Positions 1-64,000 of a DNA stretch of 64,000 bases are shown here, piece by piece. This DNA comes from Oscillospiraceae bacterium (lineage in GTDB: Bacteria > Bacillota > Clostridia > Oscillospirales > SIG627), in contig SVRV01000009.1 of assembly GCA_015064635.1 (NCBI GenBank), positions 8,282 to 72,281 of the forward strand, written 5' to 3'. Numbering within the stretch: position 1 is the first letter of the stretch; each line of letters starts with the position of its first letter. The translations under genes were made by a program, and so were the position numbers. Below the pieces are notes generated by a model, which saw nothing but the letters and a program-made list of their open reading frames with translations, did not search any database and was not told the DNA's origin.

Positions 1-953
1 GTTACAGAAAGGAAAACGAAGACAGCCTTTGCCGTCTCCGTGCCGAGATTTACTACAATGACGGCACCGAGCCGGAAGAATACACAACTGATTTCCAGCC
101 GAATGTAGCCGATTGGCAGTACACAGAGGTAACCTTTAGTAAATCACGTTTTGCAGAAGTCTCAAAGATTCGTGTATGGTGTGAGCTTGGCAATACTACG
201 GGTATCGCCTACTTTGATTCAATCTCCCTTACCCGTGAATATCTTGAAACAGGTCTTACAAGAGAGGACTTTGAAGGCTATGAAGTAAATGAGAATACAA
301 CGAATAGTGAAGAAACAGAGGCTGAGGACACCTCCTCCGAAGCCGTTGACATCTACGGTAACAGAGTTACCGAAACCGATATATCCGAGGAGGGTACTGT
401 TTACCGCTCCTTTGAATATGGAAATAACGGTAATGACCTTGTAGCCGAAACAGATGCAAGAGGTAACAAGGTAACATATACCGTTGACCCCGTGACCTCA
501 CGCAATACCGCCGTGACCGACAGAATGGGTAACAAAACAACCTATGAATATGACAGCCTTGGCAGAGTCACAAAGGTTAATAGCCTGAACAGTAATTCAA
601 GTGTGGAATACGCATATAATACCCTTGACAACATGACCGAGATTGTCCGCGGTGACGGCATGAAGTATGTACTCGGCTATGACTATTACGGTAATTTACA
701 ATCAATAGGCATAAACGGCAAGAGCGATAAGCTTATCAAGTATACCTACCGTGACAGAAACGGCAGACTCAAAAAGATTACCTACGCAAACGGTGATTAT
801 ATAAGACTCGGTTATGACAGACTTGGTAATATGTCATTTGAAAAATGGTTTGATGCAGAGGATAACCCCACTCATGAATATGTCTACGTATACAGCTGTG
901 ACGGTCACATTGTAAAAACCATTGACAAGACAGGGCTAAAAGAGTATAATTGA
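1..953 (+). CDS. RHS/YD-repeat protein fragment; 5' end off-window; stops inside the repeat region (probably truncated)
   Basis: The frame is open from nt 3 to TGA 951-953. The translation has repeated YD motifs (GNKTTYEYDSLGRVTKV, IKYTYRDRNGRLKKITYANGDY, RLGYDRLGNM). No RHS core end or toxin tip precedes the stop. Confidence 0.75.
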   Translation, partial: YRKENEDSLCRLRAEIYYNDGTEPEEYTTDFQPNVADWQYTEVTFSKSRFAEVSKIRVWCELGNTTGIAYFDSISLTREYLETGLTREDFEGYEVNENTTNSEETEAEDTSSEAVDIYGNRVTETDISEEGTVYRSFEYGNNGNDLVAETDARGNKVTYTVDPVTSRNTAVTDRMGNKTTYEYDSLGRVTKVNSLNSNSSVEYAYNTLDNMTEIVRGDGMKYVLGYDYYGNLQSIGINGKSDKLIKYTYRDRNGRLKKITYANGDYIRLGYDRLGNMSFEKWFDAEDNPTHEYVYVYSCDGHIVKTIDKTGLKEYN

Positions 954-1012
954 GTCACAGACAGAATTGTTAGATTTAATGACAAAATTTTTATATAGCT
1001 TTGGAGGAAATC

Positions 1013-1420
1013 ATGAATCCAAAACTTAAAAAAATACTTTCCATATGTAGATTTATTGGACTGCTTTTGTCCATGTATCTTTGTGTTTTATTTGGAATAT
1101 CAGGCTATAGTCTTGGATATACAACAGGTCTTGGTATTTTCCTAACCGCAATTGGATTAGTTATTGTTGCATACTATTTTACTCATAAAATGTGGGAATT
1201 GCTATTTCTGTATGCTAATCTTTTGGTTTCGGTATTTATTGGTTCAAACTGTGTAACGCAGCTCTATTATACAAATATCAGTTCCGATCAAGCGACTTTG
1301 CTTGTAGGTGAATTTTTACTGTATATAGCTTTAGCTGTTACTTTTATATCAATGTGTATTTGTATAATTTTAAAAGCATTTGCTTTGAGAAAGCAAAAAC
1401 GTCAAAAAATATCCTCATAA
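1013..1420 (+). CDS. Small hypothetical membrane protein (about 4 TM), cassette 1 after the RHS fragment
   Basis: ATG at 1013 is preceded by GGAGGAAATC. The translation has four hydrophobic stretches and a basic C-terminal tail. No family recognised. Confidence 0.5.
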   Translation: MNPKLKKILSICRFIGLLLSMYLCVLFGISGYSLGYTTGLGIFLTAIGLVIVAYYFTHKMWELLFLYANLLVSVFIGSNCVTQLYYTNISSDQATLLVGEFLLYIALAVTFISMCICIILKAFALRKQKRQKISS

Positions 1421-1450
1421 CGCAAAACTCCTCATACGGCATTTGTTGTA

Positions 1451-1471
1451 GAGTATAATTGTAATACACGG
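1451..1471 (+). repeat. Copy of the YD-repeat junction GAGTATAATTGTAATACACGG
   Basis: Matches 2020-2040 (GAGTATAATTTTAATACACGG). Its first 9 nt match 942-950, the end of the RHS ORF. Confidence 0.8.
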
Positions 1472-1481
1472 ATGAATATTA

Positions 1482-1889
1482 ATGAAAAAATTTTTTTGGA
1501 TATTTATAGTATTAATCTTTGTTGTAGTTGCTTTGGCAGTGATTTTGTTTTTGATAGTTAATAGAGTAAATATGGATTTTGCAAAAAAAGCCGAAACATG
1601 TTTTGTATATGACAATATCAATTCCAAAAATCTTTTAAACGACAAAGAATTAAAAGAATTAAAAACTATTTTTGACGGGAAAATAATGTATTCAGATAAT
1701 CCTTCATGCGGTTTTACCGAAGATATTTCTGTTAAATTTAACAACAACCAAACCTTTTGTATCGCCCGCGATCATTGCCCAATTGTATATTGGAAAGAAA
1801 AAAATAAATATATAAGGCTTTCAGAAAACGAAAAAACAAAGCTATATGATTTATTAAGTCCTTATGGTTTTTTCTTCCCTTGCGTATAA
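1482..1889 (+). CDS. Hypothetical N-terminally membrane-anchored protein, cassette 2
   Basis: 135-aa ORF with an N-terminal hydrophobic helix (FFWIFIVLIFVVVALAVILFLIV) and a Cys-containing soluble part. A hairpin terminator follows. Confidence 0.5.
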   Translation: MKKFFWIFIVLIFVVVALAVILFLIVNRVNMDFAKKAETCFVYDNINSKNLLNDKELKELKTIFDGKIMYSDNPSCGFTEDISVKFNNNQTFCIARDHCPIVYWKEKNKYIRLSENEKTKLYDLLSPYGFFFPCV

Positions 1890-1907
1890 GCTAATATAAA
1901 CAAATCA

Positions 1908-1952
1908 GGGTTGAGACTTTCACTTTTAAGCGTTTAAGTTTCAACCCTTTTT
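1908..1952 (+). terminator. Rho-independent terminator
   Basis: GGGTTGAGACTT (1908-1919) pairs with AAGTTTCAACCC (1936-1947), followed by TTTTT. Confidence 0.6.
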
Positions 1953-1956
1953 CCGT

Positions 1957-2061
1957 ATGATCTATATGATCCGTTGTAACGGTCACGTTGTAAAAACCAT
2001 TGACAAGATAGAAGGCAAGGAGTATAATTTTAATACACGGAGAAAGGTAACAGAAAGATAG
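1957..2061 (+). pseudogene. Orphan remnant of a YD-repeat gene
   Basis: Translates to MIYMIRCNGHVVKTIDKIEGKEYNFNTRRKVTER*. This parallels the end of the RHS ORF (YVYSCDGHIVKTIDKTGLKEYN*). DNA similarity to 890-950 is visible. Confidence 0.6.
2020..2040 (+). repeat. Copy of the YD-repeat junction GAGTATAATTTTAATACACGG
   Basis: See 1451-1471 and 942-950. Confidence 0.8.
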
Positions 2062-2071
2062 GTGAGAAGCT

Positions 2072-2437
2072 ATGACAGCGGAGCGTAAATTTTGTATATT
2101 CAGCGTTATTCTAATTGTTGTTTTGGTTCTTTTCTTGGTGATTTGTCTCTTTTTTGGAACAGAAATAGAAAGATGGTTTGCAGCACTTAAATTCGATGAA
2201 GATTGGATAATCGGTAAGAATTCATCTGAAATAGAGGAGAAATACGGGAAATTTGATTTTTTGTCGGTTGACAGAGAATCAGACGGTAAAATTTACAGAG
2301 GAAAAGCCGGATACCTAACAAAAGAAAAATATGTTGGATATTTAGGAACTGATCCGGAAGAATTTTATGTGATATACTTTGACTCTGATGGTATAGCTTA
2401 CAAAACACAAAAAAACTATATGAGACCCGGTGGATAA
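2072..2437 (+). CDS. Hypothetical N-terminally membrane-anchored protein, cassette 3
   Basis: 121-aa ORF with RBS-like GGTGAGAAGC upstream, an N-terminal TM helix and a terminator downstream. Confidence 0.5.
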   Translation: MTAERKFCIFSVILIVVLVLFLVICLFFGTEIERWFAALKFDEDWIIGKNSSEIEEKYGKFDFLSVDRESDGKIYRGKAGYLTKEKYVGYLGTDPEEFYVIYFDSDGIAYKTQKNYMRPGG

Positions 2438-2447
2438 AACGTTTAAA

Positions 2448-2487
2448 ATCGGCACTTTTCCTTTTTGAAAATGTGCTGATTTTTTTA
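2448..2487 (+). terminator. Rho-independent terminator
   Basis: ATCGGCAC (2448-2455) pairs with GTGCTGAT (2473-2480), followed by TTTTTTT. Confidence 0.5.
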
Positions 2488-2555
2488 TTGTATTCGATAC
2501 AAAAAAATTAAAGCGTTTTTCCTTCTTTTTTTGTGACATTATTGAGGAAAAACTC

Positions 2556-2584
2556 TTGCAAAAATATATTTTTTATGCTATAAT
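2556..2584 (+). promoter_or_regulatory. SigmaA-type promoter of dnaA
   Basis: TTGCAA (2556-2561), a 17-nt spacer, then extended -10 TGcTATAAT (TATAAT at 2579-2584). Confidence 0.6.
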
Positions 2585-2635
2585 ACAATAGTTAAAATAT
2601 ATATATTATGTAGAAAATTTTCGAAGGGGAAAATA

Positions 2636-4036
2636 ATGGATTCATTGAATGAGATATGGGCTTGTGTCTTATCTAATATCGCAAGCAGCGGCGAATTTTC
2701 GGAGCCTACATACAATCTCTGGTTCAGAGACCTTGAGCTTTTGAGCCTTACAAATAATTATGCCATTGTAGACACAAAAACTCAACTGAAAAAAGATATA
2801 ATTTCATCAAGATACATTTACACACTTGAAAAATATCTTGCCGACGTAATCGGTTTTGAAGTTCCTATCACACTTGAGGTATACGAGGAAACAAAATACG
2901 GCAAGGTAAAAATAATTGAAGAGCCTAAAAGACCTTCGTTCATTCTTGATGACGAAATTCCCGAAGAGGAAAGAGGAATAAAGGGTAACGTTGATGAGGA
3001 CGGACTTACACACGTTGCATATAATCCTCTCTATACCTTTGATAACTTCATTGTAGGCAATACAAATAAATTTGCACATGCGGCGTGTAAAGCAATTGCC
3101 GCCGATGCTGAGCATTCATACAATCCTTTGTTTATCTACGGCAGCTCAGGACTTGGAAAGACACATTTGCTTTACGCCATAACAAATGAGATAATACTTC
3201 GCCGTAAGAATACAAATGCGGTATATGTTCGAGGTGAGGATTTTGCAAACGAAATGATTACCTCACTTTCAAAGAAGGTACCCATGCAGTACTTCAGAGA
3301 CAAGTACAGAAAAGCCGATGTACTTCTGGTTGACGACGTGCAATTTATTGCGGGTAAGCCTTCGACACAGGAAGAATTTTTCCACACCTTCAATACACTC
3401 TATGAGGATAAAAAGCAAATCATTCTTGCCTGCGACCGTCCTGTAAAGGAAATACCCTCCCTTGAAGAAAGACTCAAGGCACGCTTTGAATGGGGACTTA
3501 CGGTAGATATACAGCCGCCGGATTATGAACTGAGATTTGCAATTTTAAAGAGCAAGGCAATAAAATTCGGACTTAATCTTTCGGACAATATTCTGATGTT
3601 TCTTGCAGACAACATAAAGGGAAATATCAGACGTCTTGAGGGTGCAATAAAGAGACTCCACGCAACATCCCTTTTAATTGAAACACAGCTCACCTTTGAC
3701 AAGGTTAAGGAGTGTCTTCAGGATATGTTCTCGGATTCCGTGCCGTCGGGTGTCACAATTGATGAAATATTTGAAATAGTATCAAAGAAATATTCTGTTG
3801 CCGTTGAGGATATCAAGGGCAAGAAGAGAACAAAAGAGCTTTCAAACGCAAGACATATAACCATTTACATCCTGCGTACCATTACAAATCTCTCTCTTTC
3901 GGATATCGGCGGATATTTCAGCATGCATCACACCTCTGTTTTATCTGCTTATTCAAAGATAAGCGAGGACATAAAGGTTGACCCGGCACTTGAGCACAAC
4001 ATAAACGAAATGATAAGAACAATAACAGGGCAGTGA
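2636..4036 (+). CDS. dnaA: Chromosomal replication initiator DnaA
   Basis: 466 aa with Walker A GSSGLGKTHLL, an AAA+ core and a C-terminal DnaA-box-binding domain (HTSVLSAYSKI). Synteny with dnaN-recF-gyrB. Confidence 0.97.
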   Translation: MDSLNEIWACVLSNIASSGEFSEPTYNLWFRDLELLSLTNNYAIVDTKTQLKKDIISSRYIYTLEKYLADVIGFEVPITLEVYEETKYGKVKIIEEPKRPSFILDDEIPEEERGIKGNVDEDGLTHVAYNPLYTFDNFIVGNTNKFAHAACKAIAADAEHSYNPLFIYGSSGLGKTHLLYAITNEIILRRKNTNAVYVRGEDFANEMITSLSKKVPMQYFRDKYRKADVLLVDDVQFIAGKPSTQEEFFHTFNTLYEDKKQIILACDRPVKEIPSLEERLKARFEWGLTVDIQPPDYELRFAILKSKAIKFGLNLSDNILMFLADNIKGNIRRLEGAIKRLHATSLLIETQLTFDKVKECLQDMFSDSVPSGVTIDEIFEIVSKKYSVAVEDIKGKKRTKELSNARHITIYILRTITNLSLSDIGGYFSMHHTSVLSAYSKISEDIKVDPALEHNINEMIRTITGQ

Positions 4037-4356
4037 AAAAGATGTTGAAAACATTGTGGAAAATTTTGATTTTCCCACAGCCTCCAAAAAGCTTACAAAA
4101 AATTTCAAAAAAGCACATTTTACGACAATGTTCAAAGCTTTTAAAATAATAACATTTTTCCCACAGCAAAAAAATCGTAAAATTGCTATAATGAAAGGCT
4201 TTTCGGACTTTTCCACATTTTCGACAGACACTACTGCTAATACTTAATATATTTATATATTATATAGCCTTTCCCATCCCAGACAAAAAGAGAAAAATCA
4301 TTCATCTGTCAGTTAGAAAAAAACTGTTACAAATTTTTTACGGTAAGGAGTTTACT
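4037..4356. other. oriC-like dnaA-dnaN spacer: DnaA boxes plus an AT-rich unwinding candidate
   Basis: TGTGGAAAA at 4055-4063, TTTCCCACA at 4071-4079 and 4157-4165, TTTTCCACA at 4209-4217. These have 1-2 mismatches to TTATCCACA. A pure A/T run lies at about 4241-4268. Confidence 0.65.
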
Positions 4357-5472
4357 ATGAAAATAAAGGCTGAAAAGAAAGTACTGCTTGAGGCTGTCAC
4401 ACCGACACTTTGCGCACTTTCCTCAAAAGCACTTATTCCTGCATTGGAATGTATCTATGTAAAAGCTGAAAACGGAGTTCTTACAATTACCGGATATGAC
4501 CTTTCAAAGGGTGTCAGAACCGAAAACAACGTAAATATCGAAGAAGAGGGTTCACTTCTTCTCAATGCACAGAAGCTTAACTCAATAATAAGAACACTTC
4601 CCGAGGGTATGGTTGAAATAACCACAGATAAAGACTATAAGGTTACTATCGTTTCGGGAAAAATCAAGTTTGAAATAATAGGTCTTCCCACAGACGGATA
4701 TCCCTCCATTCCCGAGCTTGCAGGTGACAGAAGCTTTGATATACCAAAGGGAATACTCAAGAAGCTTTGTCAGCAGCTTTTGTTCTCGGTTTCTGTTGAT
4801 GAAAAGAGACCTCAGCTCACAGGTATCAACTTCGAAATAAACGAGGATAAAATGACTCTTGTTTCCTGCGACGGCTTCAGACTTTCCATAAGACACGAAA
4901 AGGTTAAGTCAAATGAGCTGATGCAATTTATTGTACCCGGAAGAACACTTTCCGAGCTTATGAAGCTTCTTGACGACAGTGACGATATAATCACGGTTGA
5001 GCTTACAAATAAGCATATGATAATGCATTTTGATAACCTCTATTTCTTCTCAAGACTTGTAGAGGGTGAATATATTGATTATCTCAAGCCCATTCCCAAG
5101 GATACAACAATTGAAGTAAAAGTAAAGCTTGACGATATTATTGCAAGCTGCGAAAGAGCAAGTCTTGTAATTGATGAAAGAGTAAAGAGCCCCGTAAAAA
5201 TAACGGTTGCTCCCGGCGGACTTCTTCTTTCCTGCGACAGTGTAAACGGAAAAGTAAGAGACGAAATTCCCGCAAGTACAACGGGTGAGCTTGATATAGG
5301 CTTCAACAACAAGTATTTACTTGATGCCTTGAGAGCGGCTGCAATGTGCGGTGAGGAAGAGGTTGTGCTCAGAATGAAATCTCCTCTTGTGGGAATGAGT
5401 ATTCAGCCCATTGATCACGATTCATTTTTCTATCTTGTACTCCCTGTGAGACTTAACGATGAGAATAATTGA
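4357..5472 (+). CDS. dnaN: DNA polymerase III beta sliding clamp
   Basis: 371 aa, clamp-typical length and position after dnaA. RBS AAGGAG upstream. Confidence 0.95.
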   Translation: MKIKAEKKVLLEAVTPTLCALSSKALIPALECIYVKAENGVLTITGYDLSKGVRTENNVNIEEEGSLLLNAQKLNSIIRTLPEGMVEITTDKDYKVTIVSGKIKFEIIGLPTDGYPSIPELAGDRSFDIPKGILKKLCQQLLFSVSVDEKRPQLTGINFEINEDKMTLVSCDGFRLSIRHEKVKSNELMQFIVPGRTLSELMKLLDDSDDIITVELTNKHMIMHFDNLYFFSRLVEGEYIDYLKPIPKDTTIEVKVKLDDIIASCERASLVIDERVKSPVKITVAPGGLLLSCDSVNGKVRDEIPASTTGELDIGFNNKYLLDALRAAAMCGEEEVVLRMKSPLVGMSIQPIDHDSFFYLVLPVRLNDENN

Positions 5473-6538
5473 GCTGAAAGCAGAAAATTTCAGAAATATT
5501 GAAAACGAAACCTTAAGTTTTGATATCGGAACAAATTTGATTTTCGGTAACAATGCCGAGGGCAAAACAAATATTGTGGAAGCAATATATTATTTTGCAA
5601 ATTCCAAGAGCTTCAGGACGTCAAGTGACAAGGAGCTTATAAGATTTGGATGTGACGAGGCACGTCTTACGGCAATTTTTGAAGACGGCGGAAGAAAATA
5701 TCAATATGACGTTGTGATATCAAAGGCAAATAAAAGAGCTTTTTACTACAACAAAATAAAAATCACAAAGATGAGCGAGTTCTTTGGAAACTTCAGAGCA
5801 GTTTTATTTGTACCCGAGCACTTAAAAATAGTCAAAAACGGTCCGGGTGAAAGACGTGCACTCATTGATTCATCCTTGTGTCAGCTTAAAAAATCATATA
5901 TCTCCGAGCTTTACAGATATACAAAGCTTGCCTCGGAAAAAAACGCACTTTTGCGTGATTATAAGGGCGGGGAATATGAAAACACAATGTTGGATATTTA
6001 TGATGAAAATCTGATTATCAGCTCGGCAAAAATCAGCGAGACCCGAAAAGAGTATTCATCAGAGCTTTTTGAAAGAGCAAAGAAGCATCTTTTTGACATG
6101 TCGGGTGACAGACTTGAGTTTTCTTATAAAATGTCTGGTCTGTCCGGTGACAGAGATGCCATGACCTTTTATAAAGAGTTGATTCCCGCCTCAAGAAAGA
6201 GAGATATTGCGTATCATTCCATAACCGCAGGTGCGGGAAGAGATGATATTGAAATATTTGTAAACGGTACTAATCTCAGGCAATACGGCTCCCAGGGACA
6301 GCAAAGGTCGGCTGTGGTTGCCATGAAGCTTGCAGAGGGCGAGCTTGCCGAAGAAAAGACGAAAAGTGCACCGATTTATCTCTTTGACGATATACTGTCG
6401 GAGCTTGACGAGCACAGAAGAGAATATATTCTTTCAAAGCTTCGTGACAAGCAGGTAATTGTAACCTCCTGTCTGGGAGATGAGGAAGGAATTTACAGCG
6501 GAAAAAGGATATTTGTTGAAAAAGGCAAATACCGTTAG
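5459..6538 (+). CDS. recF: DNA replication/repair protein RecF
   Basis: Walker A GNNAEGKTN, ABC-like signature SQGQQRS, Walker B YLFDDILSELD. Overlaps the dnaN end. Confidence 0.93.
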   Translation: MRIIELKAENFRNIENETLSFDIGTNLIFGNNAEGKTNIVEAIYYFANSKSFRTSSDKELIRFGCDEARLTAIFEDGGRKYQYDVVISKANKRAFYYNKIKITKMSEFFGNFRAVLFVPEHLKIVKNGPGERRALIDSSLCQLKKSYISELYRYTKLASEKNALLRDYKGGEYENTMLDIYDENLIISSAKISETRKEYSSELFERAKKHLFDMSGDRLEFSYKMSGLSGDRDAMTFYKELIPASRKRDIAYHSITAGAGRDDIEIFVNGTNLRQYGSQGQQRSAVVAMKLAEGELAEEKTKSAPIYLFDDILSELDEHRREYILSKLRDKQVIVTSCLGDEEGIYSGKRIFVEKGKYR

Positions 6539-6548
6539 GAGTTATTTT

Positions 6549-8851
<2,303 letters not shown>

Positions 8852-8874
8852 CTTGAAAATATAAGTTGATGAAA

Positions 8875-9125
8875 TGTGGAAAAATGAATTATAAACAAAG
8901 TTTTCCACAGGCTGTGGAAAACTTTGTTTGAAACTTTTGTGGAAAAAATAATACACAAAAGAAAATTGTCAATTTTTGTCAAATAAGAAAAACACTTTAT
9001 ATAAGAGACTTTTGAATTTCAGATTTAAATTTTGAATTTTCCAAAAGAAAATATAAAATATAATACACTAAAATTTTCCACATAATACTTAACAAAAAAG
9101 TTATCCACAATCACTGTGTGAATAA
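8875..9125. other. DnaA-box cluster in the gyrB-gyrA spacer
   Basis: TGTGGAAAA at 8875-8883, 8913-8921 and 8938-8946. TTTTCCACA at 8901-8909 and 9074-9082. A perfect TTATCCACA at 9101-9109. TGTGAATAA at 9117-9125. An AT-rich tract lies at about 8990-9070. Confidence 0.6.
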
Positions 9126-9161
9126 CTTCGGGAATTACCCGATAACGAAAGGGAACAGCTA

Positions 9162-11729
9162 ATGGATATCAATCTTGAGGGACAGTCAATACAAAATGTT
9201 GAAATAAACAAGGAAGTAAAGAAATCCTATATTGAATATGCGATGTCTGTCATTGTGTCGCGTGCTCTTCCTGATGTAAGGGACGGTCTTAAGCCCGTAC
9301 ACAGAAGAATACTCTTCTCAATGTATGAAGATAATCTTACCCATGACAAGGATTACCGTAAATCGGCTATGACCGTAGGTAACGTGCTCGGTCACTACCA
9401 TCCTCACGGAGACTCCTCCGTATACGATGCGATGGTAAGACTTGCACAGCCCTTCTCCATGCGTTATACTCTTGTAGACGGTCAGGGTAACTTCGGTAAC
9501 GTGGACGGAGACGGTGCTGCTGCATACCGTTACACAGAGGCAAGAATGACAAAAATTGCCTCCGAAATGCTTACAGATATTGAAAAGAACGTTGTGGACT
9601 TCATGCCCAACTTCGATAACAAGCTTGAAGAACCGGTTGTTCTTCCGGCAGGTTTTCCCAACCTTCTTGTAAACGGTTCGGTAGGTATAGCCGTAGGTAT
9701 GGCGACCTATATTCCTCCTCATAACCTGGGTGAGGTAATTGACGGTACTATTTACTTAATGGAAAACCCCGATTGTGAGATACTTGATATCATGGAATAT
9801 ATCAAGGGTCCCGATTTCCCCACAAATGCCATGATTTACGGTACGTCGGGAATAAAGCAGGCATATCTCACAGGTAAGGGACACGTAATGGTACGTGCTG
9901 TCTACCACATAGAAGAAAAGGCTCAGCATAAGAGCATTGTATATACAGAGATTCCCTATCAGGTAAATAAATCAAGACTTGTTGAATCTATCGCAAATCT
10001 CGTAAATGAGAAGAGAATAGAGGGAATTTCGGACGTAAGAGACGAATCCGGCAGAAACGGAATGAGAATCGTTGTTGAACTCAAGCGTGAAGCAAACGAG
10101 ATGGTGGTTGTAAATCAGCTCTTCAAGTTTACACAGCTTCAGGACACCTGCGCTATGAATATGCTCGCTCTTGTTGACAACGAGCCCAAAACTTTAAATC
10201 TCAAGCAGATTCTGTCCTACTACATCAAGCACAGAGAAGAGGTTATAACAAGACGAGTTGAATTTGACCTTGATAAAGCGAGAACAAAGGCACATATTTA
10301 CGAGGGCTACAAGATAGCCATTGACAATATTGACGAGGTTATCAAGATTATAAGAGCCAGCCGCTCCTCTCAGGATGCCAAGGACAACCTGGTTGCATCT
10401 CCCTTTGGATTTACCGAGGCTCAGGCTCAGGCAATTGTAAAAATGCCTCTCGGAAGCCTTGCTTCTTTGGAAGTCGATGCCATTCTTCAAGAGCTGGACA
10501 GACTTCACGCTCTTATTGCCGATTATGAGGATATCCTTGCAAACAGCTGGCGTATAAGAGAAATTATGAAGGAGGAAATGCTTGAAATCAAGCGTAAGTT
10601 CTCCGACGACAGAAGAACAAAGATTGAGGAAGCCGAGGATGACATCGTTCTTGAGGACCTCATAGAGCGTCATAAGTGTGTAATTACAATCACACACGAC
10701 GGATACATCAAGAGAATCTCGGCCGATGAATATTCGGCGCAGAACAGAGGCGGTAAGGGTCTTTCGGCAATGAAGACAAAGGAAGAGGACTCTGTGAAGT
10801 CAATGTTTATTTCACACAGCCACAACTACCTCTTCATGTTCTCAAATCTCGGAAGACTTTATATCAAAAAGTGCTACCAGATACCCGAGGCGTCAAGAAC
10901 AGCCAAGGGAAGTCATATAAATAATATCATTACACTTTTCGAGGGCGAGGTAATAACCACATTTATTTCCATTTCCAAGATAAACACAGACGAAACTCTT
11001 GTAATGGTTACCGAAAAGGGACTTATCAAGAGAACACCTCTCAATCTGTTCCGCCATATAAGAAAGGGCGGTATCAATGCCATTCGTCTTGACGAGGGAG
11101 ATAAGCTCCTTGCGGTTAAGAAAACAGAGGGCAATTCCGAAATAATTGTTGCCACAAACGAAGGACTTGCAGTTAAGTTTGCCGAATCAAAGGTAAGAGT
11201 TATGGGAAGAACCGCAAGAGGTGTAAGAGCCGTAAGACTCCCCGAGGGCGGAAAGGTTGTAGGCTGTATAACAGCGACACCCAACGAGTCGGGTGAATAT
11301 GAAAGCCTGATATTGACCGTTACCGAAAACGGTATGGGTAAGTGCTCGGATATCGGAAGCTTCAGACTTTCAGGCAGAGGCGGTAAGGGCGTAAGATGCC
11401 AGAAGATAACCGAAAAGACAGGTTCACTTGTGGGAATCACCGAAATTGCCAAGGAAGACGATATAATGCTTATTACAAACGAAGGTATTCTTATACGTGT
11501 TCCCGCTGAACAAATCTCGGTAAGCGGACGTGCGGCTGCCGGTGTTATTCTTATGAGACTCAATGAAGGTCAGTCAATAGTGGGACTTCAGAGAGTTATG
11601 GCAGAGGCAGAAGAGACCGAGGAGGGTAACGAGGTTCTTGATGAGAACGAAGAGGTTGAGGACCTTCCCGACACTGCGGAGCCCGATGATGCAGAGGAAG
11701 ATGCATCTGACAGCGAAGATGAAGAATAA
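9162..11729 (+). CDS. gyrA: DNA gyrase subunit A
   Basis: [14 protein letters not shown] and [11 protein letters not shown] (catalytic Tyr region), C-terminal beta-pinwheel repeats and an acidic tail. Confidence 0.97.
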
Positions 11730-12222
11730 AACGGTAATATACCTTGAAAAAGGTAACAAAGACAATTCCGCCCTCCTGAAAAGGAGGGCGGTACAAGATT
11801 ATTTCGGCAGTGCCACGCTTGACACAAAAGAAAACGGCAAGCCTGTCATAACTCAACCCGAAGGATACGGGATAAGTGTATCTCACAGCGGAGGAATAAT
11901 AGCTGTTGTGATAACAAGGGGAGAGGTAGGTATAGATATAGAGGAAAGGGTAGACCGAGACAATTCAAGACTCTTTTCTTTTTTTCATGAAAGCGAAAAA
12001 AACTGTGATTTTTATGACCTTTGGGTGAAAAAGGAAGCCTTTGGTAAAATGACGGGCGAAGGAATTTTCAAGCAAAAGGGAAAAAAGCTTGACACCGACT
12101 CTTGTTTTATTGACATATCAAGGGAAATAAGCCTTTTTTCGGGAAAGGAATTCTCGGCGGTGCTCTGCCTCCCGAAGGACACGGAAACACTTGAATATAT
12201 TATTGATAACGGTACTTTATGA
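11719..12222 (+). CDS. 4'-phosphopantetheinyl transferase (Sfp-type)
   Basis: Motifs GIDIE and [17 protein letters not shown] at 11719 overlaps the gyrA end by 11 nt. The ORF-track start at 11638 lies deep inside gyrA. Confidence 0.75.
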
Positions 12223-13019
12223 AAGCAAATATTTTATTTTCGGGCTCAAAAGGAAATTGTACATACATTTCCGACGGAGAGACCTCACTCCTTGTAGATG
12301 CGGGCGGAAATCTTAAAAGAATAAGAGAAAGCCTTGAGCAGCTTGGTGAGAGTCTTGATAACATCAAGGGTATTTTTGTTACTCATGAGCATACAGACCA
12401 TATAAACGCACTTTACAATATTACAAAAAAATATAATTTGAATATTTACACCACAGAAGAGACGGCGAGAGCATTTTGTACTCCTACGCCTTCAAGGGAT
12501 ATAGATGTTTGCAGAAATGTGGCGGGCTGCGTAATGACAGTCAAACCGAGTAAAACATATGAGATAGGCTCAATATATGTGAAGACATTTTCTACCCCCC
12601 ATGATACGGAGGGCAGTCTCGGTTTTGTTTTTAAATCAACAAAGGACGAAAAGAGTATCGGTTACGCCACGGATATAGGATATGTAACCGATGATATGAA
12701 ACAACTGTTCAGAGGTGTTAAAAACATAATAATCGAAGCAAATCATGATATAGAAATGCTTAAAAACGGTCCGTACCCCGAATATTTAAAGGAAAGAATT
12801 CTATCTGACAGGGGACACCTGTCAAATATGTCATGTGCAGAGTTTGTGCGTGAGCTTGCCAAAGAAGGAAGCTGCAGCTTCACTCTTGCACATTTGTCGG
12901 AGGAAAACAACAGACCCGATATTGCGTATGATACTGTAAAAAGTGCCATAGAGGATATTGACGGTGCTGTTGTAAAGGTTGCCTCGGCATATAGCACAAC
13001 AGAAGTTGAAATATTTTAA
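12219..13019 (+). CDS. MBL-fold metallo-hydrolase (YycJ/WalJ-like)
   Basis: HEHTDH motif with later His/Asp ligands, 266 aa. ATGA overlap with the upstream gene. Confidence 0.8.
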   Translation: MKANILFSGSKGNCTYISDGETSLLVDAGGNLKRIRESLEQLGESLDNIKGIFVTHEHTDHINALYNITKKYNLNIYTTEETARAFCTPTPSRDIDVCRNVAGCVMTVKPSKTYEIGSIYVKTFSTPHDTEGSLGFVFKSTKDEKSIGYATDIGYVTDDMKQLFRGVKNIIIEANHDIEMLKNGPYPEYLKERILSDRGHLSNMSCAEFVRELAKEGSCSFTLAHLSEENNRPDIAYDTVKSAIEDIDGAVVKVASAYSTTEVEIF

Positions 13020-13030
13020 GCGGAGAAAAT

Positions 13031-13510
13031 ATGATAGGTATAACAGTAATACATGTAGGTGATTTCAAGGAAAAATATCTTGATGAAGCCTACAAAGAGT
13101 ATTCAAAAAGAATAGGCGGGTACGCAAAATTCGAGGACATTTGCATAAAGGAAGAAAATCTTCCCGAATCTCCCTCTGATACGCAGATAGAAAAAGCTCT
13201 TTCTGCCGAAGGAAAGCAAATACTTGCAAAGCTTGACCCAAGGTCGAAAAAAATAGCTCTTTGCGTTGAAGGCAAACAGCTTTCCTCCGAGGAGCTTTCC
13301 GCCCTTATGGAAAAAAGTGCGGCGGAATATTCCAAAATAACATTTATTATAGGTTCATCTCACGGACTGTCCGAAGAAGTGAAAAATGCGGCGGATATGA
13401 AGCTCTCCTTTTCAAAAATGACATTTCCTCATCAGCTCATGCGTGTGATACTTGCTGAGCAGATTTACCGAGGAGAAACAATCATAGCAGGAAAAAAATA
13501 CCATAAATAA
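13031..13510 (+). CDS. rlmH: 23S rRNA (pseudouridine1915-N3)-methyltransferase RlmH
   Basis: 159-aa SPOUT protein with the typical N-terminus (ITVIHVGDFKEKYLDEAYKEY) and a C-terminal GSSHG...FPHQL pattern. Confidence 0.9.
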   Translation: MIGITVIHVGDFKEKYLDEAYKEYSKRIGGYAKFEDICIKEENLPESPSDTQIEKALSAEGKQILAKLDPRSKKIALCVEGKQLSSEELSALMEKSAAEYSKITFIIGSSHGLSEEVKNAADMKLSFSKMTFPHQLMRVILAEQIYRGETIIAGKKYHK

Positions 13511-13544
13511 AGGGCAAGACGCCCATTTATTTATGGTATTTTTG

Positions 13545-14399
13545 TTATTCATTTGTTTTTTTGACTTTTTTAAGATAGCTGCCGGGAGTGATGCCCATAT
13601 GCTTTTTAAAGACACGCTGGAAATAAAGTCTGTCGGTGTATCCCACGGCTATTGCAGCCTCTTCAATTGTAACCTCGCCTCCGGAGAGAAGCTCGGCTGC
13701 CTGTCTTATACGAAGAAGAGTAATATATTCCACGGGTGAGTGTCCCGTTACCTTGCGGAAAACTTCTCTGTAACGGCTGGGACTCAAAAACTCCATAGCA
13801 GAAAGCTCTTCCACAGATATTGAGGAGGAGAGATGTGTGTGAATGTGACGGATAGAAAGGTCAAGCTTACGTCCACCGTCACCGCTTTCCATCTTTGTTT
13901 TTCCCACCTTGAGAAGAATATAGGGCAGAATAATTGCGGCTGAGGTATCCACATTTGCAGTGTTGTTTCTGAATTCATAGAAAAGGTCTTCCCAGAGAGA
14001 ATATACCTCTTCACGCACTTCCACACGTGTTATTTCATTGGGTATTATTTCGCAGGCATTGAGAATTGCGTCTACATTATTGCCGGTGAAATGTATCCAG
14101 CGATATCTTACATAGTCGGAAGAGTCAGCATTGTTGGAATAAAAATAAGGAGTTCCGGGCGTGATACAAACTACCGTTCCTCGCTCGAGAATGCCTTTTT
14201 TACCGTTGATGACAGCTTCCATCCTTCCGCCCAAAACGTACATAAGATAATAGTCGCGTCTGCCTGCTTCCATTCTTGTCTGGAATCGGTTTTTTTCAAT
14301 TTGTTCTCCGCAGGAATTAACAAGTATATTGACACTTCTGTCGGCAATATTGTCTATTCTGAAATACGCCTGCGCCACATATTTAATATTTTCAGCCAT
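13545..14399 (-). CDS. AraC-family transcriptional regulator (cupin sensor + HTH)
   Basis: C-terminal AraC HTH (SVEELSAMEFLSPSRYREVFRKVTGHSPVEY...GYTDRLYFQRVFKKHMGITPGSY). ATG at 14399 has a GGAG RBS. The ORF-track start is 14471. Confidence 0.85.
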   Translation of the reverse strand: MAENIKYVAQAYFRIDNIADRSVNILVNSCGEQIEKNRFQTRMEAGRRDYYLMYVLGGRMEAVINGKKGILERGTVVCITPGTPYFYSNNADSSDYVRYRWIHFTGNNVDAILNACEIIPNEITRVEVREEVYSLWEDLFYEFRNNTANVDTSAAIILPYILLKVGKTKMESGDGGRKLDLSIRHIHTHLSSSISVEELSAMEFLSPSRYREVFRKVTGHSPVEYITLLRIRQAAELLSGGEVTIEEAAIAVGYTDRLYFQRVFKKHMGITPGSYLKKVKKTNE

Positions 14400-14552
14400 A
14401 ATAAACTCCGAAAAACCAAAAATCGTTGATTTGTCCATAAAAATCGTCATTTTGGTCATTGTATTTCTCACAAAAATGGTATACTATAAAATTAGGAAAA
14501 AGTCAAGTGTTTTTGACTAAAAAAACAAAAATTTAAAAGGTGGTAAACGATT

Positions 14553-15569
14553 ATGTTAAAAATGGGACTTGTAGGCCTCGGCGGAATGGGCAGAGGACAT
14601 CTCACACAGCTTGAAAAACTTATGGCAGACGGTGTTGGCATCGAGCTTGTAGCTCTTTGCGATATCGACCCCAAGGCTTTCGGTAAGGTTAAGACATCAC
14701 TCAACCTTGAAGGTATGGAAAAGTCTGATTATGACTTCTCAAAGTATCACTGCTATGACAACGTAGACGAAATGCTTGCAAACGAAAAGCTTGACCTTGT
14801 AAACGTTGTTGTTCCCACATATGAGCACAGCACAGTTGCTTGTAAGGTTATGAACGCAGGTGTTAACTGTCTTTGCGAAAAGCCCATGGCTATTTCAATT
14901 TCACAGTGTCAGCTCATGATCGACACAGCTAAGAAGAACAATGTTCGTCTCATGATCGGTCAGTGCCTCAGATTCTGGGGTGAGTGGGTTGTTCTTAAGG
15001 ACTTCTTCACATCAGGAAGACTTGGTGCTCCCATCGGTGGTTTCTACTACCGTAACGGCGGTACACCCACTAAGGACTGGTATCTCTGCCGTGAAAAGGG
15101 TGGCGGTGCGCTCTTCGATCAGCACATTCATGACGTAGATATGGTTAACTATCTCTACGGTGTTCCCAAGGCTGTTTCTACAGTTGGTAAGATAGTTATC
15201 CCCGGTTCAGGCTACGATACATGTGCTACAAACTACATTTATGATGAAAACTACTGTGTACATACAGAAAACCTTTGGGTAAACCACGAGTCAGGCTTCC
15301 GTCACGGCTTCAGAGCAGACTTTGAAGAAGGTACTGTTGTATTCGACGAAAAGGGCTTCAGAGCATTCTCTAAGGGTTATAAGGCTATTGACCTTCCCGC
15401 TGTTCCTCAGCTTGGCGGTCACTATCCCGAAATCAAGTATTTCGTTGAGCTTATCGAAAACAACGGAATCAACACAATCAACCCCCCCGAATCATCTCTC
15501 GACACTATCCGCATAGCTCTTGCGGAAGCAAAGTCAGCTGACCTCGGCGGCGCAATAGTTGAGCTTTAA
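14553..15569 (+). CDS. Gfo/Idh/MocA-family oxidoreductase, paralogue 1
   Basis: Rossmann N-terminus GLVGLGGMGRGH and an EKPMA motif, 338 aa. Confidence 0.85.
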   Translation: MLKMGLVGLGGMGRGHLTQLEKLMADGVGIELVALCDIDPKAFGKVKTSLNLEGMEKSDYDFSKYHCYDNVDEMLANEKLDLVNVVVPTYEHSTVACKVMNAGVNCLCEKPMAISISQCQLMIDTAKKNNVRLMIGQCLRFWGEWVVLKDFFTSGRLGAPIGGFYYRNGGTPTKDWYLCREKGGGALFDQHIHDVDMVNYLYGVPKAVSTVGKIVIPGSGYDTCATNYIYDENYCVHTENLWVNHESGFRHGFRADFEEGTVVFDEKGFRAFSKGYKAIDLPAVPQLGGHYPEIKYFVELIENNGINTINPPESSLDTIRIALAEAKSADLGGAIVEL

Positions 15570-15584
15570 TGCTTCGCATTAAGT

Positions 15585-15786
15585 AATGCACAATGCAAAA
15601 TGCACAGTGCATAATTATTGTTGATTTGCCAAAGCAAATCTTCCATTAAAAAATAAAAAAGGCGAAAATTGATTTACATCGAAATATCGTAACAAATACG
15701 ATATACTGATGTTGATTCCCAAACATTTGTTTGAAAACCTTTGGTTTTCTTCCTTAATTGTGCACTGTGCATTATGCATTGTGCAC
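15585..15786. repeat. Pair of 32-nt inverted repeats (15585-15617 and 15755-15786) enclosing several small palindromes
   Basis: AATGCACAATGCAAAATGCACAGTGCATAATTA versus the reverse complement of TAATTGTGCACTGTGCATTATGCATTGTGCAC gives 29/32 matches. Confidence 0.7.
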
Positions 15787-15843
15787 TGTTTGGGTTTTCA
15801 CCCAAAAGACACACCGTAAGATAACACTAAAGGAGAATAAATT

Positions 15844-16860
15844 ATGGCAATCAGAATGGGACTTGTAGGCCTCGGCGGAATGGGCAGAGGTCATCTCTCT
15901 ACAATAGAAAAACTTATGGCTGACGGAGCAGATATCGAGCTTGTAGCTCTTTGCGATATCGACCCCAAGGCTTTCGGTGCCGTAAAGGCATCACTCAACC
16001 TTGAAGGTATGGAAAAGGCAGACTATGACTTCTCAAAGTATCACTGCTATGACAACGTAGACGAAATGCTTGCTAACGAAAAGCTTGACCTTGTAAACGT
16101 TGTTGTTCCCACATATGAGCACAGCACAGTTACATGCAAGGTACTCAACGCAGGTGTTAACTGTCTTTGCGAAAAGCCCATGGCTATTTCGGTTGCACAG
16201 TGTCAGCTTATGATCGACACAGCTAAGAAGAACAATGTTCGTCTTATGATCGGTCAGTGTGAGCGTTTCGACGGACAGTATCTCACTCTCAAGGAAATTA
16301 TTGACAACGGCACACTCGGTAAGCCTATCGGCGGTCACTACTACAGAGGTGGCGCTGCTCCCACTAAGGAGTGGTACTTCTGCCGTGAAAAGGGTGGCGG
16401 AGGACTCTTCGACCAGCATATTCACGACGTTGATATGGTTCAGTATCTCTACGGTATGCCCAAGGCTGTTTCAACAGTTGGAAGAATTGTTCGTCCCGGC
16501 TCAGGCTATGACACAAGTGCTACCAACTATGTTTATGATGGTCTTTGCGTACATACATCAAACAACTGGGTACAGAATCAGCCCGGCTTCAAGTGGGGCT
16601 TCAGAGCTGACTTTGAGGAAGGTACCGTTGTAAGCGACCACAAGGGATTCAAGGCATATGACAAGGATTACAACGAAATCGAAATCAAGTCAAAGCACGA
16701 AAACGGCGGTCACTATGCTGAAATCAAGTATTTCGCAGAGCTCATTGCTAACGGCGGAGAGAATACAATCAATCCTCCCGAAGATTCAATGAATACTATC
16801 CGCATCGCTCTTGCGGAAATGGAATCTGCAGACAACAAGGGACAGCTTGTAGAGCTTTAA
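15844..16860 (+). CDS. Gfo/Idh/MocA-family oxidoreductase, paralogue 2
   Basis: 338 aa, collinear with paralogue 1. A 57-nt run at 16075-16131 is identical to 14781-14837. Confidence 0.85.
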   Translation: MAIRMGLVGLGGMGRGHLSTIEKLMADGADIELVALCDIDPKAFGAVKASLNLEGMEKADYDFSKYHCYDNVDEMLANEKLDLVNVVVPTYEHSTVTCKVLNAGVNCLCEKPMAISVAQCQLMIDTAKKNNVRLMIGQCERFDGQYLTLKEIIDNGTLGKPIGGHYYRGGAAPTKEWYFCREKGGGGLFDQHIHDVDMVQYLYGMPKAVSTVGRIVRPGSGYDTSATNYVYDGLCVHTSNNWVQNQPGFKWGFRADFEEGTVVSDHKGFKAYDKDYNEIEIKSKHENGGHYAEIKYFAELIANGGENTINPPEDSMNTIRIALAEMESADNKGQLVEL

Positions 16861-16881
16861 TATTTGAGTTTTTTGCGGGGA

Positions 16882-17064
16882 GGAGACTTTTTTGAAAAAA
16901 GTTTCCTAAGCCGGAGACGGCACCCCTTTTGTCAGCTACGCTGACATTTCCCCCTCTGGGGGAATAAACCTCTCAGGCTCTCCCGAAAAACAAAAAGTAA
17001 AGAATTTTTTATTATTAAAGTTTTTGAAGATTCCAAAGAAACTTTTTTCAAAAAGTTTCTTTGG
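16882..17064. repeat. Spacer with palindromic repeat-family A copies
   Basis: GGAGACTTTTTTGAAAAAAGTTTCC at 16882-16906. CCAAAGAAACTTTTTTCAAAAAGTTTCTTTGG at 17033-17064, with a tail at 17001-17032. Extra hairpins GTCAGCTACGCTGAC and CCCCCTCTGGGGG. Confidence 0.6.
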
Positions 17065-17107
17065 CAGGTTCAAGGACATAGTCCTTGATAAAAAGGAGAT
17101 ATAAACT

Positions 17108-18127
17108 ATGGCAATCAGAATGGGACTTATAGGCCTCGGCGGAATGGGCAGAGGTCACCTTACAATGATAGAACAGCTTATCGAGGGCGGAGCAGATATC
17201 GAGCTTGTAGCTCTTTGCGATACTGACCCCAAGGCTTTCGGTTCTGTTAAGGCATCACTTAATCTTGAAGGTATGGAAAAGTCAAATTATGACTTTGGAA
17301 AATACCATTGCTACCTTTCTGTAGACGAAATGCTTGCAAACGAAAAGGAGCTTGACCTTGTAAACGTTGTTGTTCCCACATATGAGCACAGCACAGTTGC
17401 TTGTAAGGTTATGAATGCAGGTATCAACTGTCTTTGCGAAAAGCCCATGGCTATTTCGGTTTCTCAGTGTCAGCTCATGCTTGATACAGCAAAGAAGAAC
17501 AATGTTCGTCTTATGATTGGTCAGTGCCTCAGATTCGGTGGCGAGTATTCAACACTCAAGGAAATAATCGACAACGGAACACTTGGCGCACCTATCGGCG
17601 GTCACTTCTACAGAGGTGGAGATGCACCTAAAAAGGATTGGTATTTCTGCCGTGAAAAGGGCGGCGGAGGACTTTTCGACCAGCATATCCATGACGTTGA
17701 TATGGTTAATTACCTCTACGGTATGCCCAAGGCTGTTTCAACAGTGGGTAGAGTAATTATCCCCGGTTCAGGCTATGACACAAGTGCTACCAACTATATT
17801 TATGACGGTCTTTGCGTACATACATCAAATAACTGGGCACAGCACGAAAGAGGCTTCAGACGCGGTTTCAGAGCAGACTTTGAGGAAGGTACTGTTATTT
17901 TTGATAATGACGGCTTCAGAGTTTTTGACAAGGACGGTACACTTCTCGATATCAAGCCCAAGCATAAGATCAGAGCTCACATGGTTGAGATCAAGTATCT
18001 GGTAGACCTTATTGCTAACGGCGGAGAGAATACAATCAATCCTCCCGAAGACTCAATGAACACCATCCGTATCGCTCTTGCCGAGATGGCATCAGCTGAC
18101 CTCGGTGGACAGCTTGTAGAGCTTTAA
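17108..18127 (+). CDS. Gfo/Idh/MocA-family oxidoreductase, paralogue 3
   Basis: 339 aa, collinear with paralogues 1 and 2. Has a one-codon insertion (KEL) relative to them. Confidence 0.85.
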   Translation: MAIRMGLIGLGGMGRGHLTMIEQLIEGGADIELVALCDTDPKAFGSVKASLNLEGMEKSNYDFGKYHCYLSVDEMLANEKELDLVNVVVPTYEHSTVACKVMNAGINCLCEKPMAISVSQCQLMLDTAKKNNVRLMIGQCLRFGGEYSTLKEIIDNGTLGAPIGGHFYRGGDAPKKDWYFCREKGGGGLFDQHIHDVDMVNYLYGMPKAVSTVGRVIIPGSGYDTSATNYIYDGLCVHTSNNWAQHERGFRRGFRADFEEGTVIFDNDGFRVFDKDGTLLDIKPKHKIRAHMVEIKYLVDLIANGGENTINPPEDSMNTIRIALAEMASADLGGQLVEL

Positions 18128-18278
18128 TATTTGAATTTATAACAGGGGAGAATGCTTTTGAAGTCAAAAGCACCCTCCCCTGTACCCCTTCCGAAAAACA
18201 AATTTTTAAAGAACCACCGTAACCCACGTTGCAAAAGGTGGGAGTTTTGGAGGGAGATTTGTTCATCCCGATGCCTTA

Positions 18279-18410
18279 CGACTCGCTTTAGTCTCGCACA
18301 TTGCTCGGCTACGCTCCCTGTATGGCTTGAATTTTTGTAAGTTACGCTAACGCTACACTACAAAAATCCCCCGCTCAGCCGTACCTATGTACGCCAGTGC
18401 GAGGGAGGGA
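18279..18410. repeat. Repeat-family B element (large imperfect palindrome)
   Basis: The left arm at 18279-18337 resembles 31911-31969 (51 of 59 positions). CAAAAATCCCCCGC occurs at 18361-18374 and 31995-32008. The right arm ...GCCAGTGCGAG mirrors CTCGCACATTGC.... Confidence 0.6.
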
Positions 18411-18599
18411 CAAAAGAAAAGGCAATTAATAAAATCCGAAGGATTTTTACCTTGAAAAATTGTCAAAGGGGAAGATAACATATATTTTAAGTCAAATGCT
18501 TTTGAGGATTGATTTATACTATATTTTACCCCTTGCCTTTTCGGTCTCACCCAAAAGAACCACCGTACGATAACATAACTTAAAGGAGATATTATAATT

Positions 18600-19445
18600 A
18601 TGGCTATAAAGATAGGCTCAATCGTATACCTCAGTCCTTCAACTATTGAAAAGAAGTTCATTCAGATGAAGGAGCTTGGCATGTGCAGCTTACAGCTCAG
18701 CTCATGGCAGGTAACTGAGAGAACAGATGAAACAGCAGAAATAATCAAGAACCTTTGCAAGAAGTATGATATGGAGATTTCCGCTCTCTGGTGCGGATGG
18801 ACTCCCACATGCTACTGGAACTTCTACGAAGGACAGGAAACACTCGGTCTTGTTCCTGTTGCAACTCGTAACCACAGACTCGCAGAGCTTATGCAGGGCG
18901 CTGACTGGGCAGCGAAGATCGGTACACCCGACATCACAACACACGTTGGTTACATGCCCGAAAACCCCTACGACCCCAACTACATCGGTACAATAGTTGC
19001 TCTTAAGACTCTTTGTACCAAGGCTAAGAATCTCGGTCTCCACTTCAATTTCGAGACAGGACAAGAAACACCCACTACCATTGCCCGTGCAATCGAGGAC
19101 ATCGGAACAGGCAATATCGGTATCAACCTTGACCCCTCAAACCTTATCACCTACGGTAAGGCTAACCCCTGCGACGCTATGGACACTATCGGTGACTTTG
19201 TAAGAGGTGTACACGTTAAGGACGGTCTTTACCCCACAAGCGGTAAGAAGTGCGGCGTAGAGGTAAGAGTTGGTGACGGTAAGGTTAACTTCCCCAGACT
19301 TATCGGACTTCTCAATGAGCACAAGTACACAGGTCACTACACAATCGAGAGAGAAATCCCCGAGGGTGCAGAACAGCTTGCTGATATCAAGCACGCTATC
19401 GACCTTATCACAACAGAGTACAACAAGTACAACTGGGAGTTTTAA
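18600..19445 (+). CDS. Sugar phosphate isomerase/epimerase (xylose-isomerase-like TIM barrel)
   Basis: 281 aa. Pattern HVGYMPE, FNFETGQE, INLDPSN, VHVKDG and TIEREI is typical of the AP-endonuclease-2/xylose-isomerase-like fold. Confidence 0.8.
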   Translation: MAIKIGSIVYLSPSTIEKKFIQMKELGMCSLQLSSWQVTERTDETAEIIKNLCKKYDMEISALWCGWTPTCYWNFYEGQETLGLVPVATRNHRLAELMQGADWAAKIGTPDITTHVGYMPENPYDPNYIGTIVALKTLCTKAKNLGLHFNFETGQETPTTIARAIEDIGTGNIGINLDPSNLITYGKANPCDAMDTIGDFVRGVHVKDGLYPTSGKKCGVEVRVGDGKVNFPRLIGLLNEHKYTGHYTIEREIPEGAEQLADIKHAIDLITTEYNKYNWEF

Positions 19446-19455
19446 TAAAAAATTA

Positions 19456-19486
19456 CAGCCATCGCATTTTTGCGATGGCTGATTTT
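19456..19486 (+). terminator. Rho-independent terminator of the sugar locus
   Basis: CAGCCATCGCA-TTTT-TGCGATGGCTG, followed by ATTTT. Confidence 0.75.
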
Positions 19487-19489
19487 CAG

Positions 19490-19523
19490 TATAAAATACG
19501 GGCGGAAATAAATCCGCCCGTAT
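19490..19523 (-). terminator. Rho-independent terminator of glyQS
   Basis: ATACGGGCGGA/TCCGCCCGTAT hairpin with a T-run on the minus strand. Confidence 0.7.
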
Positions 19524-19532
19524 ACTTTTCAA

Positions 19533-20909
19533 TTAAAATTCAAGCTTCTTATTGATGTAATCAACAAGCTCTGTAATGGGAAGTCTTACCTGCTCCATTG
19601 TGTCACGGTCACGAACTGTTACGCAGCCGTCTGTTTCTGAATCGAAGTCATATGTGATACAGAAGGGTGTACCGATCTCGTCCTCACGGCGATAACGCTT
19701 ACCGATTGAGCCTGCCTCGTCAAAGTCAACCATGAAGTGCTTGGAGAGCATCTGATGTACCTCGGAAGCCTTTTCGGAAAGCTTCTTTGAAAGGGGAAGA
19801 ACTGCAGCCTTGAAGGGTGCAAGTGCGGGATGGAAGTGCATAACCACACGGGTATCGCCTTCGCCGATGGTCTCCTCGTCATACGCCTCAACAAGGAAGG
19901 CAAGAGCAACACGGTCAGCACCGAGTGAGGGCTCAACAACGTAAGGAATGTACTTCTCGTTTGTCTCGGGATCGAAGTATTCAAGAGACTGTCCGCTGTG
20001 ATTCTGATGCTGTGTAAGGTCGTAGTCTGTTCTGTCCGCAATGCCCCAAAGCTCGCCCCATCCGAAGGGGAAGAGGTACTCGAAGTCTGTTGTAGCCTTT
20101 GAGTAGAAGCTGAGCTCCTCGGGAGAGTGGTCACGAAGCTTGAGATTTTCCTTCTTCATGCCGAGGTTGTAAAGGAAGTTTGCACAATAATCCTTCCAGA
20201 AAGCAAACCACTCAAGGTCTGTGTCGGGCTTACAGAAGAATTCAAGCTCCATCTGCTCAAACTCACGGGTACGGAATGTGAAGTTACCGGGTGTGATCTC
20301 GTTACGGAAGGATTTACCAATCTGTGCAACACCGAAGGGTACCTTCTTACGAGAGGTTCTCTGTATATTAGCAAAGTTTACGAAAATTCCCTGTGCTGTC
20401 TCGGGACGGAGATAAAGCTCAGCCTTTGCATCCTCTGTAACACCCTGGAAGGTCTTGAACATAAGGTTGAACTTACGGATATCTGTAAAGTTATGTGCGC
20501 CACACTCGGGACAAGCAATGTTGTTCTCCTTGATGTAGTTCATCATCTCTTCGTTTGACCAACCGTCAGCAGGTGCGCCCGAATGCTCCTCGATGAGCTT
20601 GTCGGCGCGGTGTCTTGCCTTACATTCCTTACAGTCCATAAGGGGGTCGGAGAAGCCTCCAACGTGACCGGATGCAACCCATGTCTGAGGATTCATAAGG
20701 ATAGCAGAGTCAAGTCCTACGTTGTAGGGAGATTCCTGAACGAACTTCTTCCACCAAGCACGCTTAACGTTGTTCTTGAATTCAACTCCGAGCGGTCCGT
20801 AGTCCCAAGTGTTTGCAAGACCGCCGTAAATCTCGGAGCCCGAGTATATAAAACCGCGGTTCTTACAAAGGGAAACGATTTTTTCCATTGTCTTTTCGCT
20901 GTTAATCAT
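19533..20909 (-). CDS. glyQS: Glycine--tRNA ligase (alpha2 type)
   Basis: 458 aa with the class II aaRS pattern ([29 protein letters not shown]) and a C-terminal anticodon-binding domain. Confidence 0.95.
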
Positions 20910-20951
20910 TTTATTAGTTCCTTTTTTGTATAAAATATTTTTTCACCCTAC

Positions 20952-20980
20952 ATTTTACCAAATAAAACGCATTTCGTCAA
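20952..20980 (-). promoter_or_regulatory. SigmaA-type promoter of glyQS
   Basis: On the minus strand: TTGACG (20980-20975), a 17-nt spacer, then TGgTAAAAT (-10 at 20957-20952). Confidence 0.55.
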
Positions 20981-21094
20981 TAGCTTTTGGGGTTTTATTT
21001 ATTATATTCTGTTTTTGATTTAATTGAATCTTTCAATACAACAAAAAAGCAAAAATAGGGAAGTCAAAACAACCCTATTTTTACTTCATAAAAT

Positions 21095-23038
21095 TTATTT
21101 AATATATTTTGCAGCTATTTCGTCAATTTTACCGTTTGCCTTTAGTGCAAGTATAGCCTCGTTGATTTTATCAAGCAGCTTGGTGTTTCCCTTTGCAACG
21201 TAGACAACGTAATCCTCTTCGGCATAAGAAGTACTGAGAATTTTTATTCCTTTATTTGCCGCTACAAGCTCCTTAGCAAGCTTGTTGTCAATAATAACAC
21301 AGTGAATGTCGTCATTGATAAGGGCGGATATTGCATCATTTCCATTGATGTAGCTGCTGACTCTATCGGGTCCAAAATCGTCAAGCGCATAAATAGCACT
21401 TGTTGACCCCGTTTGTACGCCTATCTTTTGGTTTGCAGTTTCGGCATAAAGGTAATCTACTGAAGTGATGTCTGAACCCTCTTTGACGATAATTGACATA
21501 TTGTTTGTGATGTAGCTAATAGAGTAGTTTGCCTTTTGGCGTCGTTCCTCTGTAACAGTTACACCCGCCATAGCAAAGCTTGCATTTCCATTTGTAACGG
21601 CGTCAATGACGTATTCGAAAGCCATATCCGAAATTTTAAGCTCTACTCCGATATACTCTGCAATAGCCGAAGCAATTTCTACATCAATGCCTACAATTTT
21701 CTCTCCTTCGTAGTATTCAAAAGGGCGGAAGTAAGCATTTGTTGCCATTATGAGAGTTCCTTCTATTTCAGGCTCTTCCTCCGTTACCTCTGTACTTTTT
21801 TCGTAATGTATTTTTGCATTACAGTCTCTATTCCAGTTTTTGTCCCATCCGTCCGTGGTGCCTTTAATATAGATGCTTTGAGCATTTGTCCAATATGCGA
21901 AAGCAGCATCGCCCACATTTGTAACACTTGCGGGAACAGTAATTTCCGAAAGGCTTGTGCAACCGGAGAAAGCCCACCAATCTATAGTTGTTACGCCGTC
22001 AGGGATAGTAATGCTTTCAAGACTTGTACAGCCGCCAAAGAATTCTCTGGGAATTTTTGTTATGCCTTTCGGGAGAGTAACGCTTTTAAGATTTGTGCAT
22101 CCTTGGAAGGTAGCCTCATATATATCTGTTGCTTTATCGGGGAGATGGATACTTGTGAGGCTTGTGCAACCGCAGAATGACCAGTCACCGATACCCGTCA
22201 CGCTGTCGGGAATAGTGATGCTTGTGAGACTTTCGCAAGTACCAAAGGCACCATATCCGATGTGGATAAGTGTACTTGGTAAAGTGATGCTTGTCATTTT
22301 GGTAAAGGCTTGGAAGGAATCCATACCCAGCGATGTTATACCCTCTTGCACTATGACCTTTTTGGTTTTGTCGGCATTATCAAACCATTTGTCATCAAGA
22401 TAATTATAACGGTTACTTACATAAATCGCACCTGTTCCCGAAACAATGAGTGTTCCGTCTTCATCAAGTGTCCAGGTGATATTATCGTCACATTTGCCCG
22501 AAGAGATAATTTTAGATTTCGGTTCTTCCACCTTGGGTTCTTCCGCCTTAGGTTCTTCCGCCTTAGGTTCTTCCACCTTAGGTTCTTCCACCTTGGGTTC
22601 TTCCACCTTAGGTTCTTCCACCTTGGGTTCTTCCACCTTGGGTTCTTCCGCCTTAGGTTCTTCCACCTCGGGCTCTTCCTCAGGAAGTGAAGGAATGGGC
22701 TCAACCTTTGGTTCTTCGGGTGTTTCTGTGGGGGGGTCAATCGGTTCTTCTTCGGGCTCTGTCGGCTCATTGGGAGTTACAACCTCGGGGAGCTCTTCGG
22801 GCACTTTCGGCTCGGTTATTTCGCCGGGGGTTACAATCTCCGGAATTTCTCCGGGTGAGGCAACACTCGGCTCTTCGTCTTTTGGCTCAACCCTTGGTTT
22901 TTCGGGAGCTTCTACGGGATTGTTTTCGTTAACACTTGTTTCTGCTGTTTCATCAGAGCAGGAGACCATCATAAAAATTGCTGTGAAAAGTGACAAAATG
23001 AGAATAAGGGACAATCTTTTTGTGTTGATTCTTTTCAT
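21095..23038 (-). CDS. Chimeric lipoprotein: Pro/Glu-rich linker + BspA-type LRR domain + family-3 solute-binding domain
   Basis: ATG at 23038 with RBS. Lipobox FMMVSCS. EEPKV repeats. LRR_5-like repeats (ITIPDSVTGIGDWSFCGCTSLTSI...). The C-terminal 230 aa look like SBP_bac_3 (GIDVEIASAIAEY...GVQTGST...). Confidence 0.8.
   Translation of the reverse strand: MKRINTKRLSLILILSLFTAIFMMVSCSDETAETSVNENNPVEAPEKPRVEPKDEEPSVASPGEIPEIVTPGEITEPKVPEELPEVVTPNEPTEPEEEPIDPPTETPEEPKVEPIPSLPEEEPEVEEPKAEEPKVEEPKVEEPKVEEPKVEEPKVEEPKAEEPKAEEPKVEEPKSKIISSGKCDDNITWTLDEDGTLIVSGTGAIYVSNRYNYLDDKWFDNADKTKKVIVQEGITSLGMDSFQAFTKMTSITLPSTLIHIGYGAFGTCESLTSITIPDSVTGIGDWSFCGCTSLTSIHLPDKATDIYEATFQGCTNLKSVTLPKGITKIPREFFGGCTSLESITIPDGVTTIDWWAFSGCTSLSEITVPASVTNVGDAAFAYWTNAQSIYIKGTTDGWDKNWNRDCNAKIHYEKSTEVTEEEPEIEGTLIMATNAYFRPFEYYEGEKIVGIDVEIASAIAEYIGVELKISDMAFEYVIDAVTNGNASFAMAGVTVTEERRQKANYSISYITNNMSIIVKEGSDITSVDYLYAETANQKIGVQTGSTSAIYALDDFGPDRVSSYINGNDAISALINDDIHCVIIDNKLAKELVAANKGIKILSTSYAEEDYVVYVAKGNTKLLDKINEAILALKANGKIDEIAAKYIK
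22521..22680. repeat. 15-bp tandem repeat, about 10-11 copies, in-frame within the CDS
   Basis: GGTTCTTCCACCTT(G/A) units encode (E/A)EPKV repeats on the minus strand. Confidence 0.9.
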
Positions 23039-23212
23039 TTTAAAGTCCTTTCTAATACGGAGATAGCTCTCGCAAAAATCTATATTTATTTTATAACAAA
23101 AAAACAATAATGTCAACAAAAGTACTCATATATTTTCGGCATTTGAGCATATACTTGACATTCTGACCTTATTTATGGTATAGTTTAGTATAAATTTGTA
23201 AGGAGATTTATT

Positions 23213-24676
23213 ATGAGATATATACCCGAAGAAAGTGGAGTTATCATATATTGGGACCTGCCCGAGGGCTTTACCGATGGTGAAATGTACAGTGTTACCC
23301 TTAACGGAAACACTGTTGAAACAGAGAAATGCCATGTACATTTCACGGGGCTTGAGCCTGAAACGGAGTACATTGCGGTATGGTCATACAAGGGAACAAG
23401 GGAAGAAATCACTGTCCGCACACTGCCCGTAAGAAAAAGAGTAAATGTACTTGACTTCGGTGCGGTGGGAGACGGTGTGACACTTAACACGGCGGCTTTG
23501 CAGAAGGCTATTGACAGCTGTGAAAACGGAGTTGTTTATATCCCCGAGGGCGACTATATGACAGGCTCTCTCTTTTTGCATTCGGATATGGAGCTTTATC
23601 TTGAAAAGGGTGCCATTCTTCATGGAACAACCGAGGTCAACGACTATTCTCCCAAGATAAAGAGCCGTTTTGAGGGCAAGGAAATGATGTGCTATTCTGC
23701 ACTTATAAATATAGGAAGCCTTAACAGAGATGCGGTTACCTGTCGCAATGTGCGTATTTGCGGAGAGGGTACGGTTTACGGCGGAGGCAGAACTCTTGCG
23801 GATAATGTGGTAAGTGTTGAAACAGAGCTGATGAAGGCGGAGCTTGAGGCAATCGGAGAGGGAATAAAGGAATACGAGCTTCCCCAAACCATACCCGGCA
23901 GAGCGAGACCGAGGCTTATTAATATAAGCTCATCGGAGAACATTGTCATCAGCGGTATAACTGTTGCCAACGGACCTTGCTGGAATGTGCATATGATATA
24001 TTCAAGGAACATTGAGACCTGCGGCGTTACCTTCCGTTCGAGCGGAGTGTGGAACGGTGACGGATGGGACCCCGATTCTTCAACAGATTGTACCATTTTC
24101 GGATGCGAGTTTTACACGGGCGACGATGCTGTTGCCATTAAATCGGGTAAGAATCCCGAGGGCAATGTGATAAACCGTCCCTCCGAGAGAATAAGAATAT
24201 TCGATTGTAAGAGTAATTACGGACACGGAGTGACTATCGGCAGCGAAATGTCGGGCGGAATCAACGATGTGCGCATATGGAATTGCGATATGTCAACATC
24301 TGTTTACGGAGTTGAGATAAAGGCTACCAAAAAAAGAGGCGGATATGTAAGAAACGTACATGTCAGCAATACCAAGGCTTGCAGAATCCTTCTCCATTCG
24401 GTAGGCTACAACGATGACGGCGAGGGTGCGCCCACAGCCCCTGTTTTTGAGGACTGTACCTTTGAGAACATAGAGCTTACCGCAAGAATGCATACTCAGG
24501 AAAATGAGGACGTGGACTGCGAGGCAATCGAGGTGTCAGGCTTCGATATTCCGGGTCATTACGCAAAAAATATCAAATTTAAAAATATAACCATAGGCAC
24601 AGGCGACGGAAGAAAGCACACGGTTTTGCTGTCCTGCTGCGACGGAATAAGCTTTGAAGGTATAAAGGCGAAATAA
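23213..24676 (+). CDS. Glycoside hydrolase family 28 (polygalacturonase-like), no signal peptide
   Basis: LDFGAVGDGVTLNTAALQKAIDSC, NGDGWDPDSS and GDDAVAIKSG are typical of GH28 beta-helix enzymes. The N-terminal ~70 aa look Fn3-like. Confidence 0.85.
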   Translation: MRYIPEESGVIIYWDLPEGFTDGEMYSVTLNGNTVETEKCHVHFTGLEPETEYIAVWSYKGTREEITVRTLPVRKRVNVLDFGAVGDGVTLNTAALQKAIDSCENGVVYIPEGDYMTGSLFLHSDMELYLEKGAILHGTTEVNDYSPKIKSRFEGKEMMCYSALINIGSLNRDAVTCRNVRICGEGTVYGGGRTLADNVVSVETELMKAELEAIGEGIKEYELPQTIPGRARPRLINISSSENIVISGITVANGPCWNVHMIYSRNIETCGVTFRSSGVWNGDGWDPDSSTDCTIFGCEFYTGDDAVAIKSGKNPEGNVINRPSERIRIFDCKSNYGHGVTIGSEMSGGINDVRIWNCDMSTSVYGVEIKATKKRGGYVRNVHVSNTKACRILLHSVGYNDDGEGAPTAPVFEDCTFENIELTARMHTQENEDVDCEAIEVSGFDIPGHYAKNIKFKNITIGTGDGRKHTVLLSCCDGISFEGIKAK

Positions 24677-24710
24677 AACAAAGGCTCAAGTGCTGAATAT
24701 TACCAAAAAT

Positions 24711-24742
24711 ATCCCGACAGAAATCTGTCGGGATAAAATTTT
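24711..24742 (+). terminator. Rho-independent terminator of GH28
   Basis: ATCCCGACAG-AAAT-CTGTCGGGAT, followed by AAAATTTT. Confidence 0.75.
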
Positions 24743-24875
24743 AATTTGGAGCTTCTGTGGGATTGTTTTCGTTAACGCTTGCTTCTGCTGTTTCATTAGA
24801 GCAGGAGACCATCATAAAAATTGCTGTGAAAAGTGATAAAGTAAGGGATAATCTTTTGGCATGGATTTTCTTCAT
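24741..24875 (-). pseudogene. 44-codon remnant (signal peptide only) of a paralogue of the LRR/SBP lipoprotein gene
   Basis: Translates to MKKIHAKRLSLTLSLFTAIFMMVSCSNETAEASVNENNPTEAPN*. DNA at 24748-24895 parallels 22905-23055. Confidence 0.65.
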
Positions 24876-24927
24876 TTGTCTGTGTCCTTTCTCTTTTTGT
24901 TTTTACCACTTTTAATGCGTGCTTTTT

Positions 24928-24973
24928 CTATTCCGAATTTGGTCGACTTTTCCACTAAATTCGGAATAGATTA
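24928..24973. repeat. 46-bp hairpin repeat, copy 1
   Basis: CTATTCCGAATTTGGTCGACTTTTCCACTAAATTCGGAATAGATTA, identical to 26299-26344. It has 13-bp inverted arms and contains the ATPase stop codon. Confidence 0.9.
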
Positions 24974-26224
24974 CATATCAAGACTGTTTTCGTTCAAAAG
25001 AAAATCAAAAATTCCTATGGTAGTAATTCCGTAGTCATCGCGTTTTGGCTTAATATCATCCTTAACGACTATAATTTTTTTGAAAGAGTCCTGAACTTTT
25101 AAAAGAGAGCGCTTTTCTTGTTTTTCCTTTGCATCATTTGGCATATCAAATGCCGATTGAATATAGTATTTATTGTTTCCTTTTGTGGCTATAAAATCAA
25201 TTTCAAGTCTTTTTTGAGTTTTTTTGCCATTATTGTCAGCTTCGTAGGTTTCCACGACTCCCACATCTACGGAAAAACCGCGAATTTTCAATTCGTTAAA
25301 GATAATATTTTCCATGATGTGGTTTTCTTCCTGCTGTCTAAAATTGAGAAGTGCATTTCTTATTCCAACATCGGTAAAATAATACTTTGAAGGTGTTTCT
25401 ATATATTTTCTTCCTTTGACATCGTATCTTTTTGCTTTGTCGGTAAGGAAGGCATCATTCAGGAAATCCAAATATTTTTTTATTGTTTTTTCCGTGATTT
25501 TACTGTTTTTTATGCTGTGGAAAGTGTTTGCCAGCTTTGTTGGATTGGTGAGTGAGCCCACAGACGAGGCAAGAATATTTATAAGCTCCTCAAGCTCTTC
25601 CATGTTGCGTATTTTGTTTCTTTCAAGTATGTCGCTTATATAAACCTTTTTCAAAAGAGAGGTAAGATATTCCACCTTCATTTCGTCATCGCTTCTCATA
25701 AGTATCTGAGGGAGTCCGCCATAGGTATAGTAATCCTTCCATGCCATTGTTACACTTCCGTTGTATGCACTGAAATATTCGGAAAATGACAGGGGATTAA
25801 CATGAATTTCATCCCCTCTTCCGCGAAACTCGGTTAGAATATCACTTGACAAAAACTTCGAATTACTTCCTGTAACATATACATCAAGGTTTCTGATATG
25901 CGAAAGTCCGTTGACCAAATCGGTGAAGTCTCCCACATATTGTATCTCGTCTAAAAAAAGATAGTATTGCTCTTTGTCATTCAGTTGCTCTCTTATATGA
26001 TAGTATAGTGCTTTTGGATCTCTTAATTCCTCATTTATTATGTCGTCAAGAGCAATTTCTATAATATGGTCTTCCTTTATTCCTTTTTCTACCAGATAAT
26101 CATGATATAAATTAAAAAGCAAATATGATTTTCCGCAACGACGTATACCTGTAACAACCTTTACAAGTCCGTTACATTCCCTCTTTATGAGTTTATTCAA
26201 ATATAAATCACGCTTAATTACCAT
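24971..26224 (-). CDS. AAA-family ATPase with DUF4143-type C-terminal domain
   Basis: Walker A GIRRCGKSYLL and Walker B YLFLDEIQ. ATG at 26224 follows GGGGGA. The ORF-track start at 26239 is a TTG. Confidence 0.85.
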   Translation of the reverse strand: MVIKRDLYLNKLIKRECNGLVKVVTGIRRCGKSYLLFNLYHDYLVEKGIKEDHIIEIALDDIINEELRDPKALYYHIREQLNDKEQYYLFLDEIQYVGDFTDLVNGLSHIRNLDVYVTGSNSKFLSSDILTEFRGRGDEIHVNPLSFSEYFSAYNGSVTMAWKDYYTYGGLPQILMRSDDEMKVEYLTSLLKKVYISDILERNKIRNMEELEELINILASSVGSLTNPTKLANTFHSIKNSKITEKTIKKYLDFLNDAFLTDKAKRYDVKGRKYIETPSKYYFTDVGIRNALLNFRQQEENHIMENIIFNELKIRGFSVDVGVVETYEADNNGKKTQKRLEIDFIATKGNNKYYIQSAFDMPNDAKEKQEKRSLLKVQDSFKKIIVVKDDIKPKRDDYGITTIGIFDFLLNENSLDM

Positions 26225-26298
26225 ATTTTTCCCCCGCAACTTAAAATTTCTGTCCTTTTGATTTGATTATATCATATCATAGACACGAAGTCAACATC

Positions 26299-26344
26299 CT
26301 ATTCCGAATTTGGTCGACTTTTCCACTAAATTCGGAATAGATTA
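26299..26344. repeat. 46-bp hairpin repeat, copy 2
   Basis: Identical to 24928-24973, in direct orientation. Confidence 0.9.
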
Positions 26345-26434
26345 TGCATGTTTTTTGTCAACCTCATCACCTCTTGTATTTTTTTGCCCGCTTTGTAAAT
26401 AATAAGGGCGAAAACAAATATACAAAGAGGTATT

Positions 26435-26800
26435 ATGAAAACTATATTCTTATTTTTAATAACGGGACTTTCTGCCGGGTTTATCAACGGACTTTTCGGG
26501 ACGGGGGGAGCGTTGCCGCTGCTTGCGCTTTTCGCTTATCTGGCACTGAAATCCGAGAAGGTTTTTGCAACCGCCAGCTTTGCGGTGCTCCTTTTGTCGG
26601 CGGTCAGCTTGGTTTTGTATTTGAAAAACGGAACGCTCACTCTTGACTCCTTCAAGTCACATCTTGGTGATACGGTAGTGCCTGCAGTGCTGGGCGGTGC
26701 TGTGGGAAGTCTGCTGCTTGCAAAAATTGCACCGAAGCTTCTTAAAAAGGTCTTTTTTGCCCTTGTAATAATAGGCGGTGCGGGAATGATGTTCAAATGA
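26435..26800 (+). CDS. TauE/SafE (TSUP) family half-size membrane protein, N-half
   Basis: 121 aa, about 4 TM, GLFGTGGA motif. Confidence 0.75.
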   Translation: MKTIFLFLITGLSAGFINGLFGTGGALPLLALFAYLALKSEKVFATASFAVLLLSAVSLVLYLKNGTLTLDSFKSHLGDTVVPAVLGGAVGSLLLAKIAPKLLKKVFFALVIIGGAGMMFK

Positions 26801-27150
26801 CATTTCTTGTAGCGGTACTGACGGGATTAGGGGTTGGCTCGGGCGGTATTTATATTCTCTATCTTACCTTAATAAAAGACATCCCCCAAGCCGAGGCTCA
26901 GGGGATGAATCTTATCTTTTTTATTACGGCAACCCTTGCCGCCGCTACCGTCAATTTAATAAAGAAGCGAATATCATTTGTTTGTATCGCATTTACCGTG
27001 CCGCTTGGAATACTTGGCGCCGTTGGCGGAAGCTATGTTGCCTCTGTGGTAAAGTCCGAAACGCTCGGCATAATGTTCGGTGTTCTTTTAATGGTTATCG
27101 GCATTTCGGGATTTATAAAGCTTCGGAAAAAAGGTAAATCAGACGGTTAA
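26797..27150 (+). CDS. TauE/SafE (TSUP) family half-size membrane protein, C-half
   Basis: 117 aa, about 4 TM, GLGVGSGG motif. ATGA overlap with the preceding half. Confidence 0.75.
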   Translation: MTFLVAVLTGLGVGSGGIYILYLTLIKDIPQAEAQGMNLIFFITATLAAATVNLIKKRISFVCIAFTVPLGILGAVGGSYVASVVKSETLGIMFGVLLMVIGISGFIKLRKKGKSDG

Positions 27151-27897
27151 AATCATTCCGTCAAACGCCGTTACCATGTCAAGGGCTGCGAAAATCTCTA
27201 CACATTCCTCGTGGGAGGGGTGAAGGGTGCGGGCAAGGTGGGAGGCTACCATAACACCGTTTTCTTTCATCATTTCAAGTCTTTTCATTTCTGCGGTCAT
27301 CTTACGAAGCATGGGCACTGTGTTATGCTCAAAGAGACGCCAGTCATCAAAGTCACCTACAGTGCAATCCAGTATTGCCATGTCAAAGCGGTGTGCCTTC
27401 ATTTCCTCCCACGTGGGACGTAAAAACCATGCACCGTCAAGACCGTAGAATATCTCCTTGCCGTCGGCAGTTTTTATTATGTAGTGGAAGGAGTTCAGTA
27501 CATCGTCATGATTTGCGAGAAGAGGCAAAACGGTGTATGTACCGAGAGTTACGCTCTTGTATATTTCGGGGGTGATAAAGGTCACGTTTGGAGTATCCCC
27601 GATTCTTTCTCTCACGGGATTTGAGCAGAAAACCGTTATATTGCAATTTTTTGCAAGTCTTTTCACCGAGTCTGCATTTACATGGTCACCGTGATTGTGG
27701 GTGACCAATACATATTTAACTCCGTCAAGAATTGCAGAGTCGTTTTTTTCGGCATAATCGAAGATATGCGCTCCCGGGTCAACCAGAAGGTCACGGTTTA
27801 TGAGAGTTGATGAATTGCGGCGGAAAAATTCGCCCTCTTTTCTGTCATTGATATTCCAATCTGCGGCACCTGTGCCAAGAAAAAGTATGCTGTTCAT
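27139..27897 (-). CDS. MBL-fold metallo-hydrolase
   Basis: HNHGDH motif, 252 aa. Confidence 0.8.
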   Translation of the reverse strand: MNSILFLGTGAADWNINDRKEGEFFRRNSSTLINRDLLVDPGAHIFDYAEKNDSAILDGVKYVLVTHNHGDHVNADSVKRLAKNCNITVFCSNPVRERIGDTPNVTFITPEIYKSVTLGTYTVLPLLANHDDVLNSFHYIIKTADGKEIFYGLDGAWFLRPTWEEMKAHRFDMAILDCTVGDFDDWRLFEHNTVPMLRKMTAEMKRLEMMKENGVMVASHLARTLHPSHEECVEIFAALDMVTAFDGMILTV

Positions 27898-27907
27898 AAT
27901 TGTTCTC

Positions 27908-29500
27908 CTAATTATTTTTAAGAAAGTTTTCTCCGAAGGCTTTTAATTCTTCGGGCTTCAAATATTTGTATATTCCGTACTCTGAGCCTTTTTTGTAGAG
28001 TATAGCATCAATGTCGGACAAGAAATAAATGCCGCATTCAACATACGCCTTTATTTTCATGGTGTCGAGGCTTACCAGGACACTCTTTCCGCTGTATTGA
28101 TACTCTGTTATGAAAAGGGTGTTACTGTCTGCAAAGGCTATTTCTGATGCTTCGCAAAGCTCAAAGCCTATATCAATGGTACAGCCTGTGCTGTCCGTTA
28201 TGCTTCCGTCAGGATTCAGCGTCACCTTTTTGTCTCCGTGGATGAATTCTTTTCCGACAGAGGGGACATTCTTTTCGGTGTAGCTTTCATCCGCTCCGTC
28301 AAAGGCAGTTATCTTACCTTCGCCCAAAGCGAGCCAACCGCCGTTGTAAACTATTTTTTCAACAGCGTGAGAAACCTCTCTCTTTGTTGTTTCCTTTGTG
28401 GAAATATCATACTCAACGAGGTAGTTTTTGCGCTCGCTTCCCACATATTCATATGTGCCGAGGGCAATTACATCTCCCATTGACGAAATGGCTGTGGGAT
28501 ACGGCTCGTTTATATCAAGCTTTTGGTGAACATCGTAGGAAACCTTGTATAAAAGCTCAACGGTGTCCGAGCTTTCCGCAACCGTTGCAATTCTGCCGCC
28601 ATTACAGTCGGCGGACTTGCGTGGAGTAGCAAATCTGTAAGAATCGCCGAGTCGGAGAGTGTCCTCTTCGGGGAAGAGGGGACTTTTCGGCTTGTTTGAA
28701 AAAAGCTCTGCCTTGGTGGACAAAAAATCCTTCGTTGCGATTTGGACTGTACCGTCACCCGCTCGGCACATGAGAATTTCGCTGCCCGCCTCTGTGTCAA
28801 AGACGGTTTTGCCCGAATTCGCATCAAGTGCCGAGAGCCTTGACCCATTTGCTACAATAATGCTGTGATAGGGGACAACCTCGCCGCTTTCGTTATACAT
28901 TTCGTGGGTGAGAGGGAATATGTTCAAATATCCGTCGGTTATTTCAATGTCGGATATCCATTCACCGTTTGTCACTCTGCCGTTTTCAACCTTGTACTCC
29001 ACCCCGTCATAAACAAAGGGAGTGCTGTCGGGAATTTCGGCATCTGCCTCATCGCCTTTCATGTCAAAAGCCTTGTTTTCTATGAAAAGCAGGTCGCCTT
29101 CAAAGTGAAAATTGCCCTTGGGAAGTGTTTTTATTATACCGGCTTCTTTGTAATCAATGAGATACACCGCCGTACTGTCTGAGGCGGCAAGAAAAGCACC
29201 GTTGGGTGAAAGACAAAGGCTTTCCGCTTCTGATGGAAGTGTAACGTATTTTGTCAGAACTCTTGTCTTGTTACTGTAAGTCCCCGAAATATCTGCAATA
29301 ATGCGCTCGGCATCGGGGTGAGTGTAGACCGAAAGCGCTGCTTCAAGTGAGGGGAGGAGCTTGCCTTCCTCAAAAAGAGACAATGCCTTGGCAACGGCTT
29401 CGGGGCTTGGTATATCGTCTACAGGCTTTTCTACTTCGGTTTTATCTGAACAGGATGCAAGTATAAGTAAAGTCAAAACCAGTAAAATCAGTTTTTTCAT
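27908..29500 (-). CDS. Hypothetical lipoprotein
   Basis: Signal peptide plus lipobox (LLILASCS), 530 aa. No family recognised. Confidence 0.7.
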   Translation of the reverse strand: MKKLILLVLTLLILASCSDKTEVEKPVDDIPSPEAVAKALSLFEEGKLLPSLEAALSVYTHPDAERIIADISGTYSNKTRVLTKYVTLPSEAESLCLSPNGAFLAASDSTAVYLIDYKEAGIIKTLPKGNFHFEGDLLFIENKAFDMKGDEADAEIPDSTPFVYDGVEYKVENGRVTNGEWISDIEITDGYLNIFPLTHEMYNESGEVVPYHSIIVANGSRLSALDANSGKTVFDTEAGSEILMCRAGDGTVQIATKDFLSTKAELFSNKPKSPLFPEEDTLRLGDSYRFATPRKSADCNGGRIATVAESSDTVELLYKVSYDVHQKLDINEPYPTAISSMGDVIALGTYEYVGSERKNYLVEYDISTKETTKREVSHAVEKIVYNGGWLALGEGKITAFDGADESYTEKNVPSVGKEFIHGDKKVTLNPDGSITDSTGCTIDIGFELCEASEIAFADSNTLFITEYQYSGKSVLVSLDTMKIKAYVECGIYFLSDIDAILYKKGSEYGIYKYLKPEELKAFGENFLKNN

Positions 29501-29509
29501 TTTTACCTC

Positions 29510-30484
29510 TTATATACCGCAGATTTTTACTTTAACGCCAAGCTCTCTTTCTAAAGTGAGCACGTTTTCTCTTTTTTGCCCTATATATTGGGAAATGATT
29601 CTTGACGGAACATGGAATATGGCACATCCGTCCTTTATTTCAAGGTTTTTTGCTCTTTCTCTCAGCTCGTCAAGGCGTACTCTTGAAAGTATCATTTCCC
29701 CGATGGCGTCATGATATTCGCCCGCCAAAACCTCGGAGGAGTGAAGTCCTTCGGTGGATTGAAGTCCGATGCGTATAACGTCAACGCCATTTCCTTCAAA
29801 TACCTTGTAAACCGCCGCACCTCTCTCTACTGTCTCCTCAAGGGAGGGAGGTACATATTCTCCGCTTTCCCAAAGATTGGCAAGAGCTGTTTTTTTAAAG
29901 GTGACGGTGGGATAAATACGTGCCGAGGAGGCGTACTTGCTTATTTCATGGGCGGTGTTCACCTCGTCCTCTGCGTTTGCTCCGTACATGCCCGTCATCA
30001 TCTGCCCCGTCAGCTCAAAGCCTTTTTCAACTATTTTCTTCATGGCAAGGCGTGAAGTTTCGGCATTATGTCCACGTCGGTTAAGAGAAAGCACTCGGTC
30101 ATTCATTGACTGAATACCAAGCTCTATGTTTTTTACGTTGTACTTTTCAAGTATGTCAAGTATTTCATCGCTGATATAGTCGGGACGGGTGGAAAGTCTG
30201 ACAGACGAAGCTTTACCTGCCGTTATGTATTTATTCGCCGTTTCGAGAAGTCTTATCATAAGTCCTCTCTCTATTCCCGTGAAGCTTCCGCCGAAAAAGG
30301 CTATCTGAGGCACTCTTGACGAAAGTGTCGTGAGTGCTTCTTCGATTTCTTTTTCTACATTTTCGATTCGGAATTCTTCTTTTCCCGAAATGGTGCGTTG
30401 GTTACAGAAAACGCAATCATTGGGACAGCCTACATGGGGAACAAAGATGGGGATGTTTGCGTGACGCTTCATGCCCTCTTCCAC
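29510..30484 (-). CDS. Radical SAM protein (ELP3-like N-terminal core)
   Basis: CPNDCVFC CxxxCxxC cluster near the N-terminus. An alternative ATG lies 12 nt downstream of the GTG. Overlaps the cysS end. Confidence 0.8.
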   Translation of the reverse strand: MEEGMKRHANIPIFVPHVGCPNDCVFCNQRTISGKEEFRIENVEKEIEEALTTLSSRVPQIAFFGGSFTGIERGLMIRLLETANKYITAGKASSVRLSTRPDYISDEILDILEKYNVKNIELGIQSMNDRVLSLNRRGHNAETSRLAMKKIVEKGFELTGQMMTGMYGANAEDEVNTAHEISKYASSARIYPTVTFKKTALANLWESGEYVPPSLEETVERGAAVYKVFEGNGVDVIRIGLQSTEGLHSSEVLAGEYHDAIGEMILSRVRLDELRERAKNLEIKDGCAIFHVPSRIISQYIGQKRENVLTLERELGVKVKICGI

Positions 30485-31857
30485 TTAGTGCCTGCGGGAG
30501 TGTCTTCAAGGATAATGCCCTTTGATTTAAGCTCCTCGCGGATTTCATCGGCTCTTGCGTAGTTCTTCGCCTTCTTAGCCTGAAGTCTTTCTTCGATAAG
30601 CTCGTCGATCCATGCGCTGTCCTCTTCCTCTTCGGGGATAAGGAAGCCCATAAGTCCTACAAGCTCACGGTAAATGGAGTATATTGCTTCAAGGTCAGCC
30701 TTTGAAAGCTCTCCTGCAACAAGAGTGTTTATCGCTCTTATCATTTCGAATATTGCGGAAATACCATCGGCTGTATTGAAGTCATCGTCCATTGCTTCAA
30801 TGAATTTATCTCTGTACTGACAGAGTGCATTTATGTCCTCTGTCTTTGTGAGCTCGTCACCCGATGCATTTTTGAGAGCATACTTGATTGCGTTTTCGCA
30901 GTTGTACATTCTCTCAAGAGATGCCTTTGACTGTTCAAGGATTTCAGCCGAGAAGTTGATGGGGCTTCTGTACTGAGCAGACACAAGGAAGAAACGGATT
31001 GCGGGGTATCCGTATTTAGCTGCCGCATCTCTTACTGTGAAGAAGTTACCGAGAGACTTTGACATCTTCTTGTTGTCAACGTTGATATATCCGTTGTGGA
31101 TAAAGGTACGGCAGAAGGGTACGCCGAATGCCGCCTCGGACTGTGCAACCTCGTTTTCGTGGTGAGGGAAGGTAAGGTCCTGTCCGCCGCCGTGAAGGTC
31201 TATTGTCTTGCCGAGGAATTTATCTACCATTGCCGAGCATTCGATATGCCAGCCGGGTCTGCCCTTGCCCCAGGGAGAATCCCACCAGGGCTCACCCTCT
31301 TTATATGCCTTCCAGAGAGCGAAGTCAAGTGGGTCACGCTTAACATCGTTTACGTCAATTCTCGCTCCGCTTTCAAGGTCGTCTACGTCAAATCCGCCAA
31401 GCTTACCGTAGCCTTTAAATTTACGAGCGGCAAAATATACGTCTCCGTTATCTGCGGCATAAGCAAAGCCCTTGTCAACAAGTATCTTGATTATTTCAAT
31501 AATCTCAGCCATGTTGTCGGTAGCTCTGGGGTGGAAGGTAGCGGGAGTGATGCCGAGGCCCTTTGCATCTGTGAAGTACTCTGCAATGTACTTGTCGGCA
31601 ACTTCCTTTACAGTTGTGCCTTCCTCGTTGGCTCTCTTTATCATTTTGTCGTCAATGTCGGTGAAGTTCTGAACGAATGTAACCTTGTTTCCTCTGTACT
31701 CAAGGTAACGTCTGAGAAGGTCAAACACAACAAAGCATCTTGCGTTTCCTACATGGAAAAAGTTGTATACTGTGGGACCGCAGGCGTACATTCTGACGGT
31801 GTTGTCCTTAAATTCCATTTCTTCTTTTCTTTTGGTCATTGAGTTATAAAATTTCAT
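30469..31857 (-). CDS. cysS: Cysteine--tRNA ligase
   Basis: HIGH-type HVGNAR, KMSKS motif, 462 aa. Confidence 0.96.
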   Translation of the reverse strand: MKFYNSMTKRKEEMEFKDNTVRMYACGPTVYNFFHVGNARCFVVFDLLRRYLEYRGNKVTFVQNFTDIDDKMIKRANEEGTTVKEVADKYIAEYFTDAKGLGITPATFHPRATDNMAEIIEIIKILVDKGFAYAADNGDVYFAARKFKGYGKLGGFDVDDLESGARIDVNDVKRDPLDFALWKAYKEGEPWWDSPWGKGRPGWHIECSAMVDKFLGKTIDLHGGGQDLTFPHHENEVAQSEAAFGVPFCRTFIHNGYINVDNKKMSKSLGNFFTVRDAAAKYGYPAIRFFLVSAQYRSPINFSAEILEQSKASLERMYNCENAIKYALKNASGDELTKTEDINALCQYRDKFIEAMDDDFNTADGISAIFEMIRAINTLVAGELSKADLEAIYSIYRELVGLMGFLIPEEEEDSAWIDELIEERLQAKKAKNYARADEIREELKSKGIILEDTPAGTKWKRA

Positions 31858-31910
31858 ATATATCCTCCGTTATATTTATTTTTTATTATATTAGGGTTTC
31901 ACCCTTGAAG

Positions 31911-32075
31911 CGACTCGCATTATCCTCGCACATTGTTCGGATATGCTCCCTGCACGGCTTGAATTTTTGCTCGCTTTGGCTAATTCGCTCGCGGCAAAAA
32001 TCCCCCGCACGCCCACCAAGAAACTTTTTGAAAAAATTTTCTTGGAACTTCAAAAACTTTTATTATGAATAAAAG
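31911..32075. repeat. Composite repeat in the cysE-cysS spacer: family B left arm + family A palindrome and tail
   Basis: 31911-32008 parallels 18279-18374. CCAAGAAACTTTTTGAAAAAATTTTCTTGG at 32016-32045, followed by the AACTTCAAAAACTTTTATTAT tail. Confidence 0.6.
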
Positions 32076-32102
32076 TTATATTTTTAAAAGTAATGTTTAT
32101 GC

Positions 32103-32732
32103 TCACTTATTTTCCAGCTCTTCGATTTTAGCTTTCAGCTTATCCAGCTCTGCGTGAAGCTTGCAAAGCTCCTGGGATATGGGGTCGGGAATGTGCACCT
32201 GGTCAAGGTCTGCGGGGCGTTCTCCGTTTCGTCTTACAACTCTTGCAGGTGAGCCTACTGCTGTACAATCTGGGGGTATTTCCGAAAGTACAATTGAGCC
32301 TGCTGCAATTTTGGCACGGTCGCCCACCTTAAAGGGGCCAAGCACCTTGGCGCCTGCACCTACCAGCACGCCGTTTCCGAGTGTGGGATGTCTTTTTCCC
32401 GTGTCCTTACCTGTACCGCCCAAGGTAACTCCCTGATAGAGAGTACATTCGTCACCTATTTCAGCAGTCTCACCGATAACCACTCCCGAGCCGTGGTCAA
32501 TAAAGAGTCCACGTCCGATTGTTGCACCCGGATGTATTTCGATTCCCGTGAAAAATCGTCCCAGCTGGGAGATGAGTCTTGCGATGAAAAACAAGTGTAT
32601 TTTATAAAAGAAGTGGGATATTCTGTAGTATATCAAAGCGTGAAAGCCCGAGTAAAGAAAGAAAATCTCAAAAACGTTTCTTGCCGCAGGGTCACGCTTT
32701 TTTATTGATTTAAGGTCATCGATTATTTTCAT
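32103..32732 (-). CDS. cysE: Serine O-acetyltransferase
   Basis: Hexapeptide-repeat transferase with N-terminal KKRDPAARN. ATG at 32732 follows GGAG. The ORF-track start at 32771 runs into a repeat element. Confidence 0.9.
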   Translation of the reverse strand: MKIIDDLKSIKKRDPAARNVFEIFFLYSGFHALIYYRISHFFYKIHLFFIARLISQLGRFFTGIEIHPGATIGRGLFIDHGSGVVIGETAEIGDECTLYQGVTLGGTGKDTGKRHPTLGNGVLVGAGAKVLGPFKVGDRAKIAAGSIVLSEIPPDCTAVGSPARVVRRNGERPADLDQVHIPDPISQELCKLHAELDKLKAKIEELENK

Positions 32733-32767
32733 GAAATACTCCATAGCAGGGCTTTGCCCTGCACTCG

Positions 32768-32835
32768 CCAAAGAATCTTTTTAAAAAAGTTTCTTTGGGA
32801 TCTTCAAAAATTTTTATTGTGAAAAATAAAAAAAC
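32768..32835. repeat. Repeat-family A copy between the T-box terminator and the cysE start
   Basis: CCAAAGAATCTTTTTAAAAAAGTTTCTTTGG (32768-32798), followed by GATCTTCAAAAATTTTTATTGT.... Confidence 0.6.
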
Positions 32836-33020
32836 AGCGCCTCTTTGCAAGAGGCGCTGCTTAGCGCGGTTCCACTCTTATTTATAACTTTTTCATGGCT
32901 TCGGCTTTAAAGCGGACGCACCTTCACGAAATATTACCCGAATGCTCGCACCAACCGCATCTTCTCTGAGGGCTTTTCTTCCGTTACTCTTTCCGCACCG
33001 AAAAAATATTCTGTTAATTT
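32828..33020 (-). promoter_or_regulatory. T-box riboswitch, Cys (UGC) specifier, leader of cysE-cysS
   Basis: On the minus strand: Stem I base GCGGA...UCCGC with AGAGUA on the 5' side and GAAGG-UGC-G on the 3' side. T-box sequence AGAGUGGAACCGCGC (UGGA bulge). Terminator CAGCGCCUCUU-GCAA-AGAGGCGCUG plus a U-run (32859-32828). Confidence 0.75.
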
Positions 33021-33025
33021 AGCTT

Positions 33026-33054
33026 ATTGTATCATAGTTTTCCCAAAAGGTCAA
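33026..33054 (-). promoter_or_regulatory. SigmaA-type promoter of the T-box leader
   Basis: On the minus strand: TTGACC (33054-33049), a 17-nt spacer, then TACAAT (33031-33026). Confidence 0.55.
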
Positions 33055-34316
33055 GAAAAAAATACATCTTTGATGATTTTCTCGGCGGTCTCGGGCTTCC
33101 TGTGCTTTGCCGCAACCGTGAGATTTGAAAGGGAGAAAATCTTTTTTGCCGTTTCGCATACTTCTTTTGCCGTGACATCGAAGTATGCTTTTTTTCTTGC
33201 CTCAAGGGTAGTATATTCAAATCCTAAAATATGTGATTCCCAAGCCTTGTTCCAATTGAGGGCTTCGGCATCGTCTAAAATGAATTCCGAGTTTTCTGTA
33301 TAGGGCACCTTTGCAAGGGATAGCTTTTCCTCGTCAACCTTTTCGGTGATATTCTTAAATATCTTCCACACAGCTCTAAGGGCGGGCTCAAAGTCTGCCG
33401 CACTTGTTTCAAAGGAAAGGGAGAGAGAGCCTAAATTTCTGTACTCGTCAAGGTTTGCATCAAAGCTGTATACATAGCCGTTTTTCTCGGACAGTTCAAG
33501 GAATACCTCGGAGGTGTCGCCCTGAAAAAGTATGTCGTACACAAGGTCACGTGCAGGTTTTCTTGTCTTTTCGCAATCAATATCGAAGGCAAGCTTTACC
33601 TTACAGAAATCGTCTCGCTTTACGGTAATATCGGGGGAACGCTTAAAGAAACGCTTGGGCTTTTCGGCTGTGTTGCTCCTTGTCTTGCCGTCGGGAAGTG
33701 ATATTTTATCAAGCCTTTCAACAAGCCCCGAAAGATTTTTTTCTTCAAAAGCACCTGTAAGGTAGAAGAAAATATTGTTTTTACAAAAAAGCTCTTCCGA
33801 AAATTTATGAAGTTTTGACAGTGTAACGGCGGATATCTTGCCGACCGTACCCGTTATTGTTTCCGCAAGTCCCGTACCGACCCAGACAGCCTTTTGGCTC
33901 ATTGCATCAACCGATGAACGGTAGGTGTCCTCTCTTATTTCTCTCTTGACTCTTTCCTTTTCGGCATTGAGCTCGGACAGAGTTATTTCGAGAGGGGAGA
34001 GTGCAAGAAGCAGAATATCGGCGGCTTTATCAAAATGCTTCGGTGAGCCCTGTACGGATATCTGTATCAGCTCGTTATAGGTTGCGCCCGACAGAGTAAG
34101 ACCGTAGCGGTCAAGCTCTCGGTATAGTGTGCCCCCCATAATATGATTGATATTCCTGAAAAGGCTGTGCTCAAGAAGATGAGACATTCCCACGTTATCG
34201 CTTCCGTCATAAAGGGGACCTGCAGGAATATAAAGGGATAAAACAAAGCTGTGTAGGGGAGTATAAAGGGAATACAAACGTATTCCCGATTTTGTGATTG
34301 ACTTTTTTTCTTGCAT
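33051..34316 (-). CDS. M16-family (pitrilysin-like) peptidase
   Basis: HLLEH zinc motif near the N-terminus, 421 aa. Confidence 0.85.
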   Translation of the reverse strand: MQEKKSITKSGIRLYSLYTPLHSFVLSLYIPAGPLYDGSDNVGMSHLLEHSLFRNINHIMGGTLYRELDRYGLTLSGATYNELIQISVQGSPKHFDKAADILLLALSPLEITLSELNAEKERVKREIREDTYRSSVDAMSQKAVWVGTGLAETITGTVGKISAVTLSKLHKFSEELFCKNNIFFYLTGAFEEKNLSGLVERLDKISLPDGKTRSNTAEKPKRFFKRSPDITVKRDDFCKVKLAFDIDCEKTRKPARDLVYDILFQGDTSEVFLELSEKNGYVYSFDANLDEYRNLGSLSLSFETSAADFEPALRAVWKIFKNITEKVDEEKLSLAKVPYTENSEFILDDAEALNWNKAWESHILGFEYTTLEARKKAYFDVTAKEVCETAKKIFSLSNLTVAAKHRKPETAEKIIKDVFFS

Positions 34317-34337
34317 TATTAAAACCTTTTTGGAGTT

Positions 34338-34913
34338 TTATTTTGTGGGGTCAATGTATTTCCAGTAAGCATTGATGTAGTTTATACCCGACCAGAGTGT
34401 AAGAACGGCGGTTGCAGCCATACCTACATAGGAAAGGTAGTGATAATCCCATATAATGTGCTCTACGAGGAACACAACAATGGATATTGACTGTGTCATA
34501 GTCTTACATTTGCCAAGCCAGTTTGCGGGCACAACAACGCCGTCACCCGCTACGATAAGACGTATTGAGGTAATGGCAAGCTCACGGAAAATAACGATTA
34601 TTGTAACCCATACCATATAGGGCTGAAGGGCAACATTTGTAACTGTGATTGCCATAAGGGTACCGATTACCATAAATTTATCGGCAACGGGGTCCATAAA
34701 CTTTCCGAAATTGGTTATGAGGTTGTATTTTCTCGCTATTTTGCCGTCGATGAAGTCGGTGATTGCCGTAACTATAAAAAGAACAGTGGGAATAATTCCG
34801 TACAGCAATTCATTGTTACCCGAGAGTGAGGGATAGAGAATGAAAACCATTACTATGGGAACAAGTAACATTCTTAAGATGGTCAGTTTGTTTGGAATAT
34901 TTATTTTAGCCAT
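34338..34913 (-). CDS. pgsA: CDP-diacylglycerol--glycerol-3-phosphate 3-phosphatidyltransferase
   Basis: CDP-alcohol phosphatidyltransferase motif DFIDGKIARKYNLITNFGKFMDPVADK. ATG at 34913 follows AAGGAG. Confidence 0.9.
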   Translation of the reverse strand: MAKINIPNKLTILRMLLVPIVMVFILYPSLSGNNELLYGIIPTVLFIVTAITDFIDGKIARKYNLITNFGKFMDPVADKFMVIGTLMAITVTNVALQPYMVWVTIIVIFRELAITSIRLIVAGDGVVVPANWLGKCKTMTQSISIVVFLVEHIIWDYHYLSYVGMAATAVLTLWSGINYINAYWKYIDPTK

Positions 34914-34951
34914 TATATAACTCCTTTTCTTCAATATAAAGCTGAAATATA

Positions 34952-36283
34952 TTATACTTGTTTTCCAACCAGATCGTAATCTAAAGTGGATGTTATTTCG
35001 ACCTCTGCAAACTCACCGTCTCGAAGTCTTCTCTTGGCACTGAAATAAACCTTGCCGTCTATTTCGGGAGCATCCGCTTCACTTCTGCCATAATAGGTCT
35101 CTCCCACCGGGTCATAGCCTTCGCAAAGGACGGTAAGAGTTTTTCCTATTTGCTTTTCGTTGTTTTCTGCATGTATTCTGTATTGTGCCTCCATAATGGC
35201 GTCACAGCGTTTTTGCTTTTGCTTTTCTGAAACCTGCTTCATGCTATATGCGGGAGTGTCCTCTTCTCTTGAATAAGTAAAGGCACCCAGTCGCTCAAAG
35301 CGTGTTTCCTTGATATAATCGAGGAGCTCCAGCCATTCGTCCGAGGTTTCTGTGGGGAAGCCTGCGATAACAGTGGTGCGTATGGTGATTTCGGGCATTG
35401 CCTCACGAAGTCGTTTTACAGCGCTCTTGATTACCTCGGAGCCGCCGTGTCGGTTCATTGCGCCCAGCACTCTGTCATTTATATGCTGTATGGGCATATC
35501 AATATACTTTGCGATATTCTTATATTTTGCCATAACGGCTACAAGCTCATCTGTAATCTTGTCGGGATAGCAATAGAGGAGTCTTATCCACTTGAAGTCA
35601 AGTCCCTCCTCGTTGCAAAGGCGCTCAAGGAGATCGGAGAGCATATATCTGCCCGTCAGGTCAAAGCCGTAGCGTGTGGTGTCCTGGGCAACCAAGCACA
35701 GCTCTCTTACACCAAGGTCATAAAGCGTGTGCGCTTCAGCTACGATATCCTCCATATCACGGCTTCTGAACCGTCCGCGTATATCGGGGATAGAGCAATA
35801 AGCACAGCGGTTGTCACATCCCTCCGCAATTTTCAGATATGCCGTGTATTCGGGAGTGGTCACAACTCTGTCTCCACCGAAGGCAAGATTTTCGGTGGGT
35901 GCGGTTGAAATGTACTTTTCACCTCTGAAAGCGGCTTCTACCGCTTCACATATCTTTCCTTCGTCCCCTGCCGACAGTATGGCATCAACCTCGGGAAGAG
36001 ATTTTTCTATATCTGCGGCATATCTTGTGGCAAGACAGCCTGTAACAACAATTCCCTTTAAGTTGTGGTGCTCTTTTAAATATGCTACGTCAAGTATTGA
36101 CTCAATTGCTTCTTCTTTTGCACTTTGAATGAAAGCACAGGTATTTATTATCATTACGTCGGCATATATATCCTCTGCCACGAGCTCATAGCCCTTTTCA
36201 TTCAAAAGTCCGAGCATTACCTCGGTGTCGCAGGTGTTTTTGGGACAGCCCAGCGACAAAAAGCCTACTTTTATATTTGGCAT
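34952..36283 (-). CDS. rimO: Ribosomal protein S12 methylthiotransferase RimO
   Basis: N-terminal LSLGCPKNTCDTE, radical SAM CDNRCAYC and a C-terminal TRAM-like domain. Confidence 0.88.
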   Translation of the reverse strand: MPNIKVGFLSLGCPKNTCDTEVMLGLLNEKGYELVAEDIYADVMIINTCAFIQSAKEEAIESILDVAYLKEHHNLKGIVVTGCLATRYAADIEKSLPEVDAILSAGDEGKICEAVEAAFRGEKYISTAPTENLAFGGDRVVTTPEYTAYLKIAEGCDNRCAYCSIPDIRGRFRSRDMEDIVAEAHTLYDLGVRELCLVAQDTTRYGFDLTGRYMLSDLLERLCNEEGLDFKWIRLLYCYPDKITDELVAVMAKYKNIAKYIDMPIQHINDRVLGAMNRHGGSEVIKSAVKRLREAMPEITIRTTVIAGFPTETSDEWLELLDYIKETRFERLGAFTYSREEDTPAYSMKQVSEKQKQKRCDAIMEAQYRIHAENNEKQIGKTLTVLCEGYDPVGETYYGRSEADAPEIDGKVYFSAKRRLRDGEFAEVEITSTLDYDLVGKQV

Positions 36284-36298
36284 TTGCCATACTCCTTT

Positions 36299-36907
36299 TT
36301 AGTTTTCTATGTTGAGAGCGTCGATTGCTTCTATTATTTCCTCGGAGATATAGCCTCTTTGGTACATTTTCTTGTAAACTGTGTTTCTGTCACAGCCGTT
36401 TAAATTTTTTTCGATATATTCCTTTGCCATGCCAACGAAATCGGGGGACAGCTTTTCAAGGGCACCGTCTATATGCTCATCGGTAAAGCCCTTTTCACGC
36501 ATTGCGGCACGTATTCTCATAATGCCCCAGAATTTGTCAAGGCTCTTTTCCATAAAGCGCAGTGCATATCCGTTATCGTCGATGTATCCTGCGTTTTCAA
36601 GCTTCGCCAAAAGCTCTTCCACCCATTCGGGGTCGGCATTCCCGCCGTACACCTTTTCACGGAGCAGCTTCCTTGTAAGCTCACGCCTTGTTATATCCCC
36701 TGCGGCAAGACGGCGTATCGCTTTTTTCTTGATTTCACGCCTTATGGCAAGGGTGACAAGAAGCTCTGAATTTTCAATTTCCTCTCCTTTTTCAAGGTTT
36801 TGGAAATGCTTTTCAAAGTCACGTATCCAGATGGGGAATTCTCCCTCGTCTGTAACTATGACAGCTTCCTTGTTTTTTTCAATTATATAGTGTCTTAAAT
36901 ATATCAT
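36299..36907 (-). CDS. recX: Regulatory protein RecX
   Basis: 202-aa helical-repeat protein immediately downstream of recA. Confidence 0.8.
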   Translation of the reverse strand: MIYLRHYIIEKNKEAVIVTDEGEFPIWIRDFEKHFQNLEKGEEIENSELLVTLAIRREIKKKAIRRLAAGDITRRELTRKLLREKVYGGNADPEWVEELLAKLENAGYIDDNGYALRFMEKSLDKFWGIMRIRAAMREKGFTDEHIDGALEKLSPDFVGMAKEYIEKNLNGCDRNTVYKKMYQRGYISEEIIEAIDALNIEN

Positions 36908-36924
36908 TTTTGTCGCTTTCCGTA

Positions 36925-38037
36925 TTATTCGTCAAAGCTCTCGTCGAGAATGTCATCCTCGTCATCTTCGTCAAGACCGTTGATGCCTCCAAATGACAGC
37001 TTGCCCTGAAGGTCATTTGCCTGAGCAAGTATCTTTGCCTTGATTTCGTCACGGATATCGGGGTTTTCCTTGAGGTAAATCTTGGAGTTATCCTTGCCCT
37101 GACCAAGTCTGAGTCCGCCGTAGCCGTACCATGAGCCGCTCTTTTGTACGATTCCAAGAGTTTCACCAAGGTCAAGAAGCTCGCCGTCGGAGGAGATGCC
37201 CTCTCCGTACATAATATCAAATTCAGCAGATTTGAAGGGTGCGGCACACTTGTTCTTTACAACCTTACACTTTGTATGGTTACCTACAACGTCGCTCTTA
37301 TTCTTTATCTGCTGTCCGCGGCGAACATCAATTCTTACCGATGCATAGAACTTCAGCGCCTTACCGCCGGTGGTTACCTCGGGGTTACCGTAAACGATAC
37401 CAACCTTTTCACGGAGCTGATTTATGAATATAAGAACACACTGGCTCTTTGCGATAGCACCCGAGAGCTTACGGAGTGCCTGAGACATAAGTCTTGCGTG
37501 TGCACCTACCATCGCCTGTCCCATGTCGCCTTCTATTTCGGCCTTGGGAACGAGTGCGGCAACAGAGTCTACGATTATTACGTCGATTGCATCCGAGCGG
37601 ATAAGAGCTTCGGCAATTTCAAGCGCCTGCTCACCGTTGTCGGGCTGTGCAACAAGCAAATCCTGAATATCAACGCCGATACACTGTGCGTATGCGGGGT
37701 CAAGAGCGTGCTCTGCATCAATAAACGCCGCCGAGCCGCCAAGCTTCTGTGCCTCTGCCGCAATGTGAAGGGCAAGTGTGGTTTTACCCGAGCTTTCGGG
37801 ACCGTATATTTCAACGATTCTTCCCTTGGGAACACCGCCGATACCGAGAGCAAAGTCAAGTGAAAGTGAGCCTGTGGGTATTGCACTTACCTGCATCTGT
37901 GTATTGTCGCCAAGTCTCATGATAGAGCCCTGACCGTATCTTTTTGTTATTTGTGCTATGGCTTTCTTCTTCGCCGCTTCTCTGCCGTCGTCCTTTGCTT
38001 CGGCTTCTGCGGCGCCTTTTTTCTTTTTCTCGTCCAT
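36925..38037 (-). CDS. recA: Recombinase RecA
   Basis: Walker [10 protein letters not shown], conserved L1/L2 regions and an acidic C-terminal tail. Confidence 0.98.
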
Positions 38038-38059
38038 TTTTCTTCTCCTTTAAAGAGGT

Positions 38060-40270
38060 TTATTTCAAATTTTCGTAATATCTCTTACACCAAGCTATGT
38101 TCAAAAGCTTTTCGGTGAGGTCCTGTCTTGTGAAGCAGTAATGGTTTGCCGCCTCAAAGCCGAGTCTTGATTCTCTGCTCTGGAGCTTTATTGTCTCAAC
38201 TACGTTCTTTTCTTCACAGTCAATGACATCAAGCAAATATTTGATATCCTCTGCCTCAAAGCCTCTTTCAAAGCACTCGTTTCTTCTGCGGTTGAATCTT
38301 ATAAGGTTGAGGTTTGTCATAAAGTGCACGTATGAGCCAAGCATCATGTCATAAAGCTCGTTGAAGGCATCATTTTTCTCGCCCTTGTAGCCTTCCATAA
38401 TGTCAAGAGCCTCACGCCATCCGTCGGTAACTATCTTGAACTGATTTTCGAATATGTCAACGGGGTAGTTAGCTCTCCAGTTGTCTACCGCATCGTAGGG
38501 GAAGCAGGTCATTGTTGCGTTAAGACCTGTTTTTTCCACAAAGAAGGGACTCTTGGGACCCGATGTCTGGGGTGCTGTGTAAAGTACGGATATGTGGAAG
38601 GGGAACTGATTGAAGGCTTTTGAGAAAATGTCCTGAGCCTTATATACTACATCCGACATCTCGCCCGGATATGTTCTTTCAACAAAATCTCTTACTTCAT
38701 TGCCGTCAAGCTCCTTCTTGAGGAGTATTTCACTTGCCACGGCAATGTTGGGAGAGGGTGAGCCGCCAAGTGTCCAGGACAGCATAACGTGCTGTACACC
38801 TGCACGGTTGAGGTTTGCGGCGTGCTCTGCCACAAGAGAGTAAGCGGGAACAAAGGGTACACCGGGGAGCTCCCATGAACAGTTAAACTGACATTTTGCC
38901 GAGCACTGTATATCATTCTCTCTTGCTGCCGCCCACTGCTTCTTTGCTAAATCGCTGGGACCGGGGTTTGACAGTGAATAGTCGTGAATTTCGTTTTCGA
39001 TTCCGCCCTTGACAAGCTTCATTCTTGTTTCCGATACGCACTGGAATATAATATCACGGTCAAGGCGCTTGATAACCTCGTCTATATACTTGTCAGGCCA
39101 TGCCCATGACCATACAATGCCTCGGGCGTTGGGGTTTGCTCTCTTTGCACCGCGTGACATGATGTTGTTTACTTCGGCGAGAACCTCGTAGCTCTTTCTG
39201 TTCTTACATCTGGGACAGGTGCAGTTTTCCTCATTTGAGTGTGAATAGCAGTTGGTTTGATTTTCACTTGCTGTGATGGTGATAAATCCCGCAAGACCTT
39301 CTGCTCTCTTGAAGAGCTCATACATTGCACTGTCAAGATATTCCTGTACCTCGGGAGTGGAGGTGCATATGGAGTACATATCCTTTTCGTTTGGTCTCTG
39401 GTGTCCCTTGATTTGAGGATACTTTTCAAATACTCTTGAGGGCATCATACGGGGCTCATTTATATAAAGGTAGATACCGATACCGTATCTTGCTGCCTTT
39501 TTAACGATTTTTGCAAGGTTGGCAATTCTCTTTTCCCAGCCCTTGGAAAGCTCGGGTGCAAAGGGGTAGGGTACAAGCTGATAAAGTACGCCCTGCATCC
39601 ATATTCCGTTGATTCCGTACTGTGCATATTCTTCAAGAAGCTTGTCGGGGAATGGGTCGCAGTCATCCTCCATAAGAGGGTCTCCGAAAAGTGCAAAATA
39701 AGAATATATAACACGAATGTCTCCGTTGATGTCGCTGACATATTTCGGCTCACCTTCAACGGGTGTATAATAGTCCTTGACAAAGCGGAAAGCATCGTCG
39801 GGATATTCGCTTACAAGAGAATGATACTTGGAATAGGTGTCCTTTATAAAGGCAACCTCCTTTTCCTCCTCTTGGGTAAGCTCTCTCCACACGGTTTTTG
39901 TCATTTTGGGGAAGAAGCTTCCCATCTTGATATAAAGGAAGTCATCCTCCTTGAGCGTTGTATCAAGCTCTGCATCGGTAACGCCCAGCAGGTCACGAAG
40001 CTGGTCGAAGGGAAGAAGATGCCACATATTTCTGATAAGTGTTATGTAGCCTCTCTTTTTCCAAAGAGCTTCATCGGCGGTAACATCTGGGTCAAGTCCC
40101 ATATCAGCCGCTGACTTCTTTATATTTTCGGGTGTGGTTTCAAGCACCTTTGCCAGTGTTTCGGGTGTTATCTGCCCCCAAGTACGCCAAATAACGCCGA
40201 GAAAGCGTGCGGGAAAGTGGGGCAACTTTAAAACTTCTATATCTTCTCTGGAAACAAGTGATGAAGGCAT
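38060..40270 (-). CDS. Large uncharacterised cytoplasmic protein (possible TIM-barrel glycosidase-like core)
   Basis: 736-aa uninterrupted ORF, 22 nt upstream of recA. Segments such as GINGIWMQGV...GIGIYLYINEPR resemble glycosidase barrels. Cys cluster CTCPRC. No family securely recognised. Confidence 0.65.
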   Translation of the reverse strand: MPSSLVSREDIEVLKLPHFPARFLGVIWRTWGQITPETLAKVLETTPENIKKSAADMGLDPDVTADEALWKKRGYITLIRNMWHLLPFDQLRDLLGVTDAELDTTLKEDDFLYIKMGSFFPKMTKTVWRELTQEEEKEVAFIKDTYSKYHSLVSEYPDDAFRFVKDYYTPVEGEPKYVSDINGDIRVIYSYFALFGDPLMEDDCDPFPDKLLEEYAQYGINGIWMQGVLYQLVPYPFAPELSKGWEKRIANLAKIVKKAARYGIGIYLYINEPRMMPSRVFEKYPQIKGHQRPNEKDMYSICTSTPEVQEYLDSAMYELFKRAEGLAGFITITASENQTNCYSHSNEENCTCPRCKNRKSYEVLAEVNNIMSRGAKRANPNARGIVWSWAWPDKYIDEVIKRLDRDIIFQCVSETRMKLVKGGIENEIHDYSLSNPGPSDLAKKQWAAARENDIQCSAKCQFNCSWELPGVPFVPAYSLVAEHAANLNRAGVQHVMLSWTLGGSPSPNIAVASEILLKKELDGNEVRDFVERTYPGEMSDVVYKAQDIFSKAFNQFPFHISVLYTAPQTSGPKSPFFVEKTGLNATMTCFPYDAVDNWRANYPVDIFENQFKIVTDGWREALDIMEGYKGEKNDAFNELYDMMLGSYVHFMTNLNLIRFNRRRNECFERGFEAEDIKYLLDVIDCEEKNVVETIKLQSRESRLGFEAANHYCFTRQDLTEKLLNIAWCKRYYENLK

Positions 40271-40293
40271 GGTGAAACTCCTTTTCTTATGTC

Positions 40294-41076
40294 TTATTGT
40301 AGTATAAAAACTCTGTCATTTCCACTAAGGTCGGGAACAATGTCTCCTCCTCCGAACAGCTCTCTCAAAGCAATTCCTTGCATATAGCCTATCTCAAATA
40401 TGAGAAGCTTGTTTTTGAAATCCTTTGAGCTTGCGGCATAGCGGTAAAAATCAAGTCCGTCTTCTCCTCCGTCAAGGGCGAGAGCGGGCTCACGCATAAC
40501 GTTTCGGGGGAGTTTTTTCATTTCTTCCTTTGTGATATAGGGAGGATTCATAAGTATTGCCGAGCACTGCGGAAGCGTATCGTTAAACAAATCGAACTGT
40601 ATAAAGCTGCATCGGTCTGCAACGCCGAGGCTTGAGATATTCTTTTCACACACCCGCTTGGCGATGGGGGAAATGTCAAGAAGTATAGCCTTGAGGTCGG
40701 GACGCTCTTTCAGAACGGATATTCCAAGACAGCCGCTTCCCGTACATATATCGGCAAAAACTGCATTTTTGGGGATAAGCTCTATTGCCTTTTCTACAAG
40801 CACCTCACTGTCACAGCGAGGTATTAGCACTCCCTCTTCAACAAAGAAATTCTCTTTAAAAAAGGGTACCTTTCCCAGGATATATCCGAAAGGCTCGCCT
40901 TTTACGGCTTCTTCAAAATCCGATATCAGCTCGGGACAGCTTATCTCCTTGCCAAGAAGAAGCGTGTCTCTGTCATAGCCGTATTTTTCAAGAAGCAATC
41001 CCACAGTCTCACGGAAGTTTAAATTTTCACGGGCAAAGTCGGAGCTCTGCCACAGCTCTTTTAATTTTCCGAGCAT
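40294..41076 (-). CDS. prmC: Release-factor glutamine N5-methyltransferase PrmC
   Basis: SAM motif DICTGSGCLG and catalytic NPPY. Confidence 0.9.
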   Translation of the reverse strand: MLGKLKELWQSSDFARENLNFRETVGLLLEKYGYDRDTLLLGKEISCPELISDFEEAVKGEPFGYILGKVPFFKENFFVEEGVLIPRCDSEVLVEKAIELIPKNAVFADICTGSGCLGISVLKERPDLKAILLDISPIAKRVCEKNISSLGVADRCSFIQFDLFNDTLPQCSAILMNPPYITKEEMKKLPRNVMREPALALDGGEDGLDFYRYAASSKDFKNKLLIFEIGYMQGIALRELFGGGDIVPDLSGNDRVFILQ

Positions 41077-42092
41077 TCTTCTTCGCCTTTGTCTGTCTCT
41101 CCGGCTTCATCGTCCGGCTTTCCGTCGATTCCGTCATATACGGTTTCGGGGTCAAATTCCTCGGGGAGAGAAGCCTTGAGCGCAACAATTGCTACCTCTA
41201 TTTCCTTATCGTCCGGCTCTCTTGTAGTGATTCTCTGAAACCAAAGTCCGGGAGCTGTCAGAATGCGGAGAAGGAAATTGTCGTGTGTTCCCGAGAAAAT
41301 GGTGATTTCGTATCCGATTCCCACAACAATGGGAAGGATTGAAAGCTTAACAAGGAATCTGAGCCATATATTGCTCCAAAGAGAATTGGGAAGCAGTGTG
41401 GATATGACGATTCCCAAAAGAAGCATCATAAACATCATACTTGTTCCGCATCTCGGATGGAAACGGGATTGCTTTTTGATATTCTCTACCGTAAGGGGTA
41501 ATCCTGCCTCATGGCAGAATATGGATTTATGCTCTGCGCCGTGGTACTCATAGGTTCTGCGTATGTCTGGCATAAATGCTACCAACCATATATACAGAAG
41601 GAATATTATCATTTTTACAACGCCTTCCACAATTGCTTTTACAATGGGGGGCATGGTTACAAAATGTGATATAAGCTTGGATATTGCCATGGGCAGAAAA
41701 AAGAAAAGTCCAAGTGCCAACAGTATACCGAGAGCACCGCCTATGATGGCGGCTATCGCCATAAGGCTCTTGCCGAATTTCTTTTCAAGCCACTTTTCAA
41801 ATTTTGTGGGTTCTTCTTCAATGCCTTGCATCTCTGCTGAAAGTGTAAGGGTGGACATGGAAAGCTTCATGGATTCGATGAAGCTTACAACACCTCTGAG
41901 AATGGGTATCTTGAAGAATGGTATCTTTTCTCTTATTGATTTTACTTCCCTTTTGTCAAGCCTTATCTTTCCGTCGGGACATCTGACTGCTGTTGCACAA
42001 AAGCTCTTGTGCTTCATCATAATGCCTTCGAGAACAGCTTGACCGCCCACACGGTTAGAAGCGACGGGGCAGGAACGCTTTTTCTTTGACAT
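41061..42092 (-). CDS. DUF1385 (YqhQ-like) membrane protein
   Basis: GGQAVLEGIMM and EYHGAEHK motifs. Conserved position upstream of prmC. Confidence 0.85.
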   Translation of the reverse strand: MSKKKRSCPVASNRVGGQAVLEGIMMKHKSFCATAVRCPDGKIRLDKREVKSIREKIPFFKIPILRGVVSFIESMKLSMSTLTLSAEMQGIEEEPTKFEKWLEKKFGKSLMAIAAIIGGALGILLALGLFFFLPMAISKLISHFVTMPPIVKAIVEGVVKMIIFLLYIWLVAFMPDIRRTYEYHGAEHKSIFCHEAGLPLTVENIKKQSRFHPRCGTSMMFMMLLLGIVISTLLPNSLWSNIWLRFLVKLSILPIVVGIGYEITIFSGTHDNFLLRILTAPGLWFQRITTREPDDKEIEVAIVALKASLPEEFDPETVYDGIDGKPDDEAGETDKGEEECSEN

Positions 42093-42103
42093 AAAAACTC
42101 CTA

Positions 42104-42640
42104 TTATTTGAACTTGAATTCTTTTACTATCTTGTTAACTTCGTCTGTATGCTTGTCAAATCCCTCAAGAGTTGAAGTGTAGGTCATAATGTAAATATAA
42201 TCGAAACGGAAGGTAATAATCTGACGGAATTTGTAGGTTTCACCGCCAACATTTGCGGTAAATACAAACTGTCTTGCAAGTGCGTCGTGAAGCTTTGTCT
42301 CCTCACCGTCAGAGAGTATTTCCACGTCAAGGAAGGTGGACTTCAGCTTTTCCGTGTAGGTTGTGCCGTCCATTGCAAGATATTCGTCAAGAGAGGTTAC
42401 CTCCTGGTTGCTGTTGAAAGCGGTAATTGATACGCTTGAGCTGTCCTTTTCGGATACATAGGCGCTTATCATTCCGTCATTTCGGCTGAGTGACCAGGTT
42501 TCGGGATAGTAGAAATAATAATCTACGATATCATTTTCGGGTAATTTCATTCCTTCGGGTATGGACGAATCCTTCTCCCCGCAGGCTGTCATTGTTATTA
42601 CAAGCAAAAATGCTGATAGCAACACTAAAAATTTTTTCAT
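42104..42640 (-). CDS. Hypothetical lipoprotein
   Basis: ATG at 42640 follows GGAGGAG. Lipobox ITMTACG. Confidence 0.65.
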   Translation of the reverse strand: MKKFLVLLSAFLLVITMTACGEKDSSIPEGMKLPENDIVDYYFYYPETWSLSRNDGMISAYVSEKDSSSVSITAFNSNQEVTSLDEYLAMDGTTYTEKLKSTFLDVEILSDGEETKLHDALARQFVFTANVGGETYKFRQIITFRFDYIYIMTYTSTLEGFDKHTDEVNKIVKEFKFK

Positions 42641-42769
42641 ATTCTCCTCCAAACATAAATATTCATATTAAATTATATCACAAAAAAAATAAAAGTAAAT
42701 AGATATTTGTGATTTTGAGCCTAAAAAATAACAAATCCGGGCACAATTTACCCGGATTTGAAACTTTGT

Positions 42770-43918
42770 TTAAATACAGTTAATTATTGAGGCAATTCTC
42801 TTTGCGGACTGTGCAAGAGAGTCAAGATACATAAATTCGTTTACCGAATGAACTCCGCCTCCATAAGTGCCCAGTCCCTCCATACAAGGGATGCCTGCGG
42901 CAGTCACGTCTGCGGCGTCACTTCCTCCCAGTCCATGCTTTTCACCAAGGGTTGGCAAGCCGTTTTCGCGGTATATTTCATTGACTCTTTCAAGCAGCTT
43001 TATGTTTCTCTCCTCATAGGTCATGGCAATACGCCAGCTTATCCTTTCAAAGGTGCAGCTACAGCCGTCAATAACCGTCTTTTCGGCTATTTCCTTAACC
43101 GTTTTTTCTATTTTATCTATTTCTTCGTTTGTCTTGTGCCTGAAATCGGCAACAAAGGTGCATACCTCGGCAACGGTATTTGGTACCGTACCGCCCGAAA
43201 TCACACCGCAGTTGCAGGTTATGCTTTTGCCATCCTTGAATTTTTCAAGCTCCTGAATTTTGTAGGTAGCTTCAAGTATGGCGTTTGCCCCGTTGAAGCA
43301 CCTTGACGAATGAGCCGCCTTACCGGTTACAGTGAATTTATAACGCTGGATTCCCTTCGTGGTCACACACGCCATATTGGCTGTGTGCCCCTCAAGGTTT
43401 AAGAATATTTCGGAGTTCTTTGACCTTTCACATATAGTGCCTATTGTTGTTTTGCCGCTTGGCATACTGCCTTTTTCTTCATCGGTTTGCAAAAGAAGCA
43501 TTACGGGGCGACTGTCAAAGCCGATTTGCTCCAGAGCGTCCATTGCCATAAAGCCTGCAACGGCACCGCCCTTGCAGTCAACCACTCCCGGACCGTACAT
43601 CTTTTCGCTGTCACGATGCACTGCGGGAGAGGGGAAAAGCCCTATGGGGTGAACAGTGTCAAGATGTCCGGATATGCTTATGGCTTTTCCTTTTGCAGTG
43701 GGATTCATAGTAATCACCACTACATCGCCCGAAACTGCCTGAGGGAAAAGCTCAACCTGCCAACCCTTTTCCTCTGCCTTTTTTATAAAATACGCCCCGA
43801 CTCTGTCTACACCTTCCTTGAAATCTGTGGGACTTTCAATATTGCAGACATCCTCGAGAAAATTCAGATACTTTTCATTTAAGCTGTCAATTTTGTCAAA
43901 CAGTTTATCGCAAATCAT
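42770..43918 (-). CDS. M20-family metallopeptidase
   Basis: HLDTVHP, DCKGG and DEEKGS motifs. ATG at 43918 follows GGAGGTG. Confidence 0.85.
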   Translation of the reverse strand: MICDKLFDKIDSLNEKYLNFLEDVCNIESPTDFKEGVDRVGAYFIKKAEEKGWQVELFPQAVSGDVVVITMNPTAKGKAISISGHLDTVHPIGLFPSPAVHRDSEKMYGPGVVDCKGGAVAGFMAMDALEQIGFDSRPVMLLLQTDEEKGSMPSGKTTIGTICERSKNSEIFLNLEGHTANMACVTTKGIQRYKFTVTGKAAHSSRCFNGANAILEATYKIQELEKFKDGKSITCNCGVISGGTVPNTVAEVCTFVADFRHKTNEEIDKIEKTVKEIAEKTVIDGCSCTFERISWRIAMTYEERNIKLLERVNEIYRENGLPTLGEKHGLGGSDAADVTAAGIPCMEGLGTYGGGVHSVNEFMYLDSLAQSAKRIASIINCI

Positions 43919-43975
43919 ATTTTCACCTCCAAAAAGTAAAAAGATGCTACACCGAAGCATAGCACCTTTGTGAGC

Positions 43976-44320
43976 TTACTTTACCTTATCTTTAACCTTT
44001 GCAGCCTTACCTACGCGGTCACGAAGATAATAAAGCTTTGCACGGCGTACCTTACCCTCACGGATAATATCAACCGCAACAACATTAGGCGAATGAAGAG
44101 GGAATGTCTTCTCAACACCAACACCGTTAGAAATTCTTCTTACAGTGAATGTCTCGGAGATACCGCCATTCTTCTTGGCGATAACAGTACCGTCGAAGTA
44201 CTGAATTCTTTCTCTTGCACCTTCCTTGATTCTGTTGTGAACACGAACTGTGTCACCGATGTTGAACTTAGGTGCTTCTGCCTTGATTTGCTCGTTTGTG
44301 AAAGCCTTAATAAGATCCAT
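43976..44320 (-). CDS. rplS: 50S ribosomal protein L19
   Basis: 114 aa. [13 protein letters not shown]...[17 protein letters not shown]... is typical of L19. Confidence 0.97.
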
Positions 44321-44525
44321 CTTGAGGCTCCTCCTTCCATTATTTGGAAAGTCAAGGAATGTTCATGCCGAGTCCAGCAGAGGACTATTCCTATAAATCC
44401 ATAATTAGCAAGGCGTATTATATCACACCTTTTTCAAAAAAGCAACCCCTTTTTTGATTTTTTTAATTTTTTTGCTGTATATATTGATTTTTATCTCAAT
44501 GTATGATAGAATTACCACACAATGT

Positions 44526-44609
44526 GCACCTGTGGCGGAATTGGCAGACGCGCCAGACTTAGGATCTGGTGTCTTTGATGTGCAGGTTCAAGTCCTGTCA
44601 GGTGCACCA
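44526..44609 (+). tRNA. tRNA-Leu (anticodon UAG), CCA encoded
   Basis: Acceptor GCACCTG/CAGGTGC, anticodon arm CCAGA-CTTAGGA-TCTGG, long variable arm, T-loop TTCAAGT, discriminator A plus CCA. Confidence 0.9.
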
Positions 44610-44829
44610 ACAAAAAGATACCCCATCGGGGTATTTTTTTGTTGGTTATATAATTGGGAAGGACTTGAACCTCATGGAGGGACAAAGCGTGAAGAAAACA
44701 GTCCAGTGGACTGTTTTTAGCTTTGTGTCCGAGGGCTATGCCCGAGGAGAGAGCAGGCAAAGCCTGCGTCAAGTCCTGTCAGGTGCACCAAAGTATAACC
44801 TCAACTTTAATAAAAAGTTGGGGTTATTG
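44607..44829. repeat. Island-flanking direct repeat, copy 1 (interrupted by a 75-bp insert)
   Basis: 44607-44688 plus 44764-44829 parallel 47731-47878. Contains the tRNA 3'-end copy CAAGTCCTGTCAGGTGCACCA at 44770-44790. Confidence 0.85.
44612..44641 (+). terminator. Rho-independent terminator after tRNA-Leu
   Basis: AAAAAGATACCCC-ATC-GGGGTATTTTTTT. Confidence 0.7.
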
Positions 44830-44877
44830 TTTTTTGGCTTAAAATAAGGCTTTTCGGAACTTTTACAACAATAAACA

Positions 44878-44910
44878 AACCGCTTCGATTAATTTCCGAA
44901 GCGGTTTTTC
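44878..44910 (+). terminator. Hairpin terminator at the left edge of the islet
   Basis: AACCGCTTCG (44878-44887) pairs with CGAAGCGGTT (44897-44906), followed by a T-run. Confidence 0.6.
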
Positions 44911-45065
44911 ATGTTTTTAGATGCTATTGGTAAAAGTAATGGGGTTCAGATGGTTGAAAAGGGGTTCAGATGACACAAAAAGGGTTCATGTGGCGGAAAG
45001 ATACTTATTGTATGTAGACTTTTTGTATTCGTTTTTGCTAATATATTATTATGGGGGGTGCAGAT

Positions 45066-45281
45066 ATGGATATCATAAAGGTGTTTGGTACAAATTTAAA
45101 GAAATATCGTACTGCTATGGGAATATCCCAAGAAGCATTTGCAGAAAAATGTGGGATGCATCGTACTTATATCAGTGCAATAGAATGTTACCGCCGCAGT
45201 ATAGCTTTGGAGAATGTTCAGAGAATCGCCGATGCGCTTGAAATTGACGCATACAAATTGTTCATAGATAAAAAAATTTAG
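45066..45281 (+). CDS. R-M controller (C) protein, XRE-family HTH
   Basis: GISQEAFAEKCGMHRTYISAIE...IALENVQRIADALEI matches the C-protein HTH signature. Lies directly upstream of the nuclease candidates. Confidence 0.8.
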   Translation: MDIIKVFGTNLKKYRTAMGISQEAFAEKCGMHRTYISAIECYRRSIALENVQRIADALEIDAYKLFIDKKI

Positions 45282-45304
45282 ATAAGATAGAAAGGAATTA
45301 GACT

Positions 45305-45649
45305 ATGCCGAGAGCCGAAAAAGAATTTATTTTAAATTACGCCACCAATAGATGGCAACTTAATTTCAAAAAGAACGTTGGACCTACTTCCGATTCCATC
45401 AGACTTTGTAACCCCACATCTTATGATGATTGGAAAAACTATTATTATAGCAACGTAAGATCTCGCGAACATATAGATAACTTGGGGCATTCGTTGTATC
45501 AGCATATTCGAGACGATCTTCCTGGCGAAATGCGTTTCCATCCCACACTAATCACATCTATCAATTTACAAGATTGTGTTGATTATATGCACAAACTTGT
45601 GATTGACAGAGTATACAATGGTTATATGAAGGAGCACGGAAAACTATGA
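45305..45649 (+). CDS. Candidate restriction endonuclease subunit/ORF 1
   Basis: 114-aa ORF after GAAAGGA, in the position C-R convergent with M. No family recognised. Confidence 0.5.
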   Translation: MPRAEKEFILNYATNRWQLNFKKNVGPTSDSIRLCNPTSYDDWKNYYYSNVRSREHIDNLGHSLYQHIRDDLPGEMRFHPTLITSINLQDCVDYMHKLVIDRVYNGYMKEHGKL

Positions 45650-45978
45650 CACCTTCCCTTGTGATAGCTGGTATTCCATTTTATGATGCTCCAAGTGAGG
45701 TAGAGGGTTCTCCTTATTGGGTAGATTTGTGGACTGATGTCAATGGTTATAAAATTGGTTTGCAGATCAAACCCTCAACTTACAAAGCTGCCAGCATTTC
45801 GATTTATATGGGCAAATCACGATCTTCTGAAGAAAGAGGTCACAAAGCTTTTCAGCGTGATTATGGTGGAAAGGTTTTTATCGTAATGCCTGAAAACGGA
45901 GTGGTTTCCAAAGATGTTGAGAAGAAAATAATTGCAGAACGTGATCTCTTACTGAAAATGCCACCTAAGAATGTCTAA
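45646..45978 (+). CDS. Candidate restriction endonuclease subunit/ORF 2
   Basis: 110 aa with an ATGA overlap to ORF 1. Possible PD-(D/E)xK-like VD...LQIK. Confidence 0.5.
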   Translation: MTPSLVIAGIPFYDAPSEVEGSPYWVDLWTDVNGYKIGLQIKPSTYKAASISIYMGKSRSSEERGHKAFQRDYGGKVFIVMPENGVVSKDVEKKIIAERDLLLKMPPKNV

Positions 45979-46023
45979 AACGAAGACTGCGAGACAATTC
46001 AAAATGAGTTGTCTCGCAGTTGT

Positions 46024-47295
46024 TTATTTAGGTAATGAATTCAAGAATTTTTTTTGACAAGCATAGTCGAAAGTAGTATCAACATCTACAAATCCGGTGC
46101 GAATCAAGTGATTGTTGATAAATGTCTTATTATCAAGGTATACATAGCACATCAATACGTTATCAGAATCGTATTTTTCGCTATCATACTTTAAAAAAAC
46201 TTTTCTCTTATTGAATTTATTCTGCAAAAAAACTATCGCTTGACTGCTATGTTCCGGCTTTTCTTTTATGCCGAGTAATTTTATAATCAAACCATTACTT
46301 AATTCAATTTTGTCTGGAGATATTATTCTTTTTACGGTAAATAAATCTTCTCGTTTTGCTTCACTTGAATCTATTTTTGAGCCAAACTGAAGCTTCTTTA
46401 CATCAACTTTCTTATCCATTCGATGCGGGTCAACGAATATGTACGGAAGATCATCAAAAGTTTGGTTTATTCCAAGTGTATCCTCGTAGAATTTCAGCTC
46501 AAAATCATCGAATATCAAGCGAGAACCGTTAATCTTTTCGTTAATTATCGGTGCAAACTCTTTGTTGATTTCGTACCCAATTGAGTTTCGTCCGAGATTC
46601 TTCGCCGCCAAAGATGTTGTTCCGCTCCCAGCGAATGGATCAAATACAGTTTCCCCAGCGAATGAGAACATCTTAATTAAGCGTTTCGGCAATTCTTCTG
46701 GGAACATAGCTATATGTCCCATCTGTTTAACACCGTTGAAATTCCAATGTGAAGAAAAATACTGTCCCCATTCTTCTTTTGTCATAGCAGACTGTTCTTT
46801 TTGTTGTTGAGTAGGCTTAGGTGCGTTTCCTAACTTTTTGAACAGCAGTATAAACTCGTAATCCATTTTGAGAATTCCGTTACGTGGATAAGGAAAACTT
46901 CCCATAATTGCTCCACCGCCAGAGGTATTCATCGTAGTTGTTTTCTGCCAAATGATCGCTCCCATATAGTCCATACCGAGAGATTCGCAGAAACGTATAA
47001 TTTCCGTTCTGATTGGAATAACTTTGTATCTTCCGTAATACACGGAACGAGCAAATTGGTCTCCTATGTTAATACATAATCTACAGCCATCCGAAAGGAC
47101 ACGATGGCATTCTTTCCATACTAAGTTCAAGTTATTTATGTATTCTTCGTAACTATCATTAAAACCAATTTGATCTTCTGTGCCGTAGTCCTTTAACTGC
47201 CAGTACGGAGGAGAGGTTATGATTAACTGTACTGATTTATCCTTAATTTGATTGAGCGAACGACTGTCGCCAAATACTATTTTATGTTCAGTCAT
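46024..47295 (-). CDS. Beta-class N4/N6 DNA methyltransferase with a C-terminal SNase/OB-like extension
   Basis: SPPY (motif IV) precedes DPFAGSGTT (motif I). The last ~110 aa resemble thermonuclease (LLGIKEKPE...MCYVYLDNKTFINNHLIRTGF). Confidence 0.88.
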   Translation of the reverse strand: MTEHKIVFGDSRSLNQIKDKSVQLIITSPPYWQLKDYGTEDQIGFNDSYEEYINNLNLVWKECHRVLSDGCRLCINIGDQFARSVYYGRYKVIPIRTEIIRFCESLGMDYMGAIIWQKTTTMNTSGGGAIMGSFPYPRNGILKMDYEFILLFKKLGNAPKPTQQQKEQSAMTKEEWGQYFSSHWNFNGVKQMGHIAMFPEELPKRLIKMFSFAGETVFDPFAGSGTTSLAAKNLGRNSIGYEINKEFAPIINEKINGSRLIFDDFELKFYEDTLGINQTFDDLPYIFVDPHRMDKKVDVKKLQFGSKIDSSEAKREDLFTVKRIISPDKIELSNGLIIKLLGIKEKPEHSSQAIVFLQNKFNKRKVFLKYDSEKYDSDNVLMCYVYLDNKTFINNHLIRTGFVDVDTTFDYACQKKFLNSLPK

Positions 47296-47309
47296 AATTA
47301 ATACCTTTC

Positions 47310-47522
47310 TTATTTGACTTGTTCACCATTTGACAAAACGAAGTATTGTTCATATCTCGCATCAAGTACTTTTGCGATTAGATTAAGTTCTTCTTGGGTA
47401 ACAGTATTCCGTTTAAGTTTTGCATTGAAATTTTGAGGGGTTTGGTTAATTCTTCGAGCAAGTTCAGATAAACTTATACCTGTTCTAACACATAAAACTC
47501 TTATTTGTTCAGAAGTAGTCAT
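47310..47522 (-). CDS. XRE-family HTH protein upstream of the methyltransferase
   Basis: 70 aa with HTH GISLSELARRINQTPQNFNAKLKR. Lies 14 nt upstream of the MTase start. Confidence 0.8.
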   Translation of the reverse strand: MTTSEQIRVLCVRTGISLSELARRINQTPQNFNAKLKRNTVTQEELNLIAKVLDARYEQYFVLSNGEQVK

Positions 47523-47730
47523 AAATAGCCTCCATAAACATTATCTAATTGATATTATAAATCATTTGTTTGATAATGTCAACTACAAATTGTGAATACA
47601 CAAAATAATCAACCAACTTCCTTTTCTGAGTATACAGTTATTAACAATTTCTGTGTCAATGAAACTTTTGATACAAGGGGGTACAAAATTCCTTATAGGG
47701 TGTGCATTTTATCAAAATTAGAGTTATTTC

Positions 47731-47878
47731 CCAACAAAAAGATACCCCATCGGGGTATTTTTTTGTTGGTTATATAATTGGGAAGGACTTGAACCTCATG
47801 GAGGGACAAAGCCTGCGTCAAGTCCTGTCAGGTGCACCACATAATAACCCCAACTTTGATAAAAAGTTGGGGTTATTG
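47731..47878. repeat. Island-flanking direct repeat, copy 2
   Basis: Contains terminator-like ATACCCCATCGGGGTAT, the tRNA 3'-end copy at 47819-47839, and hairpin ATAACCCCAACTT/AAGTTGGGGTTAT. Confidence 0.85.
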
Positions 47879-47931
47879 ATTGTATAAATCAGCAACAACT
47901 TGAACGTTTATGACATTTGTTTCAAAAACGT

Positions 47932-48978
47932 CTATTTTAATCTTATATAGTAAGTGGATTTTCCGACACCGTCGCGTTTAATTTCTCCTGCATTAATCAG
48001 CTTTCGCAATGATGCCTCAACGGAGCTTACACTTAACGACGGGCATAATTCACGTATATCCTGTTTCGTGAATTTTCCGATTTTGTTTTGAATGGCTTTT
48101 CTGACCATATCTACTGCAGGAAGCTTTTCTTCAATTATCGCAAATCTATCCTCAAAATCCTTGTATGCAGCAAGAATCGTACCGAGAACGTATTTAATAA
48201 ATGGTGTGACATCTTCGGTTCCTTCGTGCCAGCCGTTTTGGGAAGCACCAAGTGCATCATAATATAAATCCTTGTTTTTTGCAATTTTTGCTTCCAGTGA
48301 AATATATTTTCCTACATAAAAATTGTTGCGGTACAAAAGCAGTGTTGTAAGAAGTCTTGACATTCTTCCGTTGCCGTCATTAAAAGGATGTATACACAAA
48401 AAATCATGAATAAATAACGGTATTGCAATTAAAGGCTCCAGTTCAAAATTACCTATGACCTTATTATATTCTTCGCAGATTCTATCAAGAGCTTCGGGCG
48501 TTTCAAAGGGGGCAAGCGGAGTGAACAGTATTTCCGAATGACCGTCGGGATAGCTTGCACTTATATAGTTTTGAACGTTTTTTGTTTTGCCCGCCATAGG
48601 ATTATTCATGTGACTGTACATGATCTTATGAAGCTGCAGAATATAGTTTTGAGTTATCGGAATGGCATCAAAGCTTTCGTGAATGATATTTAACGCATCA
48701 CGGTATCCGGCGATTTCCTGCTCATCACGGTTACGAGGGGCGGTTTTTTCTTTGACAAGCTGTTTGATACGGGAGTTTGTTGTAGCAATTCCCTCGATGG
48801 CATTGGATGCCTCGGTGCTCTGTATTTTTGCGATTTCTACAAGCTTTTCAAGCTCTTCCGGTCTTTGCTTAAGGTATAATTCCTGCTTTCCTGCTTCTTT
48901 GTATATTGCGGCAATATATCCGAGAATTTCAGAATCCCATTTTTGCTGTCTTATCAGCGAATAATTAAATACTCTCAT
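47932..48978 (-). CDS. Fic-family protein (class II, internal inhibitory helix) with a C-terminal wHTH
   Basis: Fic motif HPFNDGNGRMSR and an N-terminal SNAIEG inhibitory motif. Confidence 0.9.
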   Translation of the reverse strand: MRVFNYSLIRQQKWDSEILGYIAAIYKEAGKQELYLKQRPEELEKLVEIAKIQSTEASNAIEGIATTNSRIKQLVKEKTAPRNRDEQEIAGYRDALNIIHESFDAIPITQNYILQLHKIMYSHMNNPMAGKTKNVQNYISASYPDGHSEILFTPLAPFETPEALDRICEEYNKVIGNFELEPLIAIPLFIHDFLCIHPFNDGNGRMSRLLTTLLLYRNNFYVGKYISLEAKIAKNKDLYYDALGASQNGWHEGTEDVTPFIKYVLGTILAAYKDFEDRFAIIEEKLPAVDMVRKAIQNKIGKFTKQDIRELCPSLSVSSVEASLRKLINAGEIKRDGVGKSTYYIRLK

Positions 48979-49161
48979 TCCCTTATTCCCTTTTCTTTCC
49001 CTTAAATCTTAACACAAATAAAGGTAAAAGTCAAGGAGATATTAAGATTACCCTTGTTTTTGTCGTGGATTTAAGGTTAAATACCGGTTTAATTGTTTGC
49101 AAAAAAACAATAAATATACATTTTTATATGATGTGCGAAAATTTTAGGTGCAGCATTTCTG

Positions 49162-51054
49162 TTACACCTTTTGTTTTGAATAATACCTTTCGATAAAGGA
49201 TTCACACTCTTCTGTGGGGAGGGGCTTTGAATAATACCACCCCTGGATGTAATCGCAGTCGGAGGATGACACGAGGGTATTTTGCTCCTCGGTTTCAACG
49301 CCCTCACAGATAACCTTGATGTTCAGGCTGTGAGCCAATGCGATAACGCCGGCAAACAGGTCTTTTCCTCTTGGCGTATCGCTTTTCAAAAGAACATCAC
49401 GGTCAATTTTCACAACGTCTATGGGATAGTCACAAAGATTGACAAGAGAGGTGTAGCCGCTTCCCAGGTCATCAAGATAAACCTTGAAGCCAAGCTCCTT
49501 GCAAAGCATAACGTTTTTCGTTGCGGTCTCTCTGTTCTTTTCCATTGCATCCTCGGTTATTTCGATTGCAAGCTTTGATTTATCGAAGTTGTAACCGTTT
49601 GAAATCATTGTCAGCTTATCAATGAAGGTATCCTCGGAGAGTGTAATTCTTGTGAAGTTGCAGGAAACGGAAATGTCACGGTATTCTGTATTGCTCCATT
49701 GCTCAAGCTGTCTGCATGCAAGAGAGAACATGTGAAAGTCGTGACGGCTTATAAGTCCTGCGTGTTCCATGCTTTCTATATACTTACCGGGCCCCATAAG
49801 TCCCTTTTCGGCGTTGTCCCATCTTGACAGAGCCTCTGCAGAGGTGATTTTTTTCGTTTTTCTGTCTACAACAAACTGCAGATACATCTTAAATTCGTTT
49901 TTGTCAAAGCCCTTTAAGATGCTTTCGGTAAGTTTCTTTTCCTCCTGAACCATATTCATCGAATGAATGTCACAAAATACGATTTGCTTATCGGTGCCGA
50001 AAATATTATTACAGTTTTTTCTCAGATTGAAAAGCAGAATCTCACAGTTTTTGTCGGAGGCGGAAAGATGATAAGCGGCGGCGTGAAATACCAGCTTATT
50101 GTTTTTCTCCTTCATGTTCTCAAAATCATTGAGCTTTTTCATTACCTCCTCAAGTCTTGCCTTGGCATCCTCGTTGCTTGTTGCCTGAAAAGCGAAGGCA
50201 AAGCCATTTTCGGTAATTCTTGCCGATATCTCTCTGTCACCTGTATATTCCGACAGAACAGAGGCGGTATACTTCAGTACTTCCTCAAAGGAGCTGTCTC
50301 CGTGGTATGAGCGAAGGTAGCTTATATCCAAGATGATATATGCGATGTGGTACAGACTTCTGGACATGTCGCCCAGAGTGTATCTGAAATGATACTTGAA
50401 AAATTGAAGATTTCCCATTCCCGTTTCGGCATCTGTCATTTTATCCACACGGATTTCTTCCTTCATACGCTTGATACGTCGGAGCAATCGAGTGATATAA
50501 ATGGCAAGAATTAAAAGGAGGAGAACACCTGCCAATATCCACCAAAAGCTTAAATTTGTTTCCTTTGAGGCGTAGGACAAAAGTATACCGTTTTTTTCTG
50601 TGACGGAAATTTTGTCGGCGGTCTCCTTTACCGTAGCTATCATATCGCTTTCGGCTATCTTTGTAAAGGCAATTCCGCATTTTATGCTTTTGCCGTCTTC
50701 GGTGTAGGAAAGGAGCTCAAAATAGTCTGATGCATAGGCTTCATCTCCCTTCGCCGACGATATAATGTCAGCTTGAAGGTTCTTGCCCAAGGTCTCGCGA
50801 CTTTCTTTATTTCCGTTTATATAAACAAAGTTTATGCCGGAGCTTGCAGAGATTTTCTCGAGCATGTCGGGGATAACTCCCTTGTAGCAGTCGGCGTCAT
50901 CGTCGTAGTACTCAATCGGATAATTGTCGGGGTTTCCCGCAACGTACACATAGTCTGCATATCCTTCGGTTTTTTCGGTGGTTATAACCTTTGCAAAGGC
51001 GGTTTGTGCAAAAAATGCAAACAGAACCGCAAAAAGCAAAATAATCTTTTTCAT
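49162..51054 (-). CDS. Sensor protein: signal peptide/SBP-like domain - TM - degenerate GGDEF - EAL phosphodiesterase
   Basis: EALSRW, EITED, DDLGSGYTSL, KIDRD and EGVETEEQ are present. The GGDEF position reads ENGFA. Confidence 0.88.
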   Translation of the reverse strand: MKKIILLFAVLFAFFAQTAFAKVITTEKTEGYADYVYVAGNPDNYPIEYYDDDADCYKGVIPDMLEKISASSGINFVYINGNKESRETLGKNLQADIISSAKGDEAYASDYFELLSYTEDGKSIKCGIAFTKIAESDMIATVKETADKISVTEKNGILLSYASKETNLSFWWILAGVLLLLILAIYITRLLRRIKRMKEEIRVDKMTDAETGMGNLQFFKYHFRYTLGDMSRSLYHIAYIILDISYLRSYHGDSSFEEVLKYTASVLSEYTGDREISARITENGFAFAFQATSNEDAKARLEEVMKKLNDFENMKEKNNKLVFHAAAYHLSASDKNCEILLFNLRKNCNNIFGTDKQIVFCDIHSMNMVQEEKKLTESILKGFDKNEFKMYLQFVVDRKTKKITSAEALSRWDNAEKGLMGPGKYIESMEHAGLISRHDFHMFSLACRQLEQWSNTEYRDISVSCNFTRITLSEDTFIDKLTMISNGYNFDKSKLAIEITEDAMEKNRETATKNVMLCKELGFKVYLDDLGSGYTSLVNLCDYPIDVVKIDRDVLLKSDTPRGKDLFAGVIALAHSLNIKVICEGVETEEQNTLVSSSDCDYIQGWYYSKPLPTEECESFIERYYSKQKV

Positions 51055-51069
51055 TTTTGCAAAACCTCC

Positions 51070-52473
51070 TTAGATGTTCATTTTCTTTCTCTCTATGCGT
51101 CCCCAGTCAAGCTTTTTCTTTTTATATCCCTTAAAGGCTGTGAGACGGACGAAAGCCATAATAAATCTTAAAGTTGTAACCTCAAAAAAGCAAAGCATAA
51201 TCGCTTTCAGGCAATCCATGGGTTTAATGGTCAGGTCAATTGTCTGTATTCTTGAAAAGAATGCGGTCAGAGTCAAAATTGAGTTGTAGCCTGCGTAGAC
51301 CAACAGGAATAAAAGCATAAAGGGCAGATTCAAAAGACCGATAAAATATGCCGCAACCATTGTGAATACGCCGAACACCTCTATAAAGGGGGAGAGCAGC
51401 TCGTAAAGAAGGAAATACATATACGAAATAAAGCCGACGGGGCCGTATTTTGGATTTGCCATCATTTCACGGTGCTTCCACAAGGTCTGGAAAAGTCCCA
51501 AATGCCAACGCTTTCTCTGCTTTTTCAGGTCACGGAGCTTTTCGGGTACCTGTGTCCAGCAGACAGCATCGGTTGCGTATTTGATAGAGTAGGGAATATT
51601 GTTTGTAAGACAGTAGGAATGAAGCTTTACCACAAGCTCCATATCCTCTCCCATTGTTCCGTGGTCATATCCTCCTGCCGCAATAACGGTTTCCTTTTTA
51701 AACATACCGAAAGCACCCGATATGATAAGAGAGCCGTTGAATTTATCAAAGAGAATTCGTGATGCAAGGAAGGAACGGTCATATTCTAAAAGCTGCATAC
51801 AAGCAAGAATGTTATTCGGAAGCTGGTATCTCTTTACCTTGCCCTCAAAAAGCTCAACGTCATTGGAGGGTCTTACCGTTCCGCCTACCGCTACAATATT
51901 TCCTTCCTCCAGAACGGGTACGACCAGCTTGCGGAGGGAATCGTACTGCAGAACCGAGTCTGCATCCATGCAGATGAAGTAGGGGTATTGAGAAGCGTTG
52001 ATTCCCATATTGAGGGCGTCCGCCTTACCGCCGTTTTTCTTTCTTATAAGAGTAAGGGGAACCTTTTGCTCGTGGGATTCGTAAATGAATTCCTCGGGCT
52101 GACATTCAATGCTTCTGTGGAGGGGACGTCTCACGGGGTGCATGTTGTATGCATCAATGAGCTGCTTTGAGGTGGTGTCCTTGGAGCCGTCATCAACTAC
52201 CACAATTTCATAAAGCTTATAGTCGAGAGTTAGCAGTGATTTGACCGTCTGTACAACGGTTACTTCTTCGTTATAGGCGGGAACAACGATTGAAATCGGT
52301 ATGAAATAGTTCTCGGTGAACTTATTCATAAGTCGGTCTTGCATTTTCTTTTTGTAAAGAGTGGTTGCGCCGATTATTACCGACAAAAACAGAAAAACAG
52401 AATAGCCTATAAGATATATAACGAAGCCTATACTTATAATGTCGAAGATAAGCTTTAAGGTTTCCATTTCCAT
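51070..52473 (-). CDS. Processive family-2 glycosyltransferase (PgaC/IcaA/BcsA-like polysaccharide synthase)
   Basis: VVDDGSKDTT, CMDADS and QRKRW motifs, with N- and C-terminal TM helices. Confidence 0.88.
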   Translation of the reverse strand: MEMETLKLIFDIISIGFVIYLIGYSVFLFLSVIIGATTLYKKKMQDRLMNKFTENYFIPISIVVPAYNEEVTVVQTVKSLLTLDYKLYEIVVVDDGSKDTTSKQLIDAYNMHPVRRPLHRSIECQPEEFIYESHEQKVPLTLIRKKNGGKADALNMGINASQYPYFICMDADSVLQYDSLRKLVVPVLEEGNIVAVGGTVRPSNDVELFEGKVKRYQLPNNILACMQLLEYDRSFLASRILFDKFNGSLIISGAFGMFKKETVIAAGGYDHGTMGEDMELVVKLHSYCLTNNIPYSIKYATDAVCWTQVPEKLRDLKKQRKRWHLGLFQTLWKHREMMANPKYGPVGFISYMYFLLYELLSPFIEVFGVFTMVAAYFIGLLNLPFMLLFLLVYAGYNSILTLTAFFSRIQTIDLTIKPMDCLKAIMLCFFEVTTLRFIMAFVRLTAFKGYKKKKLDWGRIERKKMNI

Positions 52474-53579
52474 TATACCTTCACAGCCTCCTTTTCCGCT
52501 TTTCTTCTGTCCAGATGATAACGCATCATTTCCTTTGCGTATCTGTCGTCACCGTCGAAAACGTTTATCAAATCATGGTATGTATAACCTAACTTCTCGC
52601 AGGAAATTGCACTGTTTTGACGGACATGCCAGTTGGAGTTTGAAAGGTTTTGAACCAAAATTCTGAAGGTTTTGTCATCGGGATAGGATTTTAAAGCCGA
52701 TGTGGAAATTGCCTGATATTCCCAGGTTCTTTCCTCGAGATTCTCCGCAAGATTTTGTAAAATTTCTCTCGCATCCTCGCTTGGGAATTTTTCAAAGTAT
52801 CTTATCGCGGAAAATCTGATTTCTTTGTCTTCCTTTTCGTTTTTGAGAAATTCCAGCATTTCTCTGTCACAGCGGACGTTTCCGAATCTGAAGTAGTTTA
52901 AAATGTTGACTCTCATCTGTACGGAAAAATCGCCGAAGGCACCAAGCAGAGCATCCTTCAGAGCGCTTTTGTCACCCTTGTAGTTCAAAAGCCCGTCGCA
53001 TATGAGCTTCGGGTGGTGGAAGGATAAAATTTTGTCGATTATTTTCAATGCCTGAAGTGTAATTTCGGGAGAGCCCATGCTGTAAAGTGCCTTTATTGTG
53101 TTTTCACGGCAATAAACGTTGGGAGACCGTAAAAGATCAAACAATATGTCTGTAAGCTCACGGCTTTTATACTCTTTTAAGATGTTGTACTTGTGTAATA
53201 TGTAGGGGAAATATGCGATTTTCAAGGTGTCCTTGGTTATGTAGCGGTGTGTGAGATATTCAAATACCGAAAAGGTTTCAAAAAGATACTTGTCCACCGC
53301 TTTCGGGTCTGTTTCGTATATTTTCTCCAGCGCCTTGTCAAAGGCAGTGATGCCTGCGGTTTTGTCAAGCTTCTTTTTAAGAAACTTCTTGTGATTTTCG
53401 TCAACCTCTTTGCCTCTTTTGATTCGCTTTATTTGTTTGTTTATTATATCCTCAAGCTTTTTGGAATTGGAGGAGAGCGCCTTTTCTCTGTGTCTCAAAA
53501 TGAAAATGTATACGATGTTATATGCAATCATGCTCACGCATACGGCAATAAAAACATAAATCATCATTTCAATGTTCAT
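52473..53579 (-). CDS. TM-anchored HEAT-like repeat protein
   Basis: ATG at 53579 in an ATGA overlap with the upstream gene. N-terminal TM helix and repeated helical units (NVYCRENTIKAL..., NWHVRQNSAISC...). Confidence 0.65.
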   Translation of the reverse strand: MNIEMMIYVFIAVCVSMIAYNIVYIFILRHREKALSSNSKKLEDIINKQIKRIKRGKEVDENHKKFLKKKLDKTAGITAFDKALEKIYETDPKAVDKYLFETFSVFEYLTHRYITKDTLKIAYFPYILHKYNILKEYKSRELTDILFDLLRSPNVYCRENTIKALYSMGSPEITLQALKIIDKILSFHHPKLICDGLLNYKGDKSALKDALLGAFGDFSVQMRVNILNYFRFGNVRCDREMLEFLKNEKEDKEIRFSAIRYFEKFPSEDAREILQNLAENLEERTWEYQAISTSALKSYPDDKTFRILVQNLSNSNWHVRQNSAISCEKLGYTYHDLINVFDGDDRYAKEMMRYHLDRRKAEKEAVKV

Positions 53580-55753
53580 TTTATTTTTTCCTCCTTCCAC
53601 AGATTTTGCATTATATAATATGAGCTTTTAAGTCTCTCGTGATAGGTTACTTTATTTCCCCAGCCGTCAAGCTCAATTTCGCCAAGCTTTATTCTTTCGC
53701 TTCCGCTTCCTATACCCGCATACATTTCGTCAATGCTGATATACTCAATGCCGTAATTTCCGTCATAATAATCGTCGTGTACATGCATTTTTGACGGGTC
53801 TGCAAAGTTCATAAGCTGCCAGGGAAGCTTGATTTCCACGTAGTCTCCGCTTGCACAAAAATCTGCAAGGGAATTGAAGTCGGGACTTTTGGGGTTTGCG
53901 TTTCCGTAAAGAAGCTTACCCGTTTCATAGCTTTCTGCAACAGTGTCCTTTGTTTCGGGTGAAAGGGCAACGGCTGTACGGAGAATAAGCTCAACGGTTA
54001 CAAAAAGGGGAGAATTTTTTTCGGGAATGTTCTTTTTCAAATACGTGTCGAATTTATAAATATCCTGCGAATAGGTGGAGCGGAGTGCGTCGTAACGCTC
54101 CTGAACCATAATTCTGCTGTTATCTTTTCCGTTTAATACAATTACAAAATCCGCATCTCTGTCGAATTTAACGTCAAAGTTCTCACAGTAATTGCTTCCG
54201 CTTTTCGGCGCTATATCAAGGGGTATGTACAGCGTATCCTTTTCAAAGTCGAGTCCCTTTTTCTTTACGAGGAAGTACATAAACCTTTCGTCATATTTCA
54301 CCGAAAGCTCATGTGTGCCCGATATTATTTTGTCTTCCGCCTTCCACTCGGACACATCTCCGTCAACGTAGCATACGGATTCCTTTTCTCCGGGGTCAAA
54401 GGACAAAAGACCAAAGTACTGCTCATTTGTCTGATAGTCAGACCAATATGCCGTTCTGGAAAGGTTTACCGAGTGCATGGTGTTCCAGGTACGCTTGAAC
54501 CATTCGTCCTGCCAGGTGAATACACAGCCGCCGTTACAGCCGGTCGCCTTTATATCCGCCCAACATTCAATGAGCGCCTGTCCCTGAGCGCCCTCTGAGG
54601 TGTTACCCTGATTACGCCCCGTGTCCTTGTCAACCTGCGCCATACCTCTGCCGGTGGATACGCCGAATTCCGAAATTACAACGGGCATTGTGTGATGGTT
54701 GTTGAGCATCTGCAAATATGCTCTGTATGCGTTGACTCTGCCTTGCTCGTCACGGAAGGCCTCTTTTGATTCTATTCCGAATACAGACCAATCCTCGGCA
54801 AAGCTAAGATAGTAGGGATAGTAGGGATAAACGTGGTAGGAGGCAAACTGACCCGGAATAAAAGCGGCGGTCGTTTTTATGTGTTCGGTATCAACACGGG
54901 CACATTTAAGGAAGAAATCCTTGATAATTTTGGGATATTCAAAGGGATCGGTGGTAGGCCAGTTGGAAAAGGCAACAAGTCTTTGTGTGTTGTAACGCTG
55001 GGTTTCGTATTCAATCATTTTGTCGCCAACCATGGTCAGCATTGTTTCAAAGGGGGAGGCATCCTCCGAGGTGTACATATATTTCCCCTTGTAAGAGGAA
55101 TATCCCTCTTTATCTTTATACAAATCGTCTGTATATGCAACGGTGGAGTCATCCCATTCAACACCTACAATGTAGCCGATAACCCATTTTGAGATATCTT
55201 TTTTGTAAGAGCCGTGTCCCGCACTGGCAACACGTCCTATATTGAGCTTTCTCTTTCCGTGAATAACGTCAACCGTTATTTTGGAGTTTTCCAGGAAGGT
55301 GTCATAAAACTCATCGTCGTAGGCGTCTCTGTGCGAGTTGAGTACGTAATCGTTTACCCAAACGCCGTGAAGCAAATAAAGGGGGGTGGGATTGTTTATA
55401 TTATAATCGTAAAAGGCGTTGTAAAAGGTGTCGTTTTGTATGGTGTAAATACGTATGGTGTTTGCGCCCATCTCCTGAATGTACCCAAACCATCTGAGAT
55501 AGGTTTCTTCGTCTGCGGCAAAGGAGGTTGCCCATTCGCCCGGGATGCCCGAGCCCATATTTACTCCCTTTATTTCAAAAGGCTGAAATTCTTCGCCTTT
55601 TTTCATATATATTTCTTCGCCTTCTACCTTCATGAAGTATTCCGTCGGCTTTTCGTCACCGAAATCCAGGTAAAAGCCTTCATAAAAATGAAGCCAGTCA
55701 AATACAAGGAGTACAAGTATAACAGATACTACTACAATCAGAAATTTTTTCAA
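53576..55753 (-). CDS. TM-anchored TIM-barrel glycosidase-like protein
   Basis: N-terminal TM helix. GANTIRIY...NDTFY and VISEFGVSTGRG resemble clan GH-A acid/base and nucleophile regions. 725 aa. Confidence 0.6.
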   Translation of the reverse strand: MKKFLIVVVSVILVLLVFDWLHFYEGFYLDFGDEKPTEYFMKVEGEEIYMKKGEEFQPFEIKGVNMGSGIPGEWATSFAADEETYLRWFGYIQEMGANTIRIYTIQNDTFYNAFYDYNINNPTPLYLLHGVWVNDYVLNSHRDAYDDEFYDTFLENSKITVDVIHGKRKLNIGRVASAGHGSYKKDISKWVIGYIVGVEWDDSTVAYTDDLYKDKEGYSSYKGKYMYTSEDASPFETMLTMVGDKMIEYETQRYNTQRLVAFSNWPTTDPFEYPKIIKDFFLKCARVDTEHIKTTAAFIPGQFASYHVYPYYPYYLSFAEDWSVFGIESKEAFRDEQGRVNAYRAYLQMLNNHHTMPVVISEFGVSTGRGMAQVDKDTGRNQGNTSEGAQGQALIECWADIKATGCNGGCVFTWQDEWFKRTWNTMHSVNLSRTAYWSDYQTNEQYFGLLSFDPGEKESVCYVDGDVSEWKAEDKIISGTHELSVKYDERFMYFLVKKKGLDFEKDTLYIPLDIAPKSGSNYCENFDVKFDRDADFVIVLNGKDNSRIMVQERYDALRSTYSQDIYKFDTYLKKNIPEKNSPLFVTVELILRTAVALSPETKDTVAESYETGKLLYGNANPKSPDFNSLADFCASGDYVEIKLPWQLMNFADPSKMHVHDDYYDGNYGIEYISIDEMYAGIGSGSERIKLGEIELDGWGNKVTYHERLKSSYYIMQNLWKEEKIK

Positions 55754-55773
55754 AACCTGTACCTCCTTTTTTC

Positions 55774-57255
55774 TTAATCAGATACTTCGTTATATTTTTT
55801 GGTTTTTGATTCTGCGCTGTGCTGTCTTAATGTTTCTATATTTTCATCCAGAAAGGCAAGTCGCTTTGCAAGGAAATCCTTCAGCTGTGAAATTGCTTCC
55901 TCATAGCTTCTGGGGTTTCTCTCGGTGGGATGAAGCAGGTCATAATCCTTTTCAAAGGTGTGACCCCATTTGTCATAGTTTCGGTCAACAGCCTCTCCCA
56001 AATACTCAACCGTGTCGTCAATAAAGCCGTAAAGGTATTCGTCGCTGAAAACTGTTTCTCTCAGCTCATAGTATCTCTCGATTACTCTTTCGGTGAAGTC
56101 CGAATCCTTAAAGAGCATTTGAAACCAGATACAGTTGTTTACAGAAAAGCTGTCCGTTGGCATTGCCTGCTCCTGATAGGCATCGCAGGCGGAATTGAAG
56201 TCCCACACGCACATTTTGTATTTTCCCGAGGTGTCCTTGTAAACATAGGTAGAAAGTGAGCCTGCGTCATAATTGCAGGTAAGCTCGTTTATAAGGAAGA
56301 AATCCACAAAGGAATCTACGTCAATGTAGGTTTTATAGCCGTATTTTACGTTGTTGTAATCATATGAATAAAGAGCTTTTTCAAATTGAGAAAACTCGTT
56401 TTTGATAGCTTCCTTCAGCTCGGGCGTCATATTTTTTGAGCCGGGATATACAAGCTCGTGCTGTGTTTTTGCTCTGGTAGTGTAGTTTGTAAAGGGATAA
56501 AGCTTGTTTTCCTCTTCCGTATCTCCCCAGTCAAGCCTCAGGGCATATCCCGAGAAGGAGTTGTCCTTTTTGTTCACCGCAAGACTGAGTCTTGCTCCTT
56601 CTTTTCCTGCGGTAATCGTTTCGAGAGCAAGGTAGAGACCTCTGTATTCACCGTTTATGTACAGCTCGGTAAAACGCACATTGGGGCTGTACTCCATTAT
56701 TTCTCCCGCAATGTTATACCACATATAGTTGCGGATGAGGGTTTTGTCAAGGAAAGGGCCGTGAAGAGCCCACTCGTGATGGGCGTCCATACCGAGAAAG
56801 CCTTGCTCGTTGTTTGTGCCGTCGGCATTTGTAAATCTTATAAAATAATTTGCTTTGTCAAATCTTCTTGATGAATGACCTCTGACTCTTATTTGAGCCT
56901 CGCCCATATCAAGAGCGGTATCTGTGGGGTGATTGTAGGCTTTCTCATTATTTACAACCTTTACGGTTGCTTTGACGGTGGTGGTTCCGTCCTCGGCAAG
57001 AGTGTAGTCGATAACGTTGTAATCTTCATCGTATATGGGTTTTCCCGGAATCTCCACACCGTTTGTATCAATACTTACAATGGGTAAATGTGTGCAAAGC
57101 ACTTCTTCTGTATGTGACTCGCAGGGCACTTTTTCCTCTGCCGAAATGTGCTCAATGTACCTTTTGCCGTTATCTGTGGGGTGACTTTGACTTATAAAGA
57201 TTATCGCAATCAGCGTAAGGGCGAGTGCGGATAATCCTATTAACTTGTACTTCAA
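55774..57255 (-). CDS. CotH-family protein (atypical kinase fold)
   Basis: N-terminal TM helix. Central region LIRNYMWYNIAGEIMEYSPNVRFTELYINGEYRGLYLALE is typical of CotH. Confidence 0.82.
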   Translation of the reverse strand: MKYKLIGLSALALTLIAIIFISQSHPTDNGKRYIEHISAEEKVPCESHTEEVLCTHLPIVSIDTNGVEIPGKPIYDEDYNVIDYTLAEDGTTTVKATVKVVNNEKAYNHPTDTALDMGEAQIRVRGHSSRRFDKANYFIRFTNADGTNNEQGFLGMDAHHEWALHGPFLDKTLIRNYMWYNIAGEIMEYSPNVRFTELYINGEYRGLYLALETITAGKEGARLSLAVNKKDNSFSGYALRLDWGDTEEENKLYPFTNYTTRAKTQHELVYPGSKNMTPELKEAIKNEFSQFEKALYSYDYNNVKYGYKTYIDVDSFVDFFLINELTCNYDAGSLSTYVYKDTSGKYKMCVWDFNSACDAYQEQAMPTDSFSVNNCIWFQMLFKDSDFTERVIERYYELRETVFSDEYLYGFIDDTVEYLGEAVDRNYDKWGHTFEKDYDLLHPTERNPRSYEEAISQLKDFLAKRLAFLDENIETLRQHSAESKTKKYNEVSD

Positions 57256-57274
57256 CCCTTTCGCCTCCCGAAAA

Positions 57275-57955
57275 TCAGTTTGAAATCTCGTCGTTCTGCA
57301 TTACAGTGTTTACGTATTCGATGCCTGCAATTTTGTACATTTCGTCGCAGATGCCGATGTTATTCTTTCTTTCTGCCTGTGTGAGCATTTTTGCTGTTAT
57401 TTCGTAAATGAATTCAATTGATTCACTTGTGGAGTTTTTTACTCTCAAAACGGCGCCGGCTCCGAAGAACTTATACATTACTGCCTGAATTGCTGTTTCT
57501 GCAGTTCTGCCTCCTCGCACGATTACCAGCATACGGTTGTTGTTCTTTATTGCTCCGAAGAGGAGAAGAAGGAGGAAAACAACTCCGCTTCCCATGCCTG
57601 CAACAATATAGTCACCGACACCGCAACAGATACCCACGATTATTGTCCAGAATATGTAGACTGTGTCACGGGAGTCCTTGATAGCCGTTCTGAAACGGAC
57701 GATGGAGAGGGCACCCACCATACCGAGTGAGAGTGCCACGTTATTTCCGATAACCGTCATAACCATAGAGGTAAGTACAGTGAGTATTACCAGCGAAACA
57801 TTGAATTTTCTGCTGTAAATCGTGCCCTTGTGTGATATCATATAGGATATGAATATCAAAAAGCCAAGAATAGCGGCAGCCAGAATATTTGCGGCTATTT
57901 CTTGAAATGTGAGCGCCGATTGGTCTTTTATTAGATTAAAAATCTGATTCTTCAT
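57275..57955 (-). CDS. DUF4956 membrane protein
   Basis: 226 aa, several TM helices plus a soluble C-terminus. The VTC-DUF4956-CotH neighbourhood is typical of the family. Confidence 0.75.
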   Translation of the reverse strand: MKNQIFNLIKDQSALTFQEIAANILAAAILGFLIFISYMISHKGTIYSRKFNVSLVILTVLTSMVMTVIGNNVALSLGMVGALSIVRFRTAIKDSRDTVYIFWTIIVGICCGVGDYIVAGMGSGVVFLLLLLFGAIKNNNRMLVIVRGGRTAETAIQAVMYKFFGAGAVLRVKNSTSESIEFIYEITAKMLTQAERKNNIGICDEMYKIAGIEYVNTVMQNDEISN

Positions 57956-59205
57956 TTTCTCGATTCTCCTGTTTGGTTGTTTATATTAACACCGTTTTTC
58001 GCATCTTTTGCTACGATGTTTTCAAGATAGACACGAATTGGAGTGCCGTCCATTCTGCAAGGTCTGCTCATAAGCATAAGCTGACTTGAAATATCACAGC
58101 CCTTTACAAAATAGTTTCCCGCCGTGCCTCTCGCATCCGCTCCCGCCATCAAAATCTTATATCCGGTGCTTTCAAAAATGATTTTGTCGCTCATATCACT
58201 TCTTTTTGAGTACGGATATGCTACGGTAGTCGGCTTTTTGCCCGTCCATCCTTCAATGCACTTTACGGATAAATCGTAATCGTTTTTAACTGCAGAAGCA
58301 AAGCTTTCGGCGTCTTCGTTTTCCTTCATGCTCATACCCACACGGTTTTCTTTGTCATAAACGTGCAAGCCGTAGGTGTGTGAGCAAATATTTATTTCTC
58401 CGCTTTCGGACATTTCGCAAAGCTCCTCCCAGGTACAATAGGGGGCGGACTGTCCATCTCTTGTTCCGCCGTTGGAAAGGGAATCCCAGGTTGCATCTAT
58501 TTGTGCACCGATTACATTGAAATCCGCTTTCATCCCATGCTTTTTTAAAAGCGGCCACGCATTTGTGTACACACCAAGGGAGCCGTCATCAATTGAAAGA
58601 ATCACTGCTTTTTCGGGAATATCACTTTTTTCTTCCAGAATACTCAGCAGCTCATCGGAGGTTATTGTAGTGTAGCCATTTTCCTTTAACCATACAAGGT
58701 CTTCTTCAAACGCCTCGGGAGTTATGGAATATTCGTCAAATTCAATTCCGCTGTCCACGTCTTCCTCGGTTACAAAATTGTGATACATGATTACACTGAC
58801 AAGCGAAAGCTTATCAGGGTCAGTCACAGCCTCAAAGGAGTGTGAAGTGTAAATCTTGCGGCTTCTTTTGTTGCAGCTTTGAATTTTATAAAAGTAAGTA
58901 TTTGGGAAGCTTACGTCACTGTCACGGAAAGAGCCGCTGTCCGATGTGCCTATGCTCAAAAACTCTCCGTCGGGGGAGCTGCTCCTCAACACCTCATATT
59001 CGTAGCCGTCGGTATACTCCCACATTATCACAACGTTACCGGGGTCCTGCCATACCGCAGTCTCGCCCGTTACCGATTCTTTTGGGTCTGTCTCCATTTT
59101 GTTTTCCGCAGGTGTGTTGTCAGTGGGGGATGGCGCTTGAGTCGTTGCGCACGAACAAAGAGATGCAATAAGCAAAGCTGTTATTAAGAACAAAAATCTT
59201 TTCAT
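57952..59205 (-). CDS. Lipoprotein polysaccharide deacetylase (NodB homology) with an Fn3-like N-domain
   Basis: Lipobox ASLCSCA. SIDDGS (metal/catalytic Asp pair) and later His-containing motifs. Confidence 0.82.
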   Translation of the reverse strand: MKRFLFLITALLIASLCSCATTQAPSPTDNTPAENKMETDPKESVTGETAVWQDPGNVVIMWEYTDGYEYEVLRSSSPDGEFLSIGTSDSGSFRDSDVSFPNTYFYKIQSCNKRSRKIYTSHSFEAVTDPDKLSLVSVIMYHNFVTEEDVDSGIEFDEYSITPEAFEEDLVWLKENGYTTITSDELLSILEEKSDIPEKAVILSIDDGSLGVYTNAWPLLKKHGMKADFNVIGAQIDATWDSLSNGGTRDGQSAPYCTWEELCEMSESGEINICSHTYGLHVYDKENRVGMSMKENEDAESFASAVKNDYDLSVKCIEGWTGKKPTTVAYPYSKRSDMSDKIIFESTGYKILMAGADARGTAGNYFVKGCDISSQLMLMSRPCRMDGTPIRVYLENIVAKDAKNGVNINNQTGESRK

Positions 59206-59212
59206 ATTTCAC

Positions 59213-59905
59213 CTATAATTCCGCATAGCTCTGTTGTCTTGCCAGGGCGTATTTGCTCACCGACAGCTCGCTTTTGTTTATGCTGTTGATAAATTGTCTG
59301 ATATAGTCCAGCAAAAAGCCGTTAAACTTTACCTCAAGCACTACGTTGAACTTATCAAGCACGGGGTACATCACGAGATTTTCGGAAAACAGGTCGAAAT
59401 TTGCTTCGGTTGCCACAATGTTGTTGTCAAAGGTTACTCTTATTTTGTTTTCCTTTGCAATGTATGCCTTTCGGTTGTACTGAACTATGGTTTTGGGACG
59501 GTAGCATTTGCAGTTCATAAGCCCCCAGCATTCTCTCGCAAAATCCTCTTCGTAGTTCAAAAGCACGTCATACCTGCCTTGTATTAAAGCCTCGGCATCT
59601 GCTTTTGGCAGACGAAGTGAGCGTTTCCTTTGGGATGCACCTTGCTTTTGCTTCATTTCAAGCATGGCAAAATTGTGCTTGGGGTCATAAACCCTCAATC
59701 TTATTTTTCGCCTTGTTTCCACACCCTCCAGCTTTTCGAAAAAATCGTCATCGTAAACAGTGTCAAAATACAGTGAGCGTATGCAGTATCCGTCCGCTCC
59801 GTTGTGCTCATCCTGTATCATAAGTCCGTCAAGATAATGAGATTTTGTCCGAAATTCCTCAAGACTTATAAGAAACTTTTTTTCTTCTCTTGTAACTACA
59901 TTCAT
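59213..59905 (-). CDS. VTC-domain (polyphosphate-polymerase-like, CYTH superfamily) protein
   Basis: 230 aa. EKKFLI...IRSLYFDT...RRKIRLRVY...LEMKQK pattern matches bacterial VTC-domain proteins. Confidence 0.82.
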   Translation of the reverse strand: MNVVTREEKKFLISLEEFRTKSHYLDGLMIQDEHNGADGYCIRSLYFDTVYDDDFFEKLEGVETRRKIRLRVYDPKHNFAMLEMKQKQGASQRKRSLRLPKADAEALIQGRYDVLLNYEEDFARECWGLMNCKCYRPKTIVQYNRKAYIAKENKIRVTFDNNIVATEANFDLFSENLVMYPVLDKFNVVLEVKFNGFLLDYIRQFINSINKSELSVSKYALARQQSYAEL

Positions 59906-59916
59906 AATATCTCCCG

Positions 59917-60043
59917 AAAATAAAAAGCCGCAACAATAGGGAGCCTTTTTTCAAGGCCCTCATTATTGCAGCTGGACTGGCATAGTATAAAACCTTAGCC
60001 TCTTGGCTTTGCGTCACCGACTTTCGCCGATTTTGCTAAATAT
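59917..60043 (-). promoter_or_regulatory. c-di-GMP-I (GEMM-I)-like riboswitch: aptamer about 60043-59962, terminator 59969-59917
   Basis: The minus strand reads GCAAAAUCGGCGAAAGUCGGUGACGCAAAGCC. The P1 strand GCAAUAAU is shared with the hairpin GCAAUAAUGAGGGCC/GGCUCCCUAUUGUUGC, which is followed by GGCUUUUUAUUUU. Confidence 0.65.
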
Positions 60044-60061
60044 TAAGTTTTGACTTCGATA

Positions 60062-60090
60062 ATTCTAACACATTTTTATATGTTTGTCAA
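60062..60090 (-). promoter_or_regulatory. SigmaA-type promoter of the riboswitch-led operon
   Basis: On the minus strand: TTGACA (60090-60085), a 17-nt spacer, then TGtTAGAAT (-10 at 60067-60062). The -35 overlaps the stop codon of the GGDEF gene. Confidence 0.6.
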
Positions 60091-62393
60091 AGGTTTTTTG
60101 AAAAAACCCAAAGAGTTTCCTTTGCGGAGTCTTTATCACTGCCAAGATTATACACGCTGAGGACAACGTTTTCTCCGTTGGCTTTTTTATAGGTTACCTT
60201 GGGAACAATGTCTTCGGAGATTTGTCTCTTTATGGTATCGTAGTTCAAAAAGCTTATAACGGCTCTGTGATAATCGGGATCAACCGAATCGTCAACGTAT
60301 TTTGTGAAGAGCATTGAGAAATCGTTCTCATCCTCGTTGTAGCCGAGATAGGATGGCATAAGGATGCGGTGTGCCTTGTCGGTTTCCAGATTTACTCTGT
60401 AAATGCCGTTGTAATGTTCCTTGAGAACGGAAAGCAGGGTATCAATCTCTCTTATTCCCGTCTTGGACATTATGTAGTTTTTCTCGTTGTCACTTGTTAT
60501 ACTTGCTTTTTCCTTGTTCTGGTAATAGCTTGCCTTTGCATCATACATTCTGATTTCGGCTTCTCTTACCAGCTCCTCGGTATTTGTATTCTGTGTTCTG
60601 TGGGAAACACCGATGGCAACATGATAATTCTTGAGAGTGAGCTGCTCTGTGAATAACTCGAGGCAGTGCTTAACAGTTGCTTGCTCTGTGTTGCTCACGA
60701 AAACCAAGAACTCGTCACCGCCCATACGGTAAACCTTTTGGTCAAAGAACAGATTCTTCAGGGCGTTTGCTATGTATATGAGCATTTCGTCGCCTGCAGC
60801 ATGTCCGTAACGGTTGTTCCTGATATGAAGCTCGTTGACGTCAATGTATATGCAGGTGAACAGGGGCGATTTTTCTTCGTCATAGAGAAGAAGGTCTTTT
60901 TTGTAGGCAACACGGTTTAAAGCGCCCGTAAGAGAATCGGTTGTTGCAGCGGTGTAGGTCTTGTTAAGATGGTTTTTATTGTGAATGGCAATAGAGAAGC
61001 AAACGGCGATTTTTTCTACAATACCTTTGGCGCAAATGATATTTTTGGGATTTATCAGTCCCAAAACGCTTACATTGTCATTGTTGGTTTGTGATATTGC
61101 ACTGAATATTACGGATTTTATACCGTGCTTGTTTAAAAAGTCATAGAATTCGGGATTTATTTTGCGAAGATGCTCATCGGGTCTGATGTTTGCTACGGAC
61201 ATTTCGGTCATAGCGGTCGTTTTGAGCTGAATCGCATAACGAAAAATTTCCGACTTGAAGTATTTTCTGTCCTCCTCCGAAAGAATATACTTTTCATTCT
61301 TTGGGGAGGTGTAGTGGTGATCCTCTCCCTCTGTATCAAAAAACATAGCCGAGCAAGCGGAGGAAACGTCCATTACCTTTTTGAGAGAGTTTTTGATGTT
61401 TTCCGGTTTTTCGTTTATTTCAAGGAGCTGTTTTCGTATGTCAGAAGCTTTTTTTGTAATTAACGCGAGAAGCTTTTCGTTTTTAATAATAATGAGGAAA
61501 TAGATAACGATGATTAAAACAATCACAAGAAATGTAAGAGTCAGGAAATTTGTGATTTTATGTGTTTTTGCAAACACTTGGGTTTCGTATCTGGCAAGCA
61601 TAATGCCCCAGTCAAATTCCTCCAAAGTGGAGAAGTGAACGTATAAATCCTCATCTCTGTATATGGATCTGAAGGAGGAATAACCCTTGTCGGAGTTTGC
61701 TATATCCTCGTATGAATAGCCTTCGTTGTACTTTCTTGTTTTAAGCTGTGAGAGCTCTCCCGGGTTTTTGTTTATGGTATCAATTACAAATTTTCCCGTC
61801 TCTTTATCGTACACAAAAAGCTGAGCATCCAGCTCTTTTGCCATATTGTTGTACTTGTTTCCGATGTTTTCAAGGAGAATTACACCATATAGAACACCGA
61901 CAGTCTTACCGTCACTTACAATGGGCACGGAGCTTCGTATAATTTCCTTTCCCTCTCTTGTAAGGTCTTCTACTCTGCCACTTACGTATTCGCCTTTTGC
62001 GACTTCCTCTTCAAAGGAAATCTTACCGTCCAAGTCTATTGAACCCATTTTTGTGACAAAGGTATTGTCGGGATTTAAGACACCTATGTTGGAGAATAGA
62101 CCTATGGGCTCGAAGGATTCGAACATTATATCGTAGCTTTCTCCGTCGGCATACAGCTTTGCGGCAAAATTTGCCATTGTAACAAGGTTCTCACGGTCGG
62201 ATTTAAGCTGAAGAGTAAGGTCATCCTTAATCTGCTTTGTCTGGAGGTGAAGCATCTCATTTGCTTCTTCCTCGGCGTTTTTATAGAAATAGCTTATTAC
62301 CGACAAAAATACTGTGAATATCAAAATCGCTGTGATAACGGTGGAAATAATATTACTTTGTCTGCGGTTTTTCTGCTTATAGGTTGTGGGCAT
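60087..62393 (-). CDS. Sensor diguanylate cyclase (TM - Cache-like extracytoplasmic domain - TM - linker domains - GGDEF)
   Basis: Intact RMGGDEF with upstream D/N metal ligands (IDVNELHIRNNRYGHAAGD). Two TM segments flank a ~250-aa periplasmic-type domain. Confidence 0.88.
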   Translation of the reverse strand: MPTTYKQKNRRQSNIISTVITAILIFTVFLSVISYFYKNAEEEANEMLHLQTKQIKDDLTLQLKSDRENLVTMANFAAKLYADGESYDIMFESFEPIGLFSNIGVLNPDNTFVTKMGSIDLDGKISFEEEVAKGEYVSGRVEDLTREGKEIIRSSVPIVSDGKTVGVLYGVILLENIGNKYNNMAKELDAQLFVYDKETGKFVIDTINKNPGELSQLKTRKYNEGYSYEDIANSDKGYSSFRSIYRDEDLYVHFSTLEEFDWGIMLARYETQVFAKTHKITNFLTLTFLVIVLIIVIYFLIIIKNEKLLALITKKASDIRKQLLEINEKPENIKNSLKKVMDVSSACSAMFFDTEGEDHHYTSPKNEKYILSEEDRKYFKSEIFRYAIQLKTTAMTEMSVANIRPDEHLRKINPEFYDFLNKHGIKSVIFSAISQTNNDNVSVLGLINPKNIICAKGIVEKIAVCFSIAIHNKNHLNKTYTAATTDSLTGALNRVAYKKDLLLYDEEKSPLFTCIYIDVNELHIRNNRYGHAAGDEMLIYIANALKNLFFDQKVYRMGGDEFLVFVSNTEQATVKHCLELFTEQLTLKNYHVAIGVSHRTQNTNTEELVREAEIRMYDAKASYYQNKEKASITSDNEKNYIMSKTGIREIDTLLSVLKEHYNGIYRVNLETDKAHRILMPSYLGYNEDENDFSMLFTKYVDDSVDPDYHRAVISFLNYDTIKRQISEDIVPKVTYKKANGENVVLSVYNLGSDKDSAKETLWVFSKNL

Positions 62394-62559
62394 TTCGTAT
62401 ATATCTTCTTTCTGAAAAAAGTTGATTATTAATATTTGTTTCGCAACTTACATTATATCATATAAGTTTTGTAAAATCAATGCTTTTGTGCATTATATTG
62501 CCAATAAAAGCAAAAAAGAAGACAGCTGCAATGCAACTGCCTTCATTTTTGCTTTTGTT

Positions 62560-63498
62560 TTATTCCATTCCAAGAACGATGGGGTCGCTTGTGGCGATTG
62601 TTTCCCATGTTTCGGCATCTGTTATTGAAAGAACGAATTCAATATTTTCGATGTTTTCAATGCCGTTATCCTCAAGGTCGGATGTAGCAATATCAATTGA
62701 GCCGATAACCTTTTTACCTGCCGAAACGTCTTCATAGAAGAGAGGTTCAATCATAAAGCCGTTCAAAGAGAAGCTGTCTGTACCGAGTGTAACGTTTTTG
62801 TCCGATGTGTTTTCGATGTACAGGCAGATGCTCTTACCGAGAATTGTGTCTTCCATGCCGAGAGTTACAACCTTGATGCCGTTTGCATTGTAAAGCTCTG
62901 TACCCTCTGCTGTGATTTCGGTATCCATTACCTCATATGCGTTTGTTTTTACAGCAACGAGGTCGGAGAGTGCGTATGTATCGTATGTTTCGGGGTCATA
63001 GATTTCAAAAACAAGCTCAATCAGACCGAGAGTCTTGATTCCAACCTTTTCAAGCTCTTCAAAAGAAAGCGTAAGTTCTGCATTTGCTTTCTTGCCTGCC
63101 GCTACGTCTTCGGCGAAGAGGGGGAACATTTCAAAGCCGTTTAAAATCATAGAGTCAACACCAACGGAAATGTTCTTGTCGCTGTTGTTTTCTATGAGAA
63201 GCTTGAGGGTTGTTCCAAAGAGTATATCCTCTGCGAGCCCTTTTGCTGTAATAACAACGCCGTCGTTATCGTAAATGACCTGTTCGTCAACGGTGATTAC
63301 GTCGGGTACTGTGGGCTCTTCAACCTTTTGGTCGGGTGTTTCTTCTTTATTTTCGTCGGGTGTGGTATCGGGTGTTTCTACGGGAGTGTTTTCTGCAGGC
63401 GTTTTTGCTGACTCTTCCTTGTTGTCACCGCAGGATACAAGCCAAAATGCCGCAGTCATAAGGGATAAAACGAGAATTACGGATAAAAGTTTTTTCAT
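62560..63498 (-). CDS. Hypothetical lipoprotein with an internal domain duplication
   Basis: ATG at 63498 follows AAGGAGA. Lipobox LVSCG. Two homologous ~110-aa halves (LLIENNSDKNISVGVDSMILNGF... and LYIENTSDKNVTLGTDSFSLNGF...). Confidence 0.7.
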   Translation of the reverse strand: MKKLLSVILVLSLMTAAFWLVSCGDNKEESAKTPAENTPVETPDTTPDENKEETPDQKVEEPTVPDVITVDEQVIYDNDGVVITAKGLAEDILFGTTLKLLIENNSDKNISVGVDSMILNGFEMFPLFAEDVAAGKKANAELTLSFEELEKVGIKTLGLIELVFEIYDPETYDTYALSDLVAVKTNAYEVMDTEITAEGTELYNANGIKVVTLGMEDTILGKSICLYIENTSDKNVTLGTDSFSLNGFMIEPLFYEDVSAGKKVIGSIDIATSDLEDNGIENIENIEFVLSITDAETWETIATSDPIVLGME

Positions 63499-63565
63499 AA
63501 TGATTCTCCTTGTATTATTTTGATACTTCAATAATACACCTTTTTGTTCTAAAAGTCAATAGAGA

Positions 63566-64000
63566 TTATTCTATCACAGTCGACCAATCTTCATCCCAAG
63601 GGTATTTCATACGAAGCACCTTACCGCCACGCTTTGCAGATTCCTCGGCGTAAATACCGGGAAGTGTCATTGCAAGACCTGCACGAAGGTCAATGGGGGC
63701 GGGCTTACCGTTAAGCACTGCATCAAAGAAAATATCCAGCATTGCATAGTCCATACCGCCGTGACCGTTGGGGCCTGTGGCTTTTGGATTGTTTGCATAT
63801 GCGGGAGGCATATTTTCACCGCTGATTTCTTTAAGGCTTGTGTCAAGCTCCTTCATGGAATTGTAACGGATTACGGGCTTGTCGAATCTGTTTTGCATTT
63901 CAATATAGCCCTCCGTGCCAAACACTCGGTAGTTGTGGTGTCCTATCTTTGCTCGGCATCTTCCGTTACGCATGAGTCGGATAATAACGCCAGAATCGGT
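63566..64000 (-). CDS. Gfo/Idh/MocA-family oxidoreductase, C-terminal part (5' end off-window)
   Basis: The frame stays open to the window edge. The C-terminal domain pattern HGGMDYAMLDIFFDAVLNGKPAP is typical of GH109-like Gfo/Idh/MocA proteins. Confidence 0.7.
   Translation of the reverse strand, partial: TDSGVIIRLMRNGRCRAKIGHHNYRVFGTEGYIEMQNRFDKPVIRYNSMKELDTSLKEISGENMPPAYANNPKATGPNGHGGMDYAMLDIFFDAVLNGKPAPIDLRAGLAMTLPGIYAEESAKRGGKVLRMKYPWDEDWSTVIE

Follow-up and report, generated by a model that had tools for sequence, protein, structure and literature searches.

How does a single gene come to lie between two identical copies of a DNA hairpin, and does that hairpin belong to the gene or to the site that the gene occupies? 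This question is raised by a locus in the 64,000-nucleotide stretch of DNA that we analysed (the window), where the initial annotation described a one-gene cassette and likened it to integron attC cassettes or to HUH-type, hairpin-dependent mobile units. The features of the locus are as follows.

23213–24676, + strand: GH28 pectinase-type glycoside hydrolase gene, the left flanking core gene
24710–24735, no strand assigned: bidirectional intrinsic terminator, common to the GH28 gene and the remnant open reading frame below, and outside the cassette
24741–24875, − strand: lipoprotein-signal remnant open reading frame (44 aa), an 85% copy of 22905–23040
24928–24973, no strand assigned: left 46-bp direct repeat, the target duplication
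24971–26224, − strand: ATPase coding sequence (417 aa; AAA_14 plus DUF4143; PADLOC PDC-S01), with its ATG at 26224
24974–26298, − strand: inserted DNA (1325 bp), comprising promoter, 5′ UTR and ATPase coding sequence and nothing more; missing in the empty allele
26266–26294, − strand: σ70-type promoter of the ATPase gene (TTGACT, 17-nt spacer, TATAAT)
26299–26344, no strand assigned: right 46-bp direct repeat, with the same sequence as the left copy
26435–27150, + strand: two half-size TauE/SafE permease open reading frames, the right flanking core genes

The two repeats lie in direct orientation without a mismatch, the repeat-to-repeat distance is 1371 bp, and each copy is a stem-loop, all as the initial annotation had described; pairing extends beyond the 13-nt arms that it noted, giving 17 bp of stem, one of them a G-T pair, and two further pairs inside. 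Folded as DNA, the hairpin has a ΔG of −13.7 kcal/mol (z = −6.2), a stability equalled by none of 200 shuffled sequences. At the left copy the palindrome proper spans 24927–24970 (44 nt), and the ends of the duplicated segment (24928–24973) agree with those of the palindrome to within 1–3 nt. The last three nucleotides of the left repeat (TTA on the + strand) form the TAA stop codon of the ATPase gene, again as first noted; on the upstream side, in the orientation of the gene, the right repeat is followed after 4 nt by the −35 box of the ATPase promoter. The repeat holds no tRNA. A search of the window that allowed up to three mismatches revealed no third copy of the 46-mer (shuffled sequences lead one to expect none), and a search with the 42-nt core of the palindrome (the 46-mer minus its trailing ATTA), at the same tolerance, recovered just these two copies in the entire 2.47-Mb assembly. 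The repeat is therefore not a terminator repeat spread across the genome, as the initial annotation had allowed that it might be.

That annotation had also proposed a search for empty sites and a comparison of the locus in relatives. One metagenome contig from the same species (L028) lacks the ATPase gene and carries a single 46-mer at the predicted place, reading ...gcgtgctttttCTATTCC...GGAATAGATTAtgcatg...; at 100% identity it matches the window from 22586 to 24973 (~2.4 kb, left) and from 26299 to 28110 (1.8 kb, right). The filled allele is present in at least six independent metagenome assemblies. Filled and empty alleles, then, coexist in an otherwise identical strain background, a presence/absence polymorphism that bears out the idea of a discrete one-gene unit and implies a recent insertion or loss. 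Because the flanks are identical, the direction of the event cannot be read from them, and L028, instead of being a site that never received the cassette, could have lost it precisely through recombination between the two repeats. In two other species of the same genus (G002 and G009) the GH28 gene adjoins the TauE gene across a gap of 55–80 bp, and the ATPase gene, the hairpin and the lipoprotein remnant are all absent; it is thus not the case, as it might have been, that all relatives carry the gene with both repeats. The remnant itself, which the initial annotation rightly took for a decayed lipoprotein gene next to the cassette, derives its 85% match from the 5′ end of an LRR/SBP lipoprotein gene (at 22905–23040), and must predate the insertion because filled and empty alleles both have it.

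If the 46-bp repeat had collapsed during assembly, the empty allele would be an artefact and the cassette would be fixed in the species. Consistent with this, only one of the ten places listed, from 22 contigs, is empty, and short-read graphs do break at the repeat (Logan contig L035 consists of exactly 1325 + 2 × 30 nt). However, the empty contig carries 2.3 kb and 1.8 kb of unique flank on the two sides of its one repeat copy, assemblers run at k above 46 need real k-mers over the empty junction, and the gene is absent from G002 and G009. We consider an artefact of this kind exceedingly improbable.

To which partner the hairpin belongs can be judged from the empty allele together with the relatives of the ATPase gene. 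The closest of these (80–85% amino acid identity) occupy three unrelated genomic contexts, and their nucleotide similarity to the window is confined to the coding sequence, starting 2 nt ahead of the ATG and ending at the stop codon; neither a bracketing repeat nor this hairpin is present at any of the three loci. Because the empty allele keeps one copy of the hairpin, and because the relatives share the coding sequence without it, the hairpin belongs to the target: it is a duplicated target sequence that does not travel with the gene. No copies of the cassette were found in other contexts between 85% and 99% amino acid identity, and the donor is therefore unsampled.

These observations bear directly on the likeness drawn by the initial annotation, namely that the hairpin would serve the cassette as a recombination site of its own (attC-like or of the HUH/REP type) and would move with the gene by site-specific recombination. 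The hairpin does abut the stop codon, as attC sites do, and a copy lies on either side of a unit that contains one gene. Against this, an identical hairpin stays behind in the empty site, the nearest relatives lack it, and the genome contains no third copy of the 46-mer; moreover, the palindrome arms, scanned for with the loop left free, had no counterpart in the genome and metagenome contig collections once records near-identical to the window were excluded, and the 46-mer, read by eye, contains no GTTRRRY/RYYYAAC core. The machinery that such a site would call for is likewise missing: a search of the 90%-complete genome for a Y1 HUH transposase (PF01797) gave no match, tyrosine recombinases are matched just twice in the genome, each time on another contig (C42 and C53), in keeping with the earlier remark that the window contains no integrase or transposase, and there is no cassette array. 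Mobilisation through the hairpin is accordingly not borne out, and we judge it very unlikely.

The unit itself has the composition of foreign DNA, with a GC content of 0.32–0.38 as compared with 0.44–0.48 in the flanking genes; windowed measurement thus confirms what had been seen by eye. Its promoter matches 11 of the 12 consensus positions and has a TG extension at the TATAAT element. The position of the upstream hairpin, 4 nt before the −35 box, is also that of the upstream repeat at four paralogous or homologous loci (L016, L017, L008 and L014), where 22–42-nt direct repeats lie on either side of the promoter. Bracketing repeats are absent at L016, L017 and L018, three paralogues in this genome, which show a repeat-promoter-repeat layout instead. 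The two hairpins might, by analogy, be operators of the ATPase gene and not an insertion scar. However, the empty allele has the hairpin without the gene, the second copy lies past the stop codon, 1.3 kb away, and not between the −10 box and the start codon, and the relatives at 80–85% identity have a different short motif (AAATCTGT) around their promoter. An operator function as the origin of the pair is thus scarcely credible.

The sole substantial open reading frame between the repeats encodes, as the initial annotation had proposed, an AAA ATPase with a DUF4143 C terminus (AAA_14, PF13173, E = 8e-32; DUF4143, PF13635, E = 2e-22), and the protein matches PADLOC model PDLC04787 (PDC-S01, COG1373) from end to end (E = 4e-118). 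The N-terminal AAA_14 domain has Walker A (GIRRCGKS) and Walker B (LDEIQ) motifs that are invariant across the alignment, as are residues D320, E341 and D343 of the C-terminal, PD-(D/E)xK-type DUF4143 domain. A sequence search of solved structures with the protein gave no match; Foldseek matches include Can2, Card1 and VC1899, and the fold resembles that of Orc1/Cdc6 and STAND ATPases joined to a Can2/Card1 nuclease domain. The candidate status of PDC-S01 as a defence gene rests on its location in defence islands. DUF4143 is listed within the PD-(D/E)xK superfamily (PMC3424549), the architecture of the COG1373/PDC-S01 family is described as ATPase plus PD-(D/E)xK, and PDC-S01 reportedly ranks fourth in frequency among the (candidate) defence genes of prokaryotes (PMC12988326). 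Most likely, the protein is a DNA nuclease driven by nucleotides, with a putative role in defence against phages or plasmids. In the open-access papers searched, we found no mention of mobility of PDC-S01 or of repeats bracketing it.

Exact bracketing repeats, variable in length and sequence, recur around this ATPase gene family. In particular, exact repeats of at least 20 nt bracket 8 of 75 family loci, whereas among 323 neighbouring genes the count is 4 (Fisher p = 3e-4), one of these being another DUF4143 gene. With a threshold of at least 18 nt, nine family loci are bracketed, by repeats of 18–143 nt. An independent case is L008, a locus from another taxonomic family of the order, which has brackets of 82 nt (100% identity) and 53 nt (96%). 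The repeats lie 21–326 nt upstream and 19–184 nt downstream of the genes; these variable gaps, together with similarity that stops at the coding sequence, indicate that the unit has no terminal repeats and that its ends are not recognized. About 89% of family loci are not bracketed at the 20-nt threshold, so that the scar either does not last long or marks only one of several ways of entry. The enrichment may reflect a comparison of young accessory genes with mostly core neighbours, and not self-mobilisation. The family is scattered over phyla at 55–65% identity. Separately, a 2630-bp circular 'plasmid' of Prevotella nigrescens that carries a family member was considered as a free cassette circle and rejected: it is identical to a chromosomal segment in a type IIG restriction-modification (RM) locus beside an Mpi invertase, and its ends have no long repeat.

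Taken together, these findings are probably best explained by insertion of a foreign one-gene cassette into a pre-existing palindrome, with duplication of the palindrome on both sides. In this scenario, 1325 bp of low-GC foreign DNA, comprising a strong promoter and one gene, would have entered the spacer between the lipoprotein remnant and the TauE genes at the 44-nt palindrome, and the entire palindrome (43–46 bp) would have been copied to both sides. We infer cleavage of both strands at, or close to, the two bases of the palindrome, for which extrusion of the palindrome as a cruciform is the simplest occasion; a full copy would then have stayed with each end of the break, the linear cassette would have been joined between these ends, and the gaps would have been filled. 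The cutter may have been the cassette's own nuclease or a host enzyme. An overlap of 3–4 nt at one junction, where TAA(T) at the stop codon meets ATTA after the palindrome, suggests joining by microhomology.

The same overlap would also be expected if the duplication arose by replication (an MMBIR/FoSTeS-like event), in which the hairpin halted a replication fork or a repair polymerase, microhomology allowed a template switch onto foreign DNA that carried the gene, and, once the gene had been copied, a second switch led back upstream of the hairpin, which was thereby copied twice with no need for cuts at its bases. Two further observations point in this direction. First, the repeats that bracket family members, in their range of lengths and with many that are not hairpins, fit a non-enzymatic process without site specificity; indeed, only ~4 of the 9 are hairpins, and the cruciform model therefore cannot be general. 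Second, the same layout surrounds other types of cargo: in the same genome a 23S_rRNA_IVP gene lies between copies of a 55-bp terminator repeat and an RM module between copies of an 82-bp repeat, and a RhuM gene is likewise bracketed elsewhere, which argues against a mechanism specific to this ATPase. (Among the contigs listed there are no empty alleles for the 23S_rRNA_IVP and RM brackets.) However, the other junction of the cassette has no detectable microhomology, template switching does not require that the duplication end within 1–3 nt of the palindrome, and the insert is trimmed to a functional unit that starts 4 nt ahead of the −35 box and ends at the stop codon. For these reasons we regard a replication-based origin as unlikely, albeit one to be taken seriously.

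Insertion into the palindrome, as favoured here, has a close published counterpart. Reportedly, Nobusato et al. in 2000 described the insertion of RM gene complexes with long target duplication. Furuta, Abe and Kobayashi (2010) documented long, variable target duplications, of 46–47 bp and up to about 400 bp, around RM genes that had no other mobility gene, and suggested double-strand breakage as the mechanism (PMC2853133). Their cases were defined by repeats of >30 bp, an insert of <20 kb with no mobile element, a conspecific empty site, and cargo with both R and M genes. Here the repeats are 46 bp long at 100% identity, L028 is a conspecific empty site with one repeat, and the insert is a single gene on 1325 bp with no transposase or integrase and with a repeat that is neither multi-copy nor the end of a tRNA gene. 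As in the RM insertions, a small, low-GC, nuclease-encoding accessory unit lies between exact long repeats that are unique in the genome. The locus differs from them in its cargo (one AAA_14 plus DUF4143 gene of the PDC-S01 type, not an R plus M pair), in its host (an uncultured gut or rumen Clostridia bacterium), and in that the duplicated target is a 44-nt palindrome whose ends match those of the duplication; the words palindrome, hairpin and terminator do not appear in the 2010 paper (PMC2853133). The layout is thus that of an insertion with long target duplication, with a cargo outside the published definition.

Other systems that the locus resembles differ from it in more fundamental respects. 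Integron cassettes are also one-gene units with an imperfect hairpin directly after the open reading frame, yet their attC site travels with the cassette, whereas here the hairpin is part of the target and is present in two identical copies; there is no integron integrase or attI, the flanks are the GH28 and TauE core genes, and the cassette has its own promoter. REP/REPIN sequences with their RAYT (Y1 HUH) enzymes, like the locus described here, involve a palindromic extragenic hairpin in rearrangement; they and IS200/IS605 elements are defined by a Y1 HUH gene and a multi-copy hairpin family, but this hairpin is found at this locus only and, apart from the duplication, is single-copy. Cis-mobilizable elements (CIMEs) and the products of tandem accretion at att sites share with the cassette direct repeats around a module without a recombinase of its own. 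Here, in contrast, there is no att-type core in common with an integrase-bearing element, the repeat is not the end of a tRNA or other gene, and the repeats around other family members vary in sequence and length. Hairpin brackets such as these should accordingly not be taken for attC-like or REP-like sites.

What is new relative to the published cases of long target duplication is the cargo and the coincidence of the duplication with a palindrome. Insertion with long target duplication has been without a mechanism since 2000, and this locus is an unusually clean example of it, with filled and empty alleles in an identical background, single-gene cargo and a duplication that equals a palindrome; it offers both a concrete idea, that cuts are made at the bases of an extruded hairpin, and a simple biochemical substrate. 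It is conceivable, although we think it rather doubtful, that PDC-S01 genes are minimal autonomous selfish elements whose own nuclease cuts extruded hairpins or cruciforms at the stem bases, making the break into which the promoter-plus-gene fragment is joined. Such behaviour would explain why the duplication matches the palindrome, why the insert is trimmed to the nucleotide and why the family is so widely dispersed and, if true, it would supply the missing mechanism for the insertion of nuclease genes with long target duplication generally.

Two copies of a 46-mer, CTATTCCGAATTTGGTCGACTTTTCCACTAAATTCGGAATAGATTA, lie at 24928-24973 and 26299-26344 in direct orientation and with 0 mismatches, and delimit a repeat-to-repeat unit of 1371 bp, all as the initial annotation had it. 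No third copy is present in the window at up to three mismatches (0 expected by chance), and the 42-nt palindrome core is confined to these two copies across the assembly (2.47 Mb, 57 contigs; up to three mismatches), indicating that the 46-mer is not a genome-wide terminator repeat. When folded as DNA, each copy forms a 17-bp stem with one G-T pair, together with two inner pairs (dG = -13.7 kcal/mol; z = -6.2), bearing out the proposed stem-loop; the hairpin has no T-run and no terminator was called there. The palindrome proper spans 24927-24970, so that the ends of the repeat and of the palindrome lie no more than 1 nt (left) and 3 nt (right) apart. GC content is 0.32-0.38 within the unit versus 0.44-0.48 in the flanking genes, consistent with the AT-richness previously judged by eye. 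The site is arranged as follows:

23213-24676, GH28 gene, left of the unit
24710-24735, bidirectional terminator after the GH28 gene
24741-24875 (copy 24748-24877), minus strand, 44-aa lipoprotein-signal ORF downstream of GH28
24971-26224, minus strand, ATPase gene, 417 aa, ATG at 26224
Right of the unit, two half-size TauE ORFs

The 44-aa ORF is the lipoprotein gene remnant noted earlier beside the unit: it duplicates, at 85-92% identity, the 5' end (signal peptide; 22905-23040) of an LRR_5/SBP_bac_3 lipoprotein gene. The latter gene also contains a 15-nt tandem repeat (~14 copies, 22488-22697) that encodes a Pro/Lys/Glu-rich linker.

A look-up with the exact 121-aa TauE product retrieved 22 conspecific metagenome contigs; the ATPase gene is present at most of the 10 places listed from these contigs. 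However, not all relatives keep the gene and both repeats. One contig, L028 (JGI 3300024269), carries GH28, the remnant ORF and TauE in order without the ATPase gene, and reads ...gcgtgctttttCTATTCCGAATTTGGTCGACTTTTCCACTAAATTCGGAATAGATTAtgcatgtttt... across the site, that is, left flank, a single 46-mer and right flank. L028 matches the window at 100% identity across 22586-24973 and 26299-28110, which makes the gain or loss more recent than any point mutation in these 4.2 kb. The GH28-TauE gap measures 55-80 bp in G002 and G009, two further species of the genus, and holds no remnant ORF, hairpin or ATPase gene. Taken together, these sequence comparisons indicate that the palindrome has stood at the site in the absence of the gene, and that the insert is the 1325 bp from 24974 to 26298.

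The closest protein relatives of the ATPase (80-85% identity) occur in three unrelated contexts (contigs L036, L042 and L043), with neither a bracketing repeat nor the window hairpin. At the nucleotide level they resemble the window element only within an interval that opens 2 nt ahead of the ATG and closes with the stop codon, and the stretch that the three have in common extends from ~17 nt before the -35 box to the stop codon. Judged from these alignments, the hairpin is not part of the cassette. The initial annotation had recognized a real mobile-type cassette, but the mechanism it pointed to was wrong: the attC-like and HUH readings find no support, since the genome contains no Y1 HUH transposase, only two tyrosine-recombinase matches (both on other contigs), no family of such hairpin repeats and no cassette array.

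The ORF had been correctly identified, as had its domains (Pfam AAA_14, E 8e-32; DUF4143, E 2e-22), and its TAA stop is indeed made up of the final 3 nt of the left repeat. The protein is matched over its full length by PDC-S01 in PADLOC (E 4e-118), which is a candidate defence gene only, the fourth most common such candidate in prokaryotes (PMC12988326). Across an alignment at 50-85% identity, Walker A (GIRRCGKS), Walker B (LDEIQ) and three acidic residues (D320, E341 and D343) never vary. DUF4143 is included in a listing of the PD-(D/E)xK superfamily (PMC3424549), and in PDB comparisons an AlphaFold model (mean pLDDT 83) resembles Orc1/Cdc6, STAND and clamp-loader ATPases and, in its C-terminal part, the nuclease-bearing VC1899, Can2 and Cdn1. 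The best promoter match of the region (TTGACT, 17 nt, TATAAT with a TG extension; 26294-26266, minus strand) begins 4 nt inside the right repeat boundary. The C-terminus, ...FLLNENSLDM*, ends at the same point as in homologues, and the stop codon is therefore probably the insert's own. The final 3-4 nt of the repeat, TAA(T) versus ATTA, may represent microhomology at the junction; what was truly duplicated is 42-46 bp, in essence the palindrome itself.

Paralogues and homologues of the ATPase gene have 22-42-nt direct repeats, often palindromic, on both sides of a sigma-70 promoter (spacing 73-75 bp), one copy stopping 3-7 nt short of the -35 box, its partner sitting between the -10 box and the RBS:

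L016 (paralogue), 2803-2917
L017 (paralogue), 1378-1490
L008 (homologue), 1010-1105
L014 (homologue), 2806-2919

Their sequence differs from paralogue to paralogue, and they are probably operator pairs for autoregulation. The ATPase-gene spacers of L008 (700-950 and 2440-2650; G026:C46) are made of short hairpins in an array-like arrangement, between which two words, TCGATAT and ATGAATTG, keep recurring. Separately, a 2630-bp circular "plasmid" record of Prevotella nigrescens DSM 13386 (L149, NZ_CP133466.1) has no replication gene, its sole content being a PDC-S01 homologue and a fragment of a TaqI-like specificity domain. The record matches at 100% identity L150 3501-6130 (NZ_CP082843.1), part of a type IIG RM locus beside an Mpi-family invertase in another strain, and may be either a circle that was excised or a product of assembly.

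How might a palindrome come to flank an insert? We infer a route in which the palindrome would be extruded as a cruciform and two strands of the same polarity cut at the four-way junction, leaving each flank capped with one complete palindrome copy; a linear fragment joined between these ends would, after unfolding and fill-in, yield flank, palindrome, insert, palindrome, flank. The predicted product has both copies direct, asymmetric loop included, which is the layout observed. Alternatively, a template switch at a hairpin-stalled fork could have made the duplication, which would account for the junction microhomology and for brackets elsewhere that are not hairpins, but not for the agreement with the palindrome ends.

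Such brackets recur around the family. In 80 family loci from genome contigs (55-84% identity; Clostridia, Bacilli, Bacteroidales, Treponema, Victivallales, Lentisphaerae and Eggerthellaceae), we compared the 500 nt on one side of the gene with the 500 nt on the other for their longest exact match. Matches of at least 20 nt bracket 8 of the 75 testable loci, and matches of at least 18 nt bracket 9 (lengths 18-143 nt), as compared with 3/332 shifted intervals (one of them a run of N) and 4/323 neighbouring genes (family versus neighbours, Fisher p = 3e-4); the four bracketed neighbours include another DUF4143 gene and a RhuM gene. In L008, from another family of the order, repeats of 82 nt (100%) and 53 nt (96%) bracket the ATPase gene. 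About four of the nine family repeats are hairpins or terminators. Repeat sequence, repeat length and repeat-to-gene gap all vary between loci, so there is neither a fixed stagger nor a conserved element end. The enrichment may simply reflect young accessory genes. A Phascolarctobacterium MAG (L089) carries two DUF4143 ATPase genes 3 kb apart (719-1933 and 5001-6236), each with its own bracketing direct repeat (35 nt and 24 nt).

We scanned the genome for isolated pairs of exact repeats (28 nt or longer, separated by 400-6000 nt, flanks unrelated) and obtained eight, the 46-mer included. In the window region 44524-47840, an 82-bp exact direct repeat (44607-44688 and 47731-47812), which opens with the terminator hairpin following tRNA-Leu, brackets a 3.1-kb RM module:

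47310-47522, minus strand, HTH_26 C-protein
46024-47295, minus strand, N6_N4 MTase
45305-45649 and 45646-45978, plus strand, MjaI-like endonuclease, split in two ORFs

The tRNA tail caagtcctgtcaggtgcacca is present there in three copies. A 55-bp exact direct repeat (G000:C15:30786-31715 = L130 2287-3216), which includes a bidirectional terminator adjoining a tRNA gene, brackets an 875-bp unit with a single 116-aa 23S_rRNA_IVP (PF05635) gene, and a 42-bp repeat brackets a DUF4417 gene. No empty allele of the RM-module or 23S_rRNA_IVP bracket is found among the contigs listed. The layout is thus not exclusive to the ATPase.

Brackets that lack a fixed stagger or a conserved end show the pattern of the "insertion with long target duplication" described for RM systems of all types by Furuta et al., whose only mechanistic suggestion is a role for double-strand breakage and whose paper nowhere speaks of palindromes, hairpins or terminators (PMC2853133). 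Insertion at hairpins driven by the ATPase-nuclease itself is improbable; self-mobilisation is no more likely than a host or generic route. The locus is a novel variant of a known, mechanistically unexplained type of gene insertion.

Follow-up and report, generated by a model that had tools for sequence, protein, structure and literature searches.

The minus strand of the window, that is, the whole 64-kb stretch of DNA that was analysed, carries a diguanylate cyclase gene, a leader and a predicted operon of eight genes headed by a gene for a VTC (polyphosphate-polymerase-like) protein. The gaps between the eight genes range from -25 to +20 nt and their order is conserved, which suggests that they are co-transcribed; in the operon interior no convincing minus-strand terminator was found. 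The genes are the following:

60087..62393, minus strand: dCache-GGDEF diguanylate cyclase, 768 aa, directly upstream of the leader, with the canonical signature N526...D535 plus GGDEF
49162..59905, minus strand: predicted regulated operon, comprising the eight genes below
59905-59213, minus strand: VTC (polyphosphate-polymerase-like) protein
59205-57952, minus strand: PgaB/IcaB-like deacetylase
57955-57275, minus strand: DUF4956 protein (Pfam)
57255-55774, minus strand: CotH protein
55753-53576, minus strand: unannotated protein, 725 aa
53600-52473, minus strand: HEAT-repeat protein
52473-51070, minus strand: PgaC/IcaA-like GT2 synthase
51054-49162, minus strand: EAL phosphodiesterase with a degenerate GGDEF domain (EALSR, DDLGSG, KID, EGVE, QGW)

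Comparison with Pfam, NCBIfam and PDB sequences gave no match for the 725-aa protein, and for the VTC protein none was obtained among PDB sequences. The upstream cyclase, found at 44 close orthologous loci and also at L083 and L092, carries Asp535 at the specificity position instead of the Hypr Ser, and is of the canonical type by the criterion of PMC6456294. With a diguanylate cyclase upstream, an EAL protein at the operon end and a synthase and deacetylase of the PgaC/PgaB-like kind in between, this context fits c-di-GMP biology.

The identical leader occurs in four independent metagenome contigs. Of 79 orthologous leaders, which come from other uncultured Clostridia, 75 contain the same riboswitch aptamer. 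This count combines a regular expression, which detected the core motif in 71 of the 79 testable leaders of VTC orthologues, with an Rfam recheck, passed by 16 of 16 motif-positive loci and by four of eight motif-negative ones (L047, L057, L061 and L072, true aptamers that the expression missed). No Rfam riboswitch of any class was found at L060, L067, L068 and L077, nor in the more distant operons L090, L094 and L096, whose VTC proteins are about 53% identical; the association is thus confined to part of the family.

The aptamer and its ligand

The 5' part of the leader region contains a promoter of the sigma-70 type and the aptamer:

60085..60090, minus strand: -35 box TTGACA, overlapping the TGA stop (60089-60087) of the upstream cyclase gene
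60062..60070, minus strand: extended -10 box TGtTAGAAT, which by the usual spacing would place the transcription start near 60055
59964..60047, minus strand: c-di-GMP-I (GEMM-I) aptamer (RF01051, 60.7 bits; 88.1% of cells paired in 54 leaders)
60039..60042, minus strand: P1 5' strand UAUU, with partner 59967-59964 (AAUA) (95.8% of cells paired in 54 leaders)
60025-60022, minus strand: GAAA tetraloop of the aptamer
60010-60008, minus strand: AAA linker, invariant in 54 leaders
59998-59994 and 59984-59981, minus strand: tetraloop receptor, CUAAG and UAUG, matching the consensus (11-nt type)
60013 and 59977, minus strand: interhelix pair C60013-G59977, from the RF01051 alignment
60037, 60010 and 59968, minus strand: equivalents, in Vc2 numbering, of the ligand contacts G20 (A60037), A47 (A60010) and C92 (C59968)

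A preliminary description of this DNA had quoted the two promoter boxes, and they were found as given (60090-60085 and 60070-60062), with a 17-nt spacer, an 11/12 match and a TG extension. The strict pattern TTGACA-17-TGnTAnAAT is kept in 40 of 67 orthologous leaders, the majority of the remainder being near-matches.

From 60047 to 59964 the Rfam covariance model RF01051 is matched end to end (model positions 1-87 of 87) with 60.7 bits and E = 2.1e-09 for the 64-kb window, both strands and 4227 families; the score lies clearly above the gathering score of 35, the threshold on which the preliminary description had made its GEMM-I-like reading depend. In the Rfam scan of 59800-60200, the other matches were chance-level ones to snoRNAs and miRNAs. 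By family, the segment is a genuine class I cyclic-di-GMP riboswitch aptamer. The strings quoted for its core are present on the minus strand (ATATTTAGCAAAATCGGCGAAAGTCGGTGACGCAAAGCCAAGAGGC at 60043-59998 and GCCAGTCCAGCTGCAATAAT at 59981-59962) and the family hallmarks are complete, apart from the G20-equivalent base, which is A. Folding of the 161-nt leader gives z = -3.1 against dinucleotide shuffles.

The first hairpin (60036-60011) reads GC/AAA/AUCGGC-GAAA-GUCGGU/GAC/GC, with 98.5-100% of cells paired and two pairs changed on both sides; it follows the rule for the GEMM first hairpin, that is, stems of 2 bp and 6 bp, a 3-nt internal loop between them and a GNRA cap (PMC1950547). The AAA linker between the hairpins is missing in only 2 of 322 GEMM examples (PMC1950547). 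In the second hairpin, the tetraloop receptor accompanies the GAAA tetraloop and the bases of the interhelix C-G pair are present, the tertiary contacts themselves being predicted; two positions of its lower stem are mismatched in 52 of 54 leaders.

The preliminary description had drawn P1 as ATATT-TAGC against GCTG-c-AATAAT. Its outer AU part stands, U60039-U60042 pairing with A59967-A59964 and the outer pair showing U-A/U-G exchange, and this segment alone is P1. The inner TAGC/GCTG part does not, because both strands are taken by invariant helices of the family: the Rfam alignment pairs G60036-C60035 with G60012-C60011 at the base of the GAAA-capped hairpin (invariant pairs in 54 of 54 leaders), and G59972-C59971-U59970 pair with A60008-G60007-C60006. 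P1 is weak, with four A-U/U-A pairs and little covariation, and we infer its register, as would be the case for its alternative: a register with U60038:A59967 meets two mismatches after two pairs, and the one-step shift, with four continuous pairs (95.8% conserved), is preferred.

The base before GCAAA, on which the preliminary description was silent, is A60037, at RF01051 model position 11. In Vc2 the ligand-contact nucleotides are G20, A47 and C92 (PMC4744006); the equivalents of the last two are present here (A60010 and C59968), while that of G20 is A. In support of this mapping, the distance to the A47 equivalent is 27 nt in each of Vc2 (20/47), Vc1 (12/39), Bc1 (11/38) and the present leader (60037/60010) (PMC4744006, PMC11218506). 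An A at this position makes the ligand specificity and the threshold uncertain, the input being either c-di-GMP alone or c-di-GMP plus 3',3'-cGAMP. The physiological ligand is most likely c-di-GMP.

A sensor with the same fold and ON mechanism that responds to 3',3'-cGAMP or to both dinucleotides, of the GEMM-Ib or a bispecific type, is unlikely, even if A60037 itself speaks for it: an A at position 20 is the criterion for GEMM-Ib and is found in cGAMP riboswitches; in Vc2 the G20A change weakens c-di-GMP binding from picomolar to about 53 nM and lets cGAMP bind at about 120 nM; and Cbe 1-2 of Clostridium beijerinckii, a natural A20 aptamer, binds c-di-GMP at 30 nM and cGAMP at 463 nM (PMC6140456). 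Moreover, the single change A20G turns a Geobacter aptamer c-di-GMP-selective (PMC6456294). However, A20 aptamers retain nanomolar c-di-GMP binding and A20 alone is insufficient for cGAMP selectivity, Vc2 G20A and Cbe 1-2 being bispecific or c-di-GMP-preferring (PMC6140456). The flanking genes code for enzymes of c-di-GMP turnover, namely a GGDEF cyclase of the canonical Asp type and an EAL phosphodiesterase, and no cGAMP synthase (Hypr Ser/Thr GGDEF or DncV/CD-NTase) was seen within the 64-kb window.

The orthologues also argue against a dedicated change of signal, since A and G alternate at this position within one operon: at 71 loci there are 42 A and 29 G, the nearest neighbour is an A leader for 12 of 14 G leaders, and L042 (G) differs from L031 and L045 (A) at this base only. 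The A at the alpha-base contact position is shared with Geobacter GEMM-Ib and with Cbe 1-2 (PMC6140456, PMC6456294), the latter comparable also in its Clostridium origin and still preferring c-di-GMP (PMC6140456); the present case differs from these A20-type aptamers in that the alternation runs through the orthologues of one operon, which has c-di-GMP enzymes at its flanks. A speculative and rather improbable reading is that the alternation acts as a natural single-nucleotide dial of the c-di-GMP threshold (picomolar- versus nanomolar-type), the A form also admitting 3',3'-cGAMP, for instance from CBASS-type cyclases. If this were true, gut Clostridia would time and again adjust or widen the input of a single, self-contained cyclase-riboswitch-matrix-phosphodiesterase module, and the VTC/DUF4956/CotH set, known from NELoc-2 and the pel accessory genes, would be a surface-matrix system induced by cyclic dinucleotides. 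The near-isogenic leaders L042, L031 and L045 offer natural material on base 20 and its relation to affinity and specificity.

The terminator and the direction of the switch

Downstream of the aptamer, the leader ends with the following elements:

59926..59973, minus strand: intrinsic terminator hairpin, with a 20-bp stem (-27.4 kcal/mol alone)
59917..59925, minus strand: U-tract UUUUAUUUU, directly 3' of the stem
59903..59915, minus strand: Shine-Dalgarno GGGAG (59915-59911) and ATG (59905-59903) of the VTC gene

U-tracts also follow the hairpins of the orthologues. The preliminary description had proposed a terminator that shares a strand with P1, and the strings quoted for it were placed on the minus strand (GCAATAATGAGGGCC at 59969-59955, GGCTCCCTATTGTTGC at 59945-59930 and GGCTTTTTATTTT at 59929-59917). 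Both the hairpin and the sharing hold; its extent had to be corrected, since A59973 to G59961 pair with U59938 to U59926 and the stem is 3-4 bp longer than drawn. Thus, besides the P1 strand, the stem draws in the foot of the second aptamer hairpin and C59968, the C92 equivalent. Its 5' arm (59973-59953) contains 10 nt of the Rfam-defined aptamer (59973-59964), as well as A59963 and U59962 of the longer P1 strand drawn previously. Since 59973-59964 belong to both folds, aptamer and terminator are mutually exclusive, as had been proposed.

This exclusion is kept in orthologous leaders with differing terminator sequences: in 19 of the 20 leaders examined, terminator and aptamer have 10-24 nt in common. 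The exception is L064, whose weak Rfam alignment (40 bits) falls short of the ...GACUGACCGCA strand with which its terminator begins; the apparent lack of overlap there is most likely an artefact of the alignment. Of the aptamer cells, 88.1% are paired over 54 leaders, against 9-54% with the partners slid; for the terminator, which was recovered independently by RNAalifold, the value is 95.8%, with ten pairs changed on both sides, against 35-59% when slid. The leaders of the close clade are so similar, however, that they offer only limited covariation, and with related sequences shuffle controls exaggerate significance.

A terminator with a U-tract lying between aptamer and start codon, and sharing one arm with an aptamer helix, is the arrangement expected of a transcriptional switch, and the mutual exclusion of the two folds predicts that the ligand turns it ON. 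Very probably, then, the class I aptamer and the overlapping terminator form a c-di-GMP-responsive ON switch of the eight-gene, exopolysaccharide-type operon, for which ligand binding and read-through are predicted. The ON logic agrees with the published model for GEMM RNAs with overlapping terminators (PMC1950547) and with the experimentally demonstrated Bc2 ON switch (PMC4933901).

In the proposed mechanism, the promoter (60090-60085, 60070-60062) would start a leader RNA of about 150 nt, whose first 90 nt or so would fold into the GEMM-I aptamer, the next 45 nt or so to be transcribed being the window of competition. With ligand bound, the three-helix junction, the AU-rich P1 and the second-hairpin base would stay closed and 59973-59962 would be unavailable; only a small hairpin, 14 nt from the U-tract, could then form, and the polymerase would read into the operon. 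Conversely, without ligand, 59973-59962 would pair with 59938-59926, completing the 20-bp terminator followed by UUUUAUUUU, and transcription would end before the ribosome-binding site. The unconstrained fold reaches -44.7 kcal/mol and the best aptamer-enforced fold -25.7 kcal/mol; since the terminator fold is far more stable, the decision must be kinetic, taken during transcription, with OFF as default. The c-di-GMP might be supplied, for example, by the adjacent dCache-GGDEF cyclase, and the EAL phosphodiesterase at the operon end would provide negative feedback. We infer both the direction and the size of such a response.

It is very improbable that the switch acts mainly on translation, or is turned OFF by a ligand that hides the ribosome-binding site or favours termination. 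Class I switches of V. cholerae are indeed not termination-based and those of C. difficile are OFF (PMC6366702), and one minimum-energy fold shows a weak pairing of the P1 5' strand, once freed (60044-60038), with the segment 59912-59906 that separates the Shine-Dalgarno from the ATG. However, this pairing consists of seven A-U/G-U pairs and belongs to the ligand-free fold, giving again OFF without ligand; furthermore, the leader holds no separate anti-terminator element that ligand binding could disrupt, and the 5' arm of the terminator is aptamer sequence, so that the bound aptamer excludes the terminator. This reading was rejected on the geometry of the overlap. Equally hard to credit is a constitutive terminator of the upstream cyclase gene next to a non-functional aptamer relic, with the operon driven from elsewhere: from the cyclase stop (60087) to the hairpin there is no further terminator and the terminator fold is thermodynamically dominant, but the aptamer exceeds the threshold by a wide margin and hardly varies among about 75 species-level genomes, aptamer and terminator are still found together in a distant clade without the upstream cyclase, a conserved promoter separates cyclase and aptamer, and the gap from terminator to ATG is only 11 nt and contains no good promoter.

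Known systems and the regulated genes

The mechanism is not new: the ON architecture dates, as a prediction, from 2007 and was shown experimentally in 2016, and any Rfam-based annotation would find the aptamer. A terminator overlapping the 3' hairpin was reported for 78 of 322 GEMM RNAs, together with the ON model (Weinberg et al. 2007, PMC1950547); the present leader shares with these the GAAA tetraloop, its receptor, the AAA linker and the terminator overlap, while VTC, DUF4956, CotH and GT2 are absent from the table of GEMM-associated gene families (PMC1950547). Bc2 of Bacillus thuringiensis, located upstream of cap, was found to be ON by in vitro read-through; it is likewise a class I aptamer in a Gram-positive 5' UTR, with an intrinsic terminator adjoining the ORF and a surface/biofilm-related function, and its repression/de-repression logic, demonstrated there, is predicted here (PMC4933901). 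Likened by description, the two differ in their target, a collagen adhesin for Bc2 and an eight-gene VTC/CotH/GT2 cluster in the present case.

The structural reference, Vc2 of Vibrio cholerae, has the same core (GCAAA-6 bp-GAAA-6 bp-GACGCAAAGC), the A47 and C92 equivalents and the interhelix C-G pair; unlike the present leader, it has G20 and is not termination-based (PMC6366702). Class I switches of C. difficile, such as Cd1, are also from Clostridia and act by transcription termination, but they are uniformly OFF, the ON role being filled there by class II (PMC6366702, PMC11477304). Since the functional class I switches of C. difficile, which has been studied best among Clostridium-class organisms, are all OFF, the direction is not transferable by taxonomy, and it is the geometry of the overlap that predicts ON. 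The present leader would thus be a class I ON switch in Clostridia, against the C. difficile paradigm.

No published description of the gene context of the riboswitch (VTC/deacetylase/DUF4956/CotH/GT2 cluster) was found. In the literature searched, outside which lie the supplementary gene lists of Sudarsan 2008 and Kellenberger 2015, there is no published link of GEMM or c-di-GMP riboswitches to CotH, VTC, DUF4956 or NELoc-2, and no riboswitch is reported in searchable literature at NELoc-2 or pel accessory loci. By this prediction, cyclic dinucleotides would directly control a poorly understood VTC/DUF4956/CotH/HEAT/GT2 cluster in Clostridia of gut and rumen, in about 75 species-level genomes, which leads to the testable hypothesis that its genes build a c-di-GMP-induced surface polymer.

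The cluster is the same gene set as NELoc-2 of C. perfringens and the Gram-positive pel accessory genes. In NELoc-2 the order is, as here, VTC, a small membrane protein, CotH, a hypothetical protein of about 700 aa, a HEAT-repeat protein and a GT2 'chitin synthase'; in Gram-positive pel clusters CotH, polyphosphate-polymerase and DUF4956 accessory genes are neighbours, with a link to c-di-GMP enzymes in the bifidobacterial versions (PMC2879425, PMC7112168). Unlike these loci, the present operon lacks pelDEFG and contains an inserted gene for a PgaB-like deacetylase. The small membrane protein of NELoc-2 is annotated as tubulin/FtsZ, and its counterpart here is DUF4956 by Pfam.

The aptamer and the competing terminator

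Direct reading of positions 59500-60400 on the minus strand located every string quoted in the preliminary description of this leader. When the whole window was scanned with Rfam 15, one riboswitch match came out: RF01051 (c-di-GMP-I), minus strand, 60047-59964. It covers model positions 1-87 with no truncation and scores 60.7 bits (E = 2.1e-09), well above the gathering score of 35, in agreement with the family assignment made earlier from sequence. A permissive rescan of 59800-60200 returned, beyond RF01051, chance-level matches only.

Features of the leader (all minus strand)
60090-60085, TTGACA
60070-60062, TGtTAGAAT
60043-59998, aptamer core
60036-60011, first hairpin, GC / AAA / AUCGGC-GAAA-GUCGGU / GAC / GC (Rfam alignment)
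60010-60008, AAA linker (Rfam alignment)
59998-59994 and 59984-59981, tetraloop receptor CUAAG...UAUG in the second hairpin (Rfam alignment)
59981-59962, GCCAGTCCAGCTGCAATAAT
G59977, in the AG bulge of the second hairpin, able to pair with C60013 (Rfam alignment)
A59973-G59961 and G59959-U59953 paired with A59947-U59926, 20-bp hairpin of the minimum-energy fold
59969-59955 and 59945-59930, hairpin arms as first described
59929-59917, GGCTTTTTATTTT
59925-59917, UUUUAUUUU, directly after the 20-bp hairpin
59915-59911, GGGAG, 3' of UUUUAUUUU
59905, ATG start of VTC, 3' of GGGAG

The promoter is present as claimed: in a consensus scan it scored 11/12, its -10 box being TG-extended and its spacer 17 nt long. 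Of 67 leaders, 40 fit the strict pattern TTGACA-17-TGnTAnAAT, and most of the remainder come near to it. The 190-nt leader of the window has identical copies in four independent metagenome contigs and is therefore not an assembly artefact.

The closing helix P1 lies outside the Rfam model; its best register is U60039-A59967, U60040-A59966, A60041-U59965 and U60042-A59964. The extra TAGC/GCTG pairing first proposed for P1 was rejected, because it clashes with invariant helices of the family.

In the predicted fold the 5' arm of the 20-bp hairpin begins with A59973-U59970, which in the aptamer form the 3' strand of the second hairpin's base, and goes on through G59969, C59968, the P1 3' strand (A59967-A59964), A59963 and U59962; the proposal that this P1 strand doubles as a terminator arm is thus borne out. 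Folding energies were computed for the leader RNA 60055-59917: left free, it folds with the terminator at -44.7 kcal/mol, while forcing the aptamer pairs gives at best -25.7 kcal/mol; the terminator hairpin alone accounts for -27.4 kcal/mol. When the aptamer is enforced, only the top of the hairpin forms (59959-59941); 14 nt then separate it from the U-tract, an arrangement that does not make a terminator. The aptamer and terminator folds exclude each other, in keeping with the mutual exclusion suggested for P1 and terminator. Both the energies and the lost geometry suggest that termination is the default. The ligand could act only by keeping the aptamer closed while the polymerase crosses the U-tract, so control would be kinetic; the bound aptamer would allow read-through, as in an ON switch. 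It is highly probable that this leader is a working class I riboswitch for a cyclic dinucleotide and that it switches transcription ON.

Conservation and the ligand-contact base

Orthologous leaders were collected using the downstream VTC protein as anchor (67-91% protein identity), giving 80 loci in as many species-level genomes; these belong to uncultured Clostridia (Congzhengia, Ructibacterium, Fumia, Oscillospiraceae and others). The core motif occurs in 71 of the 79 loci having upstream sequence; all 16 motif-positive loci rechecked with Rfam and four of eight motif-negative ones pass the gathering score, bringing the aptamer to 75 of 79. Nearly all aptamer-bearing leaders carry a hairpin and U-tract, and the hairpin 5' arm extends 10-24 nt into the aptamer in 19 of 20 leaders with Rfam coordinates, the exception (L064) having a weak, probably truncated alignment. 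Distant-clade hairpins, such as GACUGACUGCAAGUUUAAAUUGCAGUCAGUU, have no loop or 3'-arm sequence in common with that of the window; conservation lies in the design rather than in the sequence.

In an alignment of 54 close leaders (A1), 95.8% of terminator cells are paired and 10 of 20 pairs are changed on both sides, versus only 35-59% of cells paired when partners are slid by 1-3 columns; for aptamer plus P1 the values are 88.1% and 9-54%. Three elements came out of RNAalifold with no structure supplied, namely the first hairpin, the terminator and the core of the second hairpin; 11 pairs are compensated. Since the leaders are related, shuffle statistics overstate significance, and the argument rests on the controls with slid partners and on the distant clade, which is independent. 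No Rfam riboswitch was found upstream of some otherwise syntenic VTC-DUF4956-CotH operons, namely those of L060, L067, L068 and L077 and the more distant ones of L090, L094 and L096, with about 53% VTC identity. The distal part of the second aptamer hairpin tolerates length variation, as indicated by insertions in leaders that keep the core motif (about 40 nt in the distal loop in L013:3264-3450, about 10 nt in several others).

The base preceding GCAAA, which the preliminary description did not mention, is A60037; it aligns to model position 11, whose consensus base is G. The ligand is contacted by G20/A47/C92 in Vc2 and G12/A39/C104 in Vc1 (PMC4744006), and by G11/A38/C81 in Bc1 (PMC11218506). 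In each of these, 27 nt separate the first contact from the second, the distance also seen between A60037 and A60010, so A60037 is the G20 equivalent, with A60010 and C59968 as the counterparts of A47 and C92. G20 reads the Hoogsteen edge of one ligand guanine, and cGAMP riboswitches have A there; with the G20A exchange, Vc2 binds c-di-GMP at 53 nM but also cGAMP at 120 nM, and the natural Clostridium beijerinckii aptamer Cbe 1-2 at 30 and 463 nM, respectively (PMC6140456). Conversely, A20G turns a Geobacter aptamer c-di-GMP-selective (PMC6456294).

Of 71 orthologous leaders, 42 have A and 29 have G at this base (column 13 of A1), and the nearest neighbour is an A leader for 12 of the 14 G leaders of the close clade. 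Over about 139 nt, leader L042 (G) differs from L031 and L045 (A) solely at this base; these are natural near-isogenic G20/A20 pairs governing the same operon. Neither the operon nor the c-di-GMP enzymes beside it change with the A/G swaps, which points to c-di-GMP as the physiological signal for both alleles, and c-di-GMP is considered the likely ligand. The threshold is probably higher for the A allele, to which cGAMP may bind in vitro. The main rival, a dedicated cGAMP role, would be in line with the A of cGAMP riboswitches, but it is improbable given the unchanged operon and enzymes.

The predicted target operon and its flanking cyclase

Eight minus-strand genes lie downstream of the riboswitch, with a sensor cyclase gene upstream.

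Genes of the locus, in order (all minus strand)
60087-62393, dCache-GGDEF protein, directly upstream; TGA stop inside the riboswitch -35 box
first downstream gene, VTC (PF09359)
57952-59205, PgaB/IcaB-like polysaccharide deacetylase, between VTC and DUF4956
after the deacetylase, DUF4956
after DUF4956, CotH
53576-55753, 725-aa protein, between CotH and the HEAT-repeat protein
after the 725-aa protein, HEAT-repeat protein
after the HEAT-repeat protein, PgaC/IcaA-like GT2 synthase
49162-51054, degenerate-GGDEF/EAL phosphodiesterase, last gene, 15 nt after the GT2 gene

Gaps between the eight genes range from -25 to +20 nt, with no convincing minus-strand terminator between them. The EAL protein retains EALSR, DDLGSG, KID, EGVE and QGW, an intact EAL signature. 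The 725-aa protein has no Pfam, NCBIfam or PDB sequence match; it shows an N-terminal membrane or signal segment and is conserved in 64 of the 80 loci. In the dCache-GGDEF protein Asn526, Asp535 and the GGDEF motif are intact; Hypr cGAMP-forming enzymes have Ser at the position of Asp535 (PMC6456294), so from its residues this protein looks like a canonical diguanylate cyclase. No terminator lies between its gene and the riboswitch promoter; read-through from the cyclase would also be riboswitch-gated.

The most economical reading is a self-contained module, for which we infer co-transcription and feedback: the sensor cyclase would raise c-di-GMP, the riboswitch would then open the surface-polysaccharide operon, and the co-transcribed phosphodiesterase would lower c-di-GMP again. 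A phosphodiesterase as last gene of the controlled operon implies negative feedback on the riboswitch's own ligand, an arrangement described in reviews as rare for c-di-GMP riboswitches.

Known systems and neighbourhood

The same gene order is found in Clostridium perfringens NELoc-2, namely VTC, a membrane protein with a tubulin/FtsZ annotation (in the place of DUF4956), CotH, a 685-aa hypothetical protein (the positional counterpart of the 725-aa protein), a HEAT protein and a 'chitin synthase' (PMC2879425). A second match is the CotH/polyphosphate-polymerase/DUF4956 set of accessory genes located next to Gram-positive pel clusters (PMC7112168). In the founding description of GEMM, the 5' side of a terminator overlaps the 3' side of the second hairpin in 78 of 322 instances, and higher expression upon ligand binding was proposed (PMC1950547); for the class I switch Bc2 of B. 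thuringiensis, in vitro transcription and in vivo assays showed ON control via read-through (PMC4933901). In C. difficile, every functional class I switch is OFF and class II switches are ON (PMC6366702, PMC11477304), whereas the present switch is a predicted ON class I in Clostridia, which is thus noteworthy but not new in kind. Among the papers that could be searched, none was found linking a c-di-GMP riboswitch to VTC, DUF4956, CotH or NELoc-2 genes, and these families are missing from the 2007 table of GEMM-associated genes (PMC1950547). The value lies not in the switch itself, but in three things: its association with an enigmatic set of genes is conserved, a cyclase and a phosphodiesterase flank it, and a base that contacts the ligand has swapped between A and G repeatedly.

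The order VTC-DUF4956-CotH-unk725-HEAT is kept in nearly all loci, and the cyclase lies upstream in 44 close ones. The deacetylase is present in the window and in 15 of the 80 orthologous loci, and is therefore a lineage-specific insert in a cluster that is otherwise conserved. In L053 it follows DUF4956 instead. Among further metagenome contigs found by using the GT2 gene as anchor, the full cyclase-aptamer-VTC...GT2-PDE arrangement occurs in L083 and L092 and, in diverged form, in L085/L086; the PDE follows GT2 also in L082, L084 and L089.

A few kb past the operon is a tRNA-Leu gene (anticodon UAG; 44526-44609, plus strand). Between the two, on the minus strand, lie a Fic-family gene (47932-48978), a terminator-like hairpin (47758-47742) and an N6/N4 DNA methylase (46024-47295) with a weak SNase-like C-terminal match; the Fic/methylase region beside the tRNA may be a small mobile or defence islet.
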